A stretch of 56,985 nucleotides of DNA from NCBI GenBank assembly GCA_035622675.1, contig DASPUW010000433.1, positions 1 to 56,985 on the forward strand, read 5' to 3'. Of this stretch, positions 1 to 56,985 are shown one piece after another. The translations under genes were made by a program, and so were the position numbers. Each line of letters starts with the position of its first letter. Position 1 is the first letter of the stretch. Source of the DNA: Burkholderiales bacterium. GTDB taxonomy: Bacteria > Pseudomonadota > Gammaproteobacteria > Burkholderiales > SHXO01. Below the pieces are notes generated by a model that saw only the letters and a program-made list of their open reading frames with translations, ran no database searches and had not been told where the DNA came from.

Positions 1-476
1 TCCCAGCTCGGCAACAGATCGATGCGGGTACTGAACGATTCCGAAATACGGCGCCGCGGCTCGTCCTTTCCGCACGATCCGGAAACCAGGCGCCCCTTGC
101 AGGCAATCCGCTTGTTGCAGCTCAGCCAATACGAAAGCGGCACGCTGGTTGTGATCTCGTTGGGGCTCGACGCAAAGGCCAGCGCCGAGCGGCCCACGTC
201 GTAGCCACATCCGATTCCGCAACTCGGAGGCTTGGGTCCGGCGGTCCCGAAAAACTCAACGAACTCGCGCGCGCTGAGCGAGGTCGGAACATCCTTTTCG
301 ACCGCATCCAGCAGGGGTTTGACTGGAACCGTCAATTGCATCGGCACCATCGACGGAGGCGGTTCGCCCAGTGATGCGCGAGGCAGGTCGGGTGCTGGGG
401 GCCGAATCTGCGCAGCGCACGAGGCCAAGAAGAGCACGGTCGCGGACGCCAGTGCTGGAATTGTCCATCCCTTCAT
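1..476 (-). CDS. lipoprotein, 3'-truncated by the window edge (family not recognised with certainty)
   Basis: Own translation of the minus strand: ATG at 476-474, then MKGWTIPALASATVLFLASCAAQ... (signal peptide plus lipobox). The frame stays open to base 1. It is absent from the ORF track because no stop codon lies in the window. Confidence 0.5.
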   Translation of the reverse strand, partial: MKGWTIPALASATVLFLASCAAQIRPPAPDLPRASLGEPPPSMVPMQLTVPVKPLLDAVEKDVPTSLSAREFVEFFGTAGPKPPSCGIGCGYDVGRSALAFASSPNEITTSVPLSYWLSCNKRIACKGRLVSGSCGKDEPRRRISESFSTRIDLLPSW

Positions 477-489
477 TTTCTCCCCCTCA

Positions 490-1788
490 TCATGCTGGTT
501 GACGCGCGTAGATCGCCCACAGGCGGGCCAGATCGCCTGTCCCATCGGTGCCCTGCACGCTCTTGAAAACCCGAATCGCCTGCTCCTTCTGGCCCCCGAG
601 AAGGTAGGCAATACCCAGATGCAGTCGGGCGTCGTCGGGGTGCTTCAGGTCGCCCTTGCGGATCCCTTCTTGTATCAGGTCTGCACCCTTCTCGTAGTCG
701 CCTCTCGTGACATAGGCAAAGCCCGCGTTGACCAGAGCCGTGCCGTCCTTGGCCGCGATCGACGATTCATCCTGCCTCTGTCCGAGGGCCTTCTGGTCCT
801 CGCCTGCGCTCTTCGTCGCCAGGTCGCGCAGCCGCTTCTGGCGATCGGCGTCCGGACCCGAGCCCAGCGCACCAGTGGCAAATCCTTTGTCGATGATCTT
901 CTTTGCCTCCAATGGAAAACCCGCCTGCAATGCAAGCTGAGTCGCTTCCATGAGCTGGGGAGCCGTGCTGTGGACGCCGACAGCCATCTTGAGACGATAG
1001 ACGTCGAGCGCGAGCCGAGATGAGAAGCCAGGACGGCTTTCGATGCGATACACGAGGTCCTGCCAATACTCCTTCTTCGGGTAGTAAGCGACGAGCTTCT
1101 CTAAAGTCGCAGAGTAGCCTGCCATGTCCTGCTGCTTGAGATAGCAGCTCGCGAGCAACTGAAGCCTTTCCTCTGACGGCGAACGCCCGGCGCTTTCCTC
1201 GGCCTGCACCACCGAGCGCACTTCCTGCGCGGCCTTTCCAAAATCCCCGTTGAGGTAGTAGGCCTGAATCAGCAGGCGCCGCATCTCCTCAGCCGTGCCG
1301 CCGGCTTCTCGATAGCGCAGAGCCCAGTTGATGGCTTTGGAGTAATCCTTCGCGCGGTAGTACAGTTCGGCGGCCGCTTCCGTCATTTTCAGTTTCTCCG
1401 ACGCCGAAGTCCGGCTCGAAGCCATGACCGACTCGAACGATTTGACCGCGAGCTCGACGTCGCCGGCACCGGCCGCAGCGACCGCACGCGACCGATCGAT
1501 CACGTACTGCTCGTACGCAGTCTTGTCCTTGACGCTTTCGGCTTCCTGGATTTTGGCAAGCGCCGGCTTGTACTTTTGCGCCTTGACGAGCTCCTGCGCT
1601 GCCTGCAGAGGTGTACCGACTTCTGGTCGTACCGTGTCCGCGTACTGGGTCTGAGCAAACGCCGCGGGCATATCTGACGGACTCAGCCCCATTTCGACTG
1701 CGAGGGGGGCGCCGGCCAATGCCAGAGCAAACCAAATGCTCCGCGCGTGCTGCGACTCAAACACTTGCACGGTGAGCCCGGGCATCAT
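490..1788 (-). CDS. tetratricopeptide-repeat periplasmic protein, last gene of the TonB/ExbBD cluster
   Basis: 432-aa ORF with an N-terminal signal-like segment and repeated Ala/Tyr/Leu-rich TPR-like helices. Its start overlaps the upstream exbD stop by 4 nt. Confidence 0.75.
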   Translation of the reverse strand: MMPGLTVQVFESQHARSIWFALALAGAPLAVEMGLSPSDMPAAFAQTQYADTVRPEVGTPLQAAQELVKAQKYKPALAKIQEAESVKDKTAYEQYVIDRSRAVAAAGAGDVELAVKSFESVMASSRTSASEKLKMTEAAAELYYRAKDYSKAINWALRYREAGGTAEEMRRLLIQAYYLNGDFGKAAQEVRSVVQAEESAGRSPSEERLQLLASCYLKQQDMAGYSATLEKLVAYYPKKEYWQDLVYRIESRPGFSSRLALDVYRLKMAVGVHSTAPQLMEATQLALQAGFPLEAKKIIDKGFATGALGSGPDADRQKRLRDLATKSAGEDQKALGQRQDESSIAAKDGTALVNAGFAYVTRGDYEKGADLIQEGIRKGDLKHPDDARLHLGIAYLLGGQKEQAIRVFKSVQGTDGTGDLARLWAIYARQPA

Positions 1789-2213
1789 TCGATGAACTGC
1801 TCGTTGCCGACCAAGCCAATGTTGGTCACTCCACTGCGTTGCGCGGCAGCGAGAACCGCTGCGACATACTTGTAGGCCACCAGCTTGTTCGGCCGCACGT
1901 GGATTTCGGGTTGCTTCGGCAGGCCTGCGCTCGCGCGAAACCGATCTTCCAGCGCCCCTTTATCCAGCACCTGACCGTCCCACATCATGGTCCCATCGAA
2001 GTCGACGTCGATGGTGATCACTTCGGGAGGCCGCGGCGGGGGCTGCGGTTGGGCGATCGGCATCTGCAGATTGACCGAGTCCAGCTGGATGGGGATCGTG
2101 AGGATCAACATGATCAAGAGCACGAGCATCACGTCGATGAGCGGCGTGGTGTTGATGTCCACCATCACGTCCGCTTCGCCGGATCCGCTGTCGAGAGAGA
2201 TGTTGCTGGCCAC
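1785..2213 (-). CDS. exbD: biopolymer transport protein ExbD/TolR (second copy)
   Basis: 142 aa. Has the INTTPLIDVMLVLLIMLI transmembrane signature typical of ExbD/TolR. Confidence 0.9.
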   Translation of the reverse strand: MASNISLDSGSGEADVMVDINTTPLIDVMLVLLIMLILTIPIQLDSVNLQMPIAQPQPPPRPPEVITIDVDFDGTMMWDGQVLDKGALEDRFRASAGLPKQPEIHVRPNKLVAYKYVAAVLAAAQRSGVTNIGLVGNEQFIE

Positions 2214-2231
2214 GGTGCGTATCCGGATCGT

Positions 2232-2660
2232 TCAGCGTCCGCGCGCTGGCGGTTCGACGATGAAACCGATCTTGTAGATGCCGGCACGCTGGCACGCGAG
2301 CACGACTCGGCCGACGTATTCGTAGCGGACGTCCTCGTCAGCCCGCACCTCGACGGCCGGTTGCGGCCAGAGGACAGAGACCTTCTTCAGCCTCTCGAGC
2401 AGGGCTTGATGACTGTCGATGAGCTGCTGGTTCCAGAAGATCTCACCGTCCCTGGTGACCGCGATGTTCACGTTCTCTGGCCTGGTTTGGCGAGGCTGAG
2501 TAACGTCCTTGGGAAGCGTCAGCGGAACCGAGTGTGTCACGACTGGAATCGTGATCAGGAAGATAATCAGCAGCACCAGCATTACGTCGACCAGCGGCGT
2601 GGTGTTGATGGCAGAAGTGAGCTCGTCTTCCTCGCTGCTCGCAGCGAAACTAGCGTGCAT
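2232..2660 (-). CDS. exbD: biopolymer transport protein ExbD/TolR (first copy)
   Basis: 142 aa. Has the INTTPLVDVMLVLLIIFLITIPV signature and is paralogous to the neighbouring ExbD. Confidence 0.9.
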   Translation of the reverse strand: MHASFAASSEEDELTSAINTTPLVDVMLVLLIIFLITIPVVTHSVPLTLPKDVTQPRQTRPENVNIAVTRDGEIFWNQQLIDSHQALLERLKKVSVLWPQPAVEVRADEDVRYEYVGRVVLACQRAGIYKIGFIVEPPARGR

Positions 2661-3516
2661 TGCCTTGGCCCACGCGGGTCACGTTAGCAACCTCACGCAG
2701 CTGCCCGGTCTGGGCACGACTCATCAGCACGGCCAGGGTTTCGCCGCTGAAGCTCCTCACGCTCTCCATCGCGAGCTTATTGCGCCGGACGAGCCAGTTG
2801 TAACCCAGCACCGCCGGCACCGCGACGGCGAGACCAAATGCGGTCATGATCAGCGCCTCGCCCACCGGGCCTGCGACCTTGTCGATAGACGCCTGCCCCG
2901 CGATGCCGATCGCGGTGAGCGCATGATAGATGCCCCATACTGTTCCGAACAGTCCGACGAATGGTGCAGTGGAACCGACGGTCGCGAGGAAGGCAAGTCC
3001 ACCCTGCAGACGGCTCTGGATCGTTTCTATCGACCTCTGAATAGCAATGGTCGTCCATGTGTGCAGATCGACCTGCTCCGCCACGCGTTTATGCTCTTCC
3101 AGGGCCCGCGCCCCGCTCTCGGCAATCAGATGGAAAGGGTTACCTTGGTTGATGGGTCCATCGCCAGGCGTCGGAGTCACCATCGAGACCGATTTCCGAG
3201 CGAGTCGCGCCTGATCCATCAGGCGAGCCTGCTCGACGAGCTTGGTAGCGATGACGTACCAGCTGCCGACCGACATGATGAGCAAAATGATCAGCGTGCC
3301 TCGCGCGATGTAGTCGCCCTGCCTCCAGAGGGCATCCAGCCCGTAGGGATTCTCCACAACCTCGGTCGTCGTGGCGCCCGCCTGAGCGACAGACTGCTCG
3401 GTGGTAGCGGCCGTCGTCTGCGCTGCGCCGTCCGGCGACATAAGAACGAGCGCGGCGAGGAATATTCCACTGACGAGAAAGGCCGCGAGCGATGCCGGAC
3501 GCGTTGGTTTATTCAC
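2650..3516 (-). CDS. exbB: MotA/TolQ/ExbB proton-channel protein
   Basis: The ORF 2650..3564 has a C-terminal MotA/ExbB channel motif (GSTAPFVGLFGTVWGI...AFGLAVA). I prefer the internal GTG (VNKPTRP) at about 3516 because it follows a GGAG and avoids overlapping tonB. The start is uncertain. Confidence 0.88.
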   Translation of the reverse strand: MNKPTRPASLAAFLVSGIFLAALVLMSPDGAAQTTAATTEQSVAQAGATTTEVVENPYGLDALWRQGDYIARGTLIILLIMSVGSWYVIATKLVEQARLMDQARLARKSVSMVTPTPGDGPINQGNPFHLIAESGARALEEHKRVAEQVDLHTWTTIAIQRSIETIQSRLQGGLAFLATVGSTAPFVGLFGTVWGIYHALTAIGIAGQASIDKVAGPVGEALIMTAFGLAVAVPAVLGYNWLVRRNKLAMESVRSFSGETLAVLMSRAQTGQLREVANVTRVGQGNAR

Positions 3517-3541
3517 TTGTGCTCCTGTCGATCCCTGCTGG

Positions 3542-4198
3542 TTATTCCTGCAACTTCCACACATAGCGCAGCGTTGCCCACGCCTGCTCGGGTTTGCCGT
3601 CCACCCTCCCGGGCTTGAAGCGACACAGGCTCAGGCCCTCTCGGGCCGCTTCGTCCAGCTGCTTGGACCCACTGGAAGTTTGGACGTCGCTCTCGATTAC
3701 CCTGCCATCGATACCGACCAGAATGTGGAGGACGACAGTTCCGGTCTCCCGAGACCGGCGCGCGGCAGCGGGATACTCAGGTTTATCGCATCGCGTCGGG
3801 TCGATGACAGGAGGGGTGCGCACCGATTTCTGCGGCGGGGCTTCCACGGCAGCTACGGGTGGTGGCGCCGGTGCAGCTGGTTTCACCGGTGTCGTGACCA
3901 CGATCGGCGACTGCTGGGGAGGCGGCTGCTGAACACGGACCTCGGGGGGCGGGATATATGGCGGCGGCGGCACGTCGAATTTTGGCGGCGGCATGTGAGC
4001 CGGCGGCGGCACGTCGGGCGCCACTGGCTTCTTCTCCTCGACGATCTTGGTCTCCATCGGATGCTTCAGCACTTCAACCACTCTGCGTGCAAGCCCGGTC
4101 ACGAGCGCATAGATCACGATGACGTGCAGCAACACGACCAGCGCGATCGCGATACCCTGTTCCGGATGTCTGGTTCGAAGTTGCCCGTTCGCCATCAA
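3542..4198 (-). CDS. tonB: energy transducer TonB
   Basis: 218 aa. Has an N-terminal membrane anchor, a Pro-rich spacer (PPPAHMPPPKFDVPPPPYIPPPEV) and a C-terminal TonB domain (YPAAARRSRETGTVVLHILVGIDGRV). Confidence 0.85.
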   Translation of the reverse strand: MMANGQLRTRHPEQGIAIALVVLLHVIVIYALVTGLARRVVEVLKHPMETKIVEEKKPVAPDVPPPAHMPPPKFDVPPPPYIPPPEVRVQQPPPQQSPIVVTTPVKPAAPAPPPVAAVEAPPQKSVRTPPVIDPTRCDKPEYPAAARRSRETGTVVLHILVGIDGRVIESDVQTSSGSKQLDEAAREGLSLCRFKPGRVDGKPEQAWATLRYVWKLQE

Positions 4199-4228
4199 AA
4201 CACTGATCCTCTACCCGCATCCAGCGGG

Positions 4229-4843
4229 TCAAATCAGCTTCTCCTTTCTCAACCTCCCGATTACCAGCTTGACGAACTCCTGGATATCTTTCTGCAGCTC
4301 GCCGCTCGGCGCGAAGGTCTGCGTGGTCCCAGACCAAAGCAACACGGATTCATCGCCGCCACCGTACAGGTTTGTCTCCAGGACTTCGGTCTCGGGCTCG
4401 GGAGCAACGGCCGGCTCATGATATCCCGTCCACGCCGCCGAGTAGCCGGCAGTAAAACTAGACCCCGGGGTCGGACGAAACGCGGGAGTGAACTGGGCGT
4501 CTGCGCCGGCCCGCACCAGTCGCGTCACCAGCATTCCGTCCGCACCGCTTTTTCCGGCGGCCTCTTTCAGTCGTGCGGCATCGGCTTCCGCGACTTGAGG
4601 GATCAAAGTATAGCTTGCGATCGCATCCACGCCCGACACCTTGAGCTGCTTGACGAACTCATCCTCGAAGGTTCGGCGCAGCGCAGCCTGCTTCGAAACG
4701 CCAATCACAACGATCTTCTTGAGCGCTCCACCCTTGTAGTCGGGGCTGCGCCACGAATTGGTCAACTCGGTAGACGCACACGAGTTCAGGACCAAAGCGG
4801 CGATAGCGAGAATTACCCTTGCAGAAGCGTTGCGAACAATCAT
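4229..4843 (-). CDS. putative lipoprotein (possibly DUF4136-like)
   Basis: 204 aa with a signal peptide and lipobox (LVLNSCAS). Lies between the TonB-dependent receptor and tonB. The family name comes from memory of similar lipoproteins and is not verified. Confidence 0.6.
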   Translation of the reverse strand: MIVRNASARVILAIAALVLNSCASTELTNSWRSPDYKGGALKKIVVIGVSKQAALRRTFEDEFVKQLKVSGVDAIASYTLIPQVAEADAARLKEAAGKSGADGMLVTRLVRAGADAQFTPAFRPTPGSSFTAGYSAAWTGYHEPAVAPEPETEVLETNLYGGGDESVLLWSGTTQTFAPSGELQKDIQEFVKLVIGRLRKEKLI

Positions 4844-4896
4844 TTTCCAGCCTCCCCATGCATCGCTTTGCCCATGCTCTCACGCGAATTTGAAGC

Positions 4897-7266
4897 TCAG
4901 AATCTGGCGAGCACACTGAACCGCACCTGGAACGGCTCCGCGGGATGGCCTGTCACCCCGCTTGGCACGACGGCGCATGTCGGGCACGTCTGATAGTCCT
5001 GCTGGTACTGGATGTCCCAGTTCTTGGTGTTGAACAAATTCAAGATATCCAGAGCGAGCGTAACGTGCGAAGACACTTCGTATTGGCCGCGCAGGTCCAC
5101 AGTAAATGAGGACGGCGCGAACAAGGATCCGTCCTGAGCCAGCGGATAAGCGCTGAACCAGCGCGCGATCAGACCCCCTGACCATGGCCCCAGGTTCTTG
5201 ACGGTGACACCGAAGCTTGCGACGGCGCTCACGGCATTGGGAATGTAGTCGCCTGTGGAATCGTTGGCGTTGGCGTACGCGTACCGCGCGTGGATCCAGG
5301 CGAGGTCAGCGTTGAATAGCAGCCATGGAGTTGCAAACCATTGGTTGTTCCACTCGATGCCGTAACGCCTGGTCGCGCCAGTGGGCTCGGTGCTGCCGAT
5401 GTCGGAGTCGGCCGCATACTCGATCTCCGAATCTTGATAAAGCGTCCAGAAAGTGAGCGAAGTCTGGAAGTTGCGGATCGCCTCGCTGCGCACGCCGACT
5501 TCCGCCCCTTTCGCGCGCACCAGCGCGGCTGTGGGCTGGGATGCAAGTCCGGTTGTGGGATCGATGATCTGAGTGGTGCCGCGCGCGTCGTTGGTGTGGA
5601 AACCCCAGCCGTAGTTCACGAAATACTCGGTCTTGTTCCACGGCCCGAAGATCAAAGACACTTTGGGTGAAGTGGCATGGCCCGAGGAGTTGCCGGTGTT
5701 TTCCGGAGTCAGGGTCGCATCGACCTGGTTGTGGACCGCATCGAAGCGCAGTCCGAGCACGCTACGAAACCACGGCGTCCAGACCGTATTTTCCTGTACA
5801 TAGAGGCCAGAGCCGAGGACGTTGACGAAATCATCTCGCACCGGCTGAAAAACCTGGCGAGATTGAGTGTTGTCGAGGCCGACGTGAATGTTGTCGTACC
5901 GGAGCTGCAATCCGATCTCGGTGTTCGACTCACGTCCGAAGAGAAAGTGATACCAGCCCTTGGCCAGCTTCGTGCCGAAGATGTTGCGGTTTTCCCATTG
6001 CTCGAACTGATCGCAAGGGAGGGAAGGGTCAGGGGCAATCGCGCAACGATTTTCGAAGAACGTGAAGTCGGACCACAGCTGCAGGGAGTAGTGCTCGTAA
6101 TAGAACAATGCCTTCCAATAGCCGTGGTCGTCCGTCCCGTGCAACTCGCCCGAGAGTATCGCGCGGCCCGAATTCCCGCCGTCGGTCGGATCCAGGGCGC
6201 AGAATCTGCAGAGAGTGCCGTCTTCGATGAGCGATATCGGGACCTGATCGGTGGAATCCCAATGTGCCTTGTAGAAGATTCCGTCGAGCGACCAGCCGCG
6301 AGCGCTTGAACCATCGCTGACGCGCAGCAAAGCATTGAACTTGTTGAGCGCCTCTGGCGTCTCCCACGGCCCGTTTTGATGCTGCATCAGCACCGCGCCG
6401 AGCAGTGTTGGCGACGCACTGCCTGAGGACGCTGATGGGGCCGACGCTGAAGCGGAATTCGTCTGCCCCAAGGTCTTGGAAGCTGCGACCAATCCACGCA
6501 AGTAACCGTAAGAGCCGATCGTGAGGTCGGCGATGTTCTGGGACAGGCTGGACAGGTAATAGATATCCGCAGCGCCCGTCACCGAGAAATCTCCGTAGGC
6601 CGCGTAGTACGGCCCCTTCTGAAAGTCCATGCGCTCGATCAGCTCTGGGATCAGGAAGTTCAGATCCATGTAGCCCTGACCGTGCGCGTGCGTCGGCATA
6701 TTCACGGGGACACCGTCGACAGTCGTGGCGAAATCGGTGCCGTGATCCAGGTTGTAGCCCCGGAGAAAGTATTGGTTTGCCTTGCCATCGCCGGAATGTT
6801 GGGTGACTACCATGCCTGGTACATACTCGAGGACTTCGCCGGGCCTTAGCACGGGGCGCAAATTAATGTAGTCACCGGTGACGGATCCCTGAGAAGCGGC
6901 ATCCGAATTGGTGATGGCGAGGTTGTAACCCACGACTTCGACGGTCGGCGTTTCCGGCTCGGTCGGGGTCTTGTTGTTTGGCGTTCCAGGCGCCACCGAG
7001 GTCTCGATTCCAGGAGAAGGTGTCGCGGCCTCGGCCTTCGGTGGTGGGGACTGGCTTGCGGTTGCTTCTGGATTTGCGTCTTTCGTAGCCGTGGCCACCG
7101 CCGCTGATGCATCGCTGCGCGTGGCGGGCTGCTGAGTGTGAGGAGCGGGTCCTTCGGCCGCAAGAACAGAGGCAATTCCGGCGCAGGCCGACAGGCACAG
7201 CGTCAGCGCGGCCGCTACGGCATTACGCGCGCGTTGGTCGCTTCGACCGTTCGCGGCAGAAACCAC
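4897..7266 (-). CDS. TonB-dependent outer-membrane receptor with a low-complexity N-terminal extension
   Basis: 789 aa. Has a signal peptide, plug-domain motifs (YFLRGYNLDHGTDFATTVDGVPVN) and a long beta-barrel ending in ...FSVLARF (terminal Phe). Confidence 0.9.
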   Translation of the reverse strand: MVSAANGRSDQRARNAVAAALTLCLSACAGIASVLAAEGPAPHTQQPATRSDASAAVATATKDANPEATASQSPPPKAEAATPSPGIETSVAPGTPNNKTPTEPETPTVEVVGYNLAITNSDAASQGSVTGDYINLRPVLRPGEVLEYVPGMVVTQHSGDGKANQYFLRGYNLDHGTDFATTVDGVPVNMPTHAHGQGYMDLNFLIPELIERMDFQKGPYYAAYGDFSVTGAADIYYLSSLSQNIADLTIGSYGYLRGLVAASKTLGQTNSASASAPSASSGSASPTLLGAVLMQHQNGPWETPEALNKFNALLRVSDGSSARGWSLDGIFYKAHWDSTDQVPISLIEDGTLCRFCALDPTDGGNSGRAILSGELHGTDDHGYWKALFYYEHYSLQLWSDFTFFENRCAIAPDPSLPCDQFEQWENRNIFGTKLAKGWYHFLFGRESNTEIGLQLRYDNIHVGLDNTQSRQVFQPVRDDFVNVLGSGLYVQENTVWTPWFRSVLGLRFDAVHNQVDATLTPENTGNSSGHATSPKVSLIFGPWNKTEYFVNYGWGFHTNDARGTTQIIDPTTGLASQPTAALVRAKGAEVGVRSEAIRNFQTSLTFWTLYQDSEIEYAADSDIGSTEPTGATRRYGIEWNNQWFATPWLLFNADLAWIHARYAYANANDSTGDYIPNAVSAVASFGVTVKNLGPWSGGLIARWFSAYPLAQDGSLFAPSSFTVDLRGQYEVSSHVTLALDILNLFNTKNWDIQYQQDYQTCPTCAVVPSGVTGHPAEPFQVRFSVLARF

Positions 7267-7344
7267 GCCTCCTCCATGGACTGTGAAGCTTTGGGCCGGT
7301 TTGGTAAGATCTCGGCCCTCAAGCTATTGAATTGTTGAGGTGTG

Positions 7345-7378
7345 TCTTAATATTTTTTTGTAAGATATCCTAATAAGA
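7345..7378. promoter_or_regulatory. AT-rich imperfect inverted repeat in the receptor/nikR divergent promoter region (candidate operator)
   Basis: TCTTAATA-N18-TAATAAGA (7 of 8 complementary). The AT-rich core is flanked by direct repeats GGTGTGTC at about 7339-7346 and 7381-7388. It is the only strongly AT-rich stretch in this intergenic region. Confidence 0.25.
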
Positions 7379-7481
7379 AAGGTGTGTCAAAATTCACAAG
7401 AGCAGCTTTGCCGAGCAGGCCTGAGCAGCAACCCAGAGGGGTTTCGGATAACATCTCCGCACAACGGCTCGCACATCCAAC

Positions 7482-7955
7482 ATGGAGCGATTCACGATTT
7501 CATTGAACGAAGCTCTGGCGCAGCAATTCGACGATTTGATCCATCGCAAGGGCTATCAGAACCGGTCGGAGGCGGTCCGCGACTTGGTGCGTGCCGAGCT
7601 GGAAAGCTTCCGCCTGCAGCAGCACGAAGCGCCGTACTGTGTCGGTTCGCTGAGCTACGTCTACAATCACCACGCACGCGACCTGGCGGAGCGCTTGACC
7701 AACCTGCAGCACGATCATCACGAACTCGTTCTGTCGACCATGCATGTGCACCTGGATCACGACAACTGCATGGAGACGCTGATCCTGCGTGGGGCCACTC
7801 AGCGCATCAGCGAGTTTGCCAACCTGCTCATGGCAGAGCCGCAGGTGCGGCACGGACGGCTGAATCTCGTTCCGGTAGACATGGATCAGGATGAGGACCA
7901 TGACCACGGCCACGGGCACACACACGTGCATGTGCACAGCCGCCCGCGCACTTAG
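7482..7955 (+). CDS. nikR: nickel-responsive transcriptional regulator NikR
   Basis: 157 aa. Has a ribbon-helix-helix N-terminus (MERFTISLNEALAQQFDDLI...RSEAVRDLVR), a metal-binding motif (HVHLDHDNC) and a His-rich tail (HDHGHGHTHVHVH). Confidence 0.9.
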   Translation: MERFTISLNEALAQQFDDLIHRKGYQNRSEAVRDLVRAELESFRLQQHEAPYCVGSLSYVYNHHARDLAERLTNLQHDHHELVLSTMHVHLDHDNCMETLILRGATQRISEFANLLMAEPQVRHGRLNLVPVDMDQDEDHDHGHGHTHVHVHSRPRT

Positions 7956-8014
7956 TGCGCTGCTCCGGGTGACAGATCGGCGGCGGAGACGATAACCAGC
8001 GGGCCGGAGAGCCA

Positions 8015-8395
8015 ATGTCGATTATCGGAATGAACCACTTCACTGTGCTGGCCAAAGACCTGGCCGCCACCCGCGAGTTTTATATAGGCGTCATGGGGCT
8101 CGCCGACGGACCGCGGCCCGATCTCGGCTTCCCGGGCGCGTGGCTGTATGCCGGAGATCAAGCGGTGCTGCACATCATTGCCGGGCGCGCACTGCCGTCC
8201 GACCCGCGCGGCGTGCTCGATCACATGGCGTTCAGCGCCAAGGATCTACCCGCCACCGTAGGACGCCTCAAAGCGCGCGGCATCAGCTACGACCTGCGGC
8301 GGCAGGCGGAGTCAGGCACCTGGCAGCTGTTCTGCTTCGACCCGAACGGCGCGCGCGTCGAGCTGGATTTCGATCCCGCCGAGCCCTCGCCTTAG
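8015..8395 (+). CDS. VOC/glyoxalase-family protein
   Basis: 126 aa. The N-terminus (IIGMNHFTVLAKDLAATREFYIGVMGL) is typical of the glyoxalase/bleomycin-resistance fold. Confidence 0.8.
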   Translation: MSIIGMNHFTVLAKDLAATREFYIGVMGLADGPRPDLGFPGAWLYAGDQAVLHIIAGRALPSDPRGVLDHMAFSAKDLPATVGRLKARGISYDLRRQAESGTWQLFCFDPNGARVELDFDPAEPSP

Positions 8396-8406
8396 GGAAG
8401 CTCTGA

Positions 8407-9312
8407 TCACTGCCCCGCAAACGCGGGGATCGCGGCGAACTCGGTGCGAAGGAATTCTACGAATGCGCGCACCTTGGCCGAGACGTGGCGCGCGGACGGA
8501 TAGACCGCGTTGATCTCCAGCGGCGGAGCGGCGAACTCAGGCAGCAGCGCGACGATCTCCCCGCTTTCCAGCTTGTCGTGTGCCAGCCAGTCCGGCGTGA
8601 TCGCCATACCGACGCCGTCCAGCACGGCTTCTCGGATGACGTGGCCGTTGTTGGCTTTGAAGCTGCCGTGCACTCGCACGCGAATCTCGCCCTCTGGGCC
8701 GTTGAAGAGCCACTCGTTGCCGGTCGAGAGATAGGCGTAGAGCAGACAGTTGTGGTGCGCGAGGTCCTCGGGCCTCTCTGGTGTGCCGCGCGCGGCCAGG
8801 TACGCAGGCGTAGCCACCAGCATTCGGCGCGTGCTGCCGAGGCGGCGCGCAACCAGATTGGAGTCGGCGAGCTGGCCGATGCGCACAGCTACATCGACCC
8901 CCTCCTCCACCAGATCGATGTAGCGGTCGTTCAGCGAGAGCTCGACGCCGAGTGCGGGGTACTGCCGCTGAAACTTGAGGACGAGCGGAGCCAGAAAGAT
9001 CTGGCCCAGCGCGATGGAGGTGTTGACATGCAGCGTTCCCGCTAGCCCGGTCTGGAGACGCCCGAGCGCGGCCTCCGCTTCCCGAACCTCGTCGATGATG
9101 CGTCTGCAGCGCTCATAATAGGCCGCACCGGCCTCGGTCAAGCCGAGGCTTCGGGTCGACCGGTGCAGCAGCCGCGTCTGCAGCTGCTTCTCGAGAGCGG
9201 TGAGCTGCTTGCTGATCGTGGGCTGAGTCGTGCCAAGCTGACGCGCCACCGCAGAGAAGCTGCCGGTCTCCACGATGCGCACGAACATTTCCATCGCCCC
9301 TAAGCGATCCAT
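8407..9312 (-). CDS. LysR-family transcriptional regulator
   Basis: HTH motif MEMFVRIVETGSFSAVARQLGTTQPTISKQLTALEKQL. I place the start at the internal Met (MDRLGAMEMF); the ORF-track start at 9390 adds an Arg-rich leader that overlaps the upstream gene. Confidence 0.9.
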   Translation of the reverse strand: MDRLGAMEMFVRIVETGSFSAVARQLGTTQPTISKQLTALEKQLQTRLLHRSTRSLGLTEAGAAYYERCRRIIDEVREAEAALGRLQTGLAGTLHVNTSIALGQIFLAPLVLKFQRQYPALGVELSLNDRYIDLVEEGVDVAVRIGQLADSNLVARRLGSTRRMLVATPAYLAARGTPERPEDLAHHNCLLYAYLSTGNEWLFNGPEGEIRVRVHGSFKANNGHVIREAVLDGVGMAITPDWLAHDKLESGEIVALLPEFAAPPLEINAVYPSARHVSAKVRAFVEFLRTEFAAIPAFAGQ

Positions 9313-9343
9313 CGGCGCTCCCCTGTCGCCACGCCAGCGACGA

Positions 9344-10303
9344 TCAGGCGGTCTTCCTCGTCCGTGTCGTTTGGTCCAGCAGGCCTGCACTCACGACGGC
9401 GCGCCGTATGCGCTCGATCTCCGCGTCCCCGAGCTTCACGAGCGGCGGCCGCACCGCCGCGCGCGGGAGCTTTCCGAGCAGAACGAGCGCCTCCTTCATG
9501 CGGTTGTGCATGTCCACCCACGGTTCCGCGTAGAACACCTCCGCGGTCGGCCAGATGCGCTCCTCGATCGCGCGCGCGGCCGCTAGATCGTTCGCCTGCA
9601 CGGCGGCGAACAAGCGCGCCTGCAAATCCGCAATCACTGAGCCGCTGCCGGACAACAGTCCGTCGCAGCCCTGAACCAGCGAGCTCAGCAGCCACGCGCT
9701 GTGAGTGGTGAGCACGGCCACCGGTGGAGTCAGCGCGTGCAGGGCGCGAACATGCCGCTCGTGCAGCTGAGGATTCGTGCACCAGTCTTTGATGGCACAT
9801 ACCGTGGGCACCGCTTCGATGATTGCTAGCAGAGTGGCCAGCGGATAGCCTTGCCCGCCGGCGAGCGGATACTGAAACGCGATGAGCGGAAGGTCGGTGG
9901 CGTCCGCGACACGTTTGAAGTGCTCGACAGCCATTTCCGGGCGCTGCCCGAAGGTGTAGACGCCGGGCGGGAATACCAGCAGCGCGGACGCGCCGCCGTC
10001 ATGCGCCATTTTTGCGATGCGCGCGGCCTCCAGACTGCCGTCGGCGTACACGCCGTTGATCAGCGCCAGGCGATGGCTCAGCTCTTCGCGGGCGACATCG
10101 AGCACGCGCCGCTGCTCGTCGAACGTGCAGGACGCGACCTCCGAAGCATGCGCGTTGACCGTGATGGCGGACAAACCGCGAGTCTGCGCCACGTCGCGCA
10201 GATGCTTGCGAAAGGACTGCTCGTCGATCGACAGGTCCTCGTGAAACGGCAGCACCACGGCGGGGATCACCCCGCGTGGAGCGTAGTGACCAGGACTGGG
10301 CAT
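9344..10303 (-). CDS. dihydrodipicolinate synthase/N-acetylneuraminate lyase-family aldolase
   Basis: 319 aa. GVIPAVVLPFHEDLSIDEQSFRKHL... and the overall length fit the DapA-like class I aldolase family. Substrate unknown. Confidence 0.85.
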   Translation of the reverse strand: MPSPGHYAPRGVIPAVVLPFHEDLSIDEQSFRKHLRDVAQTRGLSAITVNAHASEVASCTFDEQRRVLDVAREELSHRLALINGVYADGSLEAARIAKMAHDGGASALLVFPPGVYTFGQRPEMAVEHFKRVADATDLPLIAFQYPLAGGQGYPLATLLAIIEAVPTVCAIKDWCTNPQLHERHVRALHALTPPVAVLTTHSAWLLSSLVQGCDGLLSGSGSVIADLQARLFAAVQANDLAAARAIEERIWPTAEVFYAEPWVDMHNRMKEALVLLGKLPRAAVRPPLVKLGDAEIERIRRAVVSAGLLDQTTRTRKTA

Positions 10304-10453
10304 TTTCGCCTCCTAATAGCATGTCAACTCTCGAGCCGGTGCGGCCGGCCGCGCGCGTGTCGCACCGCGCTGCGCCCACAACTATAATCCGGCTGAAACG
10401 GGCTTTGAAGCGCGACCCGTGTGTGCCGGCATCCCGATCGGAGACCCGCAGAC

Positions 10454-11347
10454 ATGAACCCTTCCCGCAGCCTCATATTGCTTGTTGTGGCAGCGGGCCT
10501 CGTCGCCTGCCAGAGCGCGCCCGTCACCGGGCGCAAGCAGCTCATGCTCGTGTCCGAATCCGAGGCGATCGACGCATCGAAGCAGGCGTACACGCAGACG
10601 CTCGCTCCGCTGCAGAAGCAAGGCAAGGTCAATTCCGATGCCGCGCTGAAGGCGCGCGTGGACGCGATCACCGCCCGCCTCGTGGCGCAGGCCATCCTGT
10701 ACCGCCCGGAAACCGCAAGCTGGGACTGGCAGGTGGCTGTCATCGACGATCCGAATACGCTCAACGCCTGGTGCATGGCGGGCGGCCGCATGGCGATCTA
10801 CACCGGCATCATCCAGAAGCTGCACCTGACCGACGATGAGATCGCTCAAGTGATGGGACATGAGATCGCACATGCGCTCGCCAAGCACACCGCCGAGCGC
10901 ATGTCGGTTGCAGTCGCTCAGCAGGCAGGATTATCGGTGGCTGGTGCACTGCTCGGCGGCGGAGCTACGGGCCAGGCTGCCCTGCAGGGTGCCGCGATCG
11001 CTACGACGGTCGGCGTACAGCTGCCCAACAGTCGCACGCAGGAAGCCGAGGCCGATCGCATTGGTATCGAGCTGGCCGCCAAGGCCGGCTACGATCCTCA
11101 CGCGGCGCCCAAGCTGTGGCAAAAGATGCTAGACGTCACTGGCACCCGAGGCCAGTCCGACTGGCTGAGCACGCATCCCGCGAGCGAGAAAAGACTGCAG
11201 TCGCTCGCTGCGCTCATCCCACAGATGATGCCGTACTACGAAGACAAGTCCCCGCGTCCTGTATACAAGTTCAAGACCGCACGTACAGGGCAGATCCGGA
11301 TGGAACATGCCATTGCCATCGCAAGCGCCTTGTGGATAACACTGTGA
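10454..11347 (+). CDS. M48-family zinc metallopeptidase lipoprotein
   Basis: HEIAHAL (HExxH) plus a downstream STHPASEKR motif. The start is set at MNPSRSLILLVVAAGLVACQS (signal peptide plus lipobox). Confidence 0.85.
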   Translation: MNPSRSLILLVVAAGLVACQSAPVTGRKQLMLVSESEAIDASKQAYTQTLAPLQKQGKVNSDAALKARVDAITARLVAQAILYRPETASWDWQVAVIDDPNTLNAWCMAGGRMAIYTGIIQKLHLTDDEIAQVMGHEIAHALAKHTAERMSVAVAQQAGLSVAGALLGGGATGQAALQGAAIATTVGVQLPNSRTQEAEADRIGIELAAKAGYDPHAAPKLWQKMLDVTGTRGQSDWLSTHPASEKRLQSLAALIPQMMPYYEDKSPRPVYKFKTARTGQIRMEHAIAIASALWITL

Positions 11348-11633
11348 ATAAGCGGCGCCGGCTGCGACTGAGCACGCGTCCCCGCGATGGCGGGACCAAT
11401 CGCGGAAATTACCGACGACGGGCCTTTCGGCCTTCAAATCAGGCGCTTAGCACGTGATCACGTACGCCCAAGAATTTTCACTCCATTCTTCATGCGTTAC
11501 GTGAACTTATGTGCATAAGCGAACCCGGCCAGTTCCGCTGAATGCCAATGGCGGCGGGCCTTTCAGGCAGACGCCGATGCAAATTTTTTCTTGGTGCGCG
11601 TAGCAGCGTGTACTACTACAGCACGGGTGCAGC

Positions 11634-11927
11634 CTATACCCGCTCAGCTTCCCAGCGTCCGTAGCGCAATTGAGCGACGTCCAAGCTCACGGACGGGTCG
11701 CTGGCGGCTTTCATCAGCGTGCCGCGCTCGAAGCGATAACTGTCGAGGCGCCATTGCTTGAGCAGATTCATGGCCAGCGAGAAGTCGGAATAATTGAGCT
11801 GATACAGGCGGTTCAACTCGTAGGGCTCGCCGCTGTCGAGCGCTTTCATCAGATCGGACAATGCGCGCGAGCTTGCGTCGTCGGGCTTCGAGCGGACTTT
11901 TTTGATGGTCTCCTGCAGCGCGTCCAT
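11634..11927 (-). CDS. hypothetical protein (97 aa)
   Basis: The only ORF of normal amino-acid composition in a 740-bp gap. No recognisable motif. Confidence 0.4.
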   Translation of the reverse strand: MDALQETIKKVRSKPDDASSRALSDLMKALDSGEPYELNRLYQLNYSDFSLAMNLLKQWRLDSYRFERGTLMKAASDPSVSLDVAQLRYGRWEAERV

Positions 11928-12085
11928 ATATTTTCTTCGGATCTAGTTGCTGGGGAGACGAATGTAAGGGCACCGCGTGCAGCGAGTCAACCGGAATTCG
12001 AAGTCGTTGATATTGCACGGTCCGGAATGTGACAACGGGCTGCATATCCAGTGATGTCCGGCAACGACACGAATAGTGGCCGGCA

Positions 12086-12976
12086 TCACTTGACATTCTG
12101 CAGCTTCGACAACTCGGACTGATTCACGCTCGGCTGCGTGCGGCTAATCAGAGCTTCGATGTAGCTGCGTTCGATATCCTGCGCACGGCGCGTGCGCAGC
12201 TGATTAGCGATGCCGTCGTGGACCTCGGCCAGCGAGCGCGTCGACGTCGCCTTCCTGTCTAGCAGCTTCACGACATGCCACCCATTGCTGGTGCGGAACG
12301 GGCCTGCAACCTCGCCCTTGTCCAGCTTCTCGACTACGCTGCGCGTCTCTGGCAGCATCTGCGCCGCTGTCACCCACCCGATATCGCCTCCCTTTGGAGC
12401 GCTGTCTGCTTGCTCCGAGTTCTCCTTGGCCAGTTTCGCAAAGTCTGCGCCGTTCGCCTTCGCCTTTGCGGCCAGCTCCATCGCTTTCCTCTGCGCCGCA
12501 GCCGCGGTTGCCTTATCTGCGTCCTCAGGCGAGGCGATGAAGATCTGGGCAAGGTTGAACTGCGCCGGCACAACGAAAGTCGACCTGTTGGCCTCGTATG
12601 CCTTGCGTATGTCATCCTCTGCCGGATATTCCGTGGGTGGCCGCGCCAGATTGCTTACGTACATTTGCAGCAACGCCTGATCCCTCGCGCGCTCCATCAT
12701 CAGCGCGACATCGGGCTTCCTGTCCCAACCTTTGGACCTCGCTTCCGTCAGCAACGACTGACGCACAAGCTCGCTGCGCACCAGGCGATCCAGCTCGCTG
12801 GCACCGGTCAGCTGCTTGCGCAAATCCGGCGGCTGCGCATCGATGATCCGCCTTATGTCGGACGCTTTGATCTCGACGTTACCCATCTTGCCCACGACCG
12901 GATCCTCCGCGGCCGCCTGCTGGGCGCAGACGCTGCTGCTAATCCACACCAATGACAACCATGCCCATCCAATCAT
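12086..12976 (-). CDS. periplasmic parvulin-type peptidyl-prolyl isomerase (SurA/PpiD-like)
   Basis: Rotamase motifs (FNLAQIFI...GADFAKLAKENSEQ...GGDIGWV...GEVAGPFRTSNGWHVVKLLD). The start is set at MIGWAWLSLVWISSSVCAQQ (signal peptide). Confidence 0.8.
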   Translation of the reverse strand: MIGWAWLSLVWISSSVCAQQAAAEDPVVGKMGNVEIKASDIRRIIDAQPPDLRKQLTGASELDRLVRSELVRQSLLTEARSKGWDRKPDVALMMERARDQALLQMYVSNLARPPTEYPAEDDIRKAYEANRSTFVVPAQFNLAQIFIASPEDADKATAAAAQRKAMELAAKAKANGADFAKLAKENSEQADSAPKGGDIGWVTAAQMLPETRSVVEKLDKGEVAGPFRTSNGWHVVKLLDRKATSTRSLAEVHDGIANQLRTRRAQDIERSYIEALISRTQPSVNQSELSKLQNVK

Positions 12977-13058
12977 TCGCACGTTCACGGGATACCCCCC
13001 ACGCCTGGAACAGGACCGCTCGCTCCGGATTGCGCGCCTTCCGCCACGCGACTCCTGG

Positions 13059-13997
13059 TCACTTCGATTCCGGCGCGCGTTCCGTTGACTTCGGCTGGCT
13101 CGTCGCTTCCGCGGGTGACGGGGCCGCATTGCCAGCGCGCTTCTCGAACTCCCCCACGTATTCCACCTTGGCCGATGTGCGCAGGCGGCTCAACGTCTCG
13201 CTCGACAGGTCTAGCCGCTTACGATGCTCCAGAATCTGCTCGATGTACGGCGTCGCCTGCTCCTCGGTCAGCGGAGCGCGCTGCGAGCGGTCGAGCTGAG
13301 TGACCACCACGGCGTTGCCTCGCGGAACAACCAGAAGGTCACCGTCCTTCATCTGATGGATCTTGCCGATCAGCTCCGACGGCAGCTGCTCTGCAGCCTG
13401 CACGCTGAGGTTGGTCTGGAACTTGAGGTCGTGAGACTTCAACCAGAGCGCGAGCTGAGGCAGCGTTTTCGTCTTGTCCCGTTGCTCCTCGAGGCGGGCC
13501 ACCTCCGCACGAAGCTGCGGCTGAATGTCCGGCGGTGCAGCGATAGCGATCTCCTTGAGGCGATACAGGCGTCGGTCCTCGAACAGCTCCGGGTGTTCCA
13601 GATAGAATGCCTTGACCTGCTGCGCGGTGCTCCTGGGCGCGCCCTGCACCATCTGCTCCAGATAAGCCTGCGCGAATATCTGCCGCTTGGCAGCGTCGAC
13701 TAGCGCCATCACGTGCGGATCGCGATCGAGTTTCTTCTGCACCGCCTGCTGCACTAGGAGTTGCTGATCGATCAGGCGCTCCAGCATCTGCTTTTGCGCT
13801 TGCTTCTGCTGTGCATCCGGGATGTTTCCGGCACGCGACAAGGCCTGCTCGATTTGCTGCACAGTGATTTCGTCGCCGTTGACTTTGGCCGCGACCGGGC
13901 TGGCTGTCTTGGGGTCACTGCCAGGTGTACACCCCGACAAAAGAATCAGCGCCACTGCAATCGCCGCGGCGGCCTCGACTATGCGGGCAGGGATCAC
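13059..13997 (-). CDS. EpsD-like SurA-N/PPIase-family lipoprotein (PEP-CTERM-locus-associated family, from memory)
   Basis: 312 aa with a lipobox (LILLSGCTPG). VNGDEITVQQIEQAL...ERLIDQQLLVQQA resembles the chaperone domain of the EpsD family of PPIases. Confidence 0.65.
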   Translation of the reverse strand: MIPARIVEAAAAIAVALILLSGCTPGSDPKTASPVAAKVNGDEITVQQIEQALSRAGNIPDAQQKQAQKQMLERLIDQQLLVQQAVQKKLDRDPHVMALVDAAKRQIFAQAYLEQMVQGAPRSTAQQVKAFYLEHPELFEDRRLYRLKEIAIAAPPDIQPQLRAEVARLEEQRDKTKTLPQLALWLKSHDLKFQTNLSVQAAEQLPSELIGKIHQMKDGDLLVVPRGNAVVVTQLDRSQRAPLTEEQATPYIEQILEHRKRLDLSSETLSRLRTSAKVEYVGEFEKRAGNAAPSPAEATSQPKSTERAPESK

Positions 13998-14081
13998 AGG
14001 ATACTCCGTGTAAAATTTTGGTTCGGCGCGTGAGCGGCTGCGCCGATCCTGCTTGGAAGGAGAGGCGGAGGCCGATGCTTA

Positions 14082-14125
14082 GGCACGCCTCCGAGTTAGA
14101 GCGGGCACGCCTCCGAGTCAGAGCG
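14082..14125. repeat. tandem 22-bp direct repeat (2 copies, 1 mismatch) between the epsA-like and epsD-like genes
   Basis: GGCACGCCTCCGAGTTAGAGCG / GGCACGCCTCCGAGTCAGAGCG, read directly. Register confirmed against ORF 13925..14152. Confidence 0.85.
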
Positions 14126-14225
14126 CGATGCTACCACAGCATTCGACTGTAGGAGAACCGCGGAGCCGGGCGCGTTTTCTCCCGATCAACGCGCAGCGAG
14201 ACCGACTGGAGCTTCGCTCGCGGGG

Positions 14226-15098
14226 CTACGCCGGCGGGCGCCCGCTGAGGGCGTCGCTGCGGGTCAGATTCAGAGCGATTCCCCTCGCGACTGCCTGAGC
14301 GCGGTTTTGAACGTCGAGCTTGCGGAGAATCTTCTGGACGTGATTCTTTACCGTGAGGCGACTTATGCTGAGGATCTCGGCAATCTCGTGGTTGCTCTTG
14401 CCGCGCTCTACCCACTCGAGAACTTGGGCCTCGCGTGTGGTGAGGATTTCACGCGTTTCGATCCGATGTACGCTAGCTGATGCAGTCCGCTCGCAGTTGT
14501 TGGCACACAGCCATGCTGAATGCAGGTACGGTACGGTCAGTTCCAGCATGCGAGCGTCACGCGCGCAGACGGGAGCGGGCAGCTTGAAAAAAGCGAAGAA
14601 CGCGGCTGGATGCTCGCCCAATCCTGCCAATCCGTGAACCATCGCGTTGGTGAGATCCATGCGTCGCAATGTCGCCACCATCGGTTCCATCGCTGCGTCA
14701 AGACTCGACGTCACGCCTACTGCCAGCGGGACGCATCCGCCTCGCCTCCACACCGCCACCAGATGATGCAGGATTCCGTTCCGGCCGCACAACTCGGTGA
14801 AATGTTCCTCCGCGATGGGATAGCTCCCTAGCCAGTCGAAGCACAAACCTCGGGCGCCAGGATCAGGCATCGCACACACCAGACCTTCGTGCGCGACGAT
14901 ACCCTGGAACACGCCCTGGAGCCAGGAAAAGAAGCAAGCGCGGCTCTTGACCTTGACTGCTGCCTCGATATTCACGAGCAGGACATCGAGCTCGGTACGG
15001 CTCTGAATCACGGCTGCGTCTGCGTCATGGCGAAGTGGTCTCTCGTGCGGAGATGCCAAGCTTGAACCCCCTCCGCGAGCGACTCCGGCGCGAGTCAC
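14226..15098 (-). CDS. LuxR-family regulator, EpsA-like (XrtA/PEP-CTERM-system-associated type, from memory)
   Basis: C-terminal LuxR HTH (TTREAQVLEWVERGKSNHEIAEILSISRLTVKNHVQKILRKLDV). The N-terminal domain (ACFFSWLQGVFQGIVAHEGLVCA) resembles EpsA-type regulators. Confidence 0.75.
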   Translation of the reverse strand: MTRAGVARGGGSSLASPHERPLRHDADAAVIQSRTELDVLLVNIEAAVKVKSRACFFSWLQGVFQGIVAHEGLVCAMPDPGARGLCFDWLGSYPIAEEHFTELCGRNGILHHLVAVWRRGGCVPLAVGVTSSLDAAMEPMVATLRRMDLTNAMVHGLAGLGEHPAAFFAFFKLPAPVCARDARMLELTVPYLHSAWLCANNCERTASASVHRIETREILTTREAQVLEWVERGKSNHEIAEILSISRLTVKNHVQKILRKLDVQNRAQAVARGIALNLTRSDALSGRPPA

Positions 15099-15159
15099 AT
15101 ACTCTACATGATGGACGCCGAAGATGACGGTCTAGTTGCGGCTGCGTTAAAAAGCGCAG

Positions 15160-15567
15160 CTACCAATCCGCAAACAGCTTGCCGTCCAGGCCCGCACCGT
15201 CGGCGCCGCTCTTGACGTCGTACACTGACCCTTTCGCTTCGCTGTCGGGCGGAGGAAGGACCTTCCAAGTGGTCGTGCTGTCGGTGATCGGGTCCACGGG
15301 AACGTTGCGGATGTAGCGCAGCGTGGCGAGCTCCTCCAACGAATCTGGATAGCGACCTTTGTCGCCGTGAAACTTGTCGATCGCGTCGCGCATGACCGCC
15401 AGGTCCTGTTTCAGCGTCGCTTCTTTGGTGTGTTGGATGTGCGTGAAATACCGCGGGACAGCAATCGTCAGAAGCAAGGCCAGAATGGCGAGGACAATGA
15501 TCAGCTCGACCAGCGTGAAAGCGCGGAATGCAATGCGCAGCGGCCCCTTCACCACTCCCCTCACCAC
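15160..15567 (-). CDS. GspG-like pseudopilin (prepilin-type N-terminal domain)
   Basis: RAFTLVELIIVLAILALLLTIAVPRY. Has Ala instead of Gly at the -1 cleavage position, and Glu at +5 is present. Confidence 0.8.
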   Translation of the reverse strand: MVRGVVKGPLRIAFRAFTLVELIIVLAILALLLTIAVPRYFTHIQHTKEATLKQDLAVMRDAIDKFHGDKGRYPDSLEELATLRYIRNVPVDPITDSTTTWKVLPPPDSEAKGSVYDVKSGADGAGLDGKLFADW

Positions 15568-16061
15568 TGCCTATAGGGCACCCCGTTGATCCCCTTTGCG
15601 CTCGACAGCGAATACACGTCGAACACATCCTTGCCCGGGCTCGGGTCGTCGGGCGGACTGTCGTAGCTACGCATGCCCCACGTCTTTTCAGCGGGAGTGT
15701 CTCCATCGCTAAAGAAGGGATCGCGCGGGACGCGGCGCAGGAAATAGATCTTGCGTTTCGCTGGATCTTTCTCGTTGCTGACGCCGCCGACCAGCGCATC
15801 GAGCGACGGCGGGTATCCGCTCTCATCTGCCTTCTTCGCAACACGGCCTTCGTCGACCGCCTGCTTATATGCGTCAATCGCGGTGCGAATATCGCGCAGC
15901 GCAGCACGCAAGTCCTGCTCTTTCGCGCGTTGACTGGCCAATTCACCAAGCGGGATCAAGCCCGTCACGAGGATCGCGACAATCGCAACGACAATCAGCA
16001 GCTCGATGAGGGTGAACCCGCGTCGACTGTTCGATGTGTGGCCGGCTAAGCCGATGGTCAT
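15561..16061 (-). CDS. GspG-like pseudopilin (prepilin-type N-terminal domain)
   Basis: RRGFTLIELLIVVAIVAILV, the canonical G/FTLIE cleavage-methylation motif. Overlaps the secretin stop by 4 nt. Confidence 0.8.
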   Translation of the reverse strand: MTIGLAGHTSNSRRGFTLIELLIVVAIVAILVTGLIPLGELASQRAKEQDLRAALRDIRTAIDAYKQAVDEGRVAKKADESGYPPSLDALVGGVSNEKDPAKRKIYFLRRVPRDPFFSDGDTPAEKTWGMRSYDSPPDDPSPGKDVFDVYSLSSAKGINGVPYRQW

Positions 16062-18286
16062 GGTGTGACGGTGATGTCCACCGGCGCAGGCGGCTGCATC
16101 GGCACGTTGCCGCCGCCAGCATCGATTCCCACTACGTTTTCTGCTCGCACTTGAACTGTCCCGGGCGCGGCTACAACTTTGAACCGCACGGACGCGGCCC
16201 CCTCGACCTTCACCGGCACACGCCCTGGCGCGGACGGGGCGACGCCGAGCGGCTGGAGTTGGCTCGGATCAAAGGCCAGCTCGACGCGTGCACCTACCGC
16301 GCTGGTTCCCGGTGGCACTCCGAGCGACACGAGCAGCTCGGTCCCGGTCTTGGCCGCAAGCGGCACGGCGATCAGCAGTCCCGGCACGGGCTCGGCCGGT
16401 GCTTCTGGACCGGGACCTGGTGCGGCGGGGGTCGGGGCAGCCGCCTGCCGCGCGGCGCCGCCGCCCTGCGCGGGGGCCAGCGCGAGCGCGCCGGAGGATG
16501 TCTGTGCGATCCGCAGCGGCACGCTGCCGATCGACGAGTCGGTGCCGACCGGCGTATCGACGATCGCGCTCTGCGGCCAGTTGATGCTGCGCACGATGCG
16601 CGGCGTGATCAAGAGAATGATCTCGGTCTTTTCGCGATCGTCCGTTTGGTTGCGGAACAAGCGCCCGATGATCGGAATATCGCCCAGGCCCGGCACCTTC
16701 TGCGCGCTCACGCGGTCGTCGTCCTGAATGAGGCCTGCCAGAATCTGAGTTTCCCCGTCTTTGATCTGTAAAGTGGTCGCGGCATTGCGCGTCCCCAGCT
16801 GGTACGCAACCGTGCCGTTGATGTTCAGTGTCTGGGTGATGTTGCTTACTTCCAGCCCGACCTTGATCGCGACCTCGTCGCGCAGATAGATGTTCGGTTC
16901 CACGTCGAGCTTGAGCCCCGTATCCAGATAGCTCACCGAGGACGAGACGCCCACGTTTGCGGTAGACGTAGTCGTGATGACGGGCACCTTCTGCCCGATG
17001 TGGACTTTGGCCTTTTCCCGATTCTTCACCCGCACCTTGGGGTTGGCGAGCAACCTGTTGTCGGCGTCCTGTGCCAACAGGTTAACCACGATCGCCGGGT
17101 TGGCGGTAAACCACACCAGTCCGTTGGTCGTGTTCAACGGAATATTGGCCGGCGGCGTCGGTGTCGGTGTACCGGTGCCCGGCTGGCTGCCGGTCGACAG
17201 CGCCGGATTGCCGTAGCTGATGCTCGTCGGCCATTGCAGCCCGAGGGTCTGCATGCGCGTACGCGACACCTCGAGCACCGACAGCTCGAGCATGACTTCG
17301 GGCTCGGCCAAATCCAGAGAACGCACCAGACGTTCCACCACGCTCACTGCTTCCGGCGTGTCTTTGACGACCATCAGATTGAGCTTCTCATCGATGAATA
17401 CGTCCTGAGTCTTGACCATGCCCTTGACGAGGTTGACCGCCTGCTTCACGTCGGCGTTCGCCAGGTAGAAGCTGCGCACCACAAGCTCGCGGTACTCTTT
17501 CTGCTTCGCCGGAGTATTGGGGTAGACCAGGACCGAGTTCTCGTTGAGCAGCCTGCGATCCAGCTGATTGGTGAGCAGGATCAGCTTGACCACATCGTCG
17601 AGCGAGCTGTTGCGCACGACCATGTTCACTTTGGTATCCGAGCGTACGTCGCGGTCGAACACGAAATTGATCCCGGAGGTACGGGAGATCACTTCGAACA
17701 CCGTCTTCAACGTCGCGTCGCGAAATTCCAGGGTAATGGGTTTGGTGAAGGCCGACTTGAGAGCGGGCGGTGCCGAGGCCGCGGCCGCCGCGCGCTTTTC
17801 GTAGATGCGGCTCAACTGGGTCCGCGCGTCGATAAGACTCGGATCCTGCTCGATCACTCGTTTAAGGGTCTGCTCGGCCTGATCGAGTGCGCCGGCGTCG
17901 ATGTCCTTTTGTGCCAGCTTGATCGCTTCCAGGTTCTTGCGCCGCTGCGCGATCTCGCCCAGTCCGACCTGGGCCGCCTTGTTGGCGGGGTCGTAGCGCA
18001 AGGCCTTACGGTAGTCCGTCTCAGCCCTGTCAAGGTCGCCGGAACCGCGGTACAGATCACCCTGCGACACCCAGCGGGCAACCGCCTGCCCTTTGTCCTC
18101 CTCGTAGGTCTGGCGATACTCGAAGTTGTTGGGCGCCGCCTTGACCGCTTCTTCCAGCTTCGCCAGCGCACCCTCGCTATCGCCGGCCGCCATCTTCTCC
18201 CGCCCGTCCGTATACGCGCGCCAGCCGGCGCAAGCGCTCAGCAGGCAACACGCAATCAGCAGACTGGATGTGGCTCGCGTCATCAC
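16058..18286 (-). CDS. secretin (GspD/PilQ family) lipoprotein with an N-terminal TPR region and a C-terminal extension
   Basis: 742 aa. Features in order: lipobox (LLSACAG); TPR-like helices; an N0/N1-like region (ITLEFRDATLKTVFEVISRTSGINFVFD); the secretin core ending in GLGDIPIIGRLFRNQTDDREKTEIILLITPRIV; then 176 further residues. Confidence 0.9.
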   Translation of the reverse strand: MMTRATSSLLIACCLLSACAGWRAYTDGREKMAAGDSEGALAKLEEAVKAAPNNFEYRQTYEEDKGQAVARWVSQGDLYRGSGDLDRAETDYRKALRYDPANKAAQVGLGEIAQRRKNLEAIKLAQKDIDAGALDQAEQTLKRVIEQDPSLIDARTQLSRIYEKRAAAAASAPPALKSAFTKPITLEFRDATLKTVFEVISRTSGINFVFDRDVRSDTKVNMVVRNSSLDDVVKLILLTNQLDRRLLNENSVLVYPNTPAKQKEYRELVVRSFYLANADVKQAVNLVKGMVKTQDVFIDEKLNLMVVKDTPEAVSVVERLVRSLDLAEPEVMLELSVLEVSRTRMQTLGLQWPTSISYGNPALSTGSQPGTGTPTPTPPANIPLNTTNGLVWFTANPAIVVNLLAQDADNRLLANPKVRVKNREKAKVHIGQKVPVITTTSTANVGVSSSVSYLDTGLKLDVEPNIYLRDEVAIKVGLEVSNITQTLNINGTVAYQLGTRNAATTLQIKDGETQILAGLIQDDDRVSAQKVPGLGDIPIIGRLFRNQTDDREKTEIILLITPRIVRSINWPQSAIVDTPVGTDSSIGSVPLRIAQTSSGALALAPAQGGGAARQAAAPTPAAPGPGPEAPAEPVPGLLIAVPLAAKTGTELLVSLGVPPGTSAVGARVELAFDPSQLQPLGVAPSAPGRVPVKVEGAASVRFKVVAAPGTVQVRAENVVGIDAGGGNVPMQPPAPVDITVTP

Positions 18287-18834
18287 TCGCTGCCGGTCGG
18301 CAAGGTCTGTCGTTGACTAAGCGGCAGATAGGTGATCACCAGCGCGCGCTCGCCCACTTCCTCGAGCTTGTACGTGTTGTCGATCGTTTCCCCGGGCTTG
18401 ACAACGAGATTCCGCTCGCCCTGGGCGAGGAACACCGTCGTGTCGTGATCCTCCACCAGCCGCCCCACATAGGCAAATGGCAACGGCGGCGCCTGCGGGG
18501 GAGGCGGTGGCGGTGCTGCCGCCGCGACGGCCGACGCCGCCGTTCCCTTCGGTGCCTTCGGCGGCGCGGGCCGGAAGCTCCGCGGCCCGAACGCCTCGCT
18601 GTCGGGATCGGTCGATGGTCTGCGGCGCAGCTTGCCAAGATCCAGCGCCGGCGCCTGCTCGGGCGCGGTGCGCGGCTTGGAATCGGCTGCTGGCCGCGGG
18701 GTGGAGTCGGCGACTGCACCGGCGCTCGCTTCGGTCATATCGGTGAGCTCATCAGCCCAGCGCACTGCGGTCAACGTGAGGGCTACTCCGCCGATCAGCA
18801 GCCCCGCACGCACCTTGGGATTCACTCTCATCAC
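18283..18834 (-). CDS. PilP/GspC-HR-like inner-membrane assembly protein
   Basis: 183 aa. Has an N-terminal TM helix, a Pro/Ala-rich linker and a C-terminal beta-rich domain (YVGRLVEDHDTTVFLAQGERNLVVKPGETIDNTYKLEEV). Both ends overlap neighbouring genes by 4 nt. Confidence 0.55.
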   Translation of the reverse strand: MMRVNPKVRAGLLIGGVALTLTAVRWADELTDMTEASAGAVADSTPRPAADSKPRTAPEQAPALDLGKLRRRPSTDPDSEAFGPRSFRPAPPKAPKGTAASAVAAAAPPPPPPQAPPLPFAYVGRLVEDHDTTVFLAQGERNLVVKPGETIDNTYKLEEVGERALVITYLPLSQRQTLPTGSE

Positions 18835-19391
18835 TCCTCCCCCAAGAACAGACTGAATCGCACCCTGGCGTCCAGGTCAGGCTGATCGGCCGACTCGCGC
18901 TTCAGCGCGAGCTCGTCGAGCGCAGCCGATGGCACCACCTGCAGTACTTCGTTCACGAAACCTCGCACGCTGGTGTAATCACCGCTCACCGGCAGCGTAA
19001 TCTCGTAGCGGGCCAAGTGGAAGTCGGCTTCCCGACTGAGCTTGTACTCCCCCTTCTTGAGGAGCAGGCGATTGTGCTGCGCCGCGCGGTGAACACGTCC
19101 CAGCAGCTCTGGCACGTTCTCGATCAGCGGGAAGAAGGCGTAGAAGTTCGACAGCTGACCGCGCCCGCTCGGGGCAACGCTCAAGGAACCGCGCTGCCCC
19201 AAACGCGACACCAGGTTCGCCACCTCCGCGTCCAGCGCCTGCACGCGCTGGCGTCCGGAGTGGATCACGATTCCGACGGCACCCGCCGCAAACAACAACA
19301 GGGCGAGGCCGCTGAGTCCTGGCCAACGCAGCCGGATCAGCGCGCGCTTGATGGTCCATTCCGCCCGGTGTGCAAAGGATGGCCTGCTCAC
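18831..19391 (-). CDS. PilO/GspM-like bitopic membrane protein
   Basis: 186 aa with a single TM helix (LSGLALLLFAAGAVGIVIH). Assigned by position and size within the operon; no sequence motif was recognised. Confidence 0.5.
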   Translation of the reverse strand: MSRPSFAHRAEWTIKRALIRLRWPGLSGLALLLFAAGAVGIVIHSGRQRVQALDAEVANLVSRLGQRGSLSVAPSGRGQLSNFYAFFPLIENVPELLGRVHRAAQHNRLLLKKGEYKLSREADFHLARYEITLPVSGDYTSVRGFVNEVLQVVPSAALDELALKRESADQPDLDARVRFSLFLGEE

Positions 19392-19930
19392 TGTTCCTCC
19401 TGCCAGGCCGCGGAAAGCGTGAAGGCAACGGGCTGGCCCGGGTCCTTGCTCTTCACCTCATGACTCTGGAGCACGACTCCGTGCAGCCGCTTGCTGCGCT
19501 CCAAGCGCTCCATGTAAGCAAAAATCGCTGACAGGGTGCGAGCGTCGCCGCCGATCAGCACGCTGCGGTTGCGCGCATCGGGCTGAACGGCGAGCAACGC
19601 CACGTCAGCGGTCTCCGCCGATTCGATTGCGGCGAACAGCTCACCCCACGGGACGTTCATCAGCTGCAGCACCGCGTTCGCTTTCTTGATCTGCTCCCGC
19701 AGTTCCGGAGTGTCGGCCCCCCGCGCGGTAATGGCCGGGAGCGATCGGCTCGCGATAGCGTGCAGCGTGGCGAGTCGATCCTCGCGGGCTGCCGTCTCGC
19801 GCTTCAGATGGCCCTGATACGAGATCGCTGCCACCGCGGCAAGTGTGCCGGCGATCAGCAGCCACGGGCCGACACGCGAGCCGCGGCCGGTGGGTCGAAG
19901 GAAGTCGAGCTCTATCGTGCGCACGCTCAC
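19388..19930 (-). CDS. PilN/GspL-periplasmic-like bitopic membrane protein
   Basis: 180 aa with a short cytoplasmic N-terminus, then a TM helix (WLLIAGTLAAVAAISY). Assigned by position and topology. Confidence 0.5.
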   Translation of the reverse strand: MSVRTIELDFLRPTGRGSRVGPWLLIAGTLAAVAAISYQGHLKRETAAREDRLATLHAIASRSLPAITARGADTPELREQIKKANAVLQLMNVPWGELFAAIESAETADVALLAVQPDARNRSVLIGGDARTLSAIFAYMERLERSKRLHGVVLQSHEVKSKDPGQPVAFTLSAAWQEEQ

Positions 19931-19957
19931 GCTTTCCCCGGCCTCAAATCACGGCTC

Positions 19958-20800
19958 TCACCCTCCGACTGGCTCCACACGAGCATCGGCCTGAGAATTT
20001 CTCCGCTTGAATCCGTTTCCGAGGCGGATCAGCTGCCAGCCCGGTATCGCAGCGGGAGGCGGTGAAGCATCCGAGCACAGATACAGTACGCCACCACCGC
20101 TCGCGTCGCCCACCGCCGCCTCCTGTTTCAGAAGGACCGGCAACGCTTGTCCGAGAGGACCGTCGATGCGGCGGCTGCGCACGGCTTGCCAGGCTCCGTT
20201 CGCATGAAAAGCCAGGCTCGCCCGTCCCGGCTCCGCCGCGGCAAAGCAGAACTGCCGCGCCTTCAGGGCCGAGCGATGGCGGTTGATCCGGTCGACCAAA
20301 TTTGGAACCAGCGATGCGAGCTGGCCACCCGCGCGCGTGACTGCGTCCCGCACCGACGAAACCAGCGCGCGGTCCACGGCAGCCGCGAAGGAGGCCTGGC
20401 CCGCCGGCTGCTCGTCCAGGCAGAAGTCCCAGGAGTCGGCCGCAATTCCATACAGCTCCTTGAACGCCAGCCGCGCGAAGCTGAGGCGCTCGCTGTCGCT
20501 CACAAGTCCGCGGCTCCAGGGGATCAGCAGGTAGCGCACGAAGTGATCCGACAGCACGACCTCCACCCGCCCGAGGCGCACGCGCCGCTCACGCAGTGTC
20601 TCGACCAGAACATCGGAGGCCGCTCGCCAGAGCTCCGGCGCTTCGCTGCCGTCCGTCGCACCTGCCTCGACCGCGATCGTGCGCTGCGTCTCGGAGCGCG
20701 CGCGCAGCGTGGCTCCGCGCCGCGCCACACTCACCGAGGCGGGCCTCAGCTCCACGCGCCAATCCTTCCCCGGCAGCAAACTACCCAACCAGCGTGACAC
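19958..20800 (-). CDS. PilM/GspL-cytoplasmic-domain-like protein (no TM segment)
   Basis: 280 aa, soluble, located directly after the ATPase gene with a 20-nt overlap. Assigned by gene order only. Confidence 0.45.
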   Translation of the reverse strand: MSRWLGSLLPGKDWRVELRPASVSVARRGATLRARSETQRTIAVEAGATDGSEAPELWRAASDVLVETLRERRVRLGRVEVVLSDHFVRYLLIPWSRGLVSDSERLSFARLAFKELYGIAADSWDFCLDEQPAGQASFAAAVDRALVSSVRDAVTRAGGQLASLVPNLVDRINRHRSALKARQFCFAAAEPGRASLAFHANGAWQAVRSRRIDGPLGQALPVLLKQEAAVGDASGGGVLYLCSDASPPPAAIPGWQLIRLGNGFKRRNSQADARVEPVGG

Positions 20801-22472
20801 GGTTTATCTCCTGTAGCGTGCTCTCGCCGCTGCGCACAATCTCGAGCGCGGCTTCGCGCAGGAACCGCGTCTGCTGTCTGCGCGCCGCCTCCTTTACCCG
20901 GCGAATGGGCTCTCGCGCAGTGATCAGCTCGCGAATCTCGTCGTTGAGCACCATGATCTCCGAGATCGCCCTGCGCCCGCGGAAGCCACTACCGCGGCAG
21001 TGTCCGCAACCGCTCCCGGCGCGCAGCCTCCAATCACGCACCTGCTCCAGGGTGAGACCCGACTCGGCCAGCAACTGCGTATCGGGCGCCGCGTCTCTGA
21101 CGCAGTGGCTGCAGTTCACCCGCACGAGGCGCTGCGCGGCGATGCCATTGAGGGCCGAGACGAAGCTGTATGGGTCAACACCCATGTGCATAAAGCGGCC
21201 GATCACGTCGAACACATTGTTCGCGTGGACCGTGGTGAAAACGAGGTGCCCGGTGAGCGCGGCTTGGACTGCAATCTGCGCAGTTTCGGGGTCGCGAATC
21301 TCACCCACCATGATCTTGTCCGGATCGTGCCGCAAGATCGAGCGGAGGCCGCGGGCAAACGTGAGGCCCTTTTTCTCATTTACCGGGATCTGCAGCACTC
21401 CGGGCAGCTGATATTCAACCGGATCCTCGATCGTGATCAGCTTGTCCGCACCGTGGTTGATCTCCGAAATCGCGGCATACAGCGTGGTCGTCTTGCCGCT
21501 GCCGGTCGGCCCCGTCACGAGTAGCATGCCGTAAGGCTCGCTCGACAAGCGCCGCAGGGTGGCAGCCGCCTGGGCATCGAACCCGAGTGCGTCGAGCGTC
21601 AGCCCCTTGACGTGGTCGGCCAGGCTTTGCTTGTCCAGGATACGCAACACGGCGTCTTCACCGAAGATGCTCGGCATCACCGATACGCGAAAATCGATCT
21701 CGCGCCCCTGAGCCACGACCTTAAAGCGCCCGTCCTGCGGGATGCGCCGCTCGGCGATGTCCAACTCGGCCATCACCTTGACGCGCGATATGACTTGCTC
21801 GGCCATGTCCAGGCCTTGCGCCGTGCCGATCGGGCTCAACACGCCGTCCATCCTGTACTTGATGACCAGGTGCGTGGCAGTGGTTTCCAGATGAATATCG
21901 CTCGCGCCGGCTTTCAGCGCGTCGTAAAGCGTCGAGTGCACCAGCCGTACGACCGGACTGCCCGCTTCGCTGATGGTCTTCAGCGACAGCTCCTCCACGC
22001 GACCTCGGGCGCCGTCCTCTTGCACCGACTCGCTCAGGAGCGAGTCCATGGCTCGCAGGCTCTCGCCATAGCGGGCTAGATACGCCGCGACATCGGTGGT
22101 GTGGGCCAGGCACCAGTGCAACGCGCCAGGAATGCGCTCCTCCGCCCACGGGCGCAGGGCCGGGTCGAACGGATCGCCAAAGGCCAGCAAGAGCTGCGCC
22201 TCCGCGTCGCGCGCGAGCACGCAGCCATGCGCCAAGGCCTCCGTATAAGGCAGCAGATCGAACGCCGGCTCGAGGCCATCCAGCTCGCGCATCGACACTG
22301 CCGTGTAGCCGAGCGTGGCACCCAGCGCGGCCACGAACTTGTCAGGCAGCAGCTCGGATTGCTCCTCCAGTATGTCCACGATGCGCTTGCCGCTCGCGCG
22401 AGCGCTAGCCCTCGCCTTCGCGACGTCATCGGGAAGAATCAGCGGCGCCGATTCCAGCTCGCGCGGGTTCAA
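20781..22472 (-). CDS. gspE: type II secretion/type IV pilus assembly ATPase (GspE/PilB family)
   Basis: Walker A (VTGPTGSGKTTTLYA), GspE N-domain-like residues, and a C-terminal tetracysteine motif (CSHC...CGHC). The start is placed at a TTG forming a TTGA overlap with the gspF stop. The 196-aa Arg/Gly-rich extension in the ORF track is rejected. Confidence 0.9.
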   Translation of the reverse strand: MNPRELESAPLILPDDVAKARASARASGKRIVDILEEQSELLPDKFVAALGATLGYTAVSMRELDGLEPAFDLLPYTEALAHGCVLARDAEAQLLLAFGDPFDPALRPWAEERIPGALHWCLAHTTDVAAYLARYGESLRAMDSLLSESVQEDGARGRVEELSLKTISEAGSPVVRLVHSTLYDALKAGASDIHLETTATHLVIKYRMDGVLSPIGTAQGLDMAEQVISRVKVMAELDIAERRIPQDGRFKVVAQGREIDFRVSVMPSIFGEDAVLRILDKQSLADHVKGLTLDALGFDAQAAATLRRLSSEPYGMLLVTGPTGSGKTTTLYAAISEINHGADKLITIEDPVEYQLPGVLQIPVNEKKGLTFARGLRSILRHDPDKIMVGEIRDPETAQIAVQAALTGHLVFTTVHANNVFDVIGRFMHMGVDPYSFVSALNGIAAQRLVRVNCSHCVRDAAPDTQLLAESGLTLEQVRDWRLRAGSGCGHCRGSGFRGRRAISEIMVLNDEIRELITAREPIRRVKEAARRQQTRFLREAALEIVRSGESTLQEINRVTLVG

Positions 22473-23662
22473 TGCATGCTCCCAGCCAGCTCGAAGATGG
22501 GGAAATACATGAGGACTACGATCCCCCCGATCACGACGCCGATGACGGCCATGAGGACCGGCTCGAACACGCGGGTGAACCGCTCCACCCAGCGCGCCAG
22601 CTCCTCCTCGTGGAACGTGGCGATGCGCTCCATCATCTCGCCCATTTGACCGGTCCGTTCCCCCACCCGCAGCATGCGCAGCGCTACCGGCGTCGTAAGG
22701 CCTTGGGAGTCGAGCGACTGCGAGATCGGCTGACCCTCCCGGATGCTGCGGGCGGCCTGCGCAAGGCGCTGTTGCAGCTCTTGGTCGAGAAGTCCGGACA
22801 CCATCGCCAGCGCCTGGGTCACCGGAGTCCCGCCCCCCAGCAGCATGCCGACGGTGCGGTACAGGCGCGTCAGTTGGTATACGCGCGCACGTGCGCCGAC
22901 CGCCGGAATGCGAGCGAACAGGCGGCTTAGCCAGCGCCGGGCGGATGGCTGCCGAAGCCATACCACAAGTCCTACGATAACCGCGCACACTAGGCCGAGC
23001 AGGAGCAAGCCGCGGCGCTCCACGAATCCGCCCCAGGCCATGAGCAGCCGTGTGAGCCATGGCAGATTTCCACCGATGTCCTCGTATATGCGAGAGAACC
23101 GTGGTACCACGTAGCCGAGCAGGAACATGCAGACCAAGCCGCCCACGATGATGAGGATGGCCGGGTAAATCGAAGCGCTGACCAGGTGCTTTTTGACACC
23201 GTCGAGCTGCGTCTGATACGCCACATAGCGCGCCAGCGCCTCGGGCAGGTCGCCGGTGCGCTCGCTCGCTCGCACCGTCGCCACAAACAGATCCGGAAAG
23301 GTCTGCGGGAAACCCTGTAGGGCGGACGAGAAGGATTGACCCTGCTTAAGTCGCTGCGCCAGGCCAACCAGGACACCCGAGGTCGCGGGGCGCGACTCCT
23401 TCTCGGCCAGCGTCTCGATCGCTTCCAGCAGACTGATACCAGAGCGCAACAGCGCGAGCAGCTCTTGGGTGAACAGGACAAGTGGGAATCGCGCCGTTCC
23501 CAGCCCTTGCGGCAAAGCGACCGCACTCGCTGGACGCACCCCGACAACCAGGTAGCCCTGCGCTTGCGCCTGCTCGTTGGCGTCACGCAGGTCACGCGCA
23601 TCAAGGAGCAGGGAAACGACATCTCCCGCCCCGGGCTTGACCGCTTTAACCTGGTAACGCAT
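22469..23662 (-). CDS. gspF: type II secretion system platform protein (GspF/PilC family)
   Basis: 397 aa with duplicated T2SSF-type domains and three predicted TM regions. Ends ...MYFPIFELAGSM. Confidence 0.9.
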   Translation of the reverse strand: MRYQVKAVKPGAGDVVSLLLDARDLRDANEQAQAQGYLVVGVRPASAVALPQGLGTARFPLVLFTQELLALLRSGISLLEAIETLAEKESRPATSGVLVGLAQRLKQGQSFSSALQGFPQTFPDLFVATVRASERTGDLPEALARYVAYQTQLDGVKKHLVSASIYPAILIIVGGLVCMFLLGYVVPRFSRIYEDIGGNLPWLTRLLMAWGGFVERRGLLLLGLVCAVIVGLVVWLRQPSARRWLSRLFARIPAVGARARVYQLTRLYRTVGMLLGGGTPVTQALAMVSGLLDQELQQRLAQAARSIREGQPISQSLDSQGLTTPVALRMLRVGERTGQMGEMMERIATFHEEELARWVERFTRVFEPVLMAVIGVVIGGIVVLMYFPIFELAGSMH

Positions 23663-23670
23663 CGGAAAAC

Positions 23671-24090
23671 CTAGTAGTTGGTGATGTCCGCATCCTCACC
23701 CGTGCCGCCCGGCTGGCCGTCCTTTCCCAGTGAAACCAGGTCGTACTCGCCATGCTCGCCGGGCTGCCGGTAGATGTAGGGGTGATCCCACGGGTCCAAA
23801 GGCACGGCCTTGCGCAAATACGGTCCGTTCCACTTTGGCTCGTTGTTGGGTCTGGTGAACAGCGCGCCTAAACCCTGCTCGCTCGTCGGATAGTGCCCGG
23901 TATCGAGACGGTACTGATCGAGCGCCTTGTCAAATGAGTCGATCTGCGCGCGTGTGACCTGAATCTTCGATTTGCCCTCCTGCGCAAAGTAGCGCGGGGC
24001 GACGTAACCGACCAGCAGTCCGATGATGACGATCACTACCAACAGCTCGAGCAGCGTGAAACCGAGATGAGAAGGGCGAGCCACTCGCAT
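23671..24090 (-). CDS. gspG: major pseudopilin GspG
   Basis: GFTLLELLVVIVIIGLLVGYVAPRY plus the GspG C-terminal signature (DPWDHPYIYRQPGEHGEYDLVSLGKDGQPGG). The start is set at MRVARPSHLGF. Confidence 0.9.
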   Translation of the reverse strand: MRVARPSHLGFTLLELLVVIVIIGLLVGYVAPRYFAQEGKSKIQVTRAQIDSFDKALDQYRLDTGHYPTSEQGLGALFTRPNNEPKWNGPYLRKAVPLDPWDHPYIYRQPGEHGEYDLVSLGKDGQPGGTGEDADITNY

Positions 24091-24369
24091 CAACCGTAGA
24101 GATTCGAGAACCCTTAAGAAAGGCTTTTTGTGTCGCGCCCAGCCCGGCGACCCAGGCCCCTCACCCTGGCCCAGGCCAAGGGCCAAAGCCACAGATCGTA
24201 ACGCATGCCTCTGACAATTCGGTTAAGGCCGTTTGGGTTATGTAACACCCCCCTCTCACGGGCGTCAAGGTGCAAAGGCGCGAAGTCGCCCAACCACAAC
24301 AAATGAAGCGTAAGTAAGCGACAGACATTGCAAAATATCCCATGCGCCCGGGGTCGGAAATGCGCCGCT

Positions 24370-25593
24370 TCAGAGCACGTGCATGCGGCGCAGGCGGTCA
24401 ATCTCTGTCTGCTCGAGCGCCAGCAAGCCGGTCAGCACCTCGTCTGTGTGCTGGCCGAGAAGCGGAGGCGCCAGACCGTACTCGACGGGTGTCTGCGACA
24501 ACCGCAGGGGGCTGCCAACCAAGGGTAGCGTGCCCAGGGTGGCATGCTCGACCTCCACGCGCATGTTGCGGTGCCGGACCTGTGGATCCGCGAATACCGC
24601 CGCAATGTCGTTGATCGGGCCGCAGGGAACACCTGCCGCCGCCAGATTCTCGGTCCAGTAGGCAACAGGCTTGGCGCGCAGCAGGGATTCCAGCATTGGA
24701 ATGATCAGCTCCCGGTTGCGCACGCGCGCATCGTTGGTGGCGAAGCGCGCGTCGCGGGCGAGCTCTGCGTGCCCGGTGGCCGCGCACAGCTTCGCGAACT
24801 GGCTGTCGTTGCCCGCGGCCAGCATGACCTGGCCATCGGAGCAATCGAACACCTGGGACGGTACGACGCTCGGATGCACGTTGCCACCGCGCGGCGCAAC
24901 GATGCCAGCCGACAGGTATGCCTGCGCGATGTTGATCATCGAAGCCACCTGCACGTCGAGCAGGGCGAGATCGATGTGCTGGCCCACGCCGCTGCGAGTC
25001 CGGTGCAGCAGCGCGGCGAGAATGCCGCTCACCGCGAAGATCGCGGTCAACATGTCGGTCACTGCGACGCCGACCCGCTGGGGCCCCGCGCCGGGCAAGC
25101 CATCGCGTTCGCCGGTGACGCTCATGAGTCCCCCCACAGCCTGGGCAATGGGATCGTAGCCGGGCCGGGCGCTGTAAGGACCGGACTGGCCATAGCCGGT
25201 GATGGAGCAGTAGACCAGCCGCGGGTTGAGCGCATGCAGACTGGCGTAATCCAGCCCGTAGCGCTGCAAGTCACCGACCTTGTAGTTCTCCGTCAACACA
25301 TCGCAGCGCTGAGCGAGCCGACGCACGATGTCCTGTCCCTCGACAGTGGAGAGATCGACAGTCACGGACTTTTTGCCGCGGTTGCAACAGGCGAAGTAAG
25401 TGCTGTCCGATGATGGCTCGCCGCCGGGGCGCCTCAGGAAGGGTGGGCCCCAGCCGCGCGTGTCGTCGCCGGTCTTCGGCCGCTCGATCTTGATCACCTC
25501 GGCGCCGAGATCGGCCAGCGTCTGCGTGGCCATCGGCCCCGCCAGCACGCGTGTCAGATCGAGGACTCTGACCCCTTCCAGCGGGCCGGCCAT
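24370..25593 (-). CDS. family III CoA-transferase (CaiB/BaiF family)
   Basis: LEGVRVLDLTRVLAGPMATQTLADLGAEVIKIERP, the canonical N-terminus. Confidence 0.9.
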   Translation of the reverse strand: MAGPLEGVRVLDLTRVLAGPMATQTLADLGAEVIKIERPKTGDDTRGWGPPFLRRPGGEPSSDSTYFACCNRGKKSVTVDLSTVEGQDIVRRLAQRCDVLTENYKVGDLQRYGLDYASLHALNPRLVYCSITGYGQSGPYSARPGYDPIAQAVGGLMSVTGERDGLPGAGPQRVGVAVTDMLTAIFAVSGILAALLHRTRSGVGQHIDLALLDVQVASMINIAQAYLSAGIVAPRGGNVHPSVVPSQVFDCSDGQVMLAAGNDSQFAKLCAATGHAELARDARFATNDARVRNRELIIPMLESLLRAKPVAYWTENLAAAGVPCGPINDIAAVFADPQVRHRNMRVEVEHATLGTLPLVGSPLRLSQTPVEYGLAPPLLGQHTDEVLTGLLALEQTEIDRLRRMHVL

Positions 25594-25609
25594 TGCGGGG
25601 CGCGCCGCC

Positions 25610-26140
25610 TCACTTGAGCAGCGGCTTGAGCTTGCTCATGATCTCAGGCGCATCGGGCTCGACCTGAGTGGCGAAGCTGTAAACCTGTTTCGCGCCCGGA
25701 GCGATCAGATACTTGTGAAAGTTCCATTTCGGCGCCTGCCCGGTCGCCTCGCGCAGCTGCCGGTACAGCGGATCCGCACCGGCCCCGGTGACCGCGCTTT
25801 TTTCAACCATCGGAAACTCGACCTTGTAGGTGAGCAGGCAGAACTCGCCGATCTGCTGGTTGGTGGCGAGCTCCTGCCGAAAGTCATTGGACGGAAAGCC
25901 CACGATCATGAGGCCCTTCTCGCGCAGGTCGCGATACATGCCCTCGAGCTTTTCGAACTGAGGAGTAAAGCCGCACTTGCTCGCTGTGTTGACGACCAGC
26001 ACTGGGCGGTCCGCGAATTCGCACAGGTTGATCTCCCCGCCCTGCAGCGTCTTATAGCGGTGATCGAGCAGCGGCGGGCAGCCAGCGAAAGCCTGCGATG
26101 CGAACACGAGAAATAGAGCGAAGAACAGAGCGGGTTTCAC
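25610..26140 (-). CDS. glutathione peroxidase (secreted/periplasmic)
   Basis: VVNTASKCGFTPQ and GFPSNDFRQE motifs, with an N-terminal signal peptide. Confidence 0.9.
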   Translation of the reverse strand: MKPALFFALFLVFASQAFAGCPPLLDHRYKTLQGGEINLCEFADRPVLVVNTASKCGFTPQFEKLEGMYRDLREKGLMIVGFPSNDFRQELATNQQIGEFCLLTYKVEFPMVEKSAVTGAGADPLYRQLREATGQAPKWNFHKYLIAPGAKQVYSFATQVEPDAPEIMSKLKPLLK

Positions 26141-26208
26141 GATCGGCTCCTCGAGCTACGGGCTCGAACCTATCGGACTATACCCTACCCGCGGTGGGAC
26201 GTCGGGGC

Positions 26209-26748
26209 ATGCGCTATATTCACGCCATGCCCGACGAGCGCTCTCTGGAGCCCATCACCCGCGTCGACCTCAAGCGGCTCGCCCGGATCGCAGGCGCTGA
26301 CCGCGCGGATTTTTTCTCGCGCCACCCCGAGTTCGCCATTTTATATGGGCGCCGTCTGCTGTGCGCCGCGTTAGGTGGAGAGGCGGCGCTGCACTATCTG
26401 AACGGGCTCACGGGCGTGAGTCACTTCAGCGTCTGGTCTTTCTACGCCGAACATCCCGAGGCGCCATTTCCATTTCGGCAACCCGGCCGGGCCGATTTCG
26501 GCGCATCGAAGTTCGGGCGAGCCTCACATGCGCCGCAGGGATACGCGGGACGCCGAGTGGAGCTCCGCGGGCGCTCCATCGACGCCGCGCCGGGTGACGA
26601 TCCGGTGGAGGCGCTTCAGCGCTATCTCAAGGCTGGCGCAACGCGGTCGGCACGCGAGCTGGCCGGGCAGGCCGTGGTCTTGATCGAGCCCGAGAGCGCG
26701 CTCGGCGCACAGGTCTGGCCCACGCTGGCTTTGCCGTCCGCCCGCTAA
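26209..26748 (+). CDS. hypothetical protein
   Basis: Start set at MRYIHAMPDERS. Ordinary composition, no recognised motif. Confidence 0.5.
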   Translation: MRYIHAMPDERSLEPITRVDLKRLARIAGADRADFFSRHPEFAILYGRRLLCAALGGEAALHYLNGLTGVSHFSVWSFYAEHPEAPFPFRQPGRADFGASKFGRASHAPQGYAGRRVELRGRSIDAAPGDDPVEALQRYLKAGATRSARELAGQAVVLIEPESALGAQVWPTLALPSAR

Positions 26749-26780
26749 CGTTATCTCCAGCTTCGCGCGGCGCTGCGGGC

Positions 26781-27779
26781 TCACCCGCCAGCCGACGCTT
26801 CCTGCACGATCAGCGCCGCGAGCTTGACCATGCTCAGCGGCGCGCAGCCCTCTGCTTTGTTGTTGGCGATGACAAAGGCGGGATGACCGGCGGCGACAGT
26901 TTCGAGGCACAGCCGGGCGAGCGCCACCCTCGTCGGCAAATCCTCGTCCAGCAGGCGCGCGAATGGGTAGTAGCGCTGCTTTGCCTCTTCGTAGCCGTAG
27001 CCCGGATGCAGGTTCCAGCGCACGACCAGCGCACCGCGCTCGAGCTTGCTCAGCAGGCGGGCCTGTTCGCGCACGCCCGGTTGCCGCGGATGCAATCCCA
27101 GGCAGTGCCTGGCCCCAACGTCGCGCAGGGCCGCCAGGTAGTCGTCCGTGAGCAACCCGGCGTCGCGCAGCTCGACGGCGTACAGCGGCCCGCTCGGCAA
27201 TTTGGCCAGAAACTCGCCGAGACGCCGCGCAAAATCCCGACTGTCGCCCGCAAGCGCGCGCGGGACAGGCGGAAACTGGAGCACGAGCGGTCCGGCTTTA
27301 TCGGCCAGCCCCTCGAGCGCTGGCAGGACGAAACGCTCGGTGGCAAAGGTGGCGTCGAGGAAGTTTGGATTCTCCGGCGCTCGGATACCCGCCTCGGCAC
27401 GCCGCAATGGGCTCACGCATTCGCCGGGCGCCTTGACCAGAAAACGGAACCCCGCAGGCACCTGCTCCGCGTAGTGGCGAAAGTCGGAGGCCGGGATCGG
27501 CGTGTAGAAGGTGCGGTCGATGCCGACGCTGCGCAGCAGCGGGTGCTGCGCATATGCGCGCAGCCCGTCGTGCGCGAGTAGGTGCGACTCATAAACCTCG
27601 GCATACACCAGGCCCGACCAGGTCGGGAACGACCACGACGACGTGCCGAGGAAGATCCCGGTCGGAAGATCGCGCGAGAGCGCCGCGAGCTCCGGTGCGG
27701 GCGGTGCCGGCTGTACCGAACGCGAAGCGGCGAGCGGCTGCGCTAGTGGTATGGAGAATAGCGGCAGCTGCTCGCTCAT
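26781..27779 (-). CDS. DUF72-family protein
   Basis: GTSSWSFPTWSGLVYAE is a DUF72-type N-terminal motif. Start set at MSEQLPLF. Confidence 0.75.
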   Translation of the reverse strand: MSEQLPLFSIPLAQPLAASRSVQPAPPAPELAALSRDLPTGIFLGTSSWSFPTWSGLVYAEVYESHLLAHDGLRAYAQHPLLRSVGIDRTFYTPIPASDFRHYAEQVPAGFRFLVKAPGECVSPLRRAEAGIRAPENPNFLDATFATERFVLPALEGLADKAGPLVLQFPPVPRALAGDSRDFARRLGEFLAKLPSGPLYAVELRDAGLLTDDYLAALRDVGARHCLGLHPRQPGVREQARLLSKLERGALVVRWNLHPGYGYEEAKQRYYPFARLLDEDLPTRVALARLCLETVAAGHPAFVIANNKAEGCAPLSMVKLAALIVQEASAGG

Positions 27780-27822
27780 GCTCACCGCACCATTAGATGT
27801 AGCGGTGCAGCGCCCACCCGCT

Positions 27823-28551
27823 TCAGCTGGGGAGGCTCGCGGCAAACCGCGGGTACGCGTCCGCGATCTCGCCGCGTACGCGCCGTCGCAAAAGCCGTAA
27901 CACCTCGGGCTCGGGCGGCGGCGTCACCACAGGGTCTTCCGAGCGATCGAAGTCGAAACCCGTGTTGTCCACGACGTCCTGCACCGAGTGCCCCGGGTGC
28001 ACGCTCTCGAGCCGGAAGCGCGAGCGTGCGCGATCGAACGCAAACACGCCCAGGCCCGTCACCATCTTGTAGGGGCCACCTGGCCGATGCACGTTGGAAG
28101 GACTGACTCCCGGCGCGCTGATGAAATCGACTCTCGACACCATCACGCGCCTGGTGTGCTCCTCCCGAAAGAGAATCACACGCGGCACGAGAAAATACAG
28201 ATAGGCCGAGCCGAACGAGCCGGGCCAGCGCACCTCGAGGTCCGGGTACGGTCCGGCGCCCACCAGGTTGATGTTCGCCTGGCCGTCGATCTGGCCGCCA
28301 CCCAGGAAAAACGCATCGATGCGCCCCTGCGCCGCCAGATCGAACAGCTCGACACCGCCGTTGGTGAAGCTGTTATTGCGCGTTGCGCCGAGCACGTTCA
28401 CGCGGAGCGCGCCGCCGGAAAGCTCGCGCGCGAGCAGGGCCCCCGCACCCGGAATCGGAGACGACGCGCCGGTCACGACATGCCGGCAACCTTCCAGCAG
28501 GCGCGCGATAACAACGATCAGCAGCTCGACCGGACTGGAGGCCGCGCTCAC
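27823..28551 (-). CDS. family I CoA-transferase, subunit B (glutaconate/3-oxoacid type)
   Basis: ELLIVVIARLL...VVTGASSPIPGAGALLA...GGGQIDGQANINLV. Overlaps the subunit A stop by 4 nt. Confidence 0.8.
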   Translation of the reverse strand: MSAASSPVELLIVVIARLLEGCRHVVTGASSPIPGAGALLARELSGGALRVNVLGATRNNSFTNGGVELFDLAAQGRIDAFFLGGGQIDGQANINLVGAGPYPDLEVRWPGSFGSAYLYFLVPRVILFREEHTRRVMVSRVDFISAPGVSPSNVHRPGGPYKMVTGLGVFAFDRARSRFRLESVHPGHSVQDVVDNTGFDFDRSEDPVVTPPPEPEVLRLLRRRVRGEIADAYPRFAASLPS

Positions 28552-29378
28552 GCGAGCGCCTGGGCGCTGTCGTGCGCGAGCCAGGCTTCGAGCCAGCTCT
28601 CAAAGCCGGCTTTCGTGCGCGCGGCCGCCGCATAATTCTCGATTGCCGGTTCGTCAGCGGGATACTCTGCGCCGAAGCGCAGAGGCCACGCACCGCGCTC
28701 TACTTCGGCGATACCGCTGACATAGAGGGCCGGGATCACGCCGGGCGAGCGCTCGATGTCCTCCAGCAGGTTGTGGTCCGTGATGCGCTCCACGGTGACC
28801 ACAGTGCGGCGCGCCGCATGGGCGAGCGTGAGCAGCTCACGCCAGCGCCCGATGAAGACGTTGCCGTAGCGGTCAGCCAGAGGCGCGTGAAACAGCGCGA
28901 TGTCGGGTTGGATCGCGGGCAGCACAACGATCGGGTCATCGGTTTGGAACGGATTATCGATCACTTTCCAGTCTGGACGATGAGTCAGCACGTCGCTGCC
29001 GATGAGACCGCGCAGCGGTGTGAACGGAACTCCTTTTTGCGCGGCTTGCAACGCCGCGTGAATCGCGGGACAAGTCGATTCGAGCATGCGCAGCTTCTTG
29101 TCGCGCAGCGCTGCGGTGAAGCGCGGTGCGACTCCGAACTCCGCCAGGCTCACGGCAGAGGTCTCGATGGTCGACAACAGCCCGGCGCCAATCATGACGT
29201 CGGCTTGCATACCGCTGACCGGCACGCACACGAGATGCAGCCCGCGCGCGCCGCGCCGAACAAGCTCGCGCGTCGCCGCCATCGCCACTCCGGAATTATC
29301 GGATGGCACGGCGAGCTTCGCGCCGTCCATAATCATGGCCGCGAGAGCGGGTAGTTCACACAGCGGCGCGGTAGGCAT
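28548..29378 (-). CDS. family I CoA-transferase, subunit A
   Basis: IMDGAKLAVP...AATRELVRRGARGLHLVCVP...DRYGNV. Start set at MPTAPLCEL. Confidence 0.8.
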   Translation of the reverse strand: MPTAPLCELPALAAMIMDGAKLAVPSDNSGVAMAATRELVRRGARGLHLVCVPVSGMQADVMIGAGLLSTIETSAVSLAEFGVAPRFTAALRDKKLRMLESTCPAIHAALQAAQKGVPFTPLRGLIGSDVLTHRPDWKVIDNPFQTDDPIVVLPAIQPDIALFHAPLADRYGNVFIGRWRELLTLAHAARRTVVTVERITDHNLLEDIERSPGVIPALYVSGIAEVERGAWPLRFGAEYPADEPAIENYAAAARTKAGFESWLEAWLAHDSAQALA

Positions 29379-29602
29379 CTGCGCTCCGAATACAGTAGAA
29401 GAGCGGGCCGGGGATGGGGACGCATGAGCTGCAGGGCATCCCAAGCGCGTCGATAATATTTAAGGAACCCCTAATTCACCAATTATAGGCGTGGCCGCGC
29501 TGCGTGTCGCGATGCGGCTACACCTGTGCTCGCTCCGACGACGCGCGCTTTTTATAATTCGGCGCGAGCCGTCCCCCATCGCCGCAGCCCGCGAAACGTT
29601 CA

Positions 29603-30835
29603 TTGCGCAACTCCGCCCTTCAAGCCGTTCTGAGCCTGGCGATTTCCGCCGCAGCGGTGCTCGCGGTGCAAGTGCTGGCCACACGCGCCCCTGCGCTCCC
29701 CGCTACGCTGAGCGGCCTGCGGATATTCGGGCCATACGCCGCGTTCGCGCTCACCGCGGCGATCAGTCTGTGGTTCGGGCGCGCACGCATATTTCTTGCC
29801 GTACTGTGCATCGCGCTGGCTTATGCCGCGTACCGCTCTCTGCTCGGGGCCGGTCTGCAGGCGCCGGGTGCGCGCACAGCTTTCGCCGCGCTGTGCGTGT
29901 TCGTGCCCGCCAACCTGGCGCTGTTCAGCCTGCTGTCCGAGCGCGGCCTGTTCACCGTCTTCGGTTTGCGCCGGCTGCTGGTCATCGCGACTGAGCTTGC
30001 GTTCACGTTCTGGCTCATCGAAGCCGGCGTCACCGAGTTTGCCGATTGGCTCGGTGGAAACTGGTTCGACTTCGCGTGGCTGCGCGCGTCGCCTATCCCG
30101 CAGGCAGCGCTGGCAGTGATGCTGGCGAGCCTGGTCGTGGTGAGCGCACGTGCGCTCGCGCTGGGCAGCTCGGTCGATGCGGCGATGGCCGGTGCGCTCC
30201 TCGCGTTCTGCAGCGCCGCCGAGAAGGTGGAGCAGCCGAATGGCTTTGCGTTGCTCACTTCCTGCGCCGCCCTGCTCCTGCTGATCGGCGTGCTCCAGGA
30301 CTCGCGCCGTATGGCGTTCCGAGATGAGCTCACCGGGTTGCCGAGCCGCCGCGCGCTGAACGAGCGCCTGATGGGCCTCGGGCACGACTTCACCGTCGCC
30401 ATGCTGGACGTGGACCACTTCAAGAATTTCAACGACACCTATGGCCACGTCGTAGGCGATCAGGTCTTGCGGCTGGTCGCAGCCGAGCTCGAGCGCGTGC
30501 GCCGTGGAGGGCGGGCATTTCGCTATGGCGGCGAGGAGTTCGCCCTGTTGTTTCCAGGGCGGGGCATCCGGGAGATCATCGGTGAGCTCGATGTGCTGCG
30601 CGCGAACATCGCCCAGCATCGGATCGGTTTGCGCGGCGCCGACCGGCCACCGGAAGCGGAGGCCGGCCGCCACCTGCGCGCCGGGCAGGCACCTCGGAAG
30701 ATCGTATCGGTGACGGTCAGCATTGGCGTGGCCGAGACCAACGACAAGCTGAGATCCCCGGATGAGGTTCTGAAGGCCGCTGATCGTGCGCTCTACCGCG
30801 CCAAAGAGAAGGGCAGGAACACGGTGAGCAGGTGA
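29603..30835 (+). CDS. membrane-anchored diguanylate cyclase (GGDEF domain)
   Basis: About 240 aa of multi-TM N-terminus, then DELTGLPSRRAL...LDVDHFKNFNDTYGHVVGD...RYGGEEFALLFPG. The start appears to be a TTG. Confidence 0.9.
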   Translation: MRNSALQAVLSLAISAAAVLAVQVLATRAPALPATLSGLRIFGPYAAFALTAAISLWFGRARIFLAVLCIALAYAAYRSLLGAGLQAPGARTAFAALCVFVPANLALFSLLSERGLFTVFGLRRLLVIATELAFTFWLIEAGVTEFADWLGGNWFDFAWLRASPIPQAALAVMLASLVVVSARALALGSSVDAAMAGALLAFCSAAEKVEQPNGFALLTSCAALLLLIGVLQDSRRMAFRDELTGLPSRRALNERLMGLGHDFTVAMLDVDHFKNFNDTYGHVVGDQVLRLVAAELERVRRGGRAFRYGGEEFALLFPGRGIREIIGELDVLRANIAQHRIGLRGADRPPEAEAGRHLRAGQAPRKIVSVTVSIGVAETNDKLRSPDEVLKAADRALYRAKEKGRNTVSR

Positions 30836-30845
30836 TACGGGCCTT

Positions 30846-33400
<2,555 letters not shown>

Positions 33401-33426
33401 ACAAAGCGGCACACACTGAGACTCGA

Positions 33427-33453
33427 GACCCCGCCTGGGCGGGGTCTTTTTTT
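33427..33453 (+). terminator. rho-independent terminator after groEL
   Basis: GACCCCGCC-TGG-GCGGGGTC followed by TTTTTTT. Confidence 0.7.
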
Positions 33454-33523
33454 CGTCTGCGCCGAGCCTGCCCTCGAACGTATACTCCCGCCGAGCCACA
33501 CACCTTCATCGGAGACAAAACGA

Positions 33524-33817
33524 ATGAGCGGTTATGTCATCACCGTCGACTTCAACCTCCATCCCGGCGCGCTGAAGCAGTTCCTGCCGCTGATCGTCGA
33601 CAACGCCAACCGATCGCGCAGCGTCGAGCCCGGCTGCGAGCGCTTCGATGTGCTGATCCCGAAAGATTCGACCGATCGCGTGCTGCTGTACGAGATCTAC
33701 AAGGACAAGGCAGCATTTGGAGAACATTTGAAGGCCGCACATTTCCTTGAGTTCAGCACGGCGGCCGGGTCGCTCGTGATGGACAGGAAGATCGTCGAAT
33801 ACAGCTTGGAAAACTGA
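33524..33817 (+). CDS. antibiotic-biosynthesis-monooxygenase (ABM) domain protein
   Basis: 97 aa. ...RVLLYEIYKDKAAFGEHLKAAHF... is typical of the ABM ferredoxin-like fold. Confidence 0.8.
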   Translation: MSGYVITVDFNLHPGALKQFLPLIVDNANRSRSVEPGCERFDVLIPKDSTDRVLLYEIYKDKAAFGEHLKAAHFLEFSTAAGSLVMDRKIVEYSLEN

Positions 33818-34153
33818 GCCGGTATCGCGTCAACGCATTTAGAATTAGAGCGTTAGCGAGCTCTCGAAGGGTCACGCGCCGTGTGTTGGCGCGCTCATTG
33901 CCTGCGCTCGGGCGAGTTCGGTGTGGCCCGGCAGGGATGGATGTGTTTTTTGGCAGCCACGCCCCTGGGCGAGAAGCTTCACGTAAGTTGCAGATTGAAA
34001 CGCAACTGCCCGCCGCTACTGGTGAAAATCGGCTAGCAAGGGTAGGATGCGCGACTTAAGAGGCGGCACACCGGCCGCCGCGCCGGGCAGAATCGGCGCG
34101 GCTGCATTGTGGTGAGGAACAACAACGGTGGATGCCGACAATAAGGAGAGCGT

Positions 34154-35986
34154 TTGAAGCCCACAGACATCGGTCGACCGGAATACTTTCACAAGGTCGT
34201 CGATTGCCAATGGGCCTGCCCGGCCCACACCCCCGTCCCTGAGTACATCCGGTTGATCGCCGCGGGCCACTACAGCGAGGCCTACCTGATCAACTGGAAG
34301 TCGAACGTCTTTCCCGGCATTCTCGGGCGCACGTGCGACCGCCCGTGCGAACCTGCGTGCCGGCGAGGCCGGGTGGAAGAAGGTGCTGGACAAAAACCAG
34401 AGCCGGTCGCGATCTGCCGCTTGAAGCGCGTCGCCGCCGACTACAAGGACGACATCCGCGACCGGCTGCCCCAGCCGGCAAGCGAGAAAAACGGCAAGCG
34501 GGTCGCCTGCATCGGCGCCGGCCCTGCCTCCCTGACCGTGGCGCGCGACCTGTTGCCGCTCGGCTACCACGTCGTTATCTATGAGGCCGACCCGTTCGCG
34601 GGCGGCATGATGCGCACGCAGATCCCCAAGTTCCGTCTGCCCGAGACCGTGCTCGACGAGGAGGTGGGCTACGTCCTCGACCTTCAGCCCGAAATACGCG
34701 CCGGCCAGCGCGTGACGAGCATGAAGAGCGTGCTCGAGGAGGGCTACGACGCGATCTTCGTCGGCTGCGGCGCCCCGCGCGGGCGGGACTTGAACATTCC
34801 CGGCCGCAAGGAAGCGGCGGCCCACATTCACATCGGGATCGACTGGCTCGCCAGCGTGTCCTTCGGCCACATCAACCGTATCGGCAAGCGCGTGATCGTG
34901 CTGGGCGGAGGCAATACCGCCATGGACTGCTGCCGTTCGTCCAAGCGGCTGGGCGGTGAGGACGTACGCGTCGTCGTCCGCTCGGGCTTCGACGAGATGA
35001 AGGCCTCACCCTGGGAGAAGGAAGACGCGATGCACGAGGGCATCCCGATCCTCAACTATCTCGTGCCGAAGTCGTTCACCCACGACGGAAGCCGACTGAC
35101 CGGCGTGGTGTTCGAGAAGGTCAAGCCGGTGCACGATGATTACGGGAACCGCAAACTGGTCCCGACCGGCGAGCCGGACGTGCACATGGAGTGCGACGAC
35201 GTGCTCGTCGCCATCGGCCAGGAGAACGCCTTCCCCTGGATCGAGCGCGGGCTGGGCCTGGAGTTCACCCCGGGCGGGCTGCCTGTGGTGGACGCGCTCA
35301 CCATGCAATCCACGCTTCCACACGTCTTCTTCGGCGGCGACGCAGCGTACGGACCGAAGAACATCATCTGGGCTGTCGCTCACGGGCACGATGCCGCCAT
35401 CTCGATCGACAAGCTGTGCCATGCCGAAGACCTGCGCAGCCGACCCGCGCCGCACGTGAATCTCGCGTCGCAGAAGATGGGCATCCACGAGTGGAGCTAC
35501 GACAACGAAATTTCGGACGACAAGCGCTACCGCGTGCCGCTCAAGGACAGCCGCATCACGCTCAAAGACATCAAGGTGGAGGTGGAGCTCGGCTTCGATC
35601 CGAAGCTCGCCTTCGCCGAGGCGCAGCGCTGCCTGAACTGCGACGTGCAGACCGTGTTCAGCGACAAGCTGTGCATCGAGTGCGATGCCTGTGTCGACAT
35701 CTGCCCGATGGACTGCATCACCTTCACCGAAAACGGTGCGGAAGAGGATCTGCGGCGCCGCCTGCGCGCGCCGGCGAGAAACCTGACGCAGGATCTGTAC
35801 GTGTCCGACACGCTCAAGACCGGCCGCATCATGGCCAAGGACGAGGACTTGTGCCTGCACTGCGGGCTGTGCGCCGAGCGCTGCCCAACCGGCGCCTGGG
35901 ACATGCAGAAATTCTTCCTCGACATGACCAACGCCGGACCCGGATGCCGCGTGAGGCGCAAGGAGCCCAGTGCCACGGCAGCTTGA
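34154..35986 (+). CDS. GltD-like NAD(P)H-dependent flavin oxidoreductase fused to a 2x[4Fe-4S] ferredoxin domain
   Basis: N-terminal Fe-S region (CQWACPAHTPVPEY...RTCDRPCEPAC); dinucleotide folds (VACIGAGPASL, VIVLGGGNTAMD); C-terminal CLNC...CIECDACVDICP and CLHCGLCAERCP. TTG start preceded by AAGGAG. Confidence 0.85.
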   Translation: MKPTDIGRPEYFHKVVDCQWACPAHTPVPEYIRLIAAGHYSEAYLINWKSNVFPGILGRTCDRPCEPACRRGRVEEGAGQKPEPVAICRLKRVAADYKDDIRDRLPQPASEKNGKRVACIGAGPASLTVARDLLPLGYHVVIYEADPFAGGMMRTQIPKFRLPETVLDEEVGYVLDLQPEIRAGQRVTSMKSVLEEGYDAIFVGCGAPRGRDLNIPGRKEAAAHIHIGIDWLASVSFGHINRIGKRVIVLGGGNTAMDCCRSSKRLGGEDVRVVVRSGFDEMKASPWEKEDAMHEGIPILNYLVPKSFTHDGSRLTGVVFEKVKPVHDDYGNRKLVPTGEPDVHMECDDVLVAIGQENAFPWIERGLGLEFTPGGLPVVDALTMQSTLPHVFFGGDAAYGPKNIIWAVAHGHDAAISIDKLCHAEDLRSRPAPHVNLASQKMGIHEWSYDNEISDDKRYRVPLKDSRITLKDIKVEVELGFDPKLAFAEAQRCLNCDVQTVFSDKLCIECDACVDICPMDCITFTENGAEEDLRRRLRAPARNLTQDLYVSDTLKTGRIMAKDEDLCLHCGLCAERCPTGAWDMQKFFLDMTNAGPGCRVRRKEPSATAA

Positions 35987-36008
35987 GTGCGCTGCCGACG
36001 CCGAAAGC

Positions 36009-37868
36009 CCGATGCCTCCAGCCGCTCAAATCCGCATCAACGACTTCGTCGTCAAGTTCGCCAACGTCAACGGGTCAGGCTCGGCGTCCGCTAACACGCT
36101 GTTCGCCAAGTCGATCCTGCGCATGGGCGTACCGGTCAGCCCGCGCAACATCTTCCCCTCCAACATCCAGGGCCTGCCGACCTGGTACGAAGTGCGCGTG
36201 TCCGAGTCCGGCTACCTGGGCCGGCGCGGCGGCGTCGATCTGATGGTCGCGATGAACCCGCAGACCTGGGACAACGACGTGGCGGAGATCGAGCCTGGCG
36301 GTTATCTGTTCTACGACTCGACGCGACCCCTGCCTGACTCGAAGTTCCGCGACGACGTCCATGTCATCGGCATGCCACTCACCGAGATCTGCAACCGCGA
36401 ATACGCCGATCCGCGCCAGCGGCAGCTGTTCAAGAACATCATCTACGTCGGCGCGCTGTCGACTCTGATCGACCTCGACCCGCGCGAGGTGGAGAAGCTG
36501 ATCGCCGAGCAGTACAAGGGCAAGGAGCGACTGCTCGAGTCCAACATCAAGGCCCTGCACATGGGGCGCGACTACGCCGCCAGCTATCTGCCCTCGATCG
36601 GCCTCAAGATCAAGCACGCCAGCGCGGTGGGCAACAAGATCTTTCTCGAAGGCAACAGCGCGGCTGCGCTGGGTTGCGTTTATGGCGGAGCGACGGTCGC
36701 CGCCTGGTACCCCATAACACCGTCGTCGTCGCTGGCCGAGGCCTTCAGCCGGCACTGCCGCAGATACCGCCACGATGCGGACAGCGGAAAGGCGCGCTAC
36801 GCGATCATCCAGGCCGAAGACGAGCTGGCATCGATCGGCATCGTGATCGGAGCCTCCTGGAACGGCGCGCGCGCGTTCACCTGCACTTCGGGACCCGGCA
36901 TCTCGCTAATGCAGGAGTTCATCGGCCTCGCCTACTTCGCCGAGATCCCGGCGGTGATCTTCGACGTGCAGCGGGGCGGCCCGTCCACAGGCATGCCCAC
37001 GCGTACGCAGCAGTCCGATCTCATCTCCTGCGCCTACGCCTCGCACGGCGATACCAAGCACGTGCTCCTGTTCCCCGAGGACCCGAAGGAGTGCTTCGAC
37101 CTCGCCGCCGAGGCTTTCGACCTGGCCGAGCGTCTGCAGACACCGGTATTCGTGCTGATGGACCTCGACATCGCCATGAACGAGCGCCTGTGCGAACCGC
37201 TCGCCTGGGACGATGCGCGCCGCTACGACCGCGGCAAGGTGACGACCTACCAGGACCTGGAAGCGGGCGTGTCCTTCGGGCGCTATCTCGATGTCGATGG
37301 CGACGGTATTCCCTATCGGACCTACCCTGGCACCCACCCCGCGCGCGGCGCCTTCTTCACCCGCGGCACGACGAAGGACCGCTATGCGCGCTACAGCGAG
37401 GCCGGTCCCGACTACGTGGACAACATGCAGCGGTTGCTGCGCAAGTTCGAAACGGCGAAAGAGCTGTTGCCGAGACCCGCACTGCGTCCCGCCAGCCAGG
37501 CAACGCGCCTGGGCGTGATCTATTTCGGCTCGACCAGTCCGGCCATGCGGGAGGCGCTCGACGCGCTCGAGAACGACGGAGTGCAACTCGACGCGCTCCG
37601 GGTGCGTGCATTTCCGTTCCACGACGACGTGTACGAGTTCGTGGCCGAGCACGACCAGGTCTTCGTAGTCGAGCAGAATCGCGACGCCCAGCTGCGCATG
37701 CTGCTGGTCAACGAGGGCGCTATCGATCCATCGCGCCTTATCTCGGTGCTCCACTACGACGGCACGCCCATCACCGCGCGCCACATTATCACCGAGCTCG
37801 CGGAGAAAGTCGCGCTGCTGAAGGTGACGCCGCTGCGGACCGGAGCAATGACGCGCGCTGCCAAATGA
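36009..37868 (+). CDS. korA: 2-oxoacid:ferredoxin oxidoreductase, alpha subunit (KorA-like)
   Basis: INDFVVKFANVNGSGSASANTLFAKSILRMGVPV... The start is ambiguous (35970 or 36009). Confidence 0.9.
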   Translation, partial: PMPPAAQIRINDFVVKFANVNGSGSASANTLFAKSILRMGVPVSPRNIFPSNIQGLPTWYEVRVSESGYLGRRGGVDLMVAMNPQTWDNDVAEIEPGGYLFYDSTRPLPDSKFRDDVHVIGMPLTEICNREYADPRQRQLFKNIIYVGALSTLIDLDPREVEKLIAEQYKGKERLLESNIKALHMGRDYAASYLPSIGLKIKHASAVGNKIFLEGNSAAALGCVYGGATVAAWYPITPSSSLAEAFSRHCRRYRHDADSGKARYAIIQAEDELASIGIVIGASWNGARAFTCTSGPGISLMQEFIGLAYFAEIPAVIFDVQRGGPSTGMPTRTQQSDLISCAYASHGDTKHVLLFPEDPKECFDLAAEAFDLAERLQTPVFVLMDLDIAMNERLCEPLAWDDARRYDRGKVTTYQDLEAGVSFGRYLDVDGDGIPYRTYPGTHPARGAFFTRGTTKDRYARYSEAGPDYVDNMQRLLRKFETAKELLPRPALRPASQATRLGVIYFGSTSPAMREALDALENDGVQLDALRVRAFPFHDDVYEFVAEHDQVFVVEQNRDAQLRMLLVNEGAIDPSRLISVLHYDGTPITARHIITELAEKVALLKVTPLRTGAMTRAAK

Positions 37869-38920
37869 CCTACCTCGCCAAGCCCAAGCTGCACCATCCT
37901 TCGCTCGAGAAAAATGCGCTCGGCCTCACCCGGCGCGACTACGAGGGAACAGTGTCCACGCTCTGCGCCGGATGCGGCCACGACTCCATCAGCGCGTCCA
38001 TCATCCAGGCGTGCTTCGAGCTCGACTTGCCGCCGCATCGCATCGCCAAGCTGTCCGGCATCGGCTGCTCCTCCAAGACGCCGACCTATTTCCTCGGCAG
38101 CTCACACGGCTTCAACAGCGTCCACGGCCGCATGCCCTCGGTGCTCACCGGCGCCAGTCTCGCCAACCGCGAGCTCACTTATCTCGGCGTGTCAGGTGAC
38201 GGCGACTCCGCCTCTATCGGGCTCGGCCAGTTCGCGCACGCGCTCAGGCGCGGCGTGAACATGGTCTACATCGTGGAGAACAACGGCGTATATGGTTTAA
38301 CCAAAGGGCAGTTCTCCGCCACCGCCGACCAGGGTTCGAAGAGCAAGAAGGGGGCGGTCAATGCCGATGCGCCGATCGACCTCGTCATGCTAGCGCTGCA
38401 GCTGGGCGCCACTTACGTGGCGCGCAGCTTCTCGGGTGACAAGGAGCAGCTGACTCCGCTCATCAAGGGTGCGCTGCTGCACGAGGGGGCCGCCTTCATC
38501 GACGTCATCTCGCCGTGCGTGGCGTTCAACAACCATGAGGGATCGACCAAGAGCTATGACTATGTACGGGAGCACAACGAGGCGGTGAACAGCCTTGACG
38601 TCATGCTGCCGCGCGCCCCGATCGCGGCCCGTTACGCTCCGGGGACTTTGGAGGAGGTGGTGCAGCACGACGGCTCGGTGCTGCGCCTGCGCAAGCTCGC
38701 GGTCGACTACGACCCCGGCGACCGCGTCTCAGCCATCAACTTCCTGCTGCACCACGACGCCAAAGGCGAGGTCGTCACCGGTTTGCTCTATGTCGACCCG
38801 CAGCCGCAGGATCTGCACGCCCGCCTCAACACGGTCGGCACGCCGTTCAACGCTCTCACCGAGACCGAGCTTTGCCCGGGCGCGCAAGCACTCGAGCGCT
38901 TCAACCAAGCCCTGCGCTAG
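37865..38920 (+). CDS. korB: 2-oxoacid:ferredoxin oxidoreductase, beta subunit (KorB-like, TPP-binding)
   Basis: MTYLAKPKLHHP...TLCAGCGHDSI...GVSGDGDSASIG. ATGA overlap with the korA stop. Confidence 0.9.
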   Translation: MTYLAKPKLHHPSLEKNALGLTRRDYEGTVSTLCAGCGHDSISASIIQACFELDLPPHRIAKLSGIGCSSKTPTYFLGSSHGFNSVHGRMPSVLTGASLANRELTYLGVSGDGDSASIGLGQFAHALRRGVNMVYIVENNGVYGLTKGQFSATADQGSKSKKGAVNADAPIDLVMLALQLGATYVARSFSGDKEQLTPLIKGALLHEGAAFIDVISPCVAFNNHEGSTKSYDYVREHNEAVNSLDVMLPRAPIAARYAPGTLEEVVQHDGSVLRLRKLAVDYDPGDRVSAINFLLHHDAKGEVVTGLLYVDPQPQDLHARLNTVGTPFNALTETELCPGAQALERFNQALR

Positions 38921-38966
38921 TGACGTGGGCGGGGCACCCGGTCCCCGTCCGTCCCCACCCTGTGCG

Positions 38967-40289
38967 TCACTGAACCACGGTGGCGTGCTTGCGGTGTATC
39001 GAGGCCTCTATCTCTACCCGGCGATCCTTCTGCAGGCAGGTGATCAGCTCTTCGCGCGCCAGCCCCTGGCAATCGACCGAAGGCGTGAGCGGATTCTTCT
39101 CCCCGCGCCCCTCGTAGTGGATCTTGTTCTGCGGCACGCCCTTGCCCATCAGGTATTGAGCCACCGCGTAGGCGCGCAGTTCGGACAGGCGCCGATTGTA
39201 GTCGGTGGTGCCGATGCGATCGGTATAGCCGACGATGTCGAGACGATCGTATTCGGCCGTCTTCAGCTTGCCCGCCAGGTCATCGAGGATGTGCTGGACT
39301 TCTGGCCGTAACGCGTACTGATCAAAGTCGAAACGCCCTTCTTCGTTGACACCGAGCACCAAGGGCAGCGCGCCGCCCAGGGTCTGCGGCCGGTACTCCT
39401 CGTCGACTTTTACCTTCCCGCTCGGAACGTCGATCGCTGCAACGCGACCGTCGCCCTCCATCGTGGCCGCTGTATCACCCCCAGCGCCACCACTGACGCC
39501 GGACGCGCCCGCCGCGCCGCCGCGCTTCTGCCCAGCCGCACCCGCGGCGCCGCCCTCGATTGCTGCCGTCGCGTCGCCCTGCGAAAGATCGGCACCTGCA
39601 GCGGCGCCCTGCGCATCGCCGTCGCTAGCCGCGGCGCCGCCACCCGACGTGGACGAAGCGCCGCCACCAGACGTCGACGAAGCGCCGCCGCGAGCTCCCG
39701 TGCCAGGTCTGCCGCCGCCAGATGCTGCGGCCGCTCCGCCGGCCGCGCTGTCCGTTGCAGCCGTCTGCACGGCGCTCGCGCCGCCACCGGTCTCTGACGT
39801 GGTGCCCGCCGACGATGCCGCTCCGGCCGCAGCTGCGCCACCGGCGGCTGCCTTGGAGCCGCTAGCCGAAGCGTGATTGCCGCCGGCGCGCGCTCCGCCT
39901 GCAACCCCCGTGGCCGAGTCGCCCGACGACGACGCGCCCGCCTCGTTGGACGCAAGATCGCCGGCCTGCCCGGCTCCGGCCCCTTCCTGGCTGGCCCCCG
40001 CTCCGCTCTGCGACGCAGCAGAAACGCTGTCCGAGCTCCCCGATGTTGCAGTGTTGGGTGGAGCACCCGGTGTGCTGTTCGCGCGTCGCTTCGCAGTGTC
40101 GTTGCCGGCCAACGTCGGGTCGCCGGACAGCGAGCCCAGATGTGTCGCCTTGGTCGAGCAGCCGACCAGGAGCGCGGCCAACAGCAGCGGCGCCAGATTG
40201 ACGCAGGTCGCACGCAATGTACCGACCGGAGCTGGCTCGAGCCGTTCCTGGGTGGAGGTGTGGTTTGTCATGTGCATCGCGCTCCTCAT
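38967..40289 (-). CDS. OmpA/MotB-domain lipoprotein with a roughly 270-aa Ala/Gly/Ser-rich low-complexity linker
   Basis: Lipobox (LLVGCSTK) and a C-terminal OmpA domain (IVGYTDRIGTTDYNRRLSELRAYAV...RRVEIEA). The start is set at an internal Met (MRSAMHM), ±18 nt. Confidence 0.85.
   Translation of the reverse strand: MRSAMHMTNHTSTQERLEPAPVGTLRATCVNLAPLLLAALLVGCSTKATHLGSLSGDPTLAGNDTAKRRANSTPGAPPNTATSGSSDSVSAASQSGAGASQEGAGAGQAGDLASNEAGASSSGDSATGVAGGARAGGNHASASGSKAAAGGAAAAGAASSAGTTSETGGGASAVQTAATDSAAGGAAAASGGGRPGTGARGGASSTSGGGASSTSGGGAAASDGDAQGAAAGADLSQGDATAAIEGGAAGAAGQKRGGAAGASGVSGGAGGDTAATMEGDGRVAAIDVPSGKVKVDEEYRPQTLGGALPLVLGVNEEGRFDFDQYALRPEVQHILDDLAGKLKTAEYDRLDIVGYTDRIGTTDYNRRLSELRAYAVAQYLMGKGVPQNKIHYEGRGEKNPLTPSVDCQGLAREELITCLQKDRRVEIEASIHRKHATVVQ
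39637..39684. repeat. 24-bp tandem repeat (2 copies plus a partial third) inside the OmpA-family gene
   Basis: CCGCCACCCGACGTGGACGAAGCG / CCGCCACCAGACGTCGACGAAGCG. On the coding strand this encodes the repeated GGASSTSG unit. Confidence 0.7.
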
Positions 40290-40504
40290 GATTCGCGGAG
40301 AGTCCGCAGGGAATCGCCGATACCAGCAGCAGGGCACCAGCGGTCGAATGTTAACCGACTTGAGGCCGCGGCGTGCATGCGTCGGCGCACCGCGCGGCTC
40401 GACGCCGGGCCAAGGTGTGCATCGATCGGAGTCGTTCGCTTCGAACTCGTGCCGGGCACCGGATTTGCACCGGCGCCTTGCACTTGGGACTTCCCGCTCA
40501 AACG

Positions 40505-41095
40505 ATGCGTTGGCGTTGGCTGCTTCTGTTTGCTCTGGCCTGGGTGGCATGGGACCGCTGGGAGGCGCGGCCGATCGTTCACCCGCCCGGGGTTCTCGTC
40601 AGCACGGACCCGGTGCAGACAGACCTTGGACCGAGCCCGCCACGGCTCTCCAAAGCCGGATATCAAATCCTGCCTCTGCAGTCGTTTTCCCTCGACGCCC
40701 GCGTCCTCAGCAAAGAGCGTTACCGCTTCGACGAGGCTGCGGATATCGCTCCGGTAGACCTCGCGCTCGGCTGGGGACGGATGTCCGATCAGGCCATCTT
40801 GGATGCTTTCGACATCAGCCAAAGTGGAAGGTTCTATTTCTGGCACGTGGACCGCTTCCCGATCCCGCGCCGCGAGATCGAGACGCACAGTGCCAACATG
40901 CACATGATTCCGGCCAACGACGAGGTCAAGCGCAGGCTGCTGAGGATACGCGCCGGCCAGATCGTCAGCCTGAGCGGCTACCTCGTCGAAGTCCGCGGCG
41001 CGAACGGCTGGCGTTGGCGCAGTTCCCTCACGCGCGACGACACGGGCGCCGGCGCGTGCGAGGTGGTGTGGGTCGAGACGGTCCAAGCGCGCTGA
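40505..41095 (+). CDS. hypothetical membrane-anchored protein
   Basis: Start set at MRWRWLLLFALAWVAWD (TM/signal anchor). No recognised family. Confidence 0.55.
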   Translation: MRWRWLLLFALAWVAWDRWEARPIVHPPGVLVSTDPVQTDLGPSPPRLSKAGYQILPLQSFSLDARVLSKERYRFDEAADIAPVDLALGWGRMSDQAILDAFDISQSGRFYFWHVDRFPIPRREIETHSANMHMIPANDEVKRRLLRIRAGQIVSLSGYLVEVRGANGWRWRSSLTRDDTGAGACEVVWVETVQAR

Positions 41096-41155
41096 TCGCT
41101 CGGGCTACTGGGCCTCGCGGATATAATCGCGGACCTAGCTATCGAGGAGACCGGA

Positions 41156-41773
41156 ATGATCGATCTGTACCTTGCTCCTACCGCCAACGGGCTGCGCGCA
41201 TCCGTCGCGCTCGAGGAGGCGGGGCTCGCTTATCGCGCTCACAAAATCGACCTGGCCAAGGGCGAGCAGCGCTCGGCGGAGTTCCTCAAGCTCAACCCTG
41301 CGGGCTTGATCCCGGTCATCCTCGATGACAGCGCTGCGGGCGGAAAGCCGCTCGCACTGTCGCAATCCGGCGCGATCATGTTGTACGCCGCAGAGAAGAG
41401 CGGCAAGCTGCTGCCGCGAGATCCTGCGCGGCGCGCTACTGCGCTCCAATGGCTGATGCAGGCTGGAAGCGACGTTTCGGGCGCCAGCAACGCGGTGTTT
41501 CAGATGGAGATGCGCGCGCCGGAGAAGAGCGCTGCGAACCTGGAATACTTGAAGAACCGGCTGATCGACTTCTTCTCCGTGTGCGATCGCCGCCTGGAGG
41601 GGCGCGATTTCCTCGCCGACGAACTGTCGGTGGCCGACCTCATGCTGTATCCCAACTTCGCGCTGCGCAAACCGCTGCTCGATGCGGCCGGGGGTCTGCC
41701 CAACCTCCAGCGCTGGGGAGCTGCCCTGGCCGCGCGACCCGGCGTTGCCAGAGGCATGCAGGTTCTGGGTTGA
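41156..41773 (+). CDS. glutathione S-transferase
   Basis: MIDLYLAPTANGLRASVALEEAGL...FLKLNPAGLIPVILDD, with a GST C-terminal domain. Confidence 0.9.
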   Translation: MIDLYLAPTANGLRASVALEEAGLAYRAHKIDLAKGEQRSAEFLKLNPAGLIPVILDDSAAGGKPLALSQSGAIMLYAAEKSGKLLPRDPARRATALQWLMQAGSDVSGASNAVFQMEMRAPEKSAANLEYLKNRLIDFFSVCDRRLEGRDFLADELSVADLMLYPNFALRKPLLDAAGGLPNLQRWGAALAARPGVARGMQVLG

Positions 41774-41819
41774 TGTATCTGGCACCTCGGTCAGCGCGCT
41801 TCAGGCGGAGTTGAGCACA

Positions 41820-44800
41820 TCAACGCTGCGGCGCCTGCGCCACGCGTGCATCTATCTTCGGATCTGCACAGACATCGGCCCCATCGCGAGGCAAGCTGGC
41901 CTGCGTGAGCTTTTGCACGGGCACGACGAAGATCGATGTCATCAGACGGCCTACGGTGTCCATCACATCAGAGCCAGCGACGCCGATCTTGAAGTCGGTG
42001 ATGGTGCCGCTCACGCCCACAGGCGTGGCCAGACTGAAGAACTGCGGCGTCTTCGCTCGCGGAGCCAGACGGAACGCGAGCACCTCGGTCCCGAAGTCCA
42101 CCCTGCCCTCGCCGTTTACCCGCATGCGGCTGGTGTCGAGCAGGATCTCGTCCTGGCTCAGCTTGCCGTCGCGGATGTGGAAGCGGCCCACCGCGCAATT
42201 GACCTTCGATTCCGATGAAGGATCGACGTTCGGAATCAGCGCGACGAACAGGTTGACCGCCCACAGGTCGAAGATGCCCGCCCTCAGGTTTTGCGGCCAG
42301 ACGGCGAAATCGATCCGCCCGTTTGCGTGCTGCATGAGCGCGTCGAGGGTGGGCGCGCGGGCGTCGAGATTCACGCGCAGGCTGAACCGTCCCTGGAGAT
42401 CGGTGCGGGGATTGATGCGCCGCGCCAGGATGCCGTAGTCGAATCGATCCACCCACATGTCCGCCGTCACCGCAACATCCTTCTCCGTGGGCAGGAAAGA
42501 AAACGCGATGCGCGCGGACCCGCCGGGGATATTCACTTCCGCCGGATCGAGCATGAACTTTCCGTCCGCGAGCTGGGCCTTCAGGCTGCCGCTGCCGAGC
42601 TTGTCCGGCCCCGACAGCACCTCCTCCACGGCGACGCTCAGATAGGCATCGAGGGCTCGCATCACCTCGGGGCTCAGCAGCTTCTGGCCCTGTGCCGCGG
42701 CCTCTTTGGCTTTGGCGCGCATCTCCTCTGCCGTCAGCGGCTTGCTCGGCTTCTTCTCCTTTTCGACCATCGACCAGCTGCCGAGCTTGAAATCATCCAG
42801 CTGGACGCGTGGCGCTTTGAGGTCGATCTCCAGGCGTGGGCGCTCGCCGGTCGTGGCGAGGCTGCCGCGGCCATTCAACCGGCTGTCCCCGACTCGCAGG
42901 CTGAGGTCGGGAACTTCGTAGCCGCTGCCCGCGGCCTCGAACTTCCCGCCGAGCTCCCACGGCCCCCAGGGCGGCAGCTGCACGTGCGCAAGCTGATTCA
43001 GGCTGTCGAAACGCTCTCCGTGCGCAGACAGCTCGAGGTGCATCTCGCGCTGCGTGATGGGCAACGCGACCTTGCCCGTCAACTGAAGCTGCGTGCCGGC
43101 GGCCTCCGCCGTCATCGAAAATGGCACGCTGCTGCTCGTCTTCAGAAAATCGGGCAAAGCCCCGCTCGCGATGCGGATGGTGACCGCCGTAGTATCGATC
43201 GCGCCGTCGAGATCGAGCGTGATCGGCTTGCCGGGGGCGGCCCGCGCCAGGCCCTTTGCGACTTTGATCGGCAGCTGAAGCGTGCGGTTGGGGTCGCGCA
43301 GGGTGAGCTGGCCGGATTCGACCTCCGCCAGCAGCGACGAGCGCTCGAGCATCTCGCCGAGACGGCTGCCGCGGCCGACGAGCTCGGCACGCACGAGCTG
43401 CGCGCGCGACTCGAGCTCGCTCACGACTTTCATCCTCTGCAGCAGAGCGCCGATGTCCACGTTCTCGGCCGCGACCCAGAGCGAAGCTTCGGGCACTTCG
43501 CCCCGCAGATCGAGCGCCGCCGCCCCGGAGAATGTCGCGCCCGCCACGGTTGCGCTGAAAGGAGAGGGCCACATGTGGCCGTCGCGGATGCGGCCGGAGA
43601 ACGACACGTCGCTCAGCGGCACGGGCCGCATCGTTACGCGTTTGAGCTGCACGTCGATGTCGGCGTCGAACAGGCTGATGCCGTGGGGGAGGATGGGCAG
43701 GTCGATGGACGGCGTGGCAGGAGCTTTGGGATCCGAAGGCGGCAGCATGTGCTCCAACTCATCGAGATCGAGGTTGTCGACCGTGAGGCGCGCCTCGAGT
43801 ACAGGCTGCCGGCTGAGGCCGACCAGCGCGAGCTCCGCGTTCATCGTTGTGTTGCCGAGGCGAACGCTGAAAGGGCTCAAGCGCCATTCGTCGCTGCCCA
43901 CGCGCACCTGGCCTTCGATGGCCACGCGGCCGGATGCATCGCGCGCGAGGCCGAGCCACCGCGCGACATCCCCGGCGCGCGCTGCCTCCAGCTCGAAGCG
44001 CAGGTCTGTGCCGCGCCCGGCCTCCGCGGCAGCCAACATGCCATCCAGCCGAAACGTCGCTCCGCTGGCGTTCACCTCGAGCTGCAGCGGCCAGCGCAGC
44101 TCATGCACGAGAGCTGCCAGATCGCCCCCTTTGAAGCTTCCGGAGAACGGCTCGCCGAGCAGCGATCCTCGCGCACGGCCGTTCAGCTTTCCGCCGGCGG
44201 GGATGGCAACATCGAAGGCGTCGAGCCTGAATTCCACCGGCTTGCCGCCTTCGACGTTCCCGTAGCTCAGCCGCGCTTGTGTCATACCCACCCGCACGTC
44301 GAGCGTGCGCACGATGGCGGCCAGGTTATCGCCGCGCCCCTTCAAACGCAGCCCGAAGCGCCCCAACTCGCCTTCCACGCCGCGCACGCCGGTGAACACC
44401 TGGGCCAATCGTCCGAGCTTCGAGCGCTCGGTTCCCAGCGACAGCACAAAATCGGGGACCTTTGCCGTGGTGTCCACCTCCACGTTACCCACCAACGGCA
44501 CGTCGGCCACACTGGTCTGCACTGGGGCTTTCAGCCGTCCCTCCAGCAGGACGAGGTGGAGCGCCGAGTCACGGACGTCGCCCGGCAGCCCCTTCCATTT
44601 CTCGATCTTCAGAGCGAGATCGATATCGAGCAGCCCGAGCTCTTTGAGGCTGTAGCTCTGCCTCTCCGCCTCGGCCAAGGTCTCCTTCGCCTCTGTAACG
44701 GAGCGCGCGGCGCTCTTCCGCGTCTCCTCGAGCTGGCCCGTGAGCGACTCGCTGGAGGGCGGTCCGCGTGCCTGCGGCTTCGCTGGTTGCGCCTCGCTGC

Positions 44801-45932
44801 GAAGCAGAGGTTCGAGATCGAGCACAGGCAAGGTCAGGTCCCCACTGACGCGCGGCTGCTTCCCGGTCAGATCGAGGCCGAGCTCGCCGTGCAAAGCGCT
44901 CTCCCCCATGACGCCGTTCAGCTCCGAAATGCGAAGCCGACCCCGGTCCCATTGCACCCTGCCGCTGAGTCCGGTCGCGCCAACCGGCGGGAACTTGGTC
45001 TGGAGCAGGCGCTCCAGCTCCGCGAGATCGCGCGTGCCGAGACCGAAAGTGACGTCGACCGCGGGCGTACCCAGTGGATCCTTGATGCTTCCGTTGACCT
45101 CCAGGGCAGTACCTACGAATTCCAGATGAAGCTTGAACGGCCAGGGCTTGTCGGATGCGTTGAGGCCAGACAAGGGGCCGCCGTCGATACGGACGGTGTA
45201 AGGGAAGCTCTTCTCGACCGCGCCGCGCAGCGTGAGCACTGCGGGCCGCCCGAGCGCCGCTTCGCCAACCATCTCATCCAAAGCGAAATAGCGGCTGCGG
45301 CCACCGCTCACATACTCGACGTTCATGTTCCTGAACGCGACGGACTCGATCGCCTCGATCCGCACCGGGGCAGCGCCACTCGCCGCCGGCTGGGGAGATG
45401 CTGGTGCGGAAGACGGACTGCCGAAGTCCCAGTTGACCCGGCCATCTGCCGCCTCCTCGAGGCGGACACGTACGTCCTCAGCCTCGACCTTCACAACCCG
45501 GATCTCGTTGCGCAGCAGCGGAAGTAGCTCGAGACGCAGGCGCGCCTGGCCGAGACTCGCGAACTGCGGCGCGGAAAAACCGGGAGGGCTGTCGATGCGG
45601 ACACCGCCCACCTTGAGCGTCGGGCGCAGCGTCGGTATCAGCTCCAGGGGGCCCTCCAGCGTGACCGGGCGTCCAAGAGCCTGACTGGCCGCCTGGGCGA
45701 TGGATGCGCGCCACGGCGCGGCACTGATCGAAATTCCGAACACGCTCACCACGGCGGCGGGCAAGATGAGCACCGCGATAACCACCGCGAGCGATATCAA
45801 AACCCAACGCAGGACCCTGCGAACGGAACGAGCCACCAGGATAGCCAACGATTCATGGAGAAGCCGCGTATGATAGTCGAAGTCGAAATGAGGACAGCCC
45901 GGGATAGAAAAGCCATGACTCGAGCTGCGCAA
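41820..45932 (-). CDS. AsmA-family giant envelope protein
   Basis: 1370 aa. Has an N-terminal anchor (VLRWVLISLAVVIAVLILP) and AsmA-like repetitive beta-rich sequence throughout. The TTG start at 45932 is doubtful; a GTG at about 45836 is possible. Confidence 0.85.
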   Translation of the reverse strand: MRSSSHGFSIPGCPHFDFDYHTRLLHESLAILVARSVRRVLRWVLISLAVVIAVLILPAAVVSVFGISISAAPWRASIAQAASQALGRPVTLEGPLELIPTLRPTLKVGGVRIDSPPGFSAPQFASLGQARLRLELLPLLRNEIRVVKVEAEDVRVRLEEAADGRVNWDFGSPSSAPASPQPAASGAAPVRIEAIESVAFRNMNVEYVSGGRSRYFALDEMVGEAALGRPAVLTLRGAVEKSFPYTVRIDGGPLSGLNASDKPWPFKLHLEFVGTALEVNGSIKDPLGTPAVDVTFGLGTRDLAELERLLQTKFPPVGATGLSGRVQWDRGRLRISELNGVMGESALHGELGLDLTGKQPRVSGDLTLPVLDLEPLLRSEAQPAKPQARGPPSSESLTGQLEETRKSAARSVTEAKETLAEAERQSYSLKELGLLDIDLALKIEKWKGLPGDVRDSALHLVLLEGRLKAPVQTSVADVPLVGNVEVDTTAKVPDFVLSLGTERSKLGRLAQVFTGVRGVEGELGRFGLRLKGRGDNLAAIVRTLDVRVGMTQARLSYGNVEGGKPVEFRLDAFDVAIPAGGKLNGRARGSLLGEPFSGSFKGGDLAALVHELRWPLQLEVNASGATFRLDGMLAAAEAGRGTDLRFELEAARAGDVARWLGLARDASGRVAIEGQVRVGSDEWRLSPFSVRLGNTTMNAELALVGLSRQPVLEARLTVDNLDLDELEHMLPPSDPKAPATPSIDLPILPHGISLFDADIDVQLKRVTMRPVPLSDVSFSGRIRDGHMWPSPFSATVAGATFSGAAALDLRGEVPEASLWVAAENVDIGALLQRMKVVSELESRAQLVRAELVGRGSRLGEMLERSSLLAEVESGQLTLRDPNRTLQLPIKVAKGLARAAPGKPITLDLDGAIDTTAVTIRIASGALPDFLKTSSSVPFSMTAEAAGTQLQLTGKVALPITQREMHLELSAHGERFDSLNQLAHVQLPPWGPWELGGKFEAAGSGYEVPDLSLRVGDSRLNGRGSLATTGERPRLEIDLKAPRVQLDDFKLGSWSMVEKEKKPSKPLTAEEMRAKAKEAAAQGQKLLSPEVMRALDAYLSVAVEEVLSGPDKLGSGSLKAQLADGKFMLDPAEVNIPGGSARIAFSFLPTEKDVAVTADMWVDRFDYGILARRINPRTDLQGRFSLRVNLDARAPTLDALMQHANGRIDFAVWPQNLRAGIFDLWAVNLFVALIPNVDPSSESKVNCAVGRFHIRDGKLSQDEILLDTSRMRVNGEGRVDFGTEVLAFRLAPRAKTPQFFSLATPVGVSGTITDFKIGVAGSDVMDTVGRLMTSIFVVPVQKLTQASLPRDGADVCADPKIDARVAQAPQR

Positions 45933-46463
45933 TGGCGGACGTTCGCGCTGGCGATGCTGCTCGTGCTCATCGCCGCACCCTGGGGTGCGGCGAAAGCGGA
46001 CATCTACCGCTGCACCACGGCGGACGGCAAAACGCTGTACGCCGACGCGCCCTGCCCCCGTGGGGCGGTGCAGGGCGCCAACATCACTTCAGCGGTGGGC
46101 GCGTGCGCGGATGACGCGTGCGCGCTGAAACGGGAGCAAGCGGCTTCGCAAGCCTGGGCACGGCTGCGAGCCGAGCAGGATCAGCTCGCGCAGGTGACGG
46201 ACAGGCGTCGGCGGGAGGAGATTGAAAACGAGCGCGCTCGGCTGGACGCGCAGCTGTGGCGCCAGTCCATGGAGGCTCGGCTAGCGGCGGCGACGAGCGA
46301 TTCCAACTACGGGGTCGGCTATGCGCCGTACTACCCGGTCTACTCCGTGTACCCGGCCCTAAGGCCTTGCGGATGGCGTTGCGTCGGGTTGCACCCGGGG
46401 ATCGGGAAGGGAGCACCGACGCGGCGGACATGGGGCACCGCGCTGCGCATCGATCGGCACTAG
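45915..46463 (+). CDS. DUF4124-domain protein
   Basis: Signal peptide, then DIYRCTTADGKTLYADAPCP (DUF4124-type motif) and a coiled-coil-like Arg/Glu-rich region. Confidence 0.7.
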   Translation: MTRAAQWRTFALAMLLVLIAAPWGAAKADIYRCTTADGKTLYADAPCPRGAVQGANITSAVGACADDACALKREQAASQAWARLRAEQDQLAQVTDRRRREEIENERARLDAQLWRQSMEARLAAATSDSNYGVGYAPYYPVYSVYPALRPCGWRCVGLHPGIGKGAPTRRTWGTALRIDRH

Positions 46464-46538
46464 CTCGAGCGCAGACACGAAGTTCAAAGAAAACGCCCGC
46501 AGATGCGGGCGCTTTTCTATTGCGGCGCCGCGGCGCGA

Positions 46539-47126
46539 TCAGCGCTCGCGGTCGTTGTGCTTCTCGCGGTAGATCTTGCGGCTCTGGTGATTCTCCGCCG
46601 CTTGTATGTGCTGCTGTTCGCTGGCGCTCACGTGACCATTGGCTCCGGCGCGCGCCTCCTTGCGGTTGACGTTCGCCTGCCCTTTCTCGAGGTTCCCCAC
46701 CTCGCGATTGGTCAGCTGCCCGGACTGAACGCCCTGCTCGATGCGTTGCTGCTGATTGACGTTGCGCTGCACGTCGGCCTGCATACGTTGAGATGAGGCG
46801 GAATTCGGGTTTCCGGTTTGCCCGTTGTGCTTGTCGCGATAGATCTCTTGGCTCTCCTTGTTCTGCGCCTGCTCGATGCGCCGCCTCTCCGCATCGCTCA
46901 GCTTGCCGTTGGCCTCCGCGCGCTGCTCCATCTTCTCGATGTTCGCCTCACCCTTTTCCAGCTTGGCGGCTTCCTTGGTCGTAAGCTGGCCGGATTGCAG
47001 ACCCTGCTCGATGCGCTCCTGTTGGTTCACGTTGCGCTGCACGATGTCGGCAGTATTCTGAGCGACCGCTGGCTGCACAAACAGTGCAGTCACGGCGAGA
47101 ATCACCGCAGTCTGTGAAAGCGTCAT
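46539..47126 (-). CDS. secreted protein made of two roughly 75-aa internal repeats
   Basis: Signal peptide (MTLSQTAVILAVTALFVQPAVAQ). The repeats start VQRNVNQQERIEQGLQSGQLTTKEAAKLEKGEANI... and VQRNVNQQQRIEQGVQSGQLTNREVGNLEKGQANV... Confidence 0.65.
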   Translation of the reverse strand: MTLSQTAVILAVTALFVQPAVAQNTADIVQRNVNQQERIEQGLQSGQLTTKEAAKLEKGEANIEKMEQRAEANGKLSDAERRRIEQAQNKESQEIYRDKHNGQTGNPNSASSQRMQADVQRNVNQQQRIEQGVQSGQLTNREVGNLEKGQANVNRKEARAGANGHVSASEQQHIQAAENHQSRKIYREKHNDRER

Positions 47127-47338
47127 GACGATTTCTCCTTTGATGGGCGCGAGACGAGCGTCTCGACGTGACTCTAACGGCATACCTCGCGACGGCGTTG
47201 ACTCACGAACTCGCGCTTACATTCGACTTACGCCGCGCGATAATTAGCGTGCACCACCTTGTCTTCGGCAGCCGACGGTCGTTCGCTTACAATTTCTCCG
47301 GTGACCGACGTTTCTTCAACAAACCCGCTCTCGATACC

Positions 47339-47782
47339 ATGACACCGCTCCACCTCCCGTCGCGCAAGATCCTGTCCTGTGGCATCGTCCCGGTCCATTT
47401 CGACGGGCTGCGCTATCGACTGCTTGCCCTCCGCGGCTCCAAGGGCTGGGATTTTCCCAAGGCGTTGCTGGTCGATCGTCAAGATCCCCTGCAGGTCGCG
47501 CTCGCCGCAGCGCGTGAGGCAACCGGCCTGGTCGAGCTCGAGCTCAGCTGGGGTGACGACGCGTTCCGCGAGACGATCGCGTTCGACGACGGAAACGTGA
47601 GCCGCTACTACCTAGCTCAGTCCAAGACTTCCGAAGTAACGTTGCACGCTCCGCCTGGCACGGACAAGAAGGATCTCGAGTATCGCTGGATCACACCCGA
47701 GGAAGCCGAGGACATTCTGCCGCCGCGGCTGGCGCTGATATTGGATTGGGTTACCGAGCAGATTGGCGCCGGTGCGAACTGA
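47339..47782 (+). CDS. NUDIX-fold protein with a degenerate Nudix box
   Basis: GSKGWDFPKALLVDRQDPLQVALAAAREATGL only partly matches GX5EX7REUXEEXGU. Confidence 0.5.
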   Translation: MTPLHLPSRKILSCGIVPVHFDGLRYRLLALRGSKGWDFPKALLVDRQDPLQVALAAAREATGLVELELSWGDDAFRETIAFDDGNVSRYYLAQSKTSEVTLHAPPGTDKKDLEYRWITPEEAEDILPPRLALILDWVTEQIGAGAN

Positions 47783-47972
47783 CAGCGAAGCCCGCGTTCT
47801 CAGCGCACACCGTGCTTCGCGCGGTAGTGCTTGGTGAGTATCTTGCGCGTCTGCGCGCCGAGCCGAACGTTGCGCACCGGCGCGCGGGCCGCCTTCGCGC
47901 GAGGGCGGGAAGGACGTAGCGGAGCTGGCGGTTTCGTCATCGAACAAGTCTAACGCGCGTGTGCCGCCCCAA

Positions 47973-48830
47973 CTACTCCGGTACAAGCCAGCGCACGCGC
48001 ACCTCTTGGGTTGCAGATGGCGCTTCATCCCTCTGCGAAAGCACGGGCCCGAGCCAGGTGAGCAGCGAACGCGCTTCCTGCTCGAACCCAAACGGCGGGT
48101 TCACCACCAACAAGCCGCAACCGCGCAGGCTGAAGGCCCAGCCTTCGGGCAGGGGCATCAGCTCGAGCTGAAGGATCTTGCGCACGCCGCCGGCGACGAT
48201 ACCCCGCTCGAAGCCGTGCATGGTCGCCGGCGTCATGAGCGGATACCAGATTGCGTAGACGCCTGTCGCGAAGCGCTTATGAGCAGAAGCGAGCGCTTCG
48301 GTAAGCCTGGCAAACTCGGCCGCTCGATCAAAAGACGAGTCGATCAAGACCAACCCACGCCTCTCGACGGGCGGCAGCAGAGCCTTGAGCGCCTGGTATC
48401 CGTCGATGCAGCGCACGGCAACCTGTCGCTCGCGCTCGAACAGGCGCGCCAGCGCGGCGCAATCGTCGCGGTTCAGCTCCGACAACACCATCCGATCGCC
48501 TGGCCGCAACAACCGGCGCGCGATCCGCGGCGATCCAGGATAGAAGCGCAGGGAGGTGCCGGAATTTTCCGCGCGCACCGCCTCGATGTAGGGCTGCAGC
48601 AGCAGCGGCAGATCGCTCCGCTTCCACAGCCGCGCGATTCCGTCTTCGTATTCGTCGAGCTTGCGCGCCCATGGGTGCGAGAGATCGTACAGCCCGGTCC
48701 CTGCATGCGTATCCAGGTACAGCAGCGGTTTGTCTTTGCGCACGAGCAGAAGCAGCAAGCGCGTGAGCAGAGCGTGCTTGAAGACATCTGCGAAGTTGCC
48801 GGCATGAAACAGATGGCGATAGGCGAGCAT
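47973..48830 (-). CDS. rlmJ: 23S rRNA (adenine2030-N6)-methyltransferase RlmJ
   Basis: MLAYRHLFHAGNFADVFKHALLTRLL..., 285 aa, the characteristic RlmJ N-terminus. Confidence 0.9.
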   Translation of the reverse strand: MLAYRHLFHAGNFADVFKHALLTRLLLLLVRKDKPLLYLDTHAGTGLYDLSHPWARKLDEYEDGIARLWKRSDLPLLLQPYIEAVRAENSGTSLRFYPGSPRIARRLLRPGDRMVLSELNRDDCAALARLFERERQVAVRCIDGYQALKALLPPVERRGLVLIDSSFDRAAEFARLTEALASAHKRFATGVYAIWYPLMTPATMHGFERGIVAGGVRKILQLELMPLPEGWAFSLRGCGLLVVNPPFGFEQEARSLLTWLGPVLSQRDEAPSATQEVRVRWLVPE

Positions 48831-48923
48831 GCGTCAGAGCAGCGCGTCGTTCGGACTGTCATCCGTGGCAGGGGTCAGACCGATCACAGTACGCTGGCGG
48901 CGCCGTCTCACGCATCGGCGTGC

Positions 48924-49280
48924 CTACAACCTGTCGTGCTTGAGGGCATTACCGCGCGCTCTCTCGACGGGATATTTCTCGGCGTTGAGCTTCAGTTTTT
49001 TCTCACCGGCGGCCACGAGGTCGATCTCGAGCTTGTCGCATAGACGCAGCAGGTAGAGGAGCACATCCGCCGCTTCCAGCTCGACCTCAGCCCGTGTCTG
49101 ATCAGGCAGCCGGGTGCTCTGTTCGGGGGTCAGCCACTGAAACGGCTCTACCAGCTCACCGGCCTCCGCTGCCAGCGCCATGACCAGATTCTTGGGTGTG
49201 TGGAATTGGTCCCAGTCCCGCTGCGCTGCGAATTCTCGCAGCTGGGCCTGAAGCCTCCCGAGGCGGTCGATATCCGGCAT
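48924..49280 (-). CDS. MazG-like nucleotide pyrophosphohydrolase
   Basis: LREFAAQRDWDQFHTPKNLVMALAAEAGELVEPFQW. Confidence 0.85.
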   Translation of the reverse strand: MPDIDRLGRLQAQLREFAAQRDWDQFHTPKNLVMALAAEAGELVEPFQWLTPEQSTRLPDQTRAEVELEAADVLLYLLRLCDKLEIDLVAAGEKKLKLNAEKYPVERARGNALKHDRL

Positions 49281-49349
49281 GGCTGGCTCTCCTGGCTGCG
49301 CGCGGAACGTTGACCGCGCGCGGCGCCAGTATATCGACAGCGACGGATG

Positions 49350-50138
49350 TCAGACGGGGCGTGTGCCGAGGCAGTGCGGCACGGAGCAGCCGAAGAACTC
49401 GGCGTGCGCCTGTGTTTTTCGCAGAACCATGGGCGCGCCGCACACGGGGCAGTCCAGTAGCTCGGCAAGCGGCGGCCCGAGGTAGGGTTCGCGCCGCGGC
49501 GAGGGCTCGGTGTATCGCGGCCTGCGCCCGGTTCCGCGGTTGATGAGCTCGATGAGGGCGCGTCCCTCGATCAGTCCGATCGGCTTGTCTGCCACCCACG
49601 CCCGCGCGTCGGAGCCGACTTCTTCGGAAGTCACGATCAGGCCGCCGCTCGCGGCCTCGGACGACATCACCTCATGCAGCCCGCGCACAGCCTCGACGCC
49701 GACCTGGGCGCCGGTGCGGTGCAGGCTGCGCACGAGAATTCTCTGGTTCGACTTGCGCAGAACGAAGCGCAGGCCATCCCTGGAATCGCCCCGAGCGCGC
49801 TCCTCTACGTCATATCCCTGTGCCCTGAAGCTTTGAGTCAGTAGACGCTCGAACTCTCTCTGTGAAAGCCGCTGGAGGGATGACATGCTCGAGTCGGGCT
49901 TGAGCGACGCCCGGCGCCTGAGCTGTCGCGCGAGGACGAGGGGCGCGAGAACGACCATCGCCGCCGCCCCCCAGGGGGCAGCGGCCCTGAGCGTAGGGAG
50001 CGCGCGCAGTTCGGGCGCCTTGCCCGCGCAGACTGCGGGCGAGTCGACGACAGCGCACGCCGCAGCCACGCATGCGAGGACGCGACTGAATCGGAAAGTG
50101 AGCGGGGCGCTCCTGGCTGCGCTGCGTCGACTGGCCAT
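49350..50138 (-). CDS. membrane-anchored Mrr-like restriction-endonuclease-fold protein with a C-terminal zinc ribbon
   Basis: LSQREFERLLTQSFRAQGYDVEE...IVTSEEVGSDA...LIEGRALIELI (Mrr_cat-like), then CPVCGAPMVLRK...FFGCSVPHC. Confidence 0.7.
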   Translation of the reverse strand: MASRRSAARSAPLTFRFSRVLACVAAACAVVDSPAVCAGKAPELRALPTLRAAAPWGAAAMVVLAPLVLARQLRRRASLKPDSSMSSLQRLSQREFERLLTQSFRAQGYDVEERARGDSRDGLRFVLRKSNQRILVRSLHRTGAQVGVEAVRGLHEVMSSEAASGGLIVTSEEVGSDARAWVADKPIGLIEGRALIELINRGTGRRPRYTEPSPRREPYLGPPLAELLDCPVCGAPMVLRKTQAHAEFFGCSVPHCLGTRPV

Positions 50139-50281
50139 TGGAGAGGCGCAAGAGCAAGGTTTCGGCCAGCTGCTTTGCTGACTTCGGAATCAACCAGGCT
50201 GGGGCCGGAACGGCGCAGGCTCGCCGGGCAGCGGATCCCGTGGCGCGCGGACGGTGGCAGTCTTGGCTAGAAGAGCGGGAA

Positions 50282-50977
50282 CTACCGTGTTCGCCGGCGC
50301 GACAGGCCGAGAGCAGCGAATGCGAGTCCAGCCAGCGCGAGGCTTGCCGGTTCCGGGACCGCGGCCGGATCAAGTGCCACGGCGGCCGCCAAAATCGGAG
50401 GATCGTCGACGGTAAAGGTGAGGTTGTCCAACCCAAACACCCAATTGCCAGGGCGCGACAGCTGCAGGCTGGTCACGTCGTCGGCGTCGACCGAGAACAG
50501 GTAACTCAAGTCCGAGGCGTTGACTCGTTGAGTCCCTGCTGCCGCCTGGAAGACGAGATCATCTGCGGCAAAAGCTTGTACCGAAACCTTGTCTCCCGGC
50601 TGCCCGAACGGGACAAACACGAACGAGATGTCCCTGACGGGATTCGTGAACGAGATCGTAATCGTCTGCGCACGGGCGCCCTTGGAGTTCCAGTTCTCCA
50701 GGATCTGGCCCTGCACGAGGCTGCCGCAGCCACCGGCGCAATCGTCGCTGGTGGCTATGGGCGTCACCGTGGCGCTCCCCGAAATGGTCACATCGTCGGC
50801 CAGATACTGAACGTCGACCGCGCTGTTGTTCGGGAGCGGAGTGATGCCGTCCGCCAGCGTGTCGAAGGTGATCGTGATCGGGCCAGCGGCGGCGCTGAAG
50901 GCGAGCAGTGCGCCGGCGGCGCCGGCGAGGGCGCGGAGCGTGTTGTGCATTCTGTCGATGATCCTGTCGAAGGTCAC
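50282..50977 (-). CDS. PEP-CTERM sorting-domain protein
   Basis: N-terminal signal peptide. The C-terminus is VPEPASLALAGLAFAALGLSRRRTR (PEP motif, TM helix, Arg cluster). Confidence 0.85.
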   Translation of the reverse strand: MTFDRIIDRMHNTLRALAGAAGALLAFSAAAGPITITFDTLADGITPLPNNSAVDVQYLADDVTISGSATVTPIATSDDCAGGCGSLVQGQILENWNSKGARAQTITISFTNPVRDISFVFVPFGQPGDKVSVQAFAADDLVFQAAAGTQRVNASDLSYLFSVDADDVTSLQLSRPGNWVFGLDNLTFTVDDPPILAAAVALDPAAVPEPASLALAGLAFAALGLSRRRTR

Positions 50978-51539
50978 CGTGTGCTCACTCTGACGGAGGC
51001 CACGTGGCCTGTGAAATCAAGCTAATAATCATTCATCTGCGTTGTAGGAAATCCCGCAGCGGTGGCCAGAGTAGCGCGAGCCTGATGTGCTGTCGAAAAA
51101 CGTCATGGCACTGTGGACCGCGCGCTGGATGGCTGGGAGAAGGTCCTTCGGATATTGAAAGCCTGTGGAAATGGTTAATCCCATCAACGCGTTAGGATCG
51201 ATCCTCAGCACCGCTAGACCTTTCACCGACGCCCGGTCGACTCGCGATCGTGCCCGAACTGCGAGGATGAGAGCGAGACCAGCCGATGCCGTGGCCGAAT
51301 TCCCGGCTCCCGGCCTGGGCAGCAACGTCGTGCTCACGCGCACAAGACCTGGGAGAACAGCGCCGCGTGCGCGCGAACTGATCGCGTCGTGAGACCCATA
51401 CCGTATTCGCCCGCAAAGGAGTACAGTTTCAGCGCACCTTGTAGAGCGCGTTTGCTGCTGCATTGGCAAGACGCAAGACGAAAGCGAGTGTGCACACTAC
51501 AAATGCAGTAAATATCCCGACTCGAAGGGGGAATACCAG

Positions 51540-51989
51540 ATGAAACTCAAAGTTAACCAGCAAGACAGGAACTACGACGGCGATCCCGACATGCCGCTGA
51601 TGTGGTACCTGCGCGACGAGCTCACGCTCACCGGTACCAAGTTCGGCTGCGGCGTCGGACTGTGCGGTGCGTGTACGGTGCACCTCGATGGCAAAGCGGT
51701 GCGTTCCTGCGTCGTCACCATGAAAGAGGCTTCGGGCCATGCGGTGACCACTATCGAAGGCCTGTCGACTGACGGCAATCATCCAGTGCAAAAGGCGTGG
51801 CGGGCAGAGAACGTTCCGCAGTGCGGCTATTGCCAGCCTGGGCAGATCATGCAGGCGGCGGCACTGATCTCGGAGAAGGGCAAGCCGACGGACGAGGAAA
51901 TTTACGTCGCGATGTCCGGGAACATCTGCCGGTGCGGTTGCTATCAGCGTATTTTTGCGGCGATCAAGACCGCCGCGCAGGGGGCCTAA
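51540..51989 (+). CDS. (2Fe-2S)-binding small subunit of an IorAB/aldehyde-oxidase-type molybdoenzyme
   Basis: [12 protein letters not shown]..., [16 protein letters not shown]. Confidence 0.9.
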
Positions 51990-51990
51990 G

Positions 51991-54312
51991 ATGAGAAACC
52001 ACAAAGTCATCCATCGGGCCGTCATTGAGAACGTTAGCCGACGCGATGTGCTTAAAGGCATCGTTGCAACCGGCGGCCTCGTTATCGCAGCTCAGTTCTT
52101 CCCGCGCTCGGTGCTGGCGGACGGCGGCTCGGTCAACGCATACAAGACCGGCGCCGACGGCATGCCAGGCGGAACTGTGTACGACCCGCATGTGTTCGTG
52201 TCCATCGCTCCGGACGGAACCGTCACGATCGTGGCGCATCGTTCGGAAATGGGAACCGGCTCACGCACCAGCCTGCCCATGGTCGTCGCGGACGAAATGG
52301 AAGCGGATTGGTCCCGCGTCAAGATTGTGCAGGCCCCGGGGAACGAGCCGAAGTACGGCAACCAGGACACGGATGGGTCGCGCAGCATCCGCCACTTCAT
52401 CCAGCCGATGCGTGCTTGCGGCGCGGCGACGCGCCAGATGCTGGAGGACGCAGCGGCTCTGACGTGGGGCGTGTCCGATACGGAGTGCCGCGCGCAGAAC
52501 CACAAAGTCATCCACGTCCCGACCGGCAGGTCACTCGGGTATGGCGAATTGGCGGCAGCGGCCGCTGCATTGAAGACGCCCCCGATGAACAGCCTGACGC
52601 TCAAGGACCCGTCGCAGTTCCGCTACATCGGCAAGGGTGTCGTTCAGATCACCGATCTGCGCGACATCACCATGGGCAAAGCCGTGTATGCGCAGGACGC
52701 TCATGTTCCTGGAATGCTGTTCGCGCAGATCGAGCGGCCACCTGTCGTGCTGGGCAAAGCGGTGTCGTACGACGAAGCCGCCGCGATGAAAGTGCCGGGC
52801 GTGGTGAAGGTCGTCAAGATCGACCCGACGCCGATGCCGGCGAAGTTCGCTCCGCTGGGCGGCGTTGCCGTCATTGCGACCAATACCTTTGCCGCCGCAA
52901 AGGCTCGCAAGGTGTTGAACGTCCAGTGGGATGACGGTCCCAACAAGGACTACGACTCCGATGCCTTCAAGCAGAAGATGGCCGAGCAGGCGCACAAGCC
53001 CGGCCGCGTCGAGCGCAACGAGGGCGACGTCGACAAGGCGCTCGCCGGTGCCGACAAGGTGGTTGAGCGCGATTACTACATCCCGCATTTCTCACATGCG
53101 ACGATGGAGCCGCCAGCCGCAGTGGTGCAGATCAACGGCAACAAAGCCGATGTGTGGGCTTGCGTGCAGAGCCCAGGCGGGACGCGCGGCGATGTCGCCA
53201 AGCTGCTCGGCCTGAAGGAAGACGACGTCACGGTCAACGTTACCTTGTTGGGCGGCGGTTTCGGGCGCAAGTCGAAGTGCGACTTCGTGCTGGAAGCCGC
53301 GATCCTGTCCAAGGCGATGGGCGGCAAGCCGGTCAAAGTGGTGTGGACGCGCGAGGACGATATTCAGCACGCCTTCTACCACGCGGTGTCGTATCAGCAC
53401 GTGACTGCGGGCATCAAGGGCGGCAAGGTAGTGGCCTGGCGGCATCGCAGCGTCGCGCCATCGCTCATGTCGAACTTCATGCCGGACCCGCATCGCGAAA
53501 GCTCGCTCGAGCTGGGCCTGGGCCTGATCGACACGCCGTTCAACGTGCCGAACCTGCGCCTTGAAACCGGTGAAGCGACCTCGCATGCGCGCATCGGATG
53601 GTTCCGTTCAGTCAACAACATTCCGCACGCGTTCGCCATGCAGTCGATGGTGGCGGAGCTGGCTGCCGAAATGGGCAAGGATCAGAAGGACTTTTTGCTC
53701 GAGATGATCGGCCCGCCGCGCATCGTGGACCCGCGCAAGACGGTGACCAACGATCTGTGGAACTACGGCGATCCGTGGGACACCTACCCGATCGATACCG
53801 CACGAACCCGTCGTGTCGTCGAGATCGCAGCCAAAGAAGCCGGCTGGGGACGCAAACTGCCGAAGGGTCACGGGATGGGCATCGCGGTTCAACGCAGCTT
53901 CCTGACGTACGTCGCGACAGTGGTCGAGGTTGCGGTGGACGACAAGGGGAACGTCTCGGTGCCGCGGGTGGATACGGCGATCGACGCCGGCTTCACGATC
54001 AATCCCGAGCGCATCCGCTCTCAGATCGAGGGCGCGGCGGTCATGGGGTTGAGCATCGCCAAGTACACGCAGATTACGTTCAAGAACGGTCGTGTGCAGC
54101 AGAACAACTTCCACGACTACAAGGTGCTGCGTATCGGCGAAGGCGCGATGGACGTGCGCACGCACATCGTGCCGAACGGCATCGAGGTCCCGTCGAGTGG
54201 TGTGGGCGAGCCCGGCGTTCCGCCGTTCGCGCCCGCGTTCGTCAACGCGATCTACAACGCAACCGGCAAGCGCATCCGCACGCTGCCGCTGGGAGACCAG
54301 CTCAGCGCGTGA
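51991..54312 (+). CDS. molybdopterin-binding large subunit (IorB/xanthine dehydrogenase family), Tat-exported
   Basis: SRRDVLKG twin-arginine motif and a 773-aa Moco-binding domain. Start set at MRNHKVIH, directly after the small-subunit stop. Confidence 0.9.
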   Translation: MRNHKVIHRAVIENVSRRDVLKGIVATGGLVIAAQFFPRSVLADGGSVNAYKTGADGMPGGTVYDPHVFVSIAPDGTVTIVAHRSEMGTGSRTSLPMVVADEMEADWSRVKIVQAPGNEPKYGNQDTDGSRSIRHFIQPMRACGAATRQMLEDAAALTWGVSDTECRAQNHKVIHVPTGRSLGYGELAAAAAALKTPPMNSLTLKDPSQFRYIGKGVVQITDLRDITMGKAVYAQDAHVPGMLFAQIERPPVVLGKAVSYDEAAAMKVPGVVKVVKIDPTPMPAKFAPLGGVAVIATNTFAAAKARKVLNVQWDDGPNKDYDSDAFKQKMAEQAHKPGRVERNEGDVDKALAGADKVVERDYYIPHFSHATMEPPAAVVQINGNKADVWACVQSPGGTRGDVAKLLGLKEDDVTVNVTLLGGGFGRKSKCDFVLEAAILSKAMGGKPVKVVWTREDDIQHAFYHAVSYQHVTAGIKGGKVVAWRHRSVAPSLMSNFMPDPHRESSLELGLGLIDTPFNVPNLRLETGEATSHARIGWFRSVNNIPHAFAMQSMVAELAAEMGKDQKDFLLEMIGPPRIVDPRKTVTNDLWNYGDPWDTYPIDTARTRRVVEIAAKEAGWGRKLPKGHGMGIAVQRSFLTYVATVVEVAVDDKGNVSVPRVDTAIDAGFTINPERIRSQIEGAAVMGLSIAKYTQITFKNGRVQQNNFHDYKVLRIGEGAMDVRTHIVPNGIEVPSSGVGEPGVPPFAPAFVNAIYNATGKRIRTLPLGDQLSA

Positions 54313-54361
54313 GGAAGACAGTTCTCCCGGACAGCGTTCGGGAGCGTTAGTAGAAGTGAAG

Positions 54362-54396
54362 AACGCCCGCTCGGAAACGAGCGGGCGTTTTCTTTC
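54362..54396 (+). terminator. rho-independent terminator after the molybdoenzyme operon
   Basis: AACGCCCGCTC-GGAAAC-GAGCGGGCGTT followed by TTCTTTC. Confidence 0.7.
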
Positions 54397-54920
54397 AGAG
54401 TTTCGACTGAACCGCCCCCGCGGCGGGGTTCTTGTGGTTTGACCCGCGCTCGTCACAGTCGACCTGCCTGCCCAGAGCGCACAGGTGCGTCCGCAAATAC
54501 CACGTCGCTCCATCCTGTCCGATGGATTGTGCGCAAAGCGAGTCGATCGCGAGCCAGGCCACCGAGAGAACGCTGTACACCACCACGATAGCGACATCCA
54601 TCGGCCGTGTGGATGCGGATCCATTGTTCGGTAGCATGACTGGCCTCCCATGACGGTTCCGTAACCCCGGGGCGGGCGGTCCAGTGTGTCCCCTCCTCGT
54701 AATCCAGATGTGTCACGAGCGAGGCGATTTGTTTCAATTGTTTCCTAGTGTCTCTTCGGGTAGACAGCGGGGACAGAACTGAGCGAGTCTCAGCACCGTG
54801 GTGGACAGTCGTGACGTTGCGGTTACCGCTCGGGGGCGCATTTGCATGTGCCGCAGCGGTTGTCACCTATGTCTTAGGTACGCTCCGTTACCCATGTCTC
54901 CGGGCCGGACGTTGATTTTT

Positions 54921-54965
54921 TGGCCGGGGAGGTGGGATTCGAACCCACGATCTCCTGGTTCAGAG
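54921..54965 (-). other. 3' fragment of a tRNA gene (anticodon loop to CCA), a putative att remnant
   Basis: The reverse complement reads CTCTGAA-CCAGG-AGATC-GTGGG-TTCGAAT-CCCAC-CTCCCCG-G-CCA: a perfect T-arm, an acceptor 3' strand, a discriminator base and CCA. No complementary 5' acceptor or D-arm lies upstream. Confidence 0.6.
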
Positions 54966-55034
54966 GACGACTCCCATTTCGCCAACCTTTAGCTCTCAAT
55001 AGGTTACTGCTTCGACCACCCTCCACTTTCACCA

Positions 55035-55510
55035 ACGAAAAAGCCGAGATCGACGCGACCTCAGCCCAGGTGCACATCTCTCAATCCAAGTCGAGCAGGC
55101 CGCGATACATCCCGCTGAACCAGGAAGGTTTAGAACTGTTCCACGCCCTTGTCGCCGAACAGGCTGCTGACGACTTGGTGTTTGCCAGGCACGATGGCCT
55201 GCCCTGGAGAAAGAATCATCACGTTCGGCCTCTAGCCCAGGCGTGTCGAGCGGCGAAGGTAAGTCCGGGGATCGCGCTTCACGAACTACGCCACACCTAC
55301 GCCTCACACTTGGCCCAAGCCGGCGTAGATCTGTTGACTATCAGCAGGCTTCTGGGGCATTCCGATACCCGAACAACATCGAAGCACTACGCGCATCTGT
55401 CTGACAAAGCCTTAGCGCAGGCGGTAAACAAGCTATCTAGCTTCGAAAGCGAGCCGAAGAGAAAGCCCAGGGCCGTTCGCACATCTCTCCGCCGCGGCCG
55501 CAAGTCATGA
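55035..55510 (+). pseudogene. tyrosine recombinase/phage integrase, C-terminal catalytic fragment only
   Basis: RPRYIPLNQEGLELF...HELRHTYASHLAQAGVDLLTISRLLGHSDTRTTSKHYAH (HxxR, LLGH and the catalytic Tyr are present). The N-terminal SAM-like domain and the first catalytic Arg region are missing. The ORF's N-terminus reads through the tRNA fragment. Confidence 0.75.
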
Positions 55511-55819
55511 GCACTGGGACTAAACTGGGCTTCTTGAAACTGCCGATAAACCAACGCGGAACATAAAATGCCGCTCGTGCTACTTCACTTGCGTGATCTT
55601 GCCACCTTTGAGGACGGAGGAAATATGACAATGAAAGCGGCATGAAGCATTCGAAGCGAGCTTCTGACCACGATGTATGACCGTGTGGCGACCGTGACGA
55701 ATCCTGTCACAGAGCGGCTGCGTGGGAGAGTTGCATCAGCAACGAACCTCGCCATTGCCTATAGACTGCCGACTCGCTCGAGATCGTTTGCCTAGTTTCC
55801 AGAGGAAGGAGGATTATGA

Positions 55820-56086
55820 ATGGACGCTAAGCCCCGTTTCATCCGGTTCCTGCACGCATCTGCTTGCGCGGCTCTGTTGGCGGCCGGTGCCACTCCGGAT
55901 ATCTTCGCTCAACAGGATCAGAAATGCTCGGATTCCATCCCCTCGGAGTGCAAGACTGTGCGACCCCTGGGCGAAATATCCGGATGCGCATGTTTCGTGT
56001 GTAACCCAGACAAGTCCAACGAACAGACGGTCTGCTCTCAGAACCCACGTACCAAAGAAGAGCTCTTGAAAAGGCCGCGCGCATAG
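55820..56086 (+). CDS. small secreted Cys-rich protein (88 aa)
   Basis: Signal peptide (FLHASACAALLAAGATPDIFAQ). The mature part of about 58 aa has 6 Cys (C-x8-C...GCAC-x2-C...C). Lower GC than the surroundings. Confidence 0.5.
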   Translation: MDAKPRFIRFLHASACAALLAAGATPDIFAQQDQKCSDSIPSECKTVRPLGEISGCACFVCNPDKSNEQTVCSQNPRTKEELLKRPRA

Positions 56087-56094
56087 GAATCATC

Positions 56095-56688
56095 ATGACG
56101 TCTATCGACCCTTCGACGCCTCACATCGAGAGGCTAGCGCAAGCAATCGACGATCTGAAATCAACGCTTCTGACCGAATTGAAAGCGAAGGATCCGGGCT
56201 GGTGGAGGGTTGTTCAGCTGATCCTGCCTGTAGTGCTCACGAGCCTCCTAGGCCTTGTCGTCTGGAACTTTCAATCGAACATTCAGAGAAGCCTCGACGA
56301 GAAGGCTAGCCGGCTGCAGGCTCAGCTCGGAGTAACGCAGCACCTCTACGAGCAACGACTGACCGCGTACAAGGAACTGTACGATAAGGCGTGGGAAGTA
56401 CATCTGTCTATTCAGGATGTGAAGACAAACGCCTCGAAGGCAACGCTTGCCAGAAAACATCTCCATGACAGTCTTAAGGCCCTAAGCGTGGTACAGAACG
56501 CCAATAAAATCATCGCCAGCCGAGAGCTGAACGACATTCTGCTCAATGCCTGGCTCGACATCATCAAGAACGACACTGAGGCCGGCGATGCGGCGCTGGT
56601 GAGTCAGGTTGCGGATCAGATGCGCAGTGATTTGCTTGTGGACAGGCTCGGCCCGGAGAAGGTCCTCACGACAGGTCAAGGGAGATAG
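56095..56688 (+). CDS. hypothetical single-pass membrane protein, helical/coiled-coil
   Basis: 197 aa with a TM helix (VVQLILPVVLTSLLGLVVW). Starts 9 nt after the Cys-rich ORF. No recognised family. Confidence 0.5.
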   Translation: MTSIDPSTPHIERLAQAIDDLKSTLLTELKAKDPGWWRVVQLILPVVLTSLLGLVVWNFQSNIQRSLDEKASRLQAQLGVTQHLYEQRLTAYKELYDKAWEVHLSIQDVKTNASKATLARKHLHDSLKALSVVQNANKIIASRELNDILLNAWLDIIKNDTEAGDAALVSQVADQMRSDLLVDRLGPEKVLTTGQGR

Positions 56689-56985
56689 TCCATTTTCCGA
56701 AGCGAGCCTAACATTTCGCGGCCGCAACTTATGAGCGTTGCGACTGAGCTGCGGCTTCTTGAAGCGTCGCTACGCCGCGATGGTAACTCTGGCCGCCGAC
56801 ACTGAGCATATGCAAGAAAGGCACTACCGTGGCGGCGCGTCGATCCGCTTGGTGGTAACTGCGTCGCCGCGGGTCGGCGAGTGCGGCGGTCGGGCGGTCC
56901 AGGCAGTGCTCAAGGTGGAGAGGGCGCAACCGTGACCGGTCCGATAGTAAGGATCGCGTGCTTGTAAATCCCCCAAAGCCCCTCT

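Follow-up and report, generated by a model that had tools for sequence, protein, structure and literature searches.

The window, the whole stretch of DNA that was analysed (56,985 nucleotides), was an entire MAG contig from a soil betaproteobacterium. Its minus strand carried between positions 12086 and 24090 a ten-gene pseudopilus/secretin operon (15160-24090) in the order G-F-E-M-N-O-P-secretin-pp1-pp2, followed by EpsA, EpsD and a second parvulin. This arrangement had been described in an earlier note as an operon followed on the same strand by a LuxR regulator, an EpsD-like peptidyl-prolyl isomerase (PPIase) and a parvulin. The genes were confirmed at those positions, and the EpsA and EpsD assignments held with the HMMs that the note had named (TIGR03020 and TIGR02925). 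The features are listed below.

23671..24090, minus strand: major pseudopilin, GspG type, 139 aa, leader MRVARPSHLG/FTLLELL; TIGR01710 182.7 bits (cut-off 88.85), PF08334 T2SSG 145 bits
22469..23662, minus strand: inner-membrane platform, GspF/PilC family, 397 aa; PF00482 T2SSF 176.6 bits, two repeats
20781..22472, minus strand: assembly ATPase, GspE/PilB family, 563 aa; PF00437 418 bits
19958..20800, minus strand: PilM/cytoplasmic-GspL-like actin-fold protein, 280 aa; AF2 model and Foldseek
19388..19930, minus strand: PilN-like bitopic protein, 180 aa; PF05137 PilN 22.8 bits, exactly at the gathering score; position kept in 65 loci
18831..19391, minus strand: PilO-like protein, 186 aa; PF04350 PilO 20.9 bits against a cut-off of 22; kept in 67 loci
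18283..18834, minus strand: PilP/GspC-like protein, 183 aa, Pro-rich linker and C-terminal beta domain; kept in 74 loci
16058..18286, minus strand: outer-membrane TPR-secretin, 742 aa; PF00263 145.7 bits, TPR families, PF07660, PF03958
15561..16061, minus strand: minor pseudopilin 1, 166 aa; PF07963 N_methyl 36 bits, TIGR02532 32.7 bits
15160..15567, minus strand: minor pseudopilin 2, 135 aa; TIGR02532 25.2 bits (cut-off 16.3), PF07963 24.1 bits
14226..15098, minus strand: EpsA-family LuxR regulator; TIGR03020.2 193.0 bits (cut-off 170), PF00196 GerE 70 bits
13059..13997, minus strand: EpsD-family lipoprotein PPIase, lipobox LLSGC; TIGR02925 215.7 bits (cut-off 108.9), SurA_N_3 and Rotamase_2
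12086..13129, minus strand: second parvulin-type PPIase; PF00639 Rotamase 87.2 bits
11634..11927, minus strand: conserved 97-aa ORF, downstream boundary marker; tblastn in relatives
50282..50977, minus strand: PEP-CTERM protein, 26 kb from the module; PF07589 26.4 bits (cut-off 20.7); ends VPEPASLALAGLAFAALGLSRRRTR

The EpsA reading frame comprised 290 aa; its likely start was a GTG near 15011, which gives about 260 aa, as in the locus of the 92% orthologue. The parvulin frame was over-extended at its 5' end, since the orthologue has 295 aa, placing the start near 12973, and the protein reached only 31.9 bits with the EpsD model, below the cut-off. The 97-aa ORF had no family match in Pfam or NCBIfam. 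In relatives without EpsA and EpsD it followed the operon directly: tblastn matches of 50-54% identity were positioned about 700 bases 3' of pseudopilin 2, past a third small gene, in L014-L016, and a match of 44% identity was located farther from the operon in L017.

The earlier note had reported no exosortase or polysaccharide gene beside the module. Indeed, tblastn with the respective proteins and Pfam/NCBIfam searches of nearly all larger ORFs revealed no gene for an exosortase, EpsL, EpsF, EpsG, a priming glycosyltransferase or GT41 in the window. The distant PEP-CTERM gene cited in the note was real; the C-terminus of its product showed VPEP, a hydrophobic helix and RRR. Such a gene would point to an exosortase encoded elsewhere in the genome. 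However, this gene lay outside the locus and outside the operon-linked PEP-CTERM family (cluster c90), of which no member was present in the window, and genomes with an exosortase contain many genes of this kind (PMC1569441). Hence, it adds nothing as context for the operon. No sigma-54 -24/-12 box was detected upstream of any module gene, indicating that PrsK/PrsR-type control of the module is unlikely. A common regulatory motif joining gspG, EpsA and the PEP-CTERM gene was also looked for, and none was found.

Composition of the machine

The ATPase gene started with TTG and overlapped the gspF stop. Its product contained a Walker A motif (GPTGSGKT) and two CxxC motifs, and no MshEN c-di-GMP motif was found. 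The scores of 483 bits with the PilB model (TIGR02538, cut-off 676) and 478 bits with the GspE model (TIGR02533) were both below cut-off, and solved PilB and GspE structures were equally close, the similarity to PilB extending over the full length. The platform protein reached 275.6 bits with GspF (TIGR02120), below the cut-off of 424. Four small genes (18283-20800) were located between the ATPase and the secretin. The 280-aa protein had no match in Pfam; its AF2 model (pLDDT 82.3, pTM 0.81) was best matched in Foldseek by PilM (5eoy, E 3.5e-11) and cyto-EpsL (1yf5, TMt 0.65), and its orthologues were found in 65 loci (cluster 28). A profile of 19 orthologues of the 183-aa protein weakly matched the PilP structures 2ivw and 4av2_M (E 0.03-0.04), and the protein itself scored 18 bits with NF041515 GspC_delta.

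The secretin consisted, from the N- to the C-terminus, of a lipobox (LLSAC), a TPR domain, an STN/N0 domain, one Secretin_N domain, the secretin domain, a Pro/Ala linker and a cohesin-like module encoded at 16058-16393. Its scores with GspD (184.7 bits) and PilQ (170 bits, cut-off 284) were both below cut-off, and solved GspD and PilQ structures matched it at similar E-values. The C-terminal module was modelled with an AF2 pLDDT of 92.9, and its top 22 Foldseek matches were cohesin modules with TMq values of 0.61-0.83 (0.77-0.83 for the best five).

Judged by its parts, the machine is a hybrid of a type II secretion system (T2SS) and a type IV pilus. With the T2SS (Gsp/Xcp/Eps) it shares a major pseudopilin of the GspG type above the curated cut-off, an ATPase and platform in the GspE and GspF families, a secretin with N0 and one N-domain, a locus without retraction ATPase, and secreted-protein genes adjoining the operon. 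In contrast to the T2SS, GspC, GspL, GspM and the GspH-K set were not recognisable in the operon, separate PilM-, PilN-, PilO- and PilP-like genes were present, and the pseudopilins left unclassified numbered only two or three. Furthermore, the GspD, GspE and GspF counterparts scored below equivalog cut-offs, the secretin, with its single N-domain, was fused to a TPR lipoprotein domain and ended in a cohesin-like module, and the genes were ordered G-F-E-M-N-O-P-D. The type IVa pilus (PilBCD, PilMNOPQ, PilF/PilW/Tgl) was resembled in the PilM fold, in the PilN/PilO/PilP-like genes, which precede the secretin in the same order, in the full-length likeness of the ATPase to PilB and in the pilotin-like TPR lipoprotein element. 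Unlike in that system, the major subunit was GspG-like rather than PilA-like, the operon was devoid of PilT/PilU, the pilotin-like TPR was fused to the secretin, the PilB and PilQ scores fell short (483 vs 676 and 170 vs 284 bits), and the machine genes were all in one operon.

A link of pilin-like proteins, a type IV filament machine, polysaccharide and an exosortase in one surface process is known from the Hps pseudopilins and cyanoexosortase B of Nostoc punctiforme (PMC12188702). However, that system belongs to another phylum and another exosortase class and has no synteny in common with the window, and the weak HpsB/HpsC matches of pseudopilin 1 (18 bits) were far below cut-off.

Association with EpsA and the XrtB locus

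About 80 species-level genomes, those of Nitrosospira, Nitrosovibrio and Rhodoferax among them, retained the whole operon. Of the 66 orthologous operon loci whose flank extended over at least 2.5 kb, 30 had EpsA just downstream on the same strand. These loci came from different species, and hence the adjacency in the window is not a product of chance. The pairing was spread over deep clades of the secretin tree; EpsA was missing within about 9 kb in the other 36 loci and from whole clades of the operon. The operon-linked EpsA genes passed TIGR03020 (366 bits in N. multiformis Nl7; 228, 249, 201 and 202 bits in others), and in L018, L022 and L025 EpsA separated pseudopilin 2 from the third small gene of the operon. 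A PEP-CTERM gene came just after EpsA in 24 loci (23 in cluster c90, and L022), and was usually (about 23 loci) followed by a secreted protein of about 500 aa and then by a POTRA_2/ShlB-type outer-membrane protein. Some relatives possessed the foldase DsbC. The downstream side of the operon varied between loci. In L031, L034 and L039 a 3HB-oligomer hydrolase (PF10605, 698 bits) was encoded on the same strand, about 0.5-4 kb downstream of the final pseudopilin gene, and in L033 on the opposite strand; an ordinary secreted enzyme beside EpsA-less operons points to a general secretion role.

The window and its relatives had common flanks, namely a CoA-transferase upstream and the 97-aa ORF and an M48 peptidase downstream. 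The EpsA-EpsD-parvulin trio was also kept in the locus of the 92% orthologue (P0003) and in L087. The 83% relative (L088) instead carried EpsA, WcaJ, a TPR-GT41 gene, a PEP-CTERM gene and a homologue of the secreted protein of about 500 aa (PBP_like_2; 42% match to the c100 protein). In the nearby relatives L004 and L015 the operon occupied the same chromosomal position without EpsA.

The EpsA tree was divided into a half from canonical XrtB loci and an operon-linked half, to which the window EpsA belonged. EpsA half against locus type gave 10/3 vs 1/16 (Fisher p = 9e-5; metagenome loci only). One whole EpsA subfamily is essentially confined to the operon. No such operon was nearby in 16 of the 17 EpsA loci of the canonical subfamily with at least 3 kb upstream, nor within 10 kb of most canonical XrtB loci.

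The XrtB exopolysaccharide locus, represented by the Methylobacillus sp. 12S eps and Curvibacter EPS operons, has EpsA and EpsD among its named components (10.1101/2025.09.08.674843; compare loci L099-L161). The window shares these two genes with it and, unlike it, has no EpsL, EpsE/F/G, XrtB, EpsI, glycosyltransferases or WcaJ. Pseudopilus/secretin genes were found neither in the canonical XrtB loci sampled nor in the published description (10.1101/2025.09.08.674843). In L005, the only locus with direct XrtB adjacency, a WcaJ-type transferase on the minus strand was followed by G, F, E, M, N, O, P, secretin, pp1 and pp2 and then by the full set EpsA-EpsL-EpsD-EpsF-EpsG-XrtB (EpsL 292 bits, cut-off 275; EpsF 562; EpsG 376; XrtB 379, cut-off 275). 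In canonical XrtB loci the divergent transferase is directly beside EpsA, and hence the L005 operon sits inside the XrtB locus. This divergent transferase also preceded gspG in L007, L013 and L070.

The tie to XrtA proposed in the earlier note was therefore replaced by one to XrtB, given the L005 locus and the current NCBIfam name of TIGR03020, "XrtB/PEP-CTERM-associated"; this tie, as read from gene neighbourhoods, is facultative. The synteny check that the note had proposed turned out positive: EpsA and PEP-CTERM genes are often downstream and a complete XrtB locus once. More than half of the loci have no EpsA. Its overall reading stands for the EpsA/EpsD families and the synteny, and falls for XrtA and the distant PEP-CTERM gene. 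No description of the operon-XrtB coupling was found in the literature searched.

Role of the operon

We lean towards regarding the machine as a distinct, conserved betaproteobacterial member of the type IV filament superfamily that is linked to a dedicated EpsA subfamily and forms a recurrent, facultative module of XrtB/PEP-CTERM matrix loci. The window has a trimmed form of such a composite locus, in which the operon is accompanied by EpsA, EpsD and an additional parvulin; the genes for the polysaccharide and for XrtB may have been lost or may lie elsewhere in the genome. The GspE/PilB-family ATPase would build a short GspG-type pseudopilus on the GspF platform, and the PilM/N/O/P-like proteins would align it below the outer-membrane secretin, which would bring its own pilotin-like TPR lipoprotein domain and cohesin-like module. 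EpsA may turn on the operon and the adjoining genes, and the periplasmic foldases (EpsD, parvulin and, in some relatives, DsbC) may prepare cargo or machine parts. Matrix proteins would then be exported by the machine jointly with the XrtB system, and, as the weakest step, the cargo may include PEP-CTERM proteins after exosortase processing.

It is rather unlikely that the operon is instead a general T2SS for ordinary exoenzymes, with EpsA present through biofilm co-regulation or genomic drift and unrelated to exosortase substrates. The major pilin does pass the GspG equivalog model, the EpsA-less majority and the hydrolase loci agree with this role, and the variable downstream side resembles a cargo hot-spot. 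Moreover, the homologous Nitrosomonas europaea GspE ranked only 34th in phylogenetic profiling in 2006, its best matches including PEP-CTERM-negative pseudomonads (PMC1569441). However, a general T2SS does not fit the unrecognisable GspC/L/M and GspH-K set, the low GspD, GspE and GspF scores or the operon-confined EpsA subfamily. It also fits poorly with EpsA embedded among the pilin genes, with the L005 operon inserted between divergent promoter partners of the XrtB locus, and with the PEP-CTERM gene right after EpsA in about 23 loci.

More doubtful still is a surface fibre, i.e., an adhesive pilus or matrix scaffold of the GspG-like pilin that does not export proteins and that EpsA co-regulates with exopolysaccharide for aggregation. 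The PilM/N/O/P-like proteins, the full-length PilB-like ATPase, the TPR domain resembling PilW/PilF/Tgl, a secretin equally near to GspD and PilQ, the link to matrix loci and the cyanobacterial precedent (PMC12188702) would suit a fibre, but the major subunit, of 139 aa and with PF08334, is a short pseudopilin of the GspG type rather than a PilA-type pilin, the locus contains neither a retraction ATPase nor a tip adhesin, and foldase and secreted-protein genes are clustered downstream, as expected for cargo. A meaningless chance rearrangement in the window, to which the missing remainder of the XrtB locus and the EpsA-less L004 and L015 might point, is hardly credible, because the conservation data (30 loci in deep clades, an EpsA subfamily of its own) already contradict it.

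The passage of PEP-CTERM proteins through the outer membrane, which the earlier note had called not established, was still described as unclear in 2025 (PMC12188702). For two other C-terminal sorting tags, GlyGly-CTERM and MYXO-CTERM, the T2SS is the established way out of the cell (PMC3237569, PMC11980579). The machine of the XrtB-linked module is a candidate carrier of PEP-CTERM proteins over this membrane, proposed purely from its gene neighbourhood. The operon-XrtB coupling would thus provide a testable candidate exit route for matrix proteins.

The secretion operon and its neighbouring genes

The features of the ten-gene pseudopilus/secretin operon and of the genes that follow it are listed below. 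All relevant genes of the window were located on the minus strand, and transcription ran from 24090 to 12086.

Features of the operon and its downstream genes, with family scores
23671-24090, minus strand: GspG-type pseudopilin (TIGR01710, 182.7 bits; cut-off 88.85)
22469-23662, minus strand: GspF/PilC platform protein (PF00482, 176.6 bits)
20781-22472, minus strand: GspE/PilB ATPase (PF00437, 418 bits)
19958-20800, minus strand: 280-aa protein (no family match)
19388-19930, minus strand: PilN-like protein (PF05137, 22.8 bits)
18831-19391, minus strand: PilO-like protein (PF04350, 20.9 bits)
18283-18834, minus strand: 183-aa protein (no family above cut-off)
16058-18286, minus strand: 742-aa secretin (PF00263, 145.7 bits)
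16058-16393, minus strand: predicted cohesin-like module, secretin residues 632-742, after a Pro/Ala-rich linker (AF2 pLDDT 92.9)
15561-16061 and 15160-15567, minus strand: two prepilin-type proteins (PF07963, TIGR02532)
directly downstream of the operon, minus strand: LuxR regulator, EpsA (TIGR03020.2, 193.0 bits; cut-off 170)
downstream of the operon, minus strand: lipoprotein PPIase, EpsD (TIGR02925, 215.7 bits; cut-off 108.9)
downstream of the operon, to 12086, minus strand: second parvulin (PF00639, 87 bits)

The earlier note had placed an EpsA-like regulator, an EpsD-like PPIase and a second parvulin beside the operon, and family scans of the window genes agreed with its description in every particular. 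Residues 38-272 of EpsA matched model positions 7-244 of 247 in TIGR03020, including the N-terminal non-HTH domain, in which W59, Q61, G62, H70, W117, H155 and G156 were common to 21 relatives. EpsD matched positions 6-232 of 232 in TIGR02925 and carried the N-terminal lipobox LLSGC. Exosortase and polysaccharide genes were absent from the window; XrtB (exosortase B), EpsL, EpsF and EpsG were likewise absent from these 57 kb, which make up a whole MAG contig.

The proposed PEP-CTERM substrate at 50282-50977 was confirmed as a member of that class (PF07589, 26.4 bits; cut-off 20.7), with VPEP, a hydrophobic helix and RRR at its C-terminus. Because PEP-CTERM genes co-occur with exosortases (PMC1569441), this protein suggests that an exosortase is encoded elsewhere in the genome. 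The gene was rejected as cargo evidence, being unrelated to c90, the PEP-CTERM family linked to the operon in its relatives. Beside it, 49350-50138 (minus strand) encoded a protein of 262 aa that combined an Mrr-type restriction endonuclease domain with a Top1-type zinc ribbon; a MazG-like gene adjoined it, and together they may represent a small island of the defence or mobile kind. Elsewhere, the window held a TonB/ExbBD system, regulators, metabolic enzymes, GroEL and an AsmA-like protein. The last of these, a 1370-aa AsmA/YhdP-like protein (41820-45932, minus strand), was unrelated to the present finding; its family has been tied to the transport of lipids to the outer membrane.

Architecture of the machine and its secretin

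The class of the machine was evaluated against type II secretion (T2SS) and type IVa pilus models. The GspG-type major pseudopilin passed TIGR01710, which is a T2SS feature. The T2SS equivalog cut-offs were missed for GspD (184.7 bits vs. 351), GspE (478 vs. 630) and GspF (275.6 vs. 424). Moreover, no model of GspC, GspL, GspM or GspH-K reached its cut-off in the operon, where an 18-bit GspC_delta match and sub-threshold GspH/I/J matches were the only signals. The machine was therefore like a T2SS in its pseudopilin and unlike it in having neither GspC/L/M nor the GspH-K set.

The type IVa pilus cut-offs were also missed (PilB, 483 bits vs. 676; PilQ, 170 vs. 284). No PilA-type major pilin was found, the major subunit of the operon being of the GspG type. 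The sole PilT-family match of the operon was its assembly ATPase, at a sub-threshold 155.6 bits (cut-off 319), and the window contained no further ATPase gene of the GspE/PilB/PilT family. Hence, the machine differed from a type IVa pilus in having no retraction ATPase; it may have a PilM-N-O-P arrangement like that of the pilus. The order of these genes upstream of the secretin agreed with the type IVa pilus, and the sequence matches of PilN, PilO and PilP were weak: the PilN-like protein was at the gathering score of PF05137, the PilO-like protein was below that of PF04350 (22), and the 183-aa protein had only a weak profile match to PilP (E 0.03). The ATPase and the secretin resembled solved proteins of T2SS and of type IVa pili to about the same degree.

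The 280-aa protein, a separate gene unfused to a membrane segment, gave no sequence profile match in the PDB, and its fold came from structure prediction only. The AF2 model was confident (pLDDT 82, pTM 0.81), and a Foldseek search with it clearly showed an actin-like fold, as in PilM and the cytoplasmic GspL/EpsL domain. On account of this predicted fold and the weak PilP match, the machine was taken to combine a T2SS-type pseudopilin with a putative type IV pilus-type PilM-N-O-P arrangement. Within the type IV filament superfamily, it is an architectural variant that had not been described, with a GspG-type pilin, PilMNOP-like parts and a TPR-secretin-cohesin fusion. The operon proteins were matched by general NCBIfam models and by none specific to the machine, and the general-model scores were below the cut-offs except for the GspG-type pilin and the prepilin N-terminal domain.

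The secretin consisted of a lipobox, a TPR domain with weak similarity to the PilW pilotin and PrsT, STN/N0, one N-domain, the secretin domain, a Pro/Ala linker and a C-terminal module, in this order. The module of 110 residues was kept in all 22 aligned relatives. It was modelled as a nine-strand beta-sandwich with the features of the cohesin fold, and the top 22 Foldseek matches were all cohesins (TMq 0.61-0.83; best five 0.77-0.83). Furthermore, its sequence profile matched the ScaB cohesin (E 0.007), and no Pfam Cohesin match was reported for the secretin. A dockerin partner was sought as an ORF with tandem dockerin-type loops, and none was present in any locus. No published cohesin-like module on a secretin was found in the literature searched for secretins with cohesin/dockerin.

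One EF-hand/dockerin-like loop, D-x-N/D-x-D-G-x-I, preceded the PEP motif by about 35 residues in c90 proteins of Nitrosospira, Nitrosovibrio and Rhodoferax (L068:15483-16364, L048, L059, L065 and L080, with L denoting the numbered relative loci). It was missing from the other c90 members, and it is not a true dockerin because the loop is single.

Conservation of the operon and its link to exosortase B loci

When one genome per species was scanned with the secretin alignment, 80 loci were obtained, all from Betaproteobacteria-type MAGs or isolates, including Nitrosospira, Nitrosovibrio, Rhodoferax, Rugosibacter and Sulfurirhabdus; a strain of Nitrosospira multiformis carried the operon (L068). 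Pseudopilin genes adjoined the secretin in all but two loci, and the operon was complete wherever the flank was long enough. The analysis covered neighbourhoods of +/-10 kb, and in 66 loci the sequence extended 2.5 kb or more past the last pseudopilin. An EpsA-family gene lay downstream on the same strand in 30 of them, and more than half of the operons had no such link. In three loci, EpsA was situated after pseudopilin 2 and before the operon's third small gene. EpsA-linked operons occurred in several deep clades of the secretin tree, and EpsA-less operons occurred in others.

The gene next after EpsA encoded a PEP-CTERM protein in 24 loci, namely, 23 members of the c90 cluster and an unclustered protein in L022. 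The c90 C-termini read VPEPxTYAML... or PEAxTWAML... (PF07589, 28-30 bits). The c90 gene was usually followed by a gene for a secreted protein of about 500 aa (weak PBP_like_2) and then by one for a POTRA_2/ShlB-type outer-membrane protein. This three-gene module, c90/c96/c100, which includes a TpsB-like outer-membrane protein, was observed after the operon-linked EpsA at L068:15483-19627 and about 22 other loci, and it was missing from the window. One clade without EpsA had a gene for a secreted 3HB-oligomer hydrolase (PF10605, 698 bits) downstream of the operon, at about 0.5-4 kb from the last pseudopilin gene, on the same strand in L031 (16218-18419), L034 and L039 and on the opposite strand in L033; the hydrolase is possibly ordinary cargo.

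The operon of the window was flanked upstream by a CoA-transferase and downstream by a 97-aa ORF and an M48 peptidase. The EpsA-EpsD-parvulin trio was the same in P0003, the locus of the 92% orthologue, and in the metagenome contig L087. In the 83% relative (L086/L088, the same locus), the operon was followed by EpsA and then by genes for a WcaJ transferase, a TPR-GT41 glycosyltransferase, a pilin-like protein, a PEP-CTERM protein and a homologue of the secreted protein of about 500 aa (PBP_like_2), and L088 gave a 42% match to the c100 protein. Among other relatives, this chromosomal position was occupied by DsbC in L006 and L007 and by a sigma-54 two-component pair in L004, and it was empty in L015. 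Periplasmic foldases (EpsD, parvulin, DsbC) recurred at the operon junction. The operon is the stable core, and its downstream side is a variable accessory region.

The earlier note had tied EpsA to XrtA, a tie that has been superseded, as curators now assign EpsA to XrtB. The XrtB-locus context of EpsA was absent from the window, whereas it was present in L005, whose secretin was 68% identical to that of the window. The order in L005 was a CoA-transferase, an opposite-strand WcaJ-type priming transferase, the operon, EpsA, EpsL (TIGR03014, 292 bits; cut-off 275), EpsD, EpsF (562 bits), EpsG (376 bits) and XrtB (TIGR03113, 379 bits; cut-off 275). The window locus resembles a shortened version of the L005-type locus, in which the regulator and foldase were kept and the second parvulin was gained.

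A reciprocal scan of metagenome contigs with the EpsA alignment gave the canonical XrtB locus, in which a transferase is divergent from EpsA, followed by EpsL, sometimes EpsD, EpsF, EpsG and XrtB. This layout agreed with the Curvibacter description. Because the canonical transferase is divergent from EpsA, the L005 operon sits exactly between the divergent partners of the XrtB locus. The same divergent transferase was found upstream of gspG in L007, L013 and L070. Most canonical XrtB loci had no operon, with no pseudopilus genes within 10 kb of those on the EpsA-bearing metagenome contigs, and direct adjacency of operon and XrtB was found in L005 only. The epsB/epsC genes of Methylobacillus were considered as pseudopilins and dropped, the canonical gene divergent from epsA being a priming sugar transferase. 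Large TPR and Glyco_transf_41 (O-GlcNAc-transferase-like) proteins were encoded beside PEP-CTERM genes downstream of the operon (L013:17474-19834, L086:16147-18564), which hints at glycosylation of Ser/Thr-rich cargo.

The EpsA tree was divided into a canonical-locus half and an operon-linked half, and the window EpsA fell in the latter. For metagenome loci only, which were unselected via the secretin, subfamily and context were associated in a 2x2 table (10/3 vs. 1/16; Fisher p = 9e-5). TIGR03020 scoring of relatives covered representative operon-linked EpsA genes; these passed with 366 bits in N. multiformis Nl7, the highest scored and spanning the full model, and with 249, 228, 202 and 201 bits elsewhere. 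The curated equivalog TIGR03020 merges two context-specific subfamilies, the canonical XrtB-locus EpsA and the operon-linked EpsA.

Regulation and possible role in PEP-CTERM export

Sigma-54 control as in XrtA systems was rejected, as no -24/-12 box was present upstream of gspG, EpsA, c90 or c100 in any locus; the sole match was a loose one upstream of c96 in L073. Sigma-70 promoter and terminator scans at the operon ends gave nothing above shuffled expectation, and k-mer counting upstream of gspG, EpsA and c90 gave no shared EpsA-box. The counting yielded one clade-specific element upstream of gspG, GGGTGTTACATA, which occurred with or without EpsA. It lay at about 24240-24255 in the window, 157 bp upstream of gspG, and at 125-190 bp in the clade of the window only (also L004, L006, L007, L014-L016, L071 and L086), and it may be a promoter or operator. 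Control of the operon ATPase by c-di-GMP was discarded because a pattern search showed its N-terminus to be without an MshEN motif. An MshE-related c-di-GMP-binding motif (NF053729, 47.5 bits) was present only in the tyrosine-kinase-like EpsG of the XrtB locus in L005 (20296-21264).

PEP-CTERM/exosortase systems are widespread in bacteria of soil, sediment and wastewater and are tied to flocs and the biofilm matrix. Two other C-terminal sorting tags, GlyGly-CTERM and MYXO-CTERM, have been treated in the literature along with type II secretion, on which they depend. The outer-membrane route of PEP-CTERM proteins, which the earlier note had described as not established, was still called undefined in 2025 (PMC12188702). 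N. multiformis ATCC 25196 encodes 39 PEP-CTERM proteins, together with two EpsH genes, and in the profiling of 2006 the homologous GspE of Nitrosomonas europaea was the 34th-ranked profile match, which was not claimed as part of the system (PMC1569441). No published pseudopilus/secretin operon that was part of, or linked to, exosortase-B loci was found in the literature searched.

Comparative genomics supports a real and evolutionarily maintained association of the machine with its own EpsA subfamily and with XrtB/PEP-CTERM matrix genes. The link is weakened by four points: its absence from more than half of the operons, the operon-less state of most canonical XrtB loci, the single case of XrtB adjacency and the 3HB-oligomer hydrolase, an ordinary secreted enzyme encoded after some EpsA-less operons. 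We regard it as rather unlikely, at this stage, that the hybrid pseudopilus machine is the outer-membrane exit route for XrtB-processed PEP-CTERM proteins or conjugates, with EpsA as the switch. In such a route, XrtB would free the cargo from the inner membrane, and EpsD, parvulin or DsbC would hold it export-competent. The pseudopilus would then drive the cargo through the TPR-secretin, and the cohesin-like module would retain cargo or matrix at the cell surface. The dedicated switch would be an EpsA of the operon-linked subfamily.

The type IV filament machine architecture and its facultative partnership with XrtB loci are regarded as new. Whatever its function, the machine is of value for annotation, given its new architecture, the two EpsA subfamilies and the lack of a matching machine-specific NCBIfam model. 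The operon has been repeatedly wired into XrtB loci via its own EpsA subfamily, which makes it a concrete candidate for the exit route, one that is genetically testable in cultured Nitrosospira, Nitrosovibrio and Rhodoferax.

What the first reader, a model, noticed from the sequence alone, without database searches (positions are those of the whole stretch)
15160..24090. Non-canonical, translationally coupled 10-gene T2SS/T4P-hybrid operon
Gene order on the minus strand:
- gspG, gspF, gspE
- a soluble PilM/GspL-like protein
- three bitopic PilN/PilO/PilP-like proteins
- a secretin
- two more GspG-like pseudopilins

The junctions are almost all overlapping:
- TTGA at gspF/gspE
- 20 nt at gspE and the next gene
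- 4-nt overlaps at 19391/19388, 18834/18831, 18286/18283 and 16061/16058
- 7 nt at 15567/15561

The content fits neither textbook class:
- It has a GspG-type major pseudopilin (DPW...YDLxSLGKDGxxGG) and a GspE with the tetracysteine motif, as in a T2SS.
- Its assembly module is arranged like PilMNOPQ of type IVa pili.
- I see no PDZ-containing GspC, no GspH/I/J/K-type minor pseudopilins (all three pilins look GspG-like), no prepilin peptidase and no retraction ATPase in the window.

This looks like a compact, possibly unclassified member of the type IV filament superfamily.
Basis: partly seen in the sequence, partly recalled or inferred. Interest (0 to 1): 0.75.

Follow-up and report, generated by a model that had tools for sequence, protein, structure and literature searches.

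The report
Known "unorthodox" type II secretion cluster
This is an intact ten-gene secretion-machine operon of a kind long noted but never studied in soil bacteria such as Ralstonia and Cupriavidus, so it is a real, non-textbook system but not a new type.

Summary
A ten-gene minus-strand operon (24090 to 15160) has the stated gene order and mostly overlapping junctions. Only the first pilin passes a curated model, as GspG. The ATPase, platform and secretin fall below every T2SS, T4aP and MSHA cut-off. The ATPase scores equally against PilB and GspE.

The four unnamed proteins resolve as follows:
- a soluble actin-fold protein like PilM or the cytoplasmic domain of GspL;
- a PilN-like protein, fused to the first in one relative, which gives a GspL architecture;
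- a PilO-like protein;
- a GspC-HR/PilP-like protein without PDZ.

The secretin is a TPR-fused lipoprotein.

The cluster type is not new. The same content and order occur in Ralstonia solanacearum, Burkholderia ambifaria and Cupriavidus metallidurans. Genome papers describe it as an "unorthodox T2SS" (Rmet_4704-4713: gspD, gspEFG, two extra gspG, four conserved hypotheticals). I found no functional study. The soluble protein's family is large: 2691 cluster representatives match its profile.

The most likely function is a pseudopilus-driven secretion machine with unknown cargo and a prepilin peptidase supplied from elsewhere. In this MAG it sits beside the PEP-CTERM regulator EpsA and EpsD.

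Verdict: new member of a known but uncharacterised kind; moderate interest.

The parts
23671..24090 (-). Major pseudopilin GspG (139 aa; leader MRVARPSHLG|FTLLE; no Cys)
   Evidence: TIGR01710 at 182.7 bits against a cut-off of 88.85 and PF08334 T2SSG at 145 bits. Start ATG 24090. 69-91% identical in the relatives that carry it (leaders aligned).
22469..23662 (-). Inner-membrane platform protein (GspF/PilC family, 397 aa)
   Evidence: PF00482, two stretches, 176.6 bits. GspF equivalog 275.6 bits against a cut-off of 424; HofC and PilC models are also below cut-off.
20781..22472 (-). Assembly ATPase (563 aa; TTG start overlapping the gspF stop; Walker A GPTGSGKT; CxxC...CxxC)
   Evidence: PilB equivalog 484.7 bits (cut-off 675.65) and GspE equivalog 479.4 bits (cut-off 630.25). 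PDB core-domain scores are 341-336 for Geobacter PilB and 336-334 for Vibrio GspE. It is 57-62% identical to the Burkholderiaceae cluster ATPases and 45-47% to canonical GspE. The regular expression I used for the two-part c-di-GMP-binding motif of MshE, recalled from memory, finds no match.
19958..20800 (-). Soluble actin-fold protein, PilM / cytoplasmic-GspL-like (280 aa)
   Evidence: No Pfam or NCBIfam hit. AF2 pLDDT 81.6, pTM 0.81. Foldseek top hits are P. aeruginosa PilM (E 1e-10) and cyto-EpsL/PulL/GspL (TM normalised to target 0.52-0.59). Fused to the N-like protein in P0251.
19388..19930 (-). Bitopic PilN-like protein, equivalent to the TM and periplasmic part of GspL (180 aa), with an invariant N-terminal LDF motif
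   Evidence: PF05137 PilN at 22.8 bits, exactly the cut-off. D9 and F10 are invariant in 16 sequences. 36% identical to the C-terminal half of the fusion protein P0251.
18831..19391 (-). Bitopic PilO/GspM-like protein (186 aa)
   Evidence: PF04350 PilO at 20.9 bits against a cut-off of 22. A profile of 15 homologues hits M. xanthus PilO in the PDB at E 2.8e-4.
18283..18834 (-). Bitopic GspC-HR / PilP-like protein (TM helix, Pro-rich linker, C-terminal beta domain; no PDZ, no lipobox)
   Evidence: In the AF2 model, residues 120-178 have pLDDT above 90. The ten best Foldseek hits are all GspC/PulC/LspC HR, PilP or GspB domains, led by 3oss_C (TM 0.79, rmsd 2.2 A), although E-values are only 0.016-0.3. 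Weak GspC_delta hit at E 0.0014.
16058..18286 (-). Secretin (742 aa): lipoprotein signal, TPR, STN/N0, one Secretin_N, secretin domain, Pro/Ala linker, C-terminal beta domain
   Evidence: PF00263 at 145.7 bits plus TPR, STN and Secretin_N. GspD 184.7 bits (cut-off 351), PilQ 170 (284), MshL 117.9 (250). Cys18 is invariant in 10 homologues. The Ralstonia homologue ends in a Cohesin domain, PF00963 at 85 bits. The window's tail is related only through L020 (E 2e-6).
15561..16061 (-). Second pseudopilin, GspG-like (166 aa; leader ...NSRRG|FTLIE)
   Evidence: N_methyl at 36.2 bits. Best NCBIfam hit is GspG at 41.6 bits, below the cut-off. 33% identical to pilin 1 and 54% to the Ralstonia counterpart.
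15160..15567 (-). Third pseudopilin, GspG-like (about 130-135 aa; leader ...AFRA|FTLVE, with Ala at -1)
   Evidence: N_methyl at 24.1 bits. Best NCBIfam hit is GspG at 50.8 bits, below the cut-off. Alternative starts are listed. The -1 residue is Ala in four close relatives and Gly in the others.
14226..15098 (-). EpsA-family LuxR-type regulator directly downstream (tentatively associated, probably its own transcript)
   Evidence: TIGR03020 at 193 bits against a cut-off of 170. A full-length homologue (34% identity) lies 17 nt after the last pilin gene in the distant relative L020.

Best explanation
The locus is an intact member of the ten-to-eleven-gene "unorthodox T2SS" family of Betaproteobacteria. 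That family is known from R. solanacearum and C. metallidurans Rmet_4704-4713.

Inferred mechanism, by analogy with T2SS:
1. Three prepilins are cleaved and methylated by a prepilin peptidase encoded elsewhere in the genome.
2. The hexameric ATPase docks on the soluble actin-fold protein. That protein is held at the membrane by the N-terminal LDF peptide of the PilN-like protein. Together the two equal a GspL split into two genes.
3. With the PilO/GspM-like protein and the GspF platform, they polymerise the GspG-type subunit into a short periplasmic pseudopilus. The two GspG-like paralogues presumably prime or cap it.
4. The HR-only GspC/PilP-like protein links the inner-membrane platform to the N0 domain of the secretin.
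5. The secretin is a lipoprotein with its own TPR module, so it probably needs no separate pilotin.
6. Pseudopilus growth pushes folded periplasmic cargo through the secretin.

The cargo is unknown. In this MAG the EpsA/EpsD neighbours suggest a link with the PEP-CTERM/exopolysaccharide regulon.

Shown: gene content, homology, folds and family membership. Inferred: the interactions, secretion activity, cargo and regulation.
For: Family membership:
- The same order is found in 24 related loci, including the Ralstonia megaplasmid, a B. ambifaria plasmid and a C. metallidurans replicon.
- Component identities to Ralstonia run from 31% to 68%.

T2SS-like nature:
- Pilin 1 passes the GspG equivalog.
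- All three pilins are short, lack Cys and resemble GspG.
- No retraction ATPase is present in the window or in any locus.

Platform:
- The M-like fold matches PilM and cyto-GspL.
- An M+N fusion exists in P0251.
- The N-like protein has an invariant LDF peptide.
- The O-like profile hits PilO.
- The P-like domain matches GspC-HR and PilP.

Secretin: invariant lipobox Cys plus TPR, STN and secretin domains.

Intactness: all ORFs are open, GC3 is normal, and the M-like family has 2691 cluster representatives at E <= 1e-3.
Against: - No experiment on any member was found.
- The ATPase, platform and secretin all fail the T2SS equivalog cut-offs.
- The ATPase is as close to PilB as to GspE.
- The M/N/O/P/Q order and the split M/N are T4aP traits.
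- No GspH-K tip complex is recognisable. Canonical T2SS is thought to need one for initiation (general knowledge of the T2SS field; not tested here).
- No cargo gene is conserved next to the cluster.
- The prepilin peptidase is unseen because only 57 kb of the genome is available.
Confidence: 0.6

Rival explanations
1. It builds a non-retractile surface fibre for adhesion, aggregation or floc formation, like MSHA or a T4aP without PilT, rather than secreting proteins.
For: - The module has PilM/N/O/P/Q order with split M and N genes.
- The full-length ATPase scores slightly higher against PilB than against GspE.
- The TPR part of the secretin weakly resembles the T4P pilotin PilW (E 3.6e-5).
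- Neighbours belong to a biofilm/EPS regulon: EpsA and EpsD, a PEP-CTERM protein and a GGDEF protein.
Against: - The major subunit is a 139-aa GspG equivalog with no disulfide-bonded D-region.
- No adhesin or PilY1-like gene, no PilA-type pilin, and no AMIN domains on the secretin.
- No match to my from-memory regular expression for MshE's c-di-GMP motif.
- The MshL model scores lowest of the three secretin models.
Confidence: 0.2
2. It is a dedicated exporter of the PEP-CTERM/exopolysaccharide system. It moves exosortase-processed matrix proteins or the polymer itself across the outer membrane, under EpsA control. This is a special case of the secretion reading.
For: - EpsA (193 bits, cut-off 170) and EpsD (215.7 bits, cut-off 108.9) lie directly downstream.
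- An EpsA homologue abuts the cluster in the distant relative L020.
- EpsD and a second isomerase lie downstream in L002.
- A priming sugar transferase (Bac_transf) lies upstream in L019, L023 and L024.
- A PEP-CTERM protein is encoded in the window.
- Pilin 2 gives weak hits to the HpsB/HpsC polysaccharide-secretion pseudopilins (E about 2e-3).
Against: - The link is not conserved. In Ralstonia and B. ambifaria the neighbours are Rhs toxins, and other loci have unrelated neighbours.
- The Hps hits cover only the generic pilin N-terminus.
- No exosortase gene lies in the window.
Confidence: 0.12
3. It is an incomplete, decaying remnant of a T2SS that no longer works, which is the sense in which "unorthodox/incomplete" is sometimes used.
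For: It lacks recognisable GspH-K, GspO, a PDZ-GspC and a single-gene GspL.
Against: - All ten ORFs are intact, with coupled junctions and normal GC3.
- Order and content are conserved from Burkholderiaceae to Methylophilaceae, Gallionella and Hydrogenophilaceae.
- The four "missing" functions are covered by the four unnamed proteins.
- The M-like family is large and has many invariant residues.
Confidence: 0.05

Closest known systems
"Unorthodox T2SS" clusters of Burkholderiaceae (R. solanacearum chromosome and megaplasmid; C. metallidurans CH34 Rmet_4704-4713; B. ambifaria plasmid)
   Same: Same genes in the same order: gspG, gspF, gspE, one soluble and three membrane "hypothetical" proteins, a TPR/STN secretin, then extra GspG-like pilins. 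Identities to Ralstonia are G1 68%, E 60%, G2/G3 54%, F 45%, P 43%, Q 40%, N 35%, M 31%.
   Different: The window has two extra pilins rather than three; a fourth pilin-like gene, where its N-terminus was aligned (L002, L009, L012, L020) lacking Glu5, is present in L002, L009, L012, L020, L021 and L022. The secretin tail is a short, unrecognisable version of the Ralstonia cohesin domain. Neighbours are EpsA and EpsD instead of Rhs toxins.
Canonical T2SS (Gsp/Eps/Pul/Xcp)
   Same: GspG-type major pseudopilin. GspE/F/D-family ATPase, platform and secretin. A GspC-HR-like connector. An actin-fold partner like cyto-GspL. No retraction ATPase.
   Different: GspL is split into two genes. GspC has no PDZ or coiled coil. 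There are no GspH/I/J/K. The secretin has N0 plus one N domain, an N-terminal TPR and a lipid anchor. The gene order differs. E, F and D all fall below the curated cut-offs.
Type IVa pilus machine (PilBC, PilMNOPQ, PilF/W)
   Same: M-N-O-P-Q gene order. Separate soluble PilM-like and bitopic PilN-like proteins. An N-terminal peptide motif on the N-like protein. A TPR element associated with the secretin. The ATPase is as similar to PilB as to GspE.
   Different: No PilA-type pilin, PilT/U, minor pilins or PilY1, and no AMIN domains. The P-like protein is TM-anchored, not a lipoprotein. The TPR is fused to the secretin rather than being a separate pilotin. The whole system sits in one operon.
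MSHA pilus system (MshI-Q)
   Same: A single-locus system with PilM/N/O/P-like proteins, a lipoprotein secretin, a TPR component and no dedicated retraction ATPase.
   Different: The gene order differs. MshL scores worst of the secretin models (117.9 bits, cut-off 250). No match in the ATPase to my from-memory pattern for MshE's c-di-GMP motif. The pilin is GspG-type.

Membership tests
Unorthodox T2SS of Burkholderiaceae (Ralstonia / Cupriavidus type) | Content: gspG, gspF, gspE, four conserved hypotheticals (one soluble, three membrane), gspD, at least two further gspG copies | tested here: met
   against the published descriptions.
Unorthodox T2SS of Burkholderiaceae (Ralstonia / Cupriavidus type) | Order G-F-E-(4 hypotheticals)-D-G-G on one strand | tested here: met
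   Same order in L021, L022, L025 and all other loci fetched.
Unorthodox T2SS of Burkholderiaceae (Ralstonia / Cupriavidus type) | Each component homologous to its counterpart, with the ATPase closer to this group than to canonical GspE | tested here: met
   Nine of ten components hit Ralstonia. The O-like protein hits Cupriavidus at 31%. The M-like protein is not detected in Cupriavidus by tblastn, although an ORF occupies the position. The ATPase is 57-62% identical within the group and 45-47% to canonical GspE.
Canonical T2SS | Major pseudopilin GspG | tested here: met
   TIGR01710 at 182.7 bits against 88.85.
Canonical T2SS | GspE, GspF and GspD reach the curated equivalog scores | tested here: not met
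   479.4 against 630.25, 275.6 against 424, and 184.7 against 351.35.
Canonical T2SS | Minor pseudopilins GspH, I, J and K | tested here: not met
   Only N-terminal hits far below the cut-offs. Both extra pilins hit GspG best.
Canonical T2SS | GspC with an HR domain plus a PDZ or coiled coil | tested here: inconclusive
   An HR-like fold is present, but there is no PDZ or other second domain.
Canonical T2SS | Single bitopic GspL plus GspM | tested here: not met
   The cytoplasmic and periplasmic parts are separate genes. They are fused only in relative P0251. The GspM role is filled by a PilO-like protein.
Canonical T2SS | Prepilin peptidase GspO/PilD | not testable with these tools
   None in the 57-kb window. 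The rest of the MAG is not available.
Type IVa pilus | PilB equivalog and a PilT retraction ATPase | tested here: not met
   PilB at 484.7 bits against 675.65. No PilT in the window or the loci.
Type IVa pilus | PilA-type major pilin, minor pilins, PilY1 | tested here: not met
   The pilins hit GspG best. Pilin models such as PilA_Myxo score far below cut-off.
Type IVa pilus | PilM, PilN, PilO, PilP and PilQ | tested here: inconclusive
   Fold or profile similarity exists for all of them, and PilN sits exactly at the Pfam cut-off. But PilO is at 20.9 against 22, PilQ at 170 against 284, the P-like protein is not a lipoprotein, and there are no AMIN domains.
MSHA pilus | MshE with a c-di-GMP-binding MshEN motif, MshL secretin, mshIJKLMNEGF order | tested here: not met
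   No match to my from-memory pattern for the motif. PF05157 scores only 23.2 bits against 23.1. MshL scores 117.9 against 250.2. The order differs.

The most novel reading that the evidence does not exclude
The family is a separate, old branch of the type IV filament superfamily. It would preserve an intermediate state between T4aP and T2SS: GspL still split as PilM and PilN, only GspG-like pilins, and a self-piloting TPR-secretin with a cohesin tail that may dock cargo or a surface partner. In this Burkholderiales lineage it would have been drawn into the EpsA/PEP-CTERM regulon to export floc-matrix proteins. That would give the first outer-membrane route for exosortase substrates.
Probability: 0.15. 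Interest if true: 0.6.

Novelty: new member of a known kind. Interest (0 to 1): 0.35.

Why it matters
This cluster type has been called \"unorthodox\" or incomplete for about two decades, and I found no study of its function. Here it proves widespread in environmental Betaproteobacteria, and its four \"hypothetical\" genes can be read as a complete assembly platform. So it is probably a working minimal T2SS-like machine that manages with three GspG-like pilins and no separate pilotin.

That makes it a useful natural experiment on two questions: what a T2SS really needs, and how T2SS arose from T4aP. Genetically tractable hosts exist (R. solanacearum, C. metallidurans). The recurrent neighbours give testable cargo hypotheses: EpsA/EPS genes here, Rhs toxins in Burkholderiaceae, and a cohesin domain on the secretin.

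For this particular window the finding adds a new member. It does not add a new kind.

Tried and rejected
- Literature searches for a PEP-CTERM-linked T2SS returned only an unrelated canonical T2SS in Acidovorax. \"Secretin + cohesin domain\" returned nothing. Searches for functional work on the unorthodox clusters returned only genome-comparison papers.
- The held supplements of Denise et al. 2019 show only the validated T2SS, Tad and T4P of R. solanacearum in the passages returned, so the MacSyFinder class of the unorthodox cluster could not be read off.
- The PDB profile search for the N-like protein found nothing meaningful. For the P-like protein it gave only PilP at E 1.1, so a structure prediction was needed.
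- The promoter and terminator scan was at chance level. A weak hairpin plus T-run at 15172-15155 after the last pilin gene is noted but not relied on.
- Direct BLASTP of the window's secretin tail against the Ralstonia cohesin domain was not significant. Only the indirect link through L020 holds, so \"cohesin-like\" remains an inference for the window.
- A proper ATPase phylogeny was not attempted, because reference PilB, MshE and GspE sequences could not be imported in number. Similarity scores alone show the ATPase is equidistant from PilB and GspE.
- An MshE-like c-di-GMP switch is unlikely: my from-memory pattern for the motif found no match.

Full report
**1. What is there**

The window comes from a Burkholderiales MAG. 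The P-like protein is identical to VEK05_14965 of a "Burkholderiales bacterium", and its longest contig is 56985 bp.

On the minus strand, ten ORFs run from 24090 to 15160. Their GC3 of 0.72-0.81 matches the other genes of the window.

I checked the junctions base by base.
- TTGA at gspF/gspE.
- A 20-nt overlap between gspE and the next gene, whose GTG 20800 follows an AGGAG.
- Four 4-nt overlaps.
- One 7-nt overlap. This last one depends on which of four GTG codons starts the final pilin gene. GTG 15555 or 15552, behind GAGGGGAG, would give no overlap.

Gene calls in two relatives show the same gspF/gspE overlap, and L020 also has the 20-nt gspE/M overlap. Tight coupling of this sort is usual in such operons and is not remarkable in itself.

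**2. What the parts are**

Only pilin 1 passes a curated model, as GspG (TIGR01710, 182.7 bits against 88.85). The other main components fall short:

| Component | Model | Score | Cut-off |
|---|---|---|---|
| Platform | GspF | 275.6 | 424 |
| ATPase | PilB | 484.7 | 675.65 |
| ATPase | GspE | 479.4 | 630.25 |
| Secretin | GspD | 184.7 | 351 |
| Secretin | PilQ | 170 | 284 |
| Secretin | MshL | 117.9 | 250 |

Against solved structures, the ATPase core scores 341-336 bits with Geobacter PilB and 336-334 with Vibrio GspE. It is equidistant from the two.

The ATPase has Walker A and CxxC...CxxC. The aligned PilB sequences carry the same cysteines, so this motif does not point to T2SS. My regular expression for the c-di-GMP motif of MshE, recalled from memory, finds no match.

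The three pilins have no cysteines and are 31-33% identical to one another. Pilins 2 and 3 hit GspG better than any GspH-K model. Pilin 3 has Ala at -1 here and in three close relatives, and Gly in the others.

**3. The four unnamed proteins**

- **M-like (280 aa).** It has no Pfam or NCBIfam hit. It folds confidently (pLDDT 81.6) into an actin-like ATPase fold. The best matches are P. aeruginosa PilM (E 1e-10) and the cytoplasmic domains of EpsL, PulL and GspL. Normalised to target length, the GspL domains fit best (TM 0.52-0.59).
- **N-like.** It sits exactly at the Pfam PilN cut-off and has an invariant N-terminal LDF motif. This motif is reminiscent of the PilN peptide that binds PilM.
- **Fusion.** In a Hydrogenophilaceae MAG the two proteins are one 450-aa protein (P0251). 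That is the architecture of GspL.
- **O-like.** A profile of its homologues hits M. xanthus PilO (E 2.8e-4).
- **P-like.** It has a TM helix, a disordered Pro-rich linker and a C-terminal beta domain with pLDDT above 90. The ten best structural matches for that domain are all GspC/PulC/LspC HR, PilP or GspB domains. The best is the ETEC GspC HR domain (TM 0.79, rmsd 2.2 A). E-values are weak because the domain is small. It has no PDZ and no lipobox.

So the "PilMNOP-like" reading and the "GspL/M/C" reading describe the same thing. This is a T2SS-type platform with GspL split in two and a minimal GspC.

**4. The secretin**

It has a lipoprotein signal whose Cys is invariant in ten homologues. 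It also has a TPR block, STN/N0, a single Secretin_N, the secretin domain, a Pro/Ala linker and a C-terminal beta domain.

In Ralstonia that tail is a true cohesin domain (PF00963, 85 bits). The window's tail is related to it only indirectly, through L020.

**5. Relatives and the literature**

The M-like family has 120 clusters at 90% identity, all unnamed. A profile of it finds 2691 representatives of 50%-identity clusters, 888 of them at E <= 1e-30.

All 18 genome loci found with it are Betaproteobacteria: Burkholderiales MAGs, Ramlibacter, Noviherbaspirillum, Gallionella and Methylophilaceae. Every one keeps the order G-F-E-M-N-O-P-Q-G-G as far as the contig reaches. Several add a fourth pilin-like gene, which lacks Glu5 in the four loci whose N-terminus I aligned.

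A search of plasmid and chromid records then found the same operon in cultured Burkholderiaceae:
- the R. solanacearum megaplasmid (identities of 31-68% for nine of the ten proteins);
- a B. ambifaria plasmid;
- C. metallidurans.

The ATPases of these clusters are 57-62% identical to the window's. Canonical GspE is 45-47% identical, and only over the C-terminal 70%.

This cluster type is in the literature:
- Li et al. [quoted passage not shown]
- Janssen et al. [quoted passage not shown] That is exactly the ten-gene content of the finding.

I found no functional study.

**6. Context**

Directly downstream on the same strand lie three genes:
- an EpsA-family regulator (TIGR03020, 193 bits against 170);
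- an EpsD isomerase (215.7 bits against 108.9);
- a second PpiC-type isomerase.

The window also encodes a PEP-CTERM protein (50282-50977) and a GGDEF protein.

An EpsA homologue follows the pilin genes in the distant relative L020. EpsD and the second isomerase follow in L002. An EPS priming transferase lies upstream in L019, L023 and L024.

The link is not general. In Ralstonia and B. ambifaria the neighbour is a divergent Rhs toxin gene, and other loci have unrelated neighbours.

None of the window ORFs I scanned, which cover most ORFs of 200 aa or more with gene-like GC3, is a prepilin peptidase or a PilT-type ATPase.

**7. Interpretation**

The best reading is a working, minimal T2SS-like machine (confidence 0.6). 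A GspG pseudopilus is assembled by the ATPase on a split-GspL/GspM/GspF platform. The HR-only GspC homologue couples that platform to a self-anchored TPR-liposecretin. The peptidase is supplied in trans. The cargo is unknown.

Rivals:
- a non-retractile adhesive fibre (0.2);
- a dedicated exporter for the PEP-CTERM/EPS system (0.12), which is a special case of secretion;
- a decaying remnant (0.05), which conservation, intactness and the size of the family argue against.

**8. Verdict**

What this analysis adds is the assignment of the four "hypothetical" genes, the split-GspL argument, the fused TPR and cohesin-type secretin, and the extent of the family. Interest is moderate.

Noticed in passing
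window 50282-50977 (-): A 231-aa protein ends in a PEP-CTERM sorting motif (PF07589, 26.4 bits against a cut-off of 20.7). The organism therefore has an exosortase-type system, which fits the EpsA and EpsD genes next to the operon.
   Followed up: partly
window 12086-13997 (-): An EpsD-family peptidyl-prolyl isomerase (lipoprotein-like N-terminus) is followed by a second PpiC/SurA-like isomerase, downstream of EpsA. The same pair follows the cluster in L002.
   Followed up: partly
window 15160-15567 (-); L001, L002, L008: The third prepilin has Ala instead of the usual Gly at position -1 of the cleavage site in this lineage. More distant relatives keep Gly.
   Followed up: partly
L002 15938-16228; L009 15715-16083; L012 15533-16126; L020 13383-14000; L021 15323-15802; L022 16295-16813: Most relatives have a fourth pilin-like gene after the third. 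In the four whose N-terminus I aligned (L002, L009, L012, L020) it lacks Glu5 (GFT[YF][VI]G..., or GYALI... in L002), as GspK-type tip pilins do. The window and its closest relatives lack this gene.
   Followed up: partly
L021 821-5986 (-); L022 1-4731 (-): In R. solanacearum and B. ambifaria the cluster sits next to a divergent Rhs toxin gene. The Ralstonia Rhs has an N-terminal Peptidase_C39-like stretch, and B. ambifaria adds an IPT/TIG-PPC protein. PMC6428702 reports that the cluster and rhsB are lost together in tomato-non-pathogenic strains.
   Followed up: partly
L021 13900-14424 (+): The Ralstonia secretin ends in a clear cohesin domain (PF00963, 85 bits). No paper in the library mentions a secretin with a cohesin domain.
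   Followed up: partly
P0251 (Hydrogenophilaceae MAG, MFA5082291.1): This 450-aa protein joins the M-like and N-like proteins into one chain, which is a GspL-like architecture.
   Followed up: yes
L022 6556-7203 (+): In B. ambifaria a lytic transglycosylase (SLT) gene overlaps the start of gspG by 4 nt. This suggests peptidoglycan remodelling during assembly. There is no counterpart in the window.
   Followed up: no
window 29603-30835 (+): A GGDEF-domain diguanylate cyclase gene lies about 5 kb upstream of the operon.
   Followed up: no
window 490-7266 (-): A TonB system block: a TPR protein, two 142-aa ORFs that I did not scan (ExbD-like only by position and size), an ExbB/TolQ-like protein, TonB and a 789-aa TonB-dependent receptor.
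   Followed up: no
window 41820-45932 (-) and 45855-46463 (+): A 1370-aa AsmA-family protein lies next to a DUF4124 protein. DUF4124 proteins also lie just upstream of the cluster in L019, L023 and L024.
   Followed up: no
window 49350-50138 (-): An Mrr-type restriction endonuclease with a C-terminal zinc ribbon lies next to the PEP-CTERM gene.
   Followed up: no
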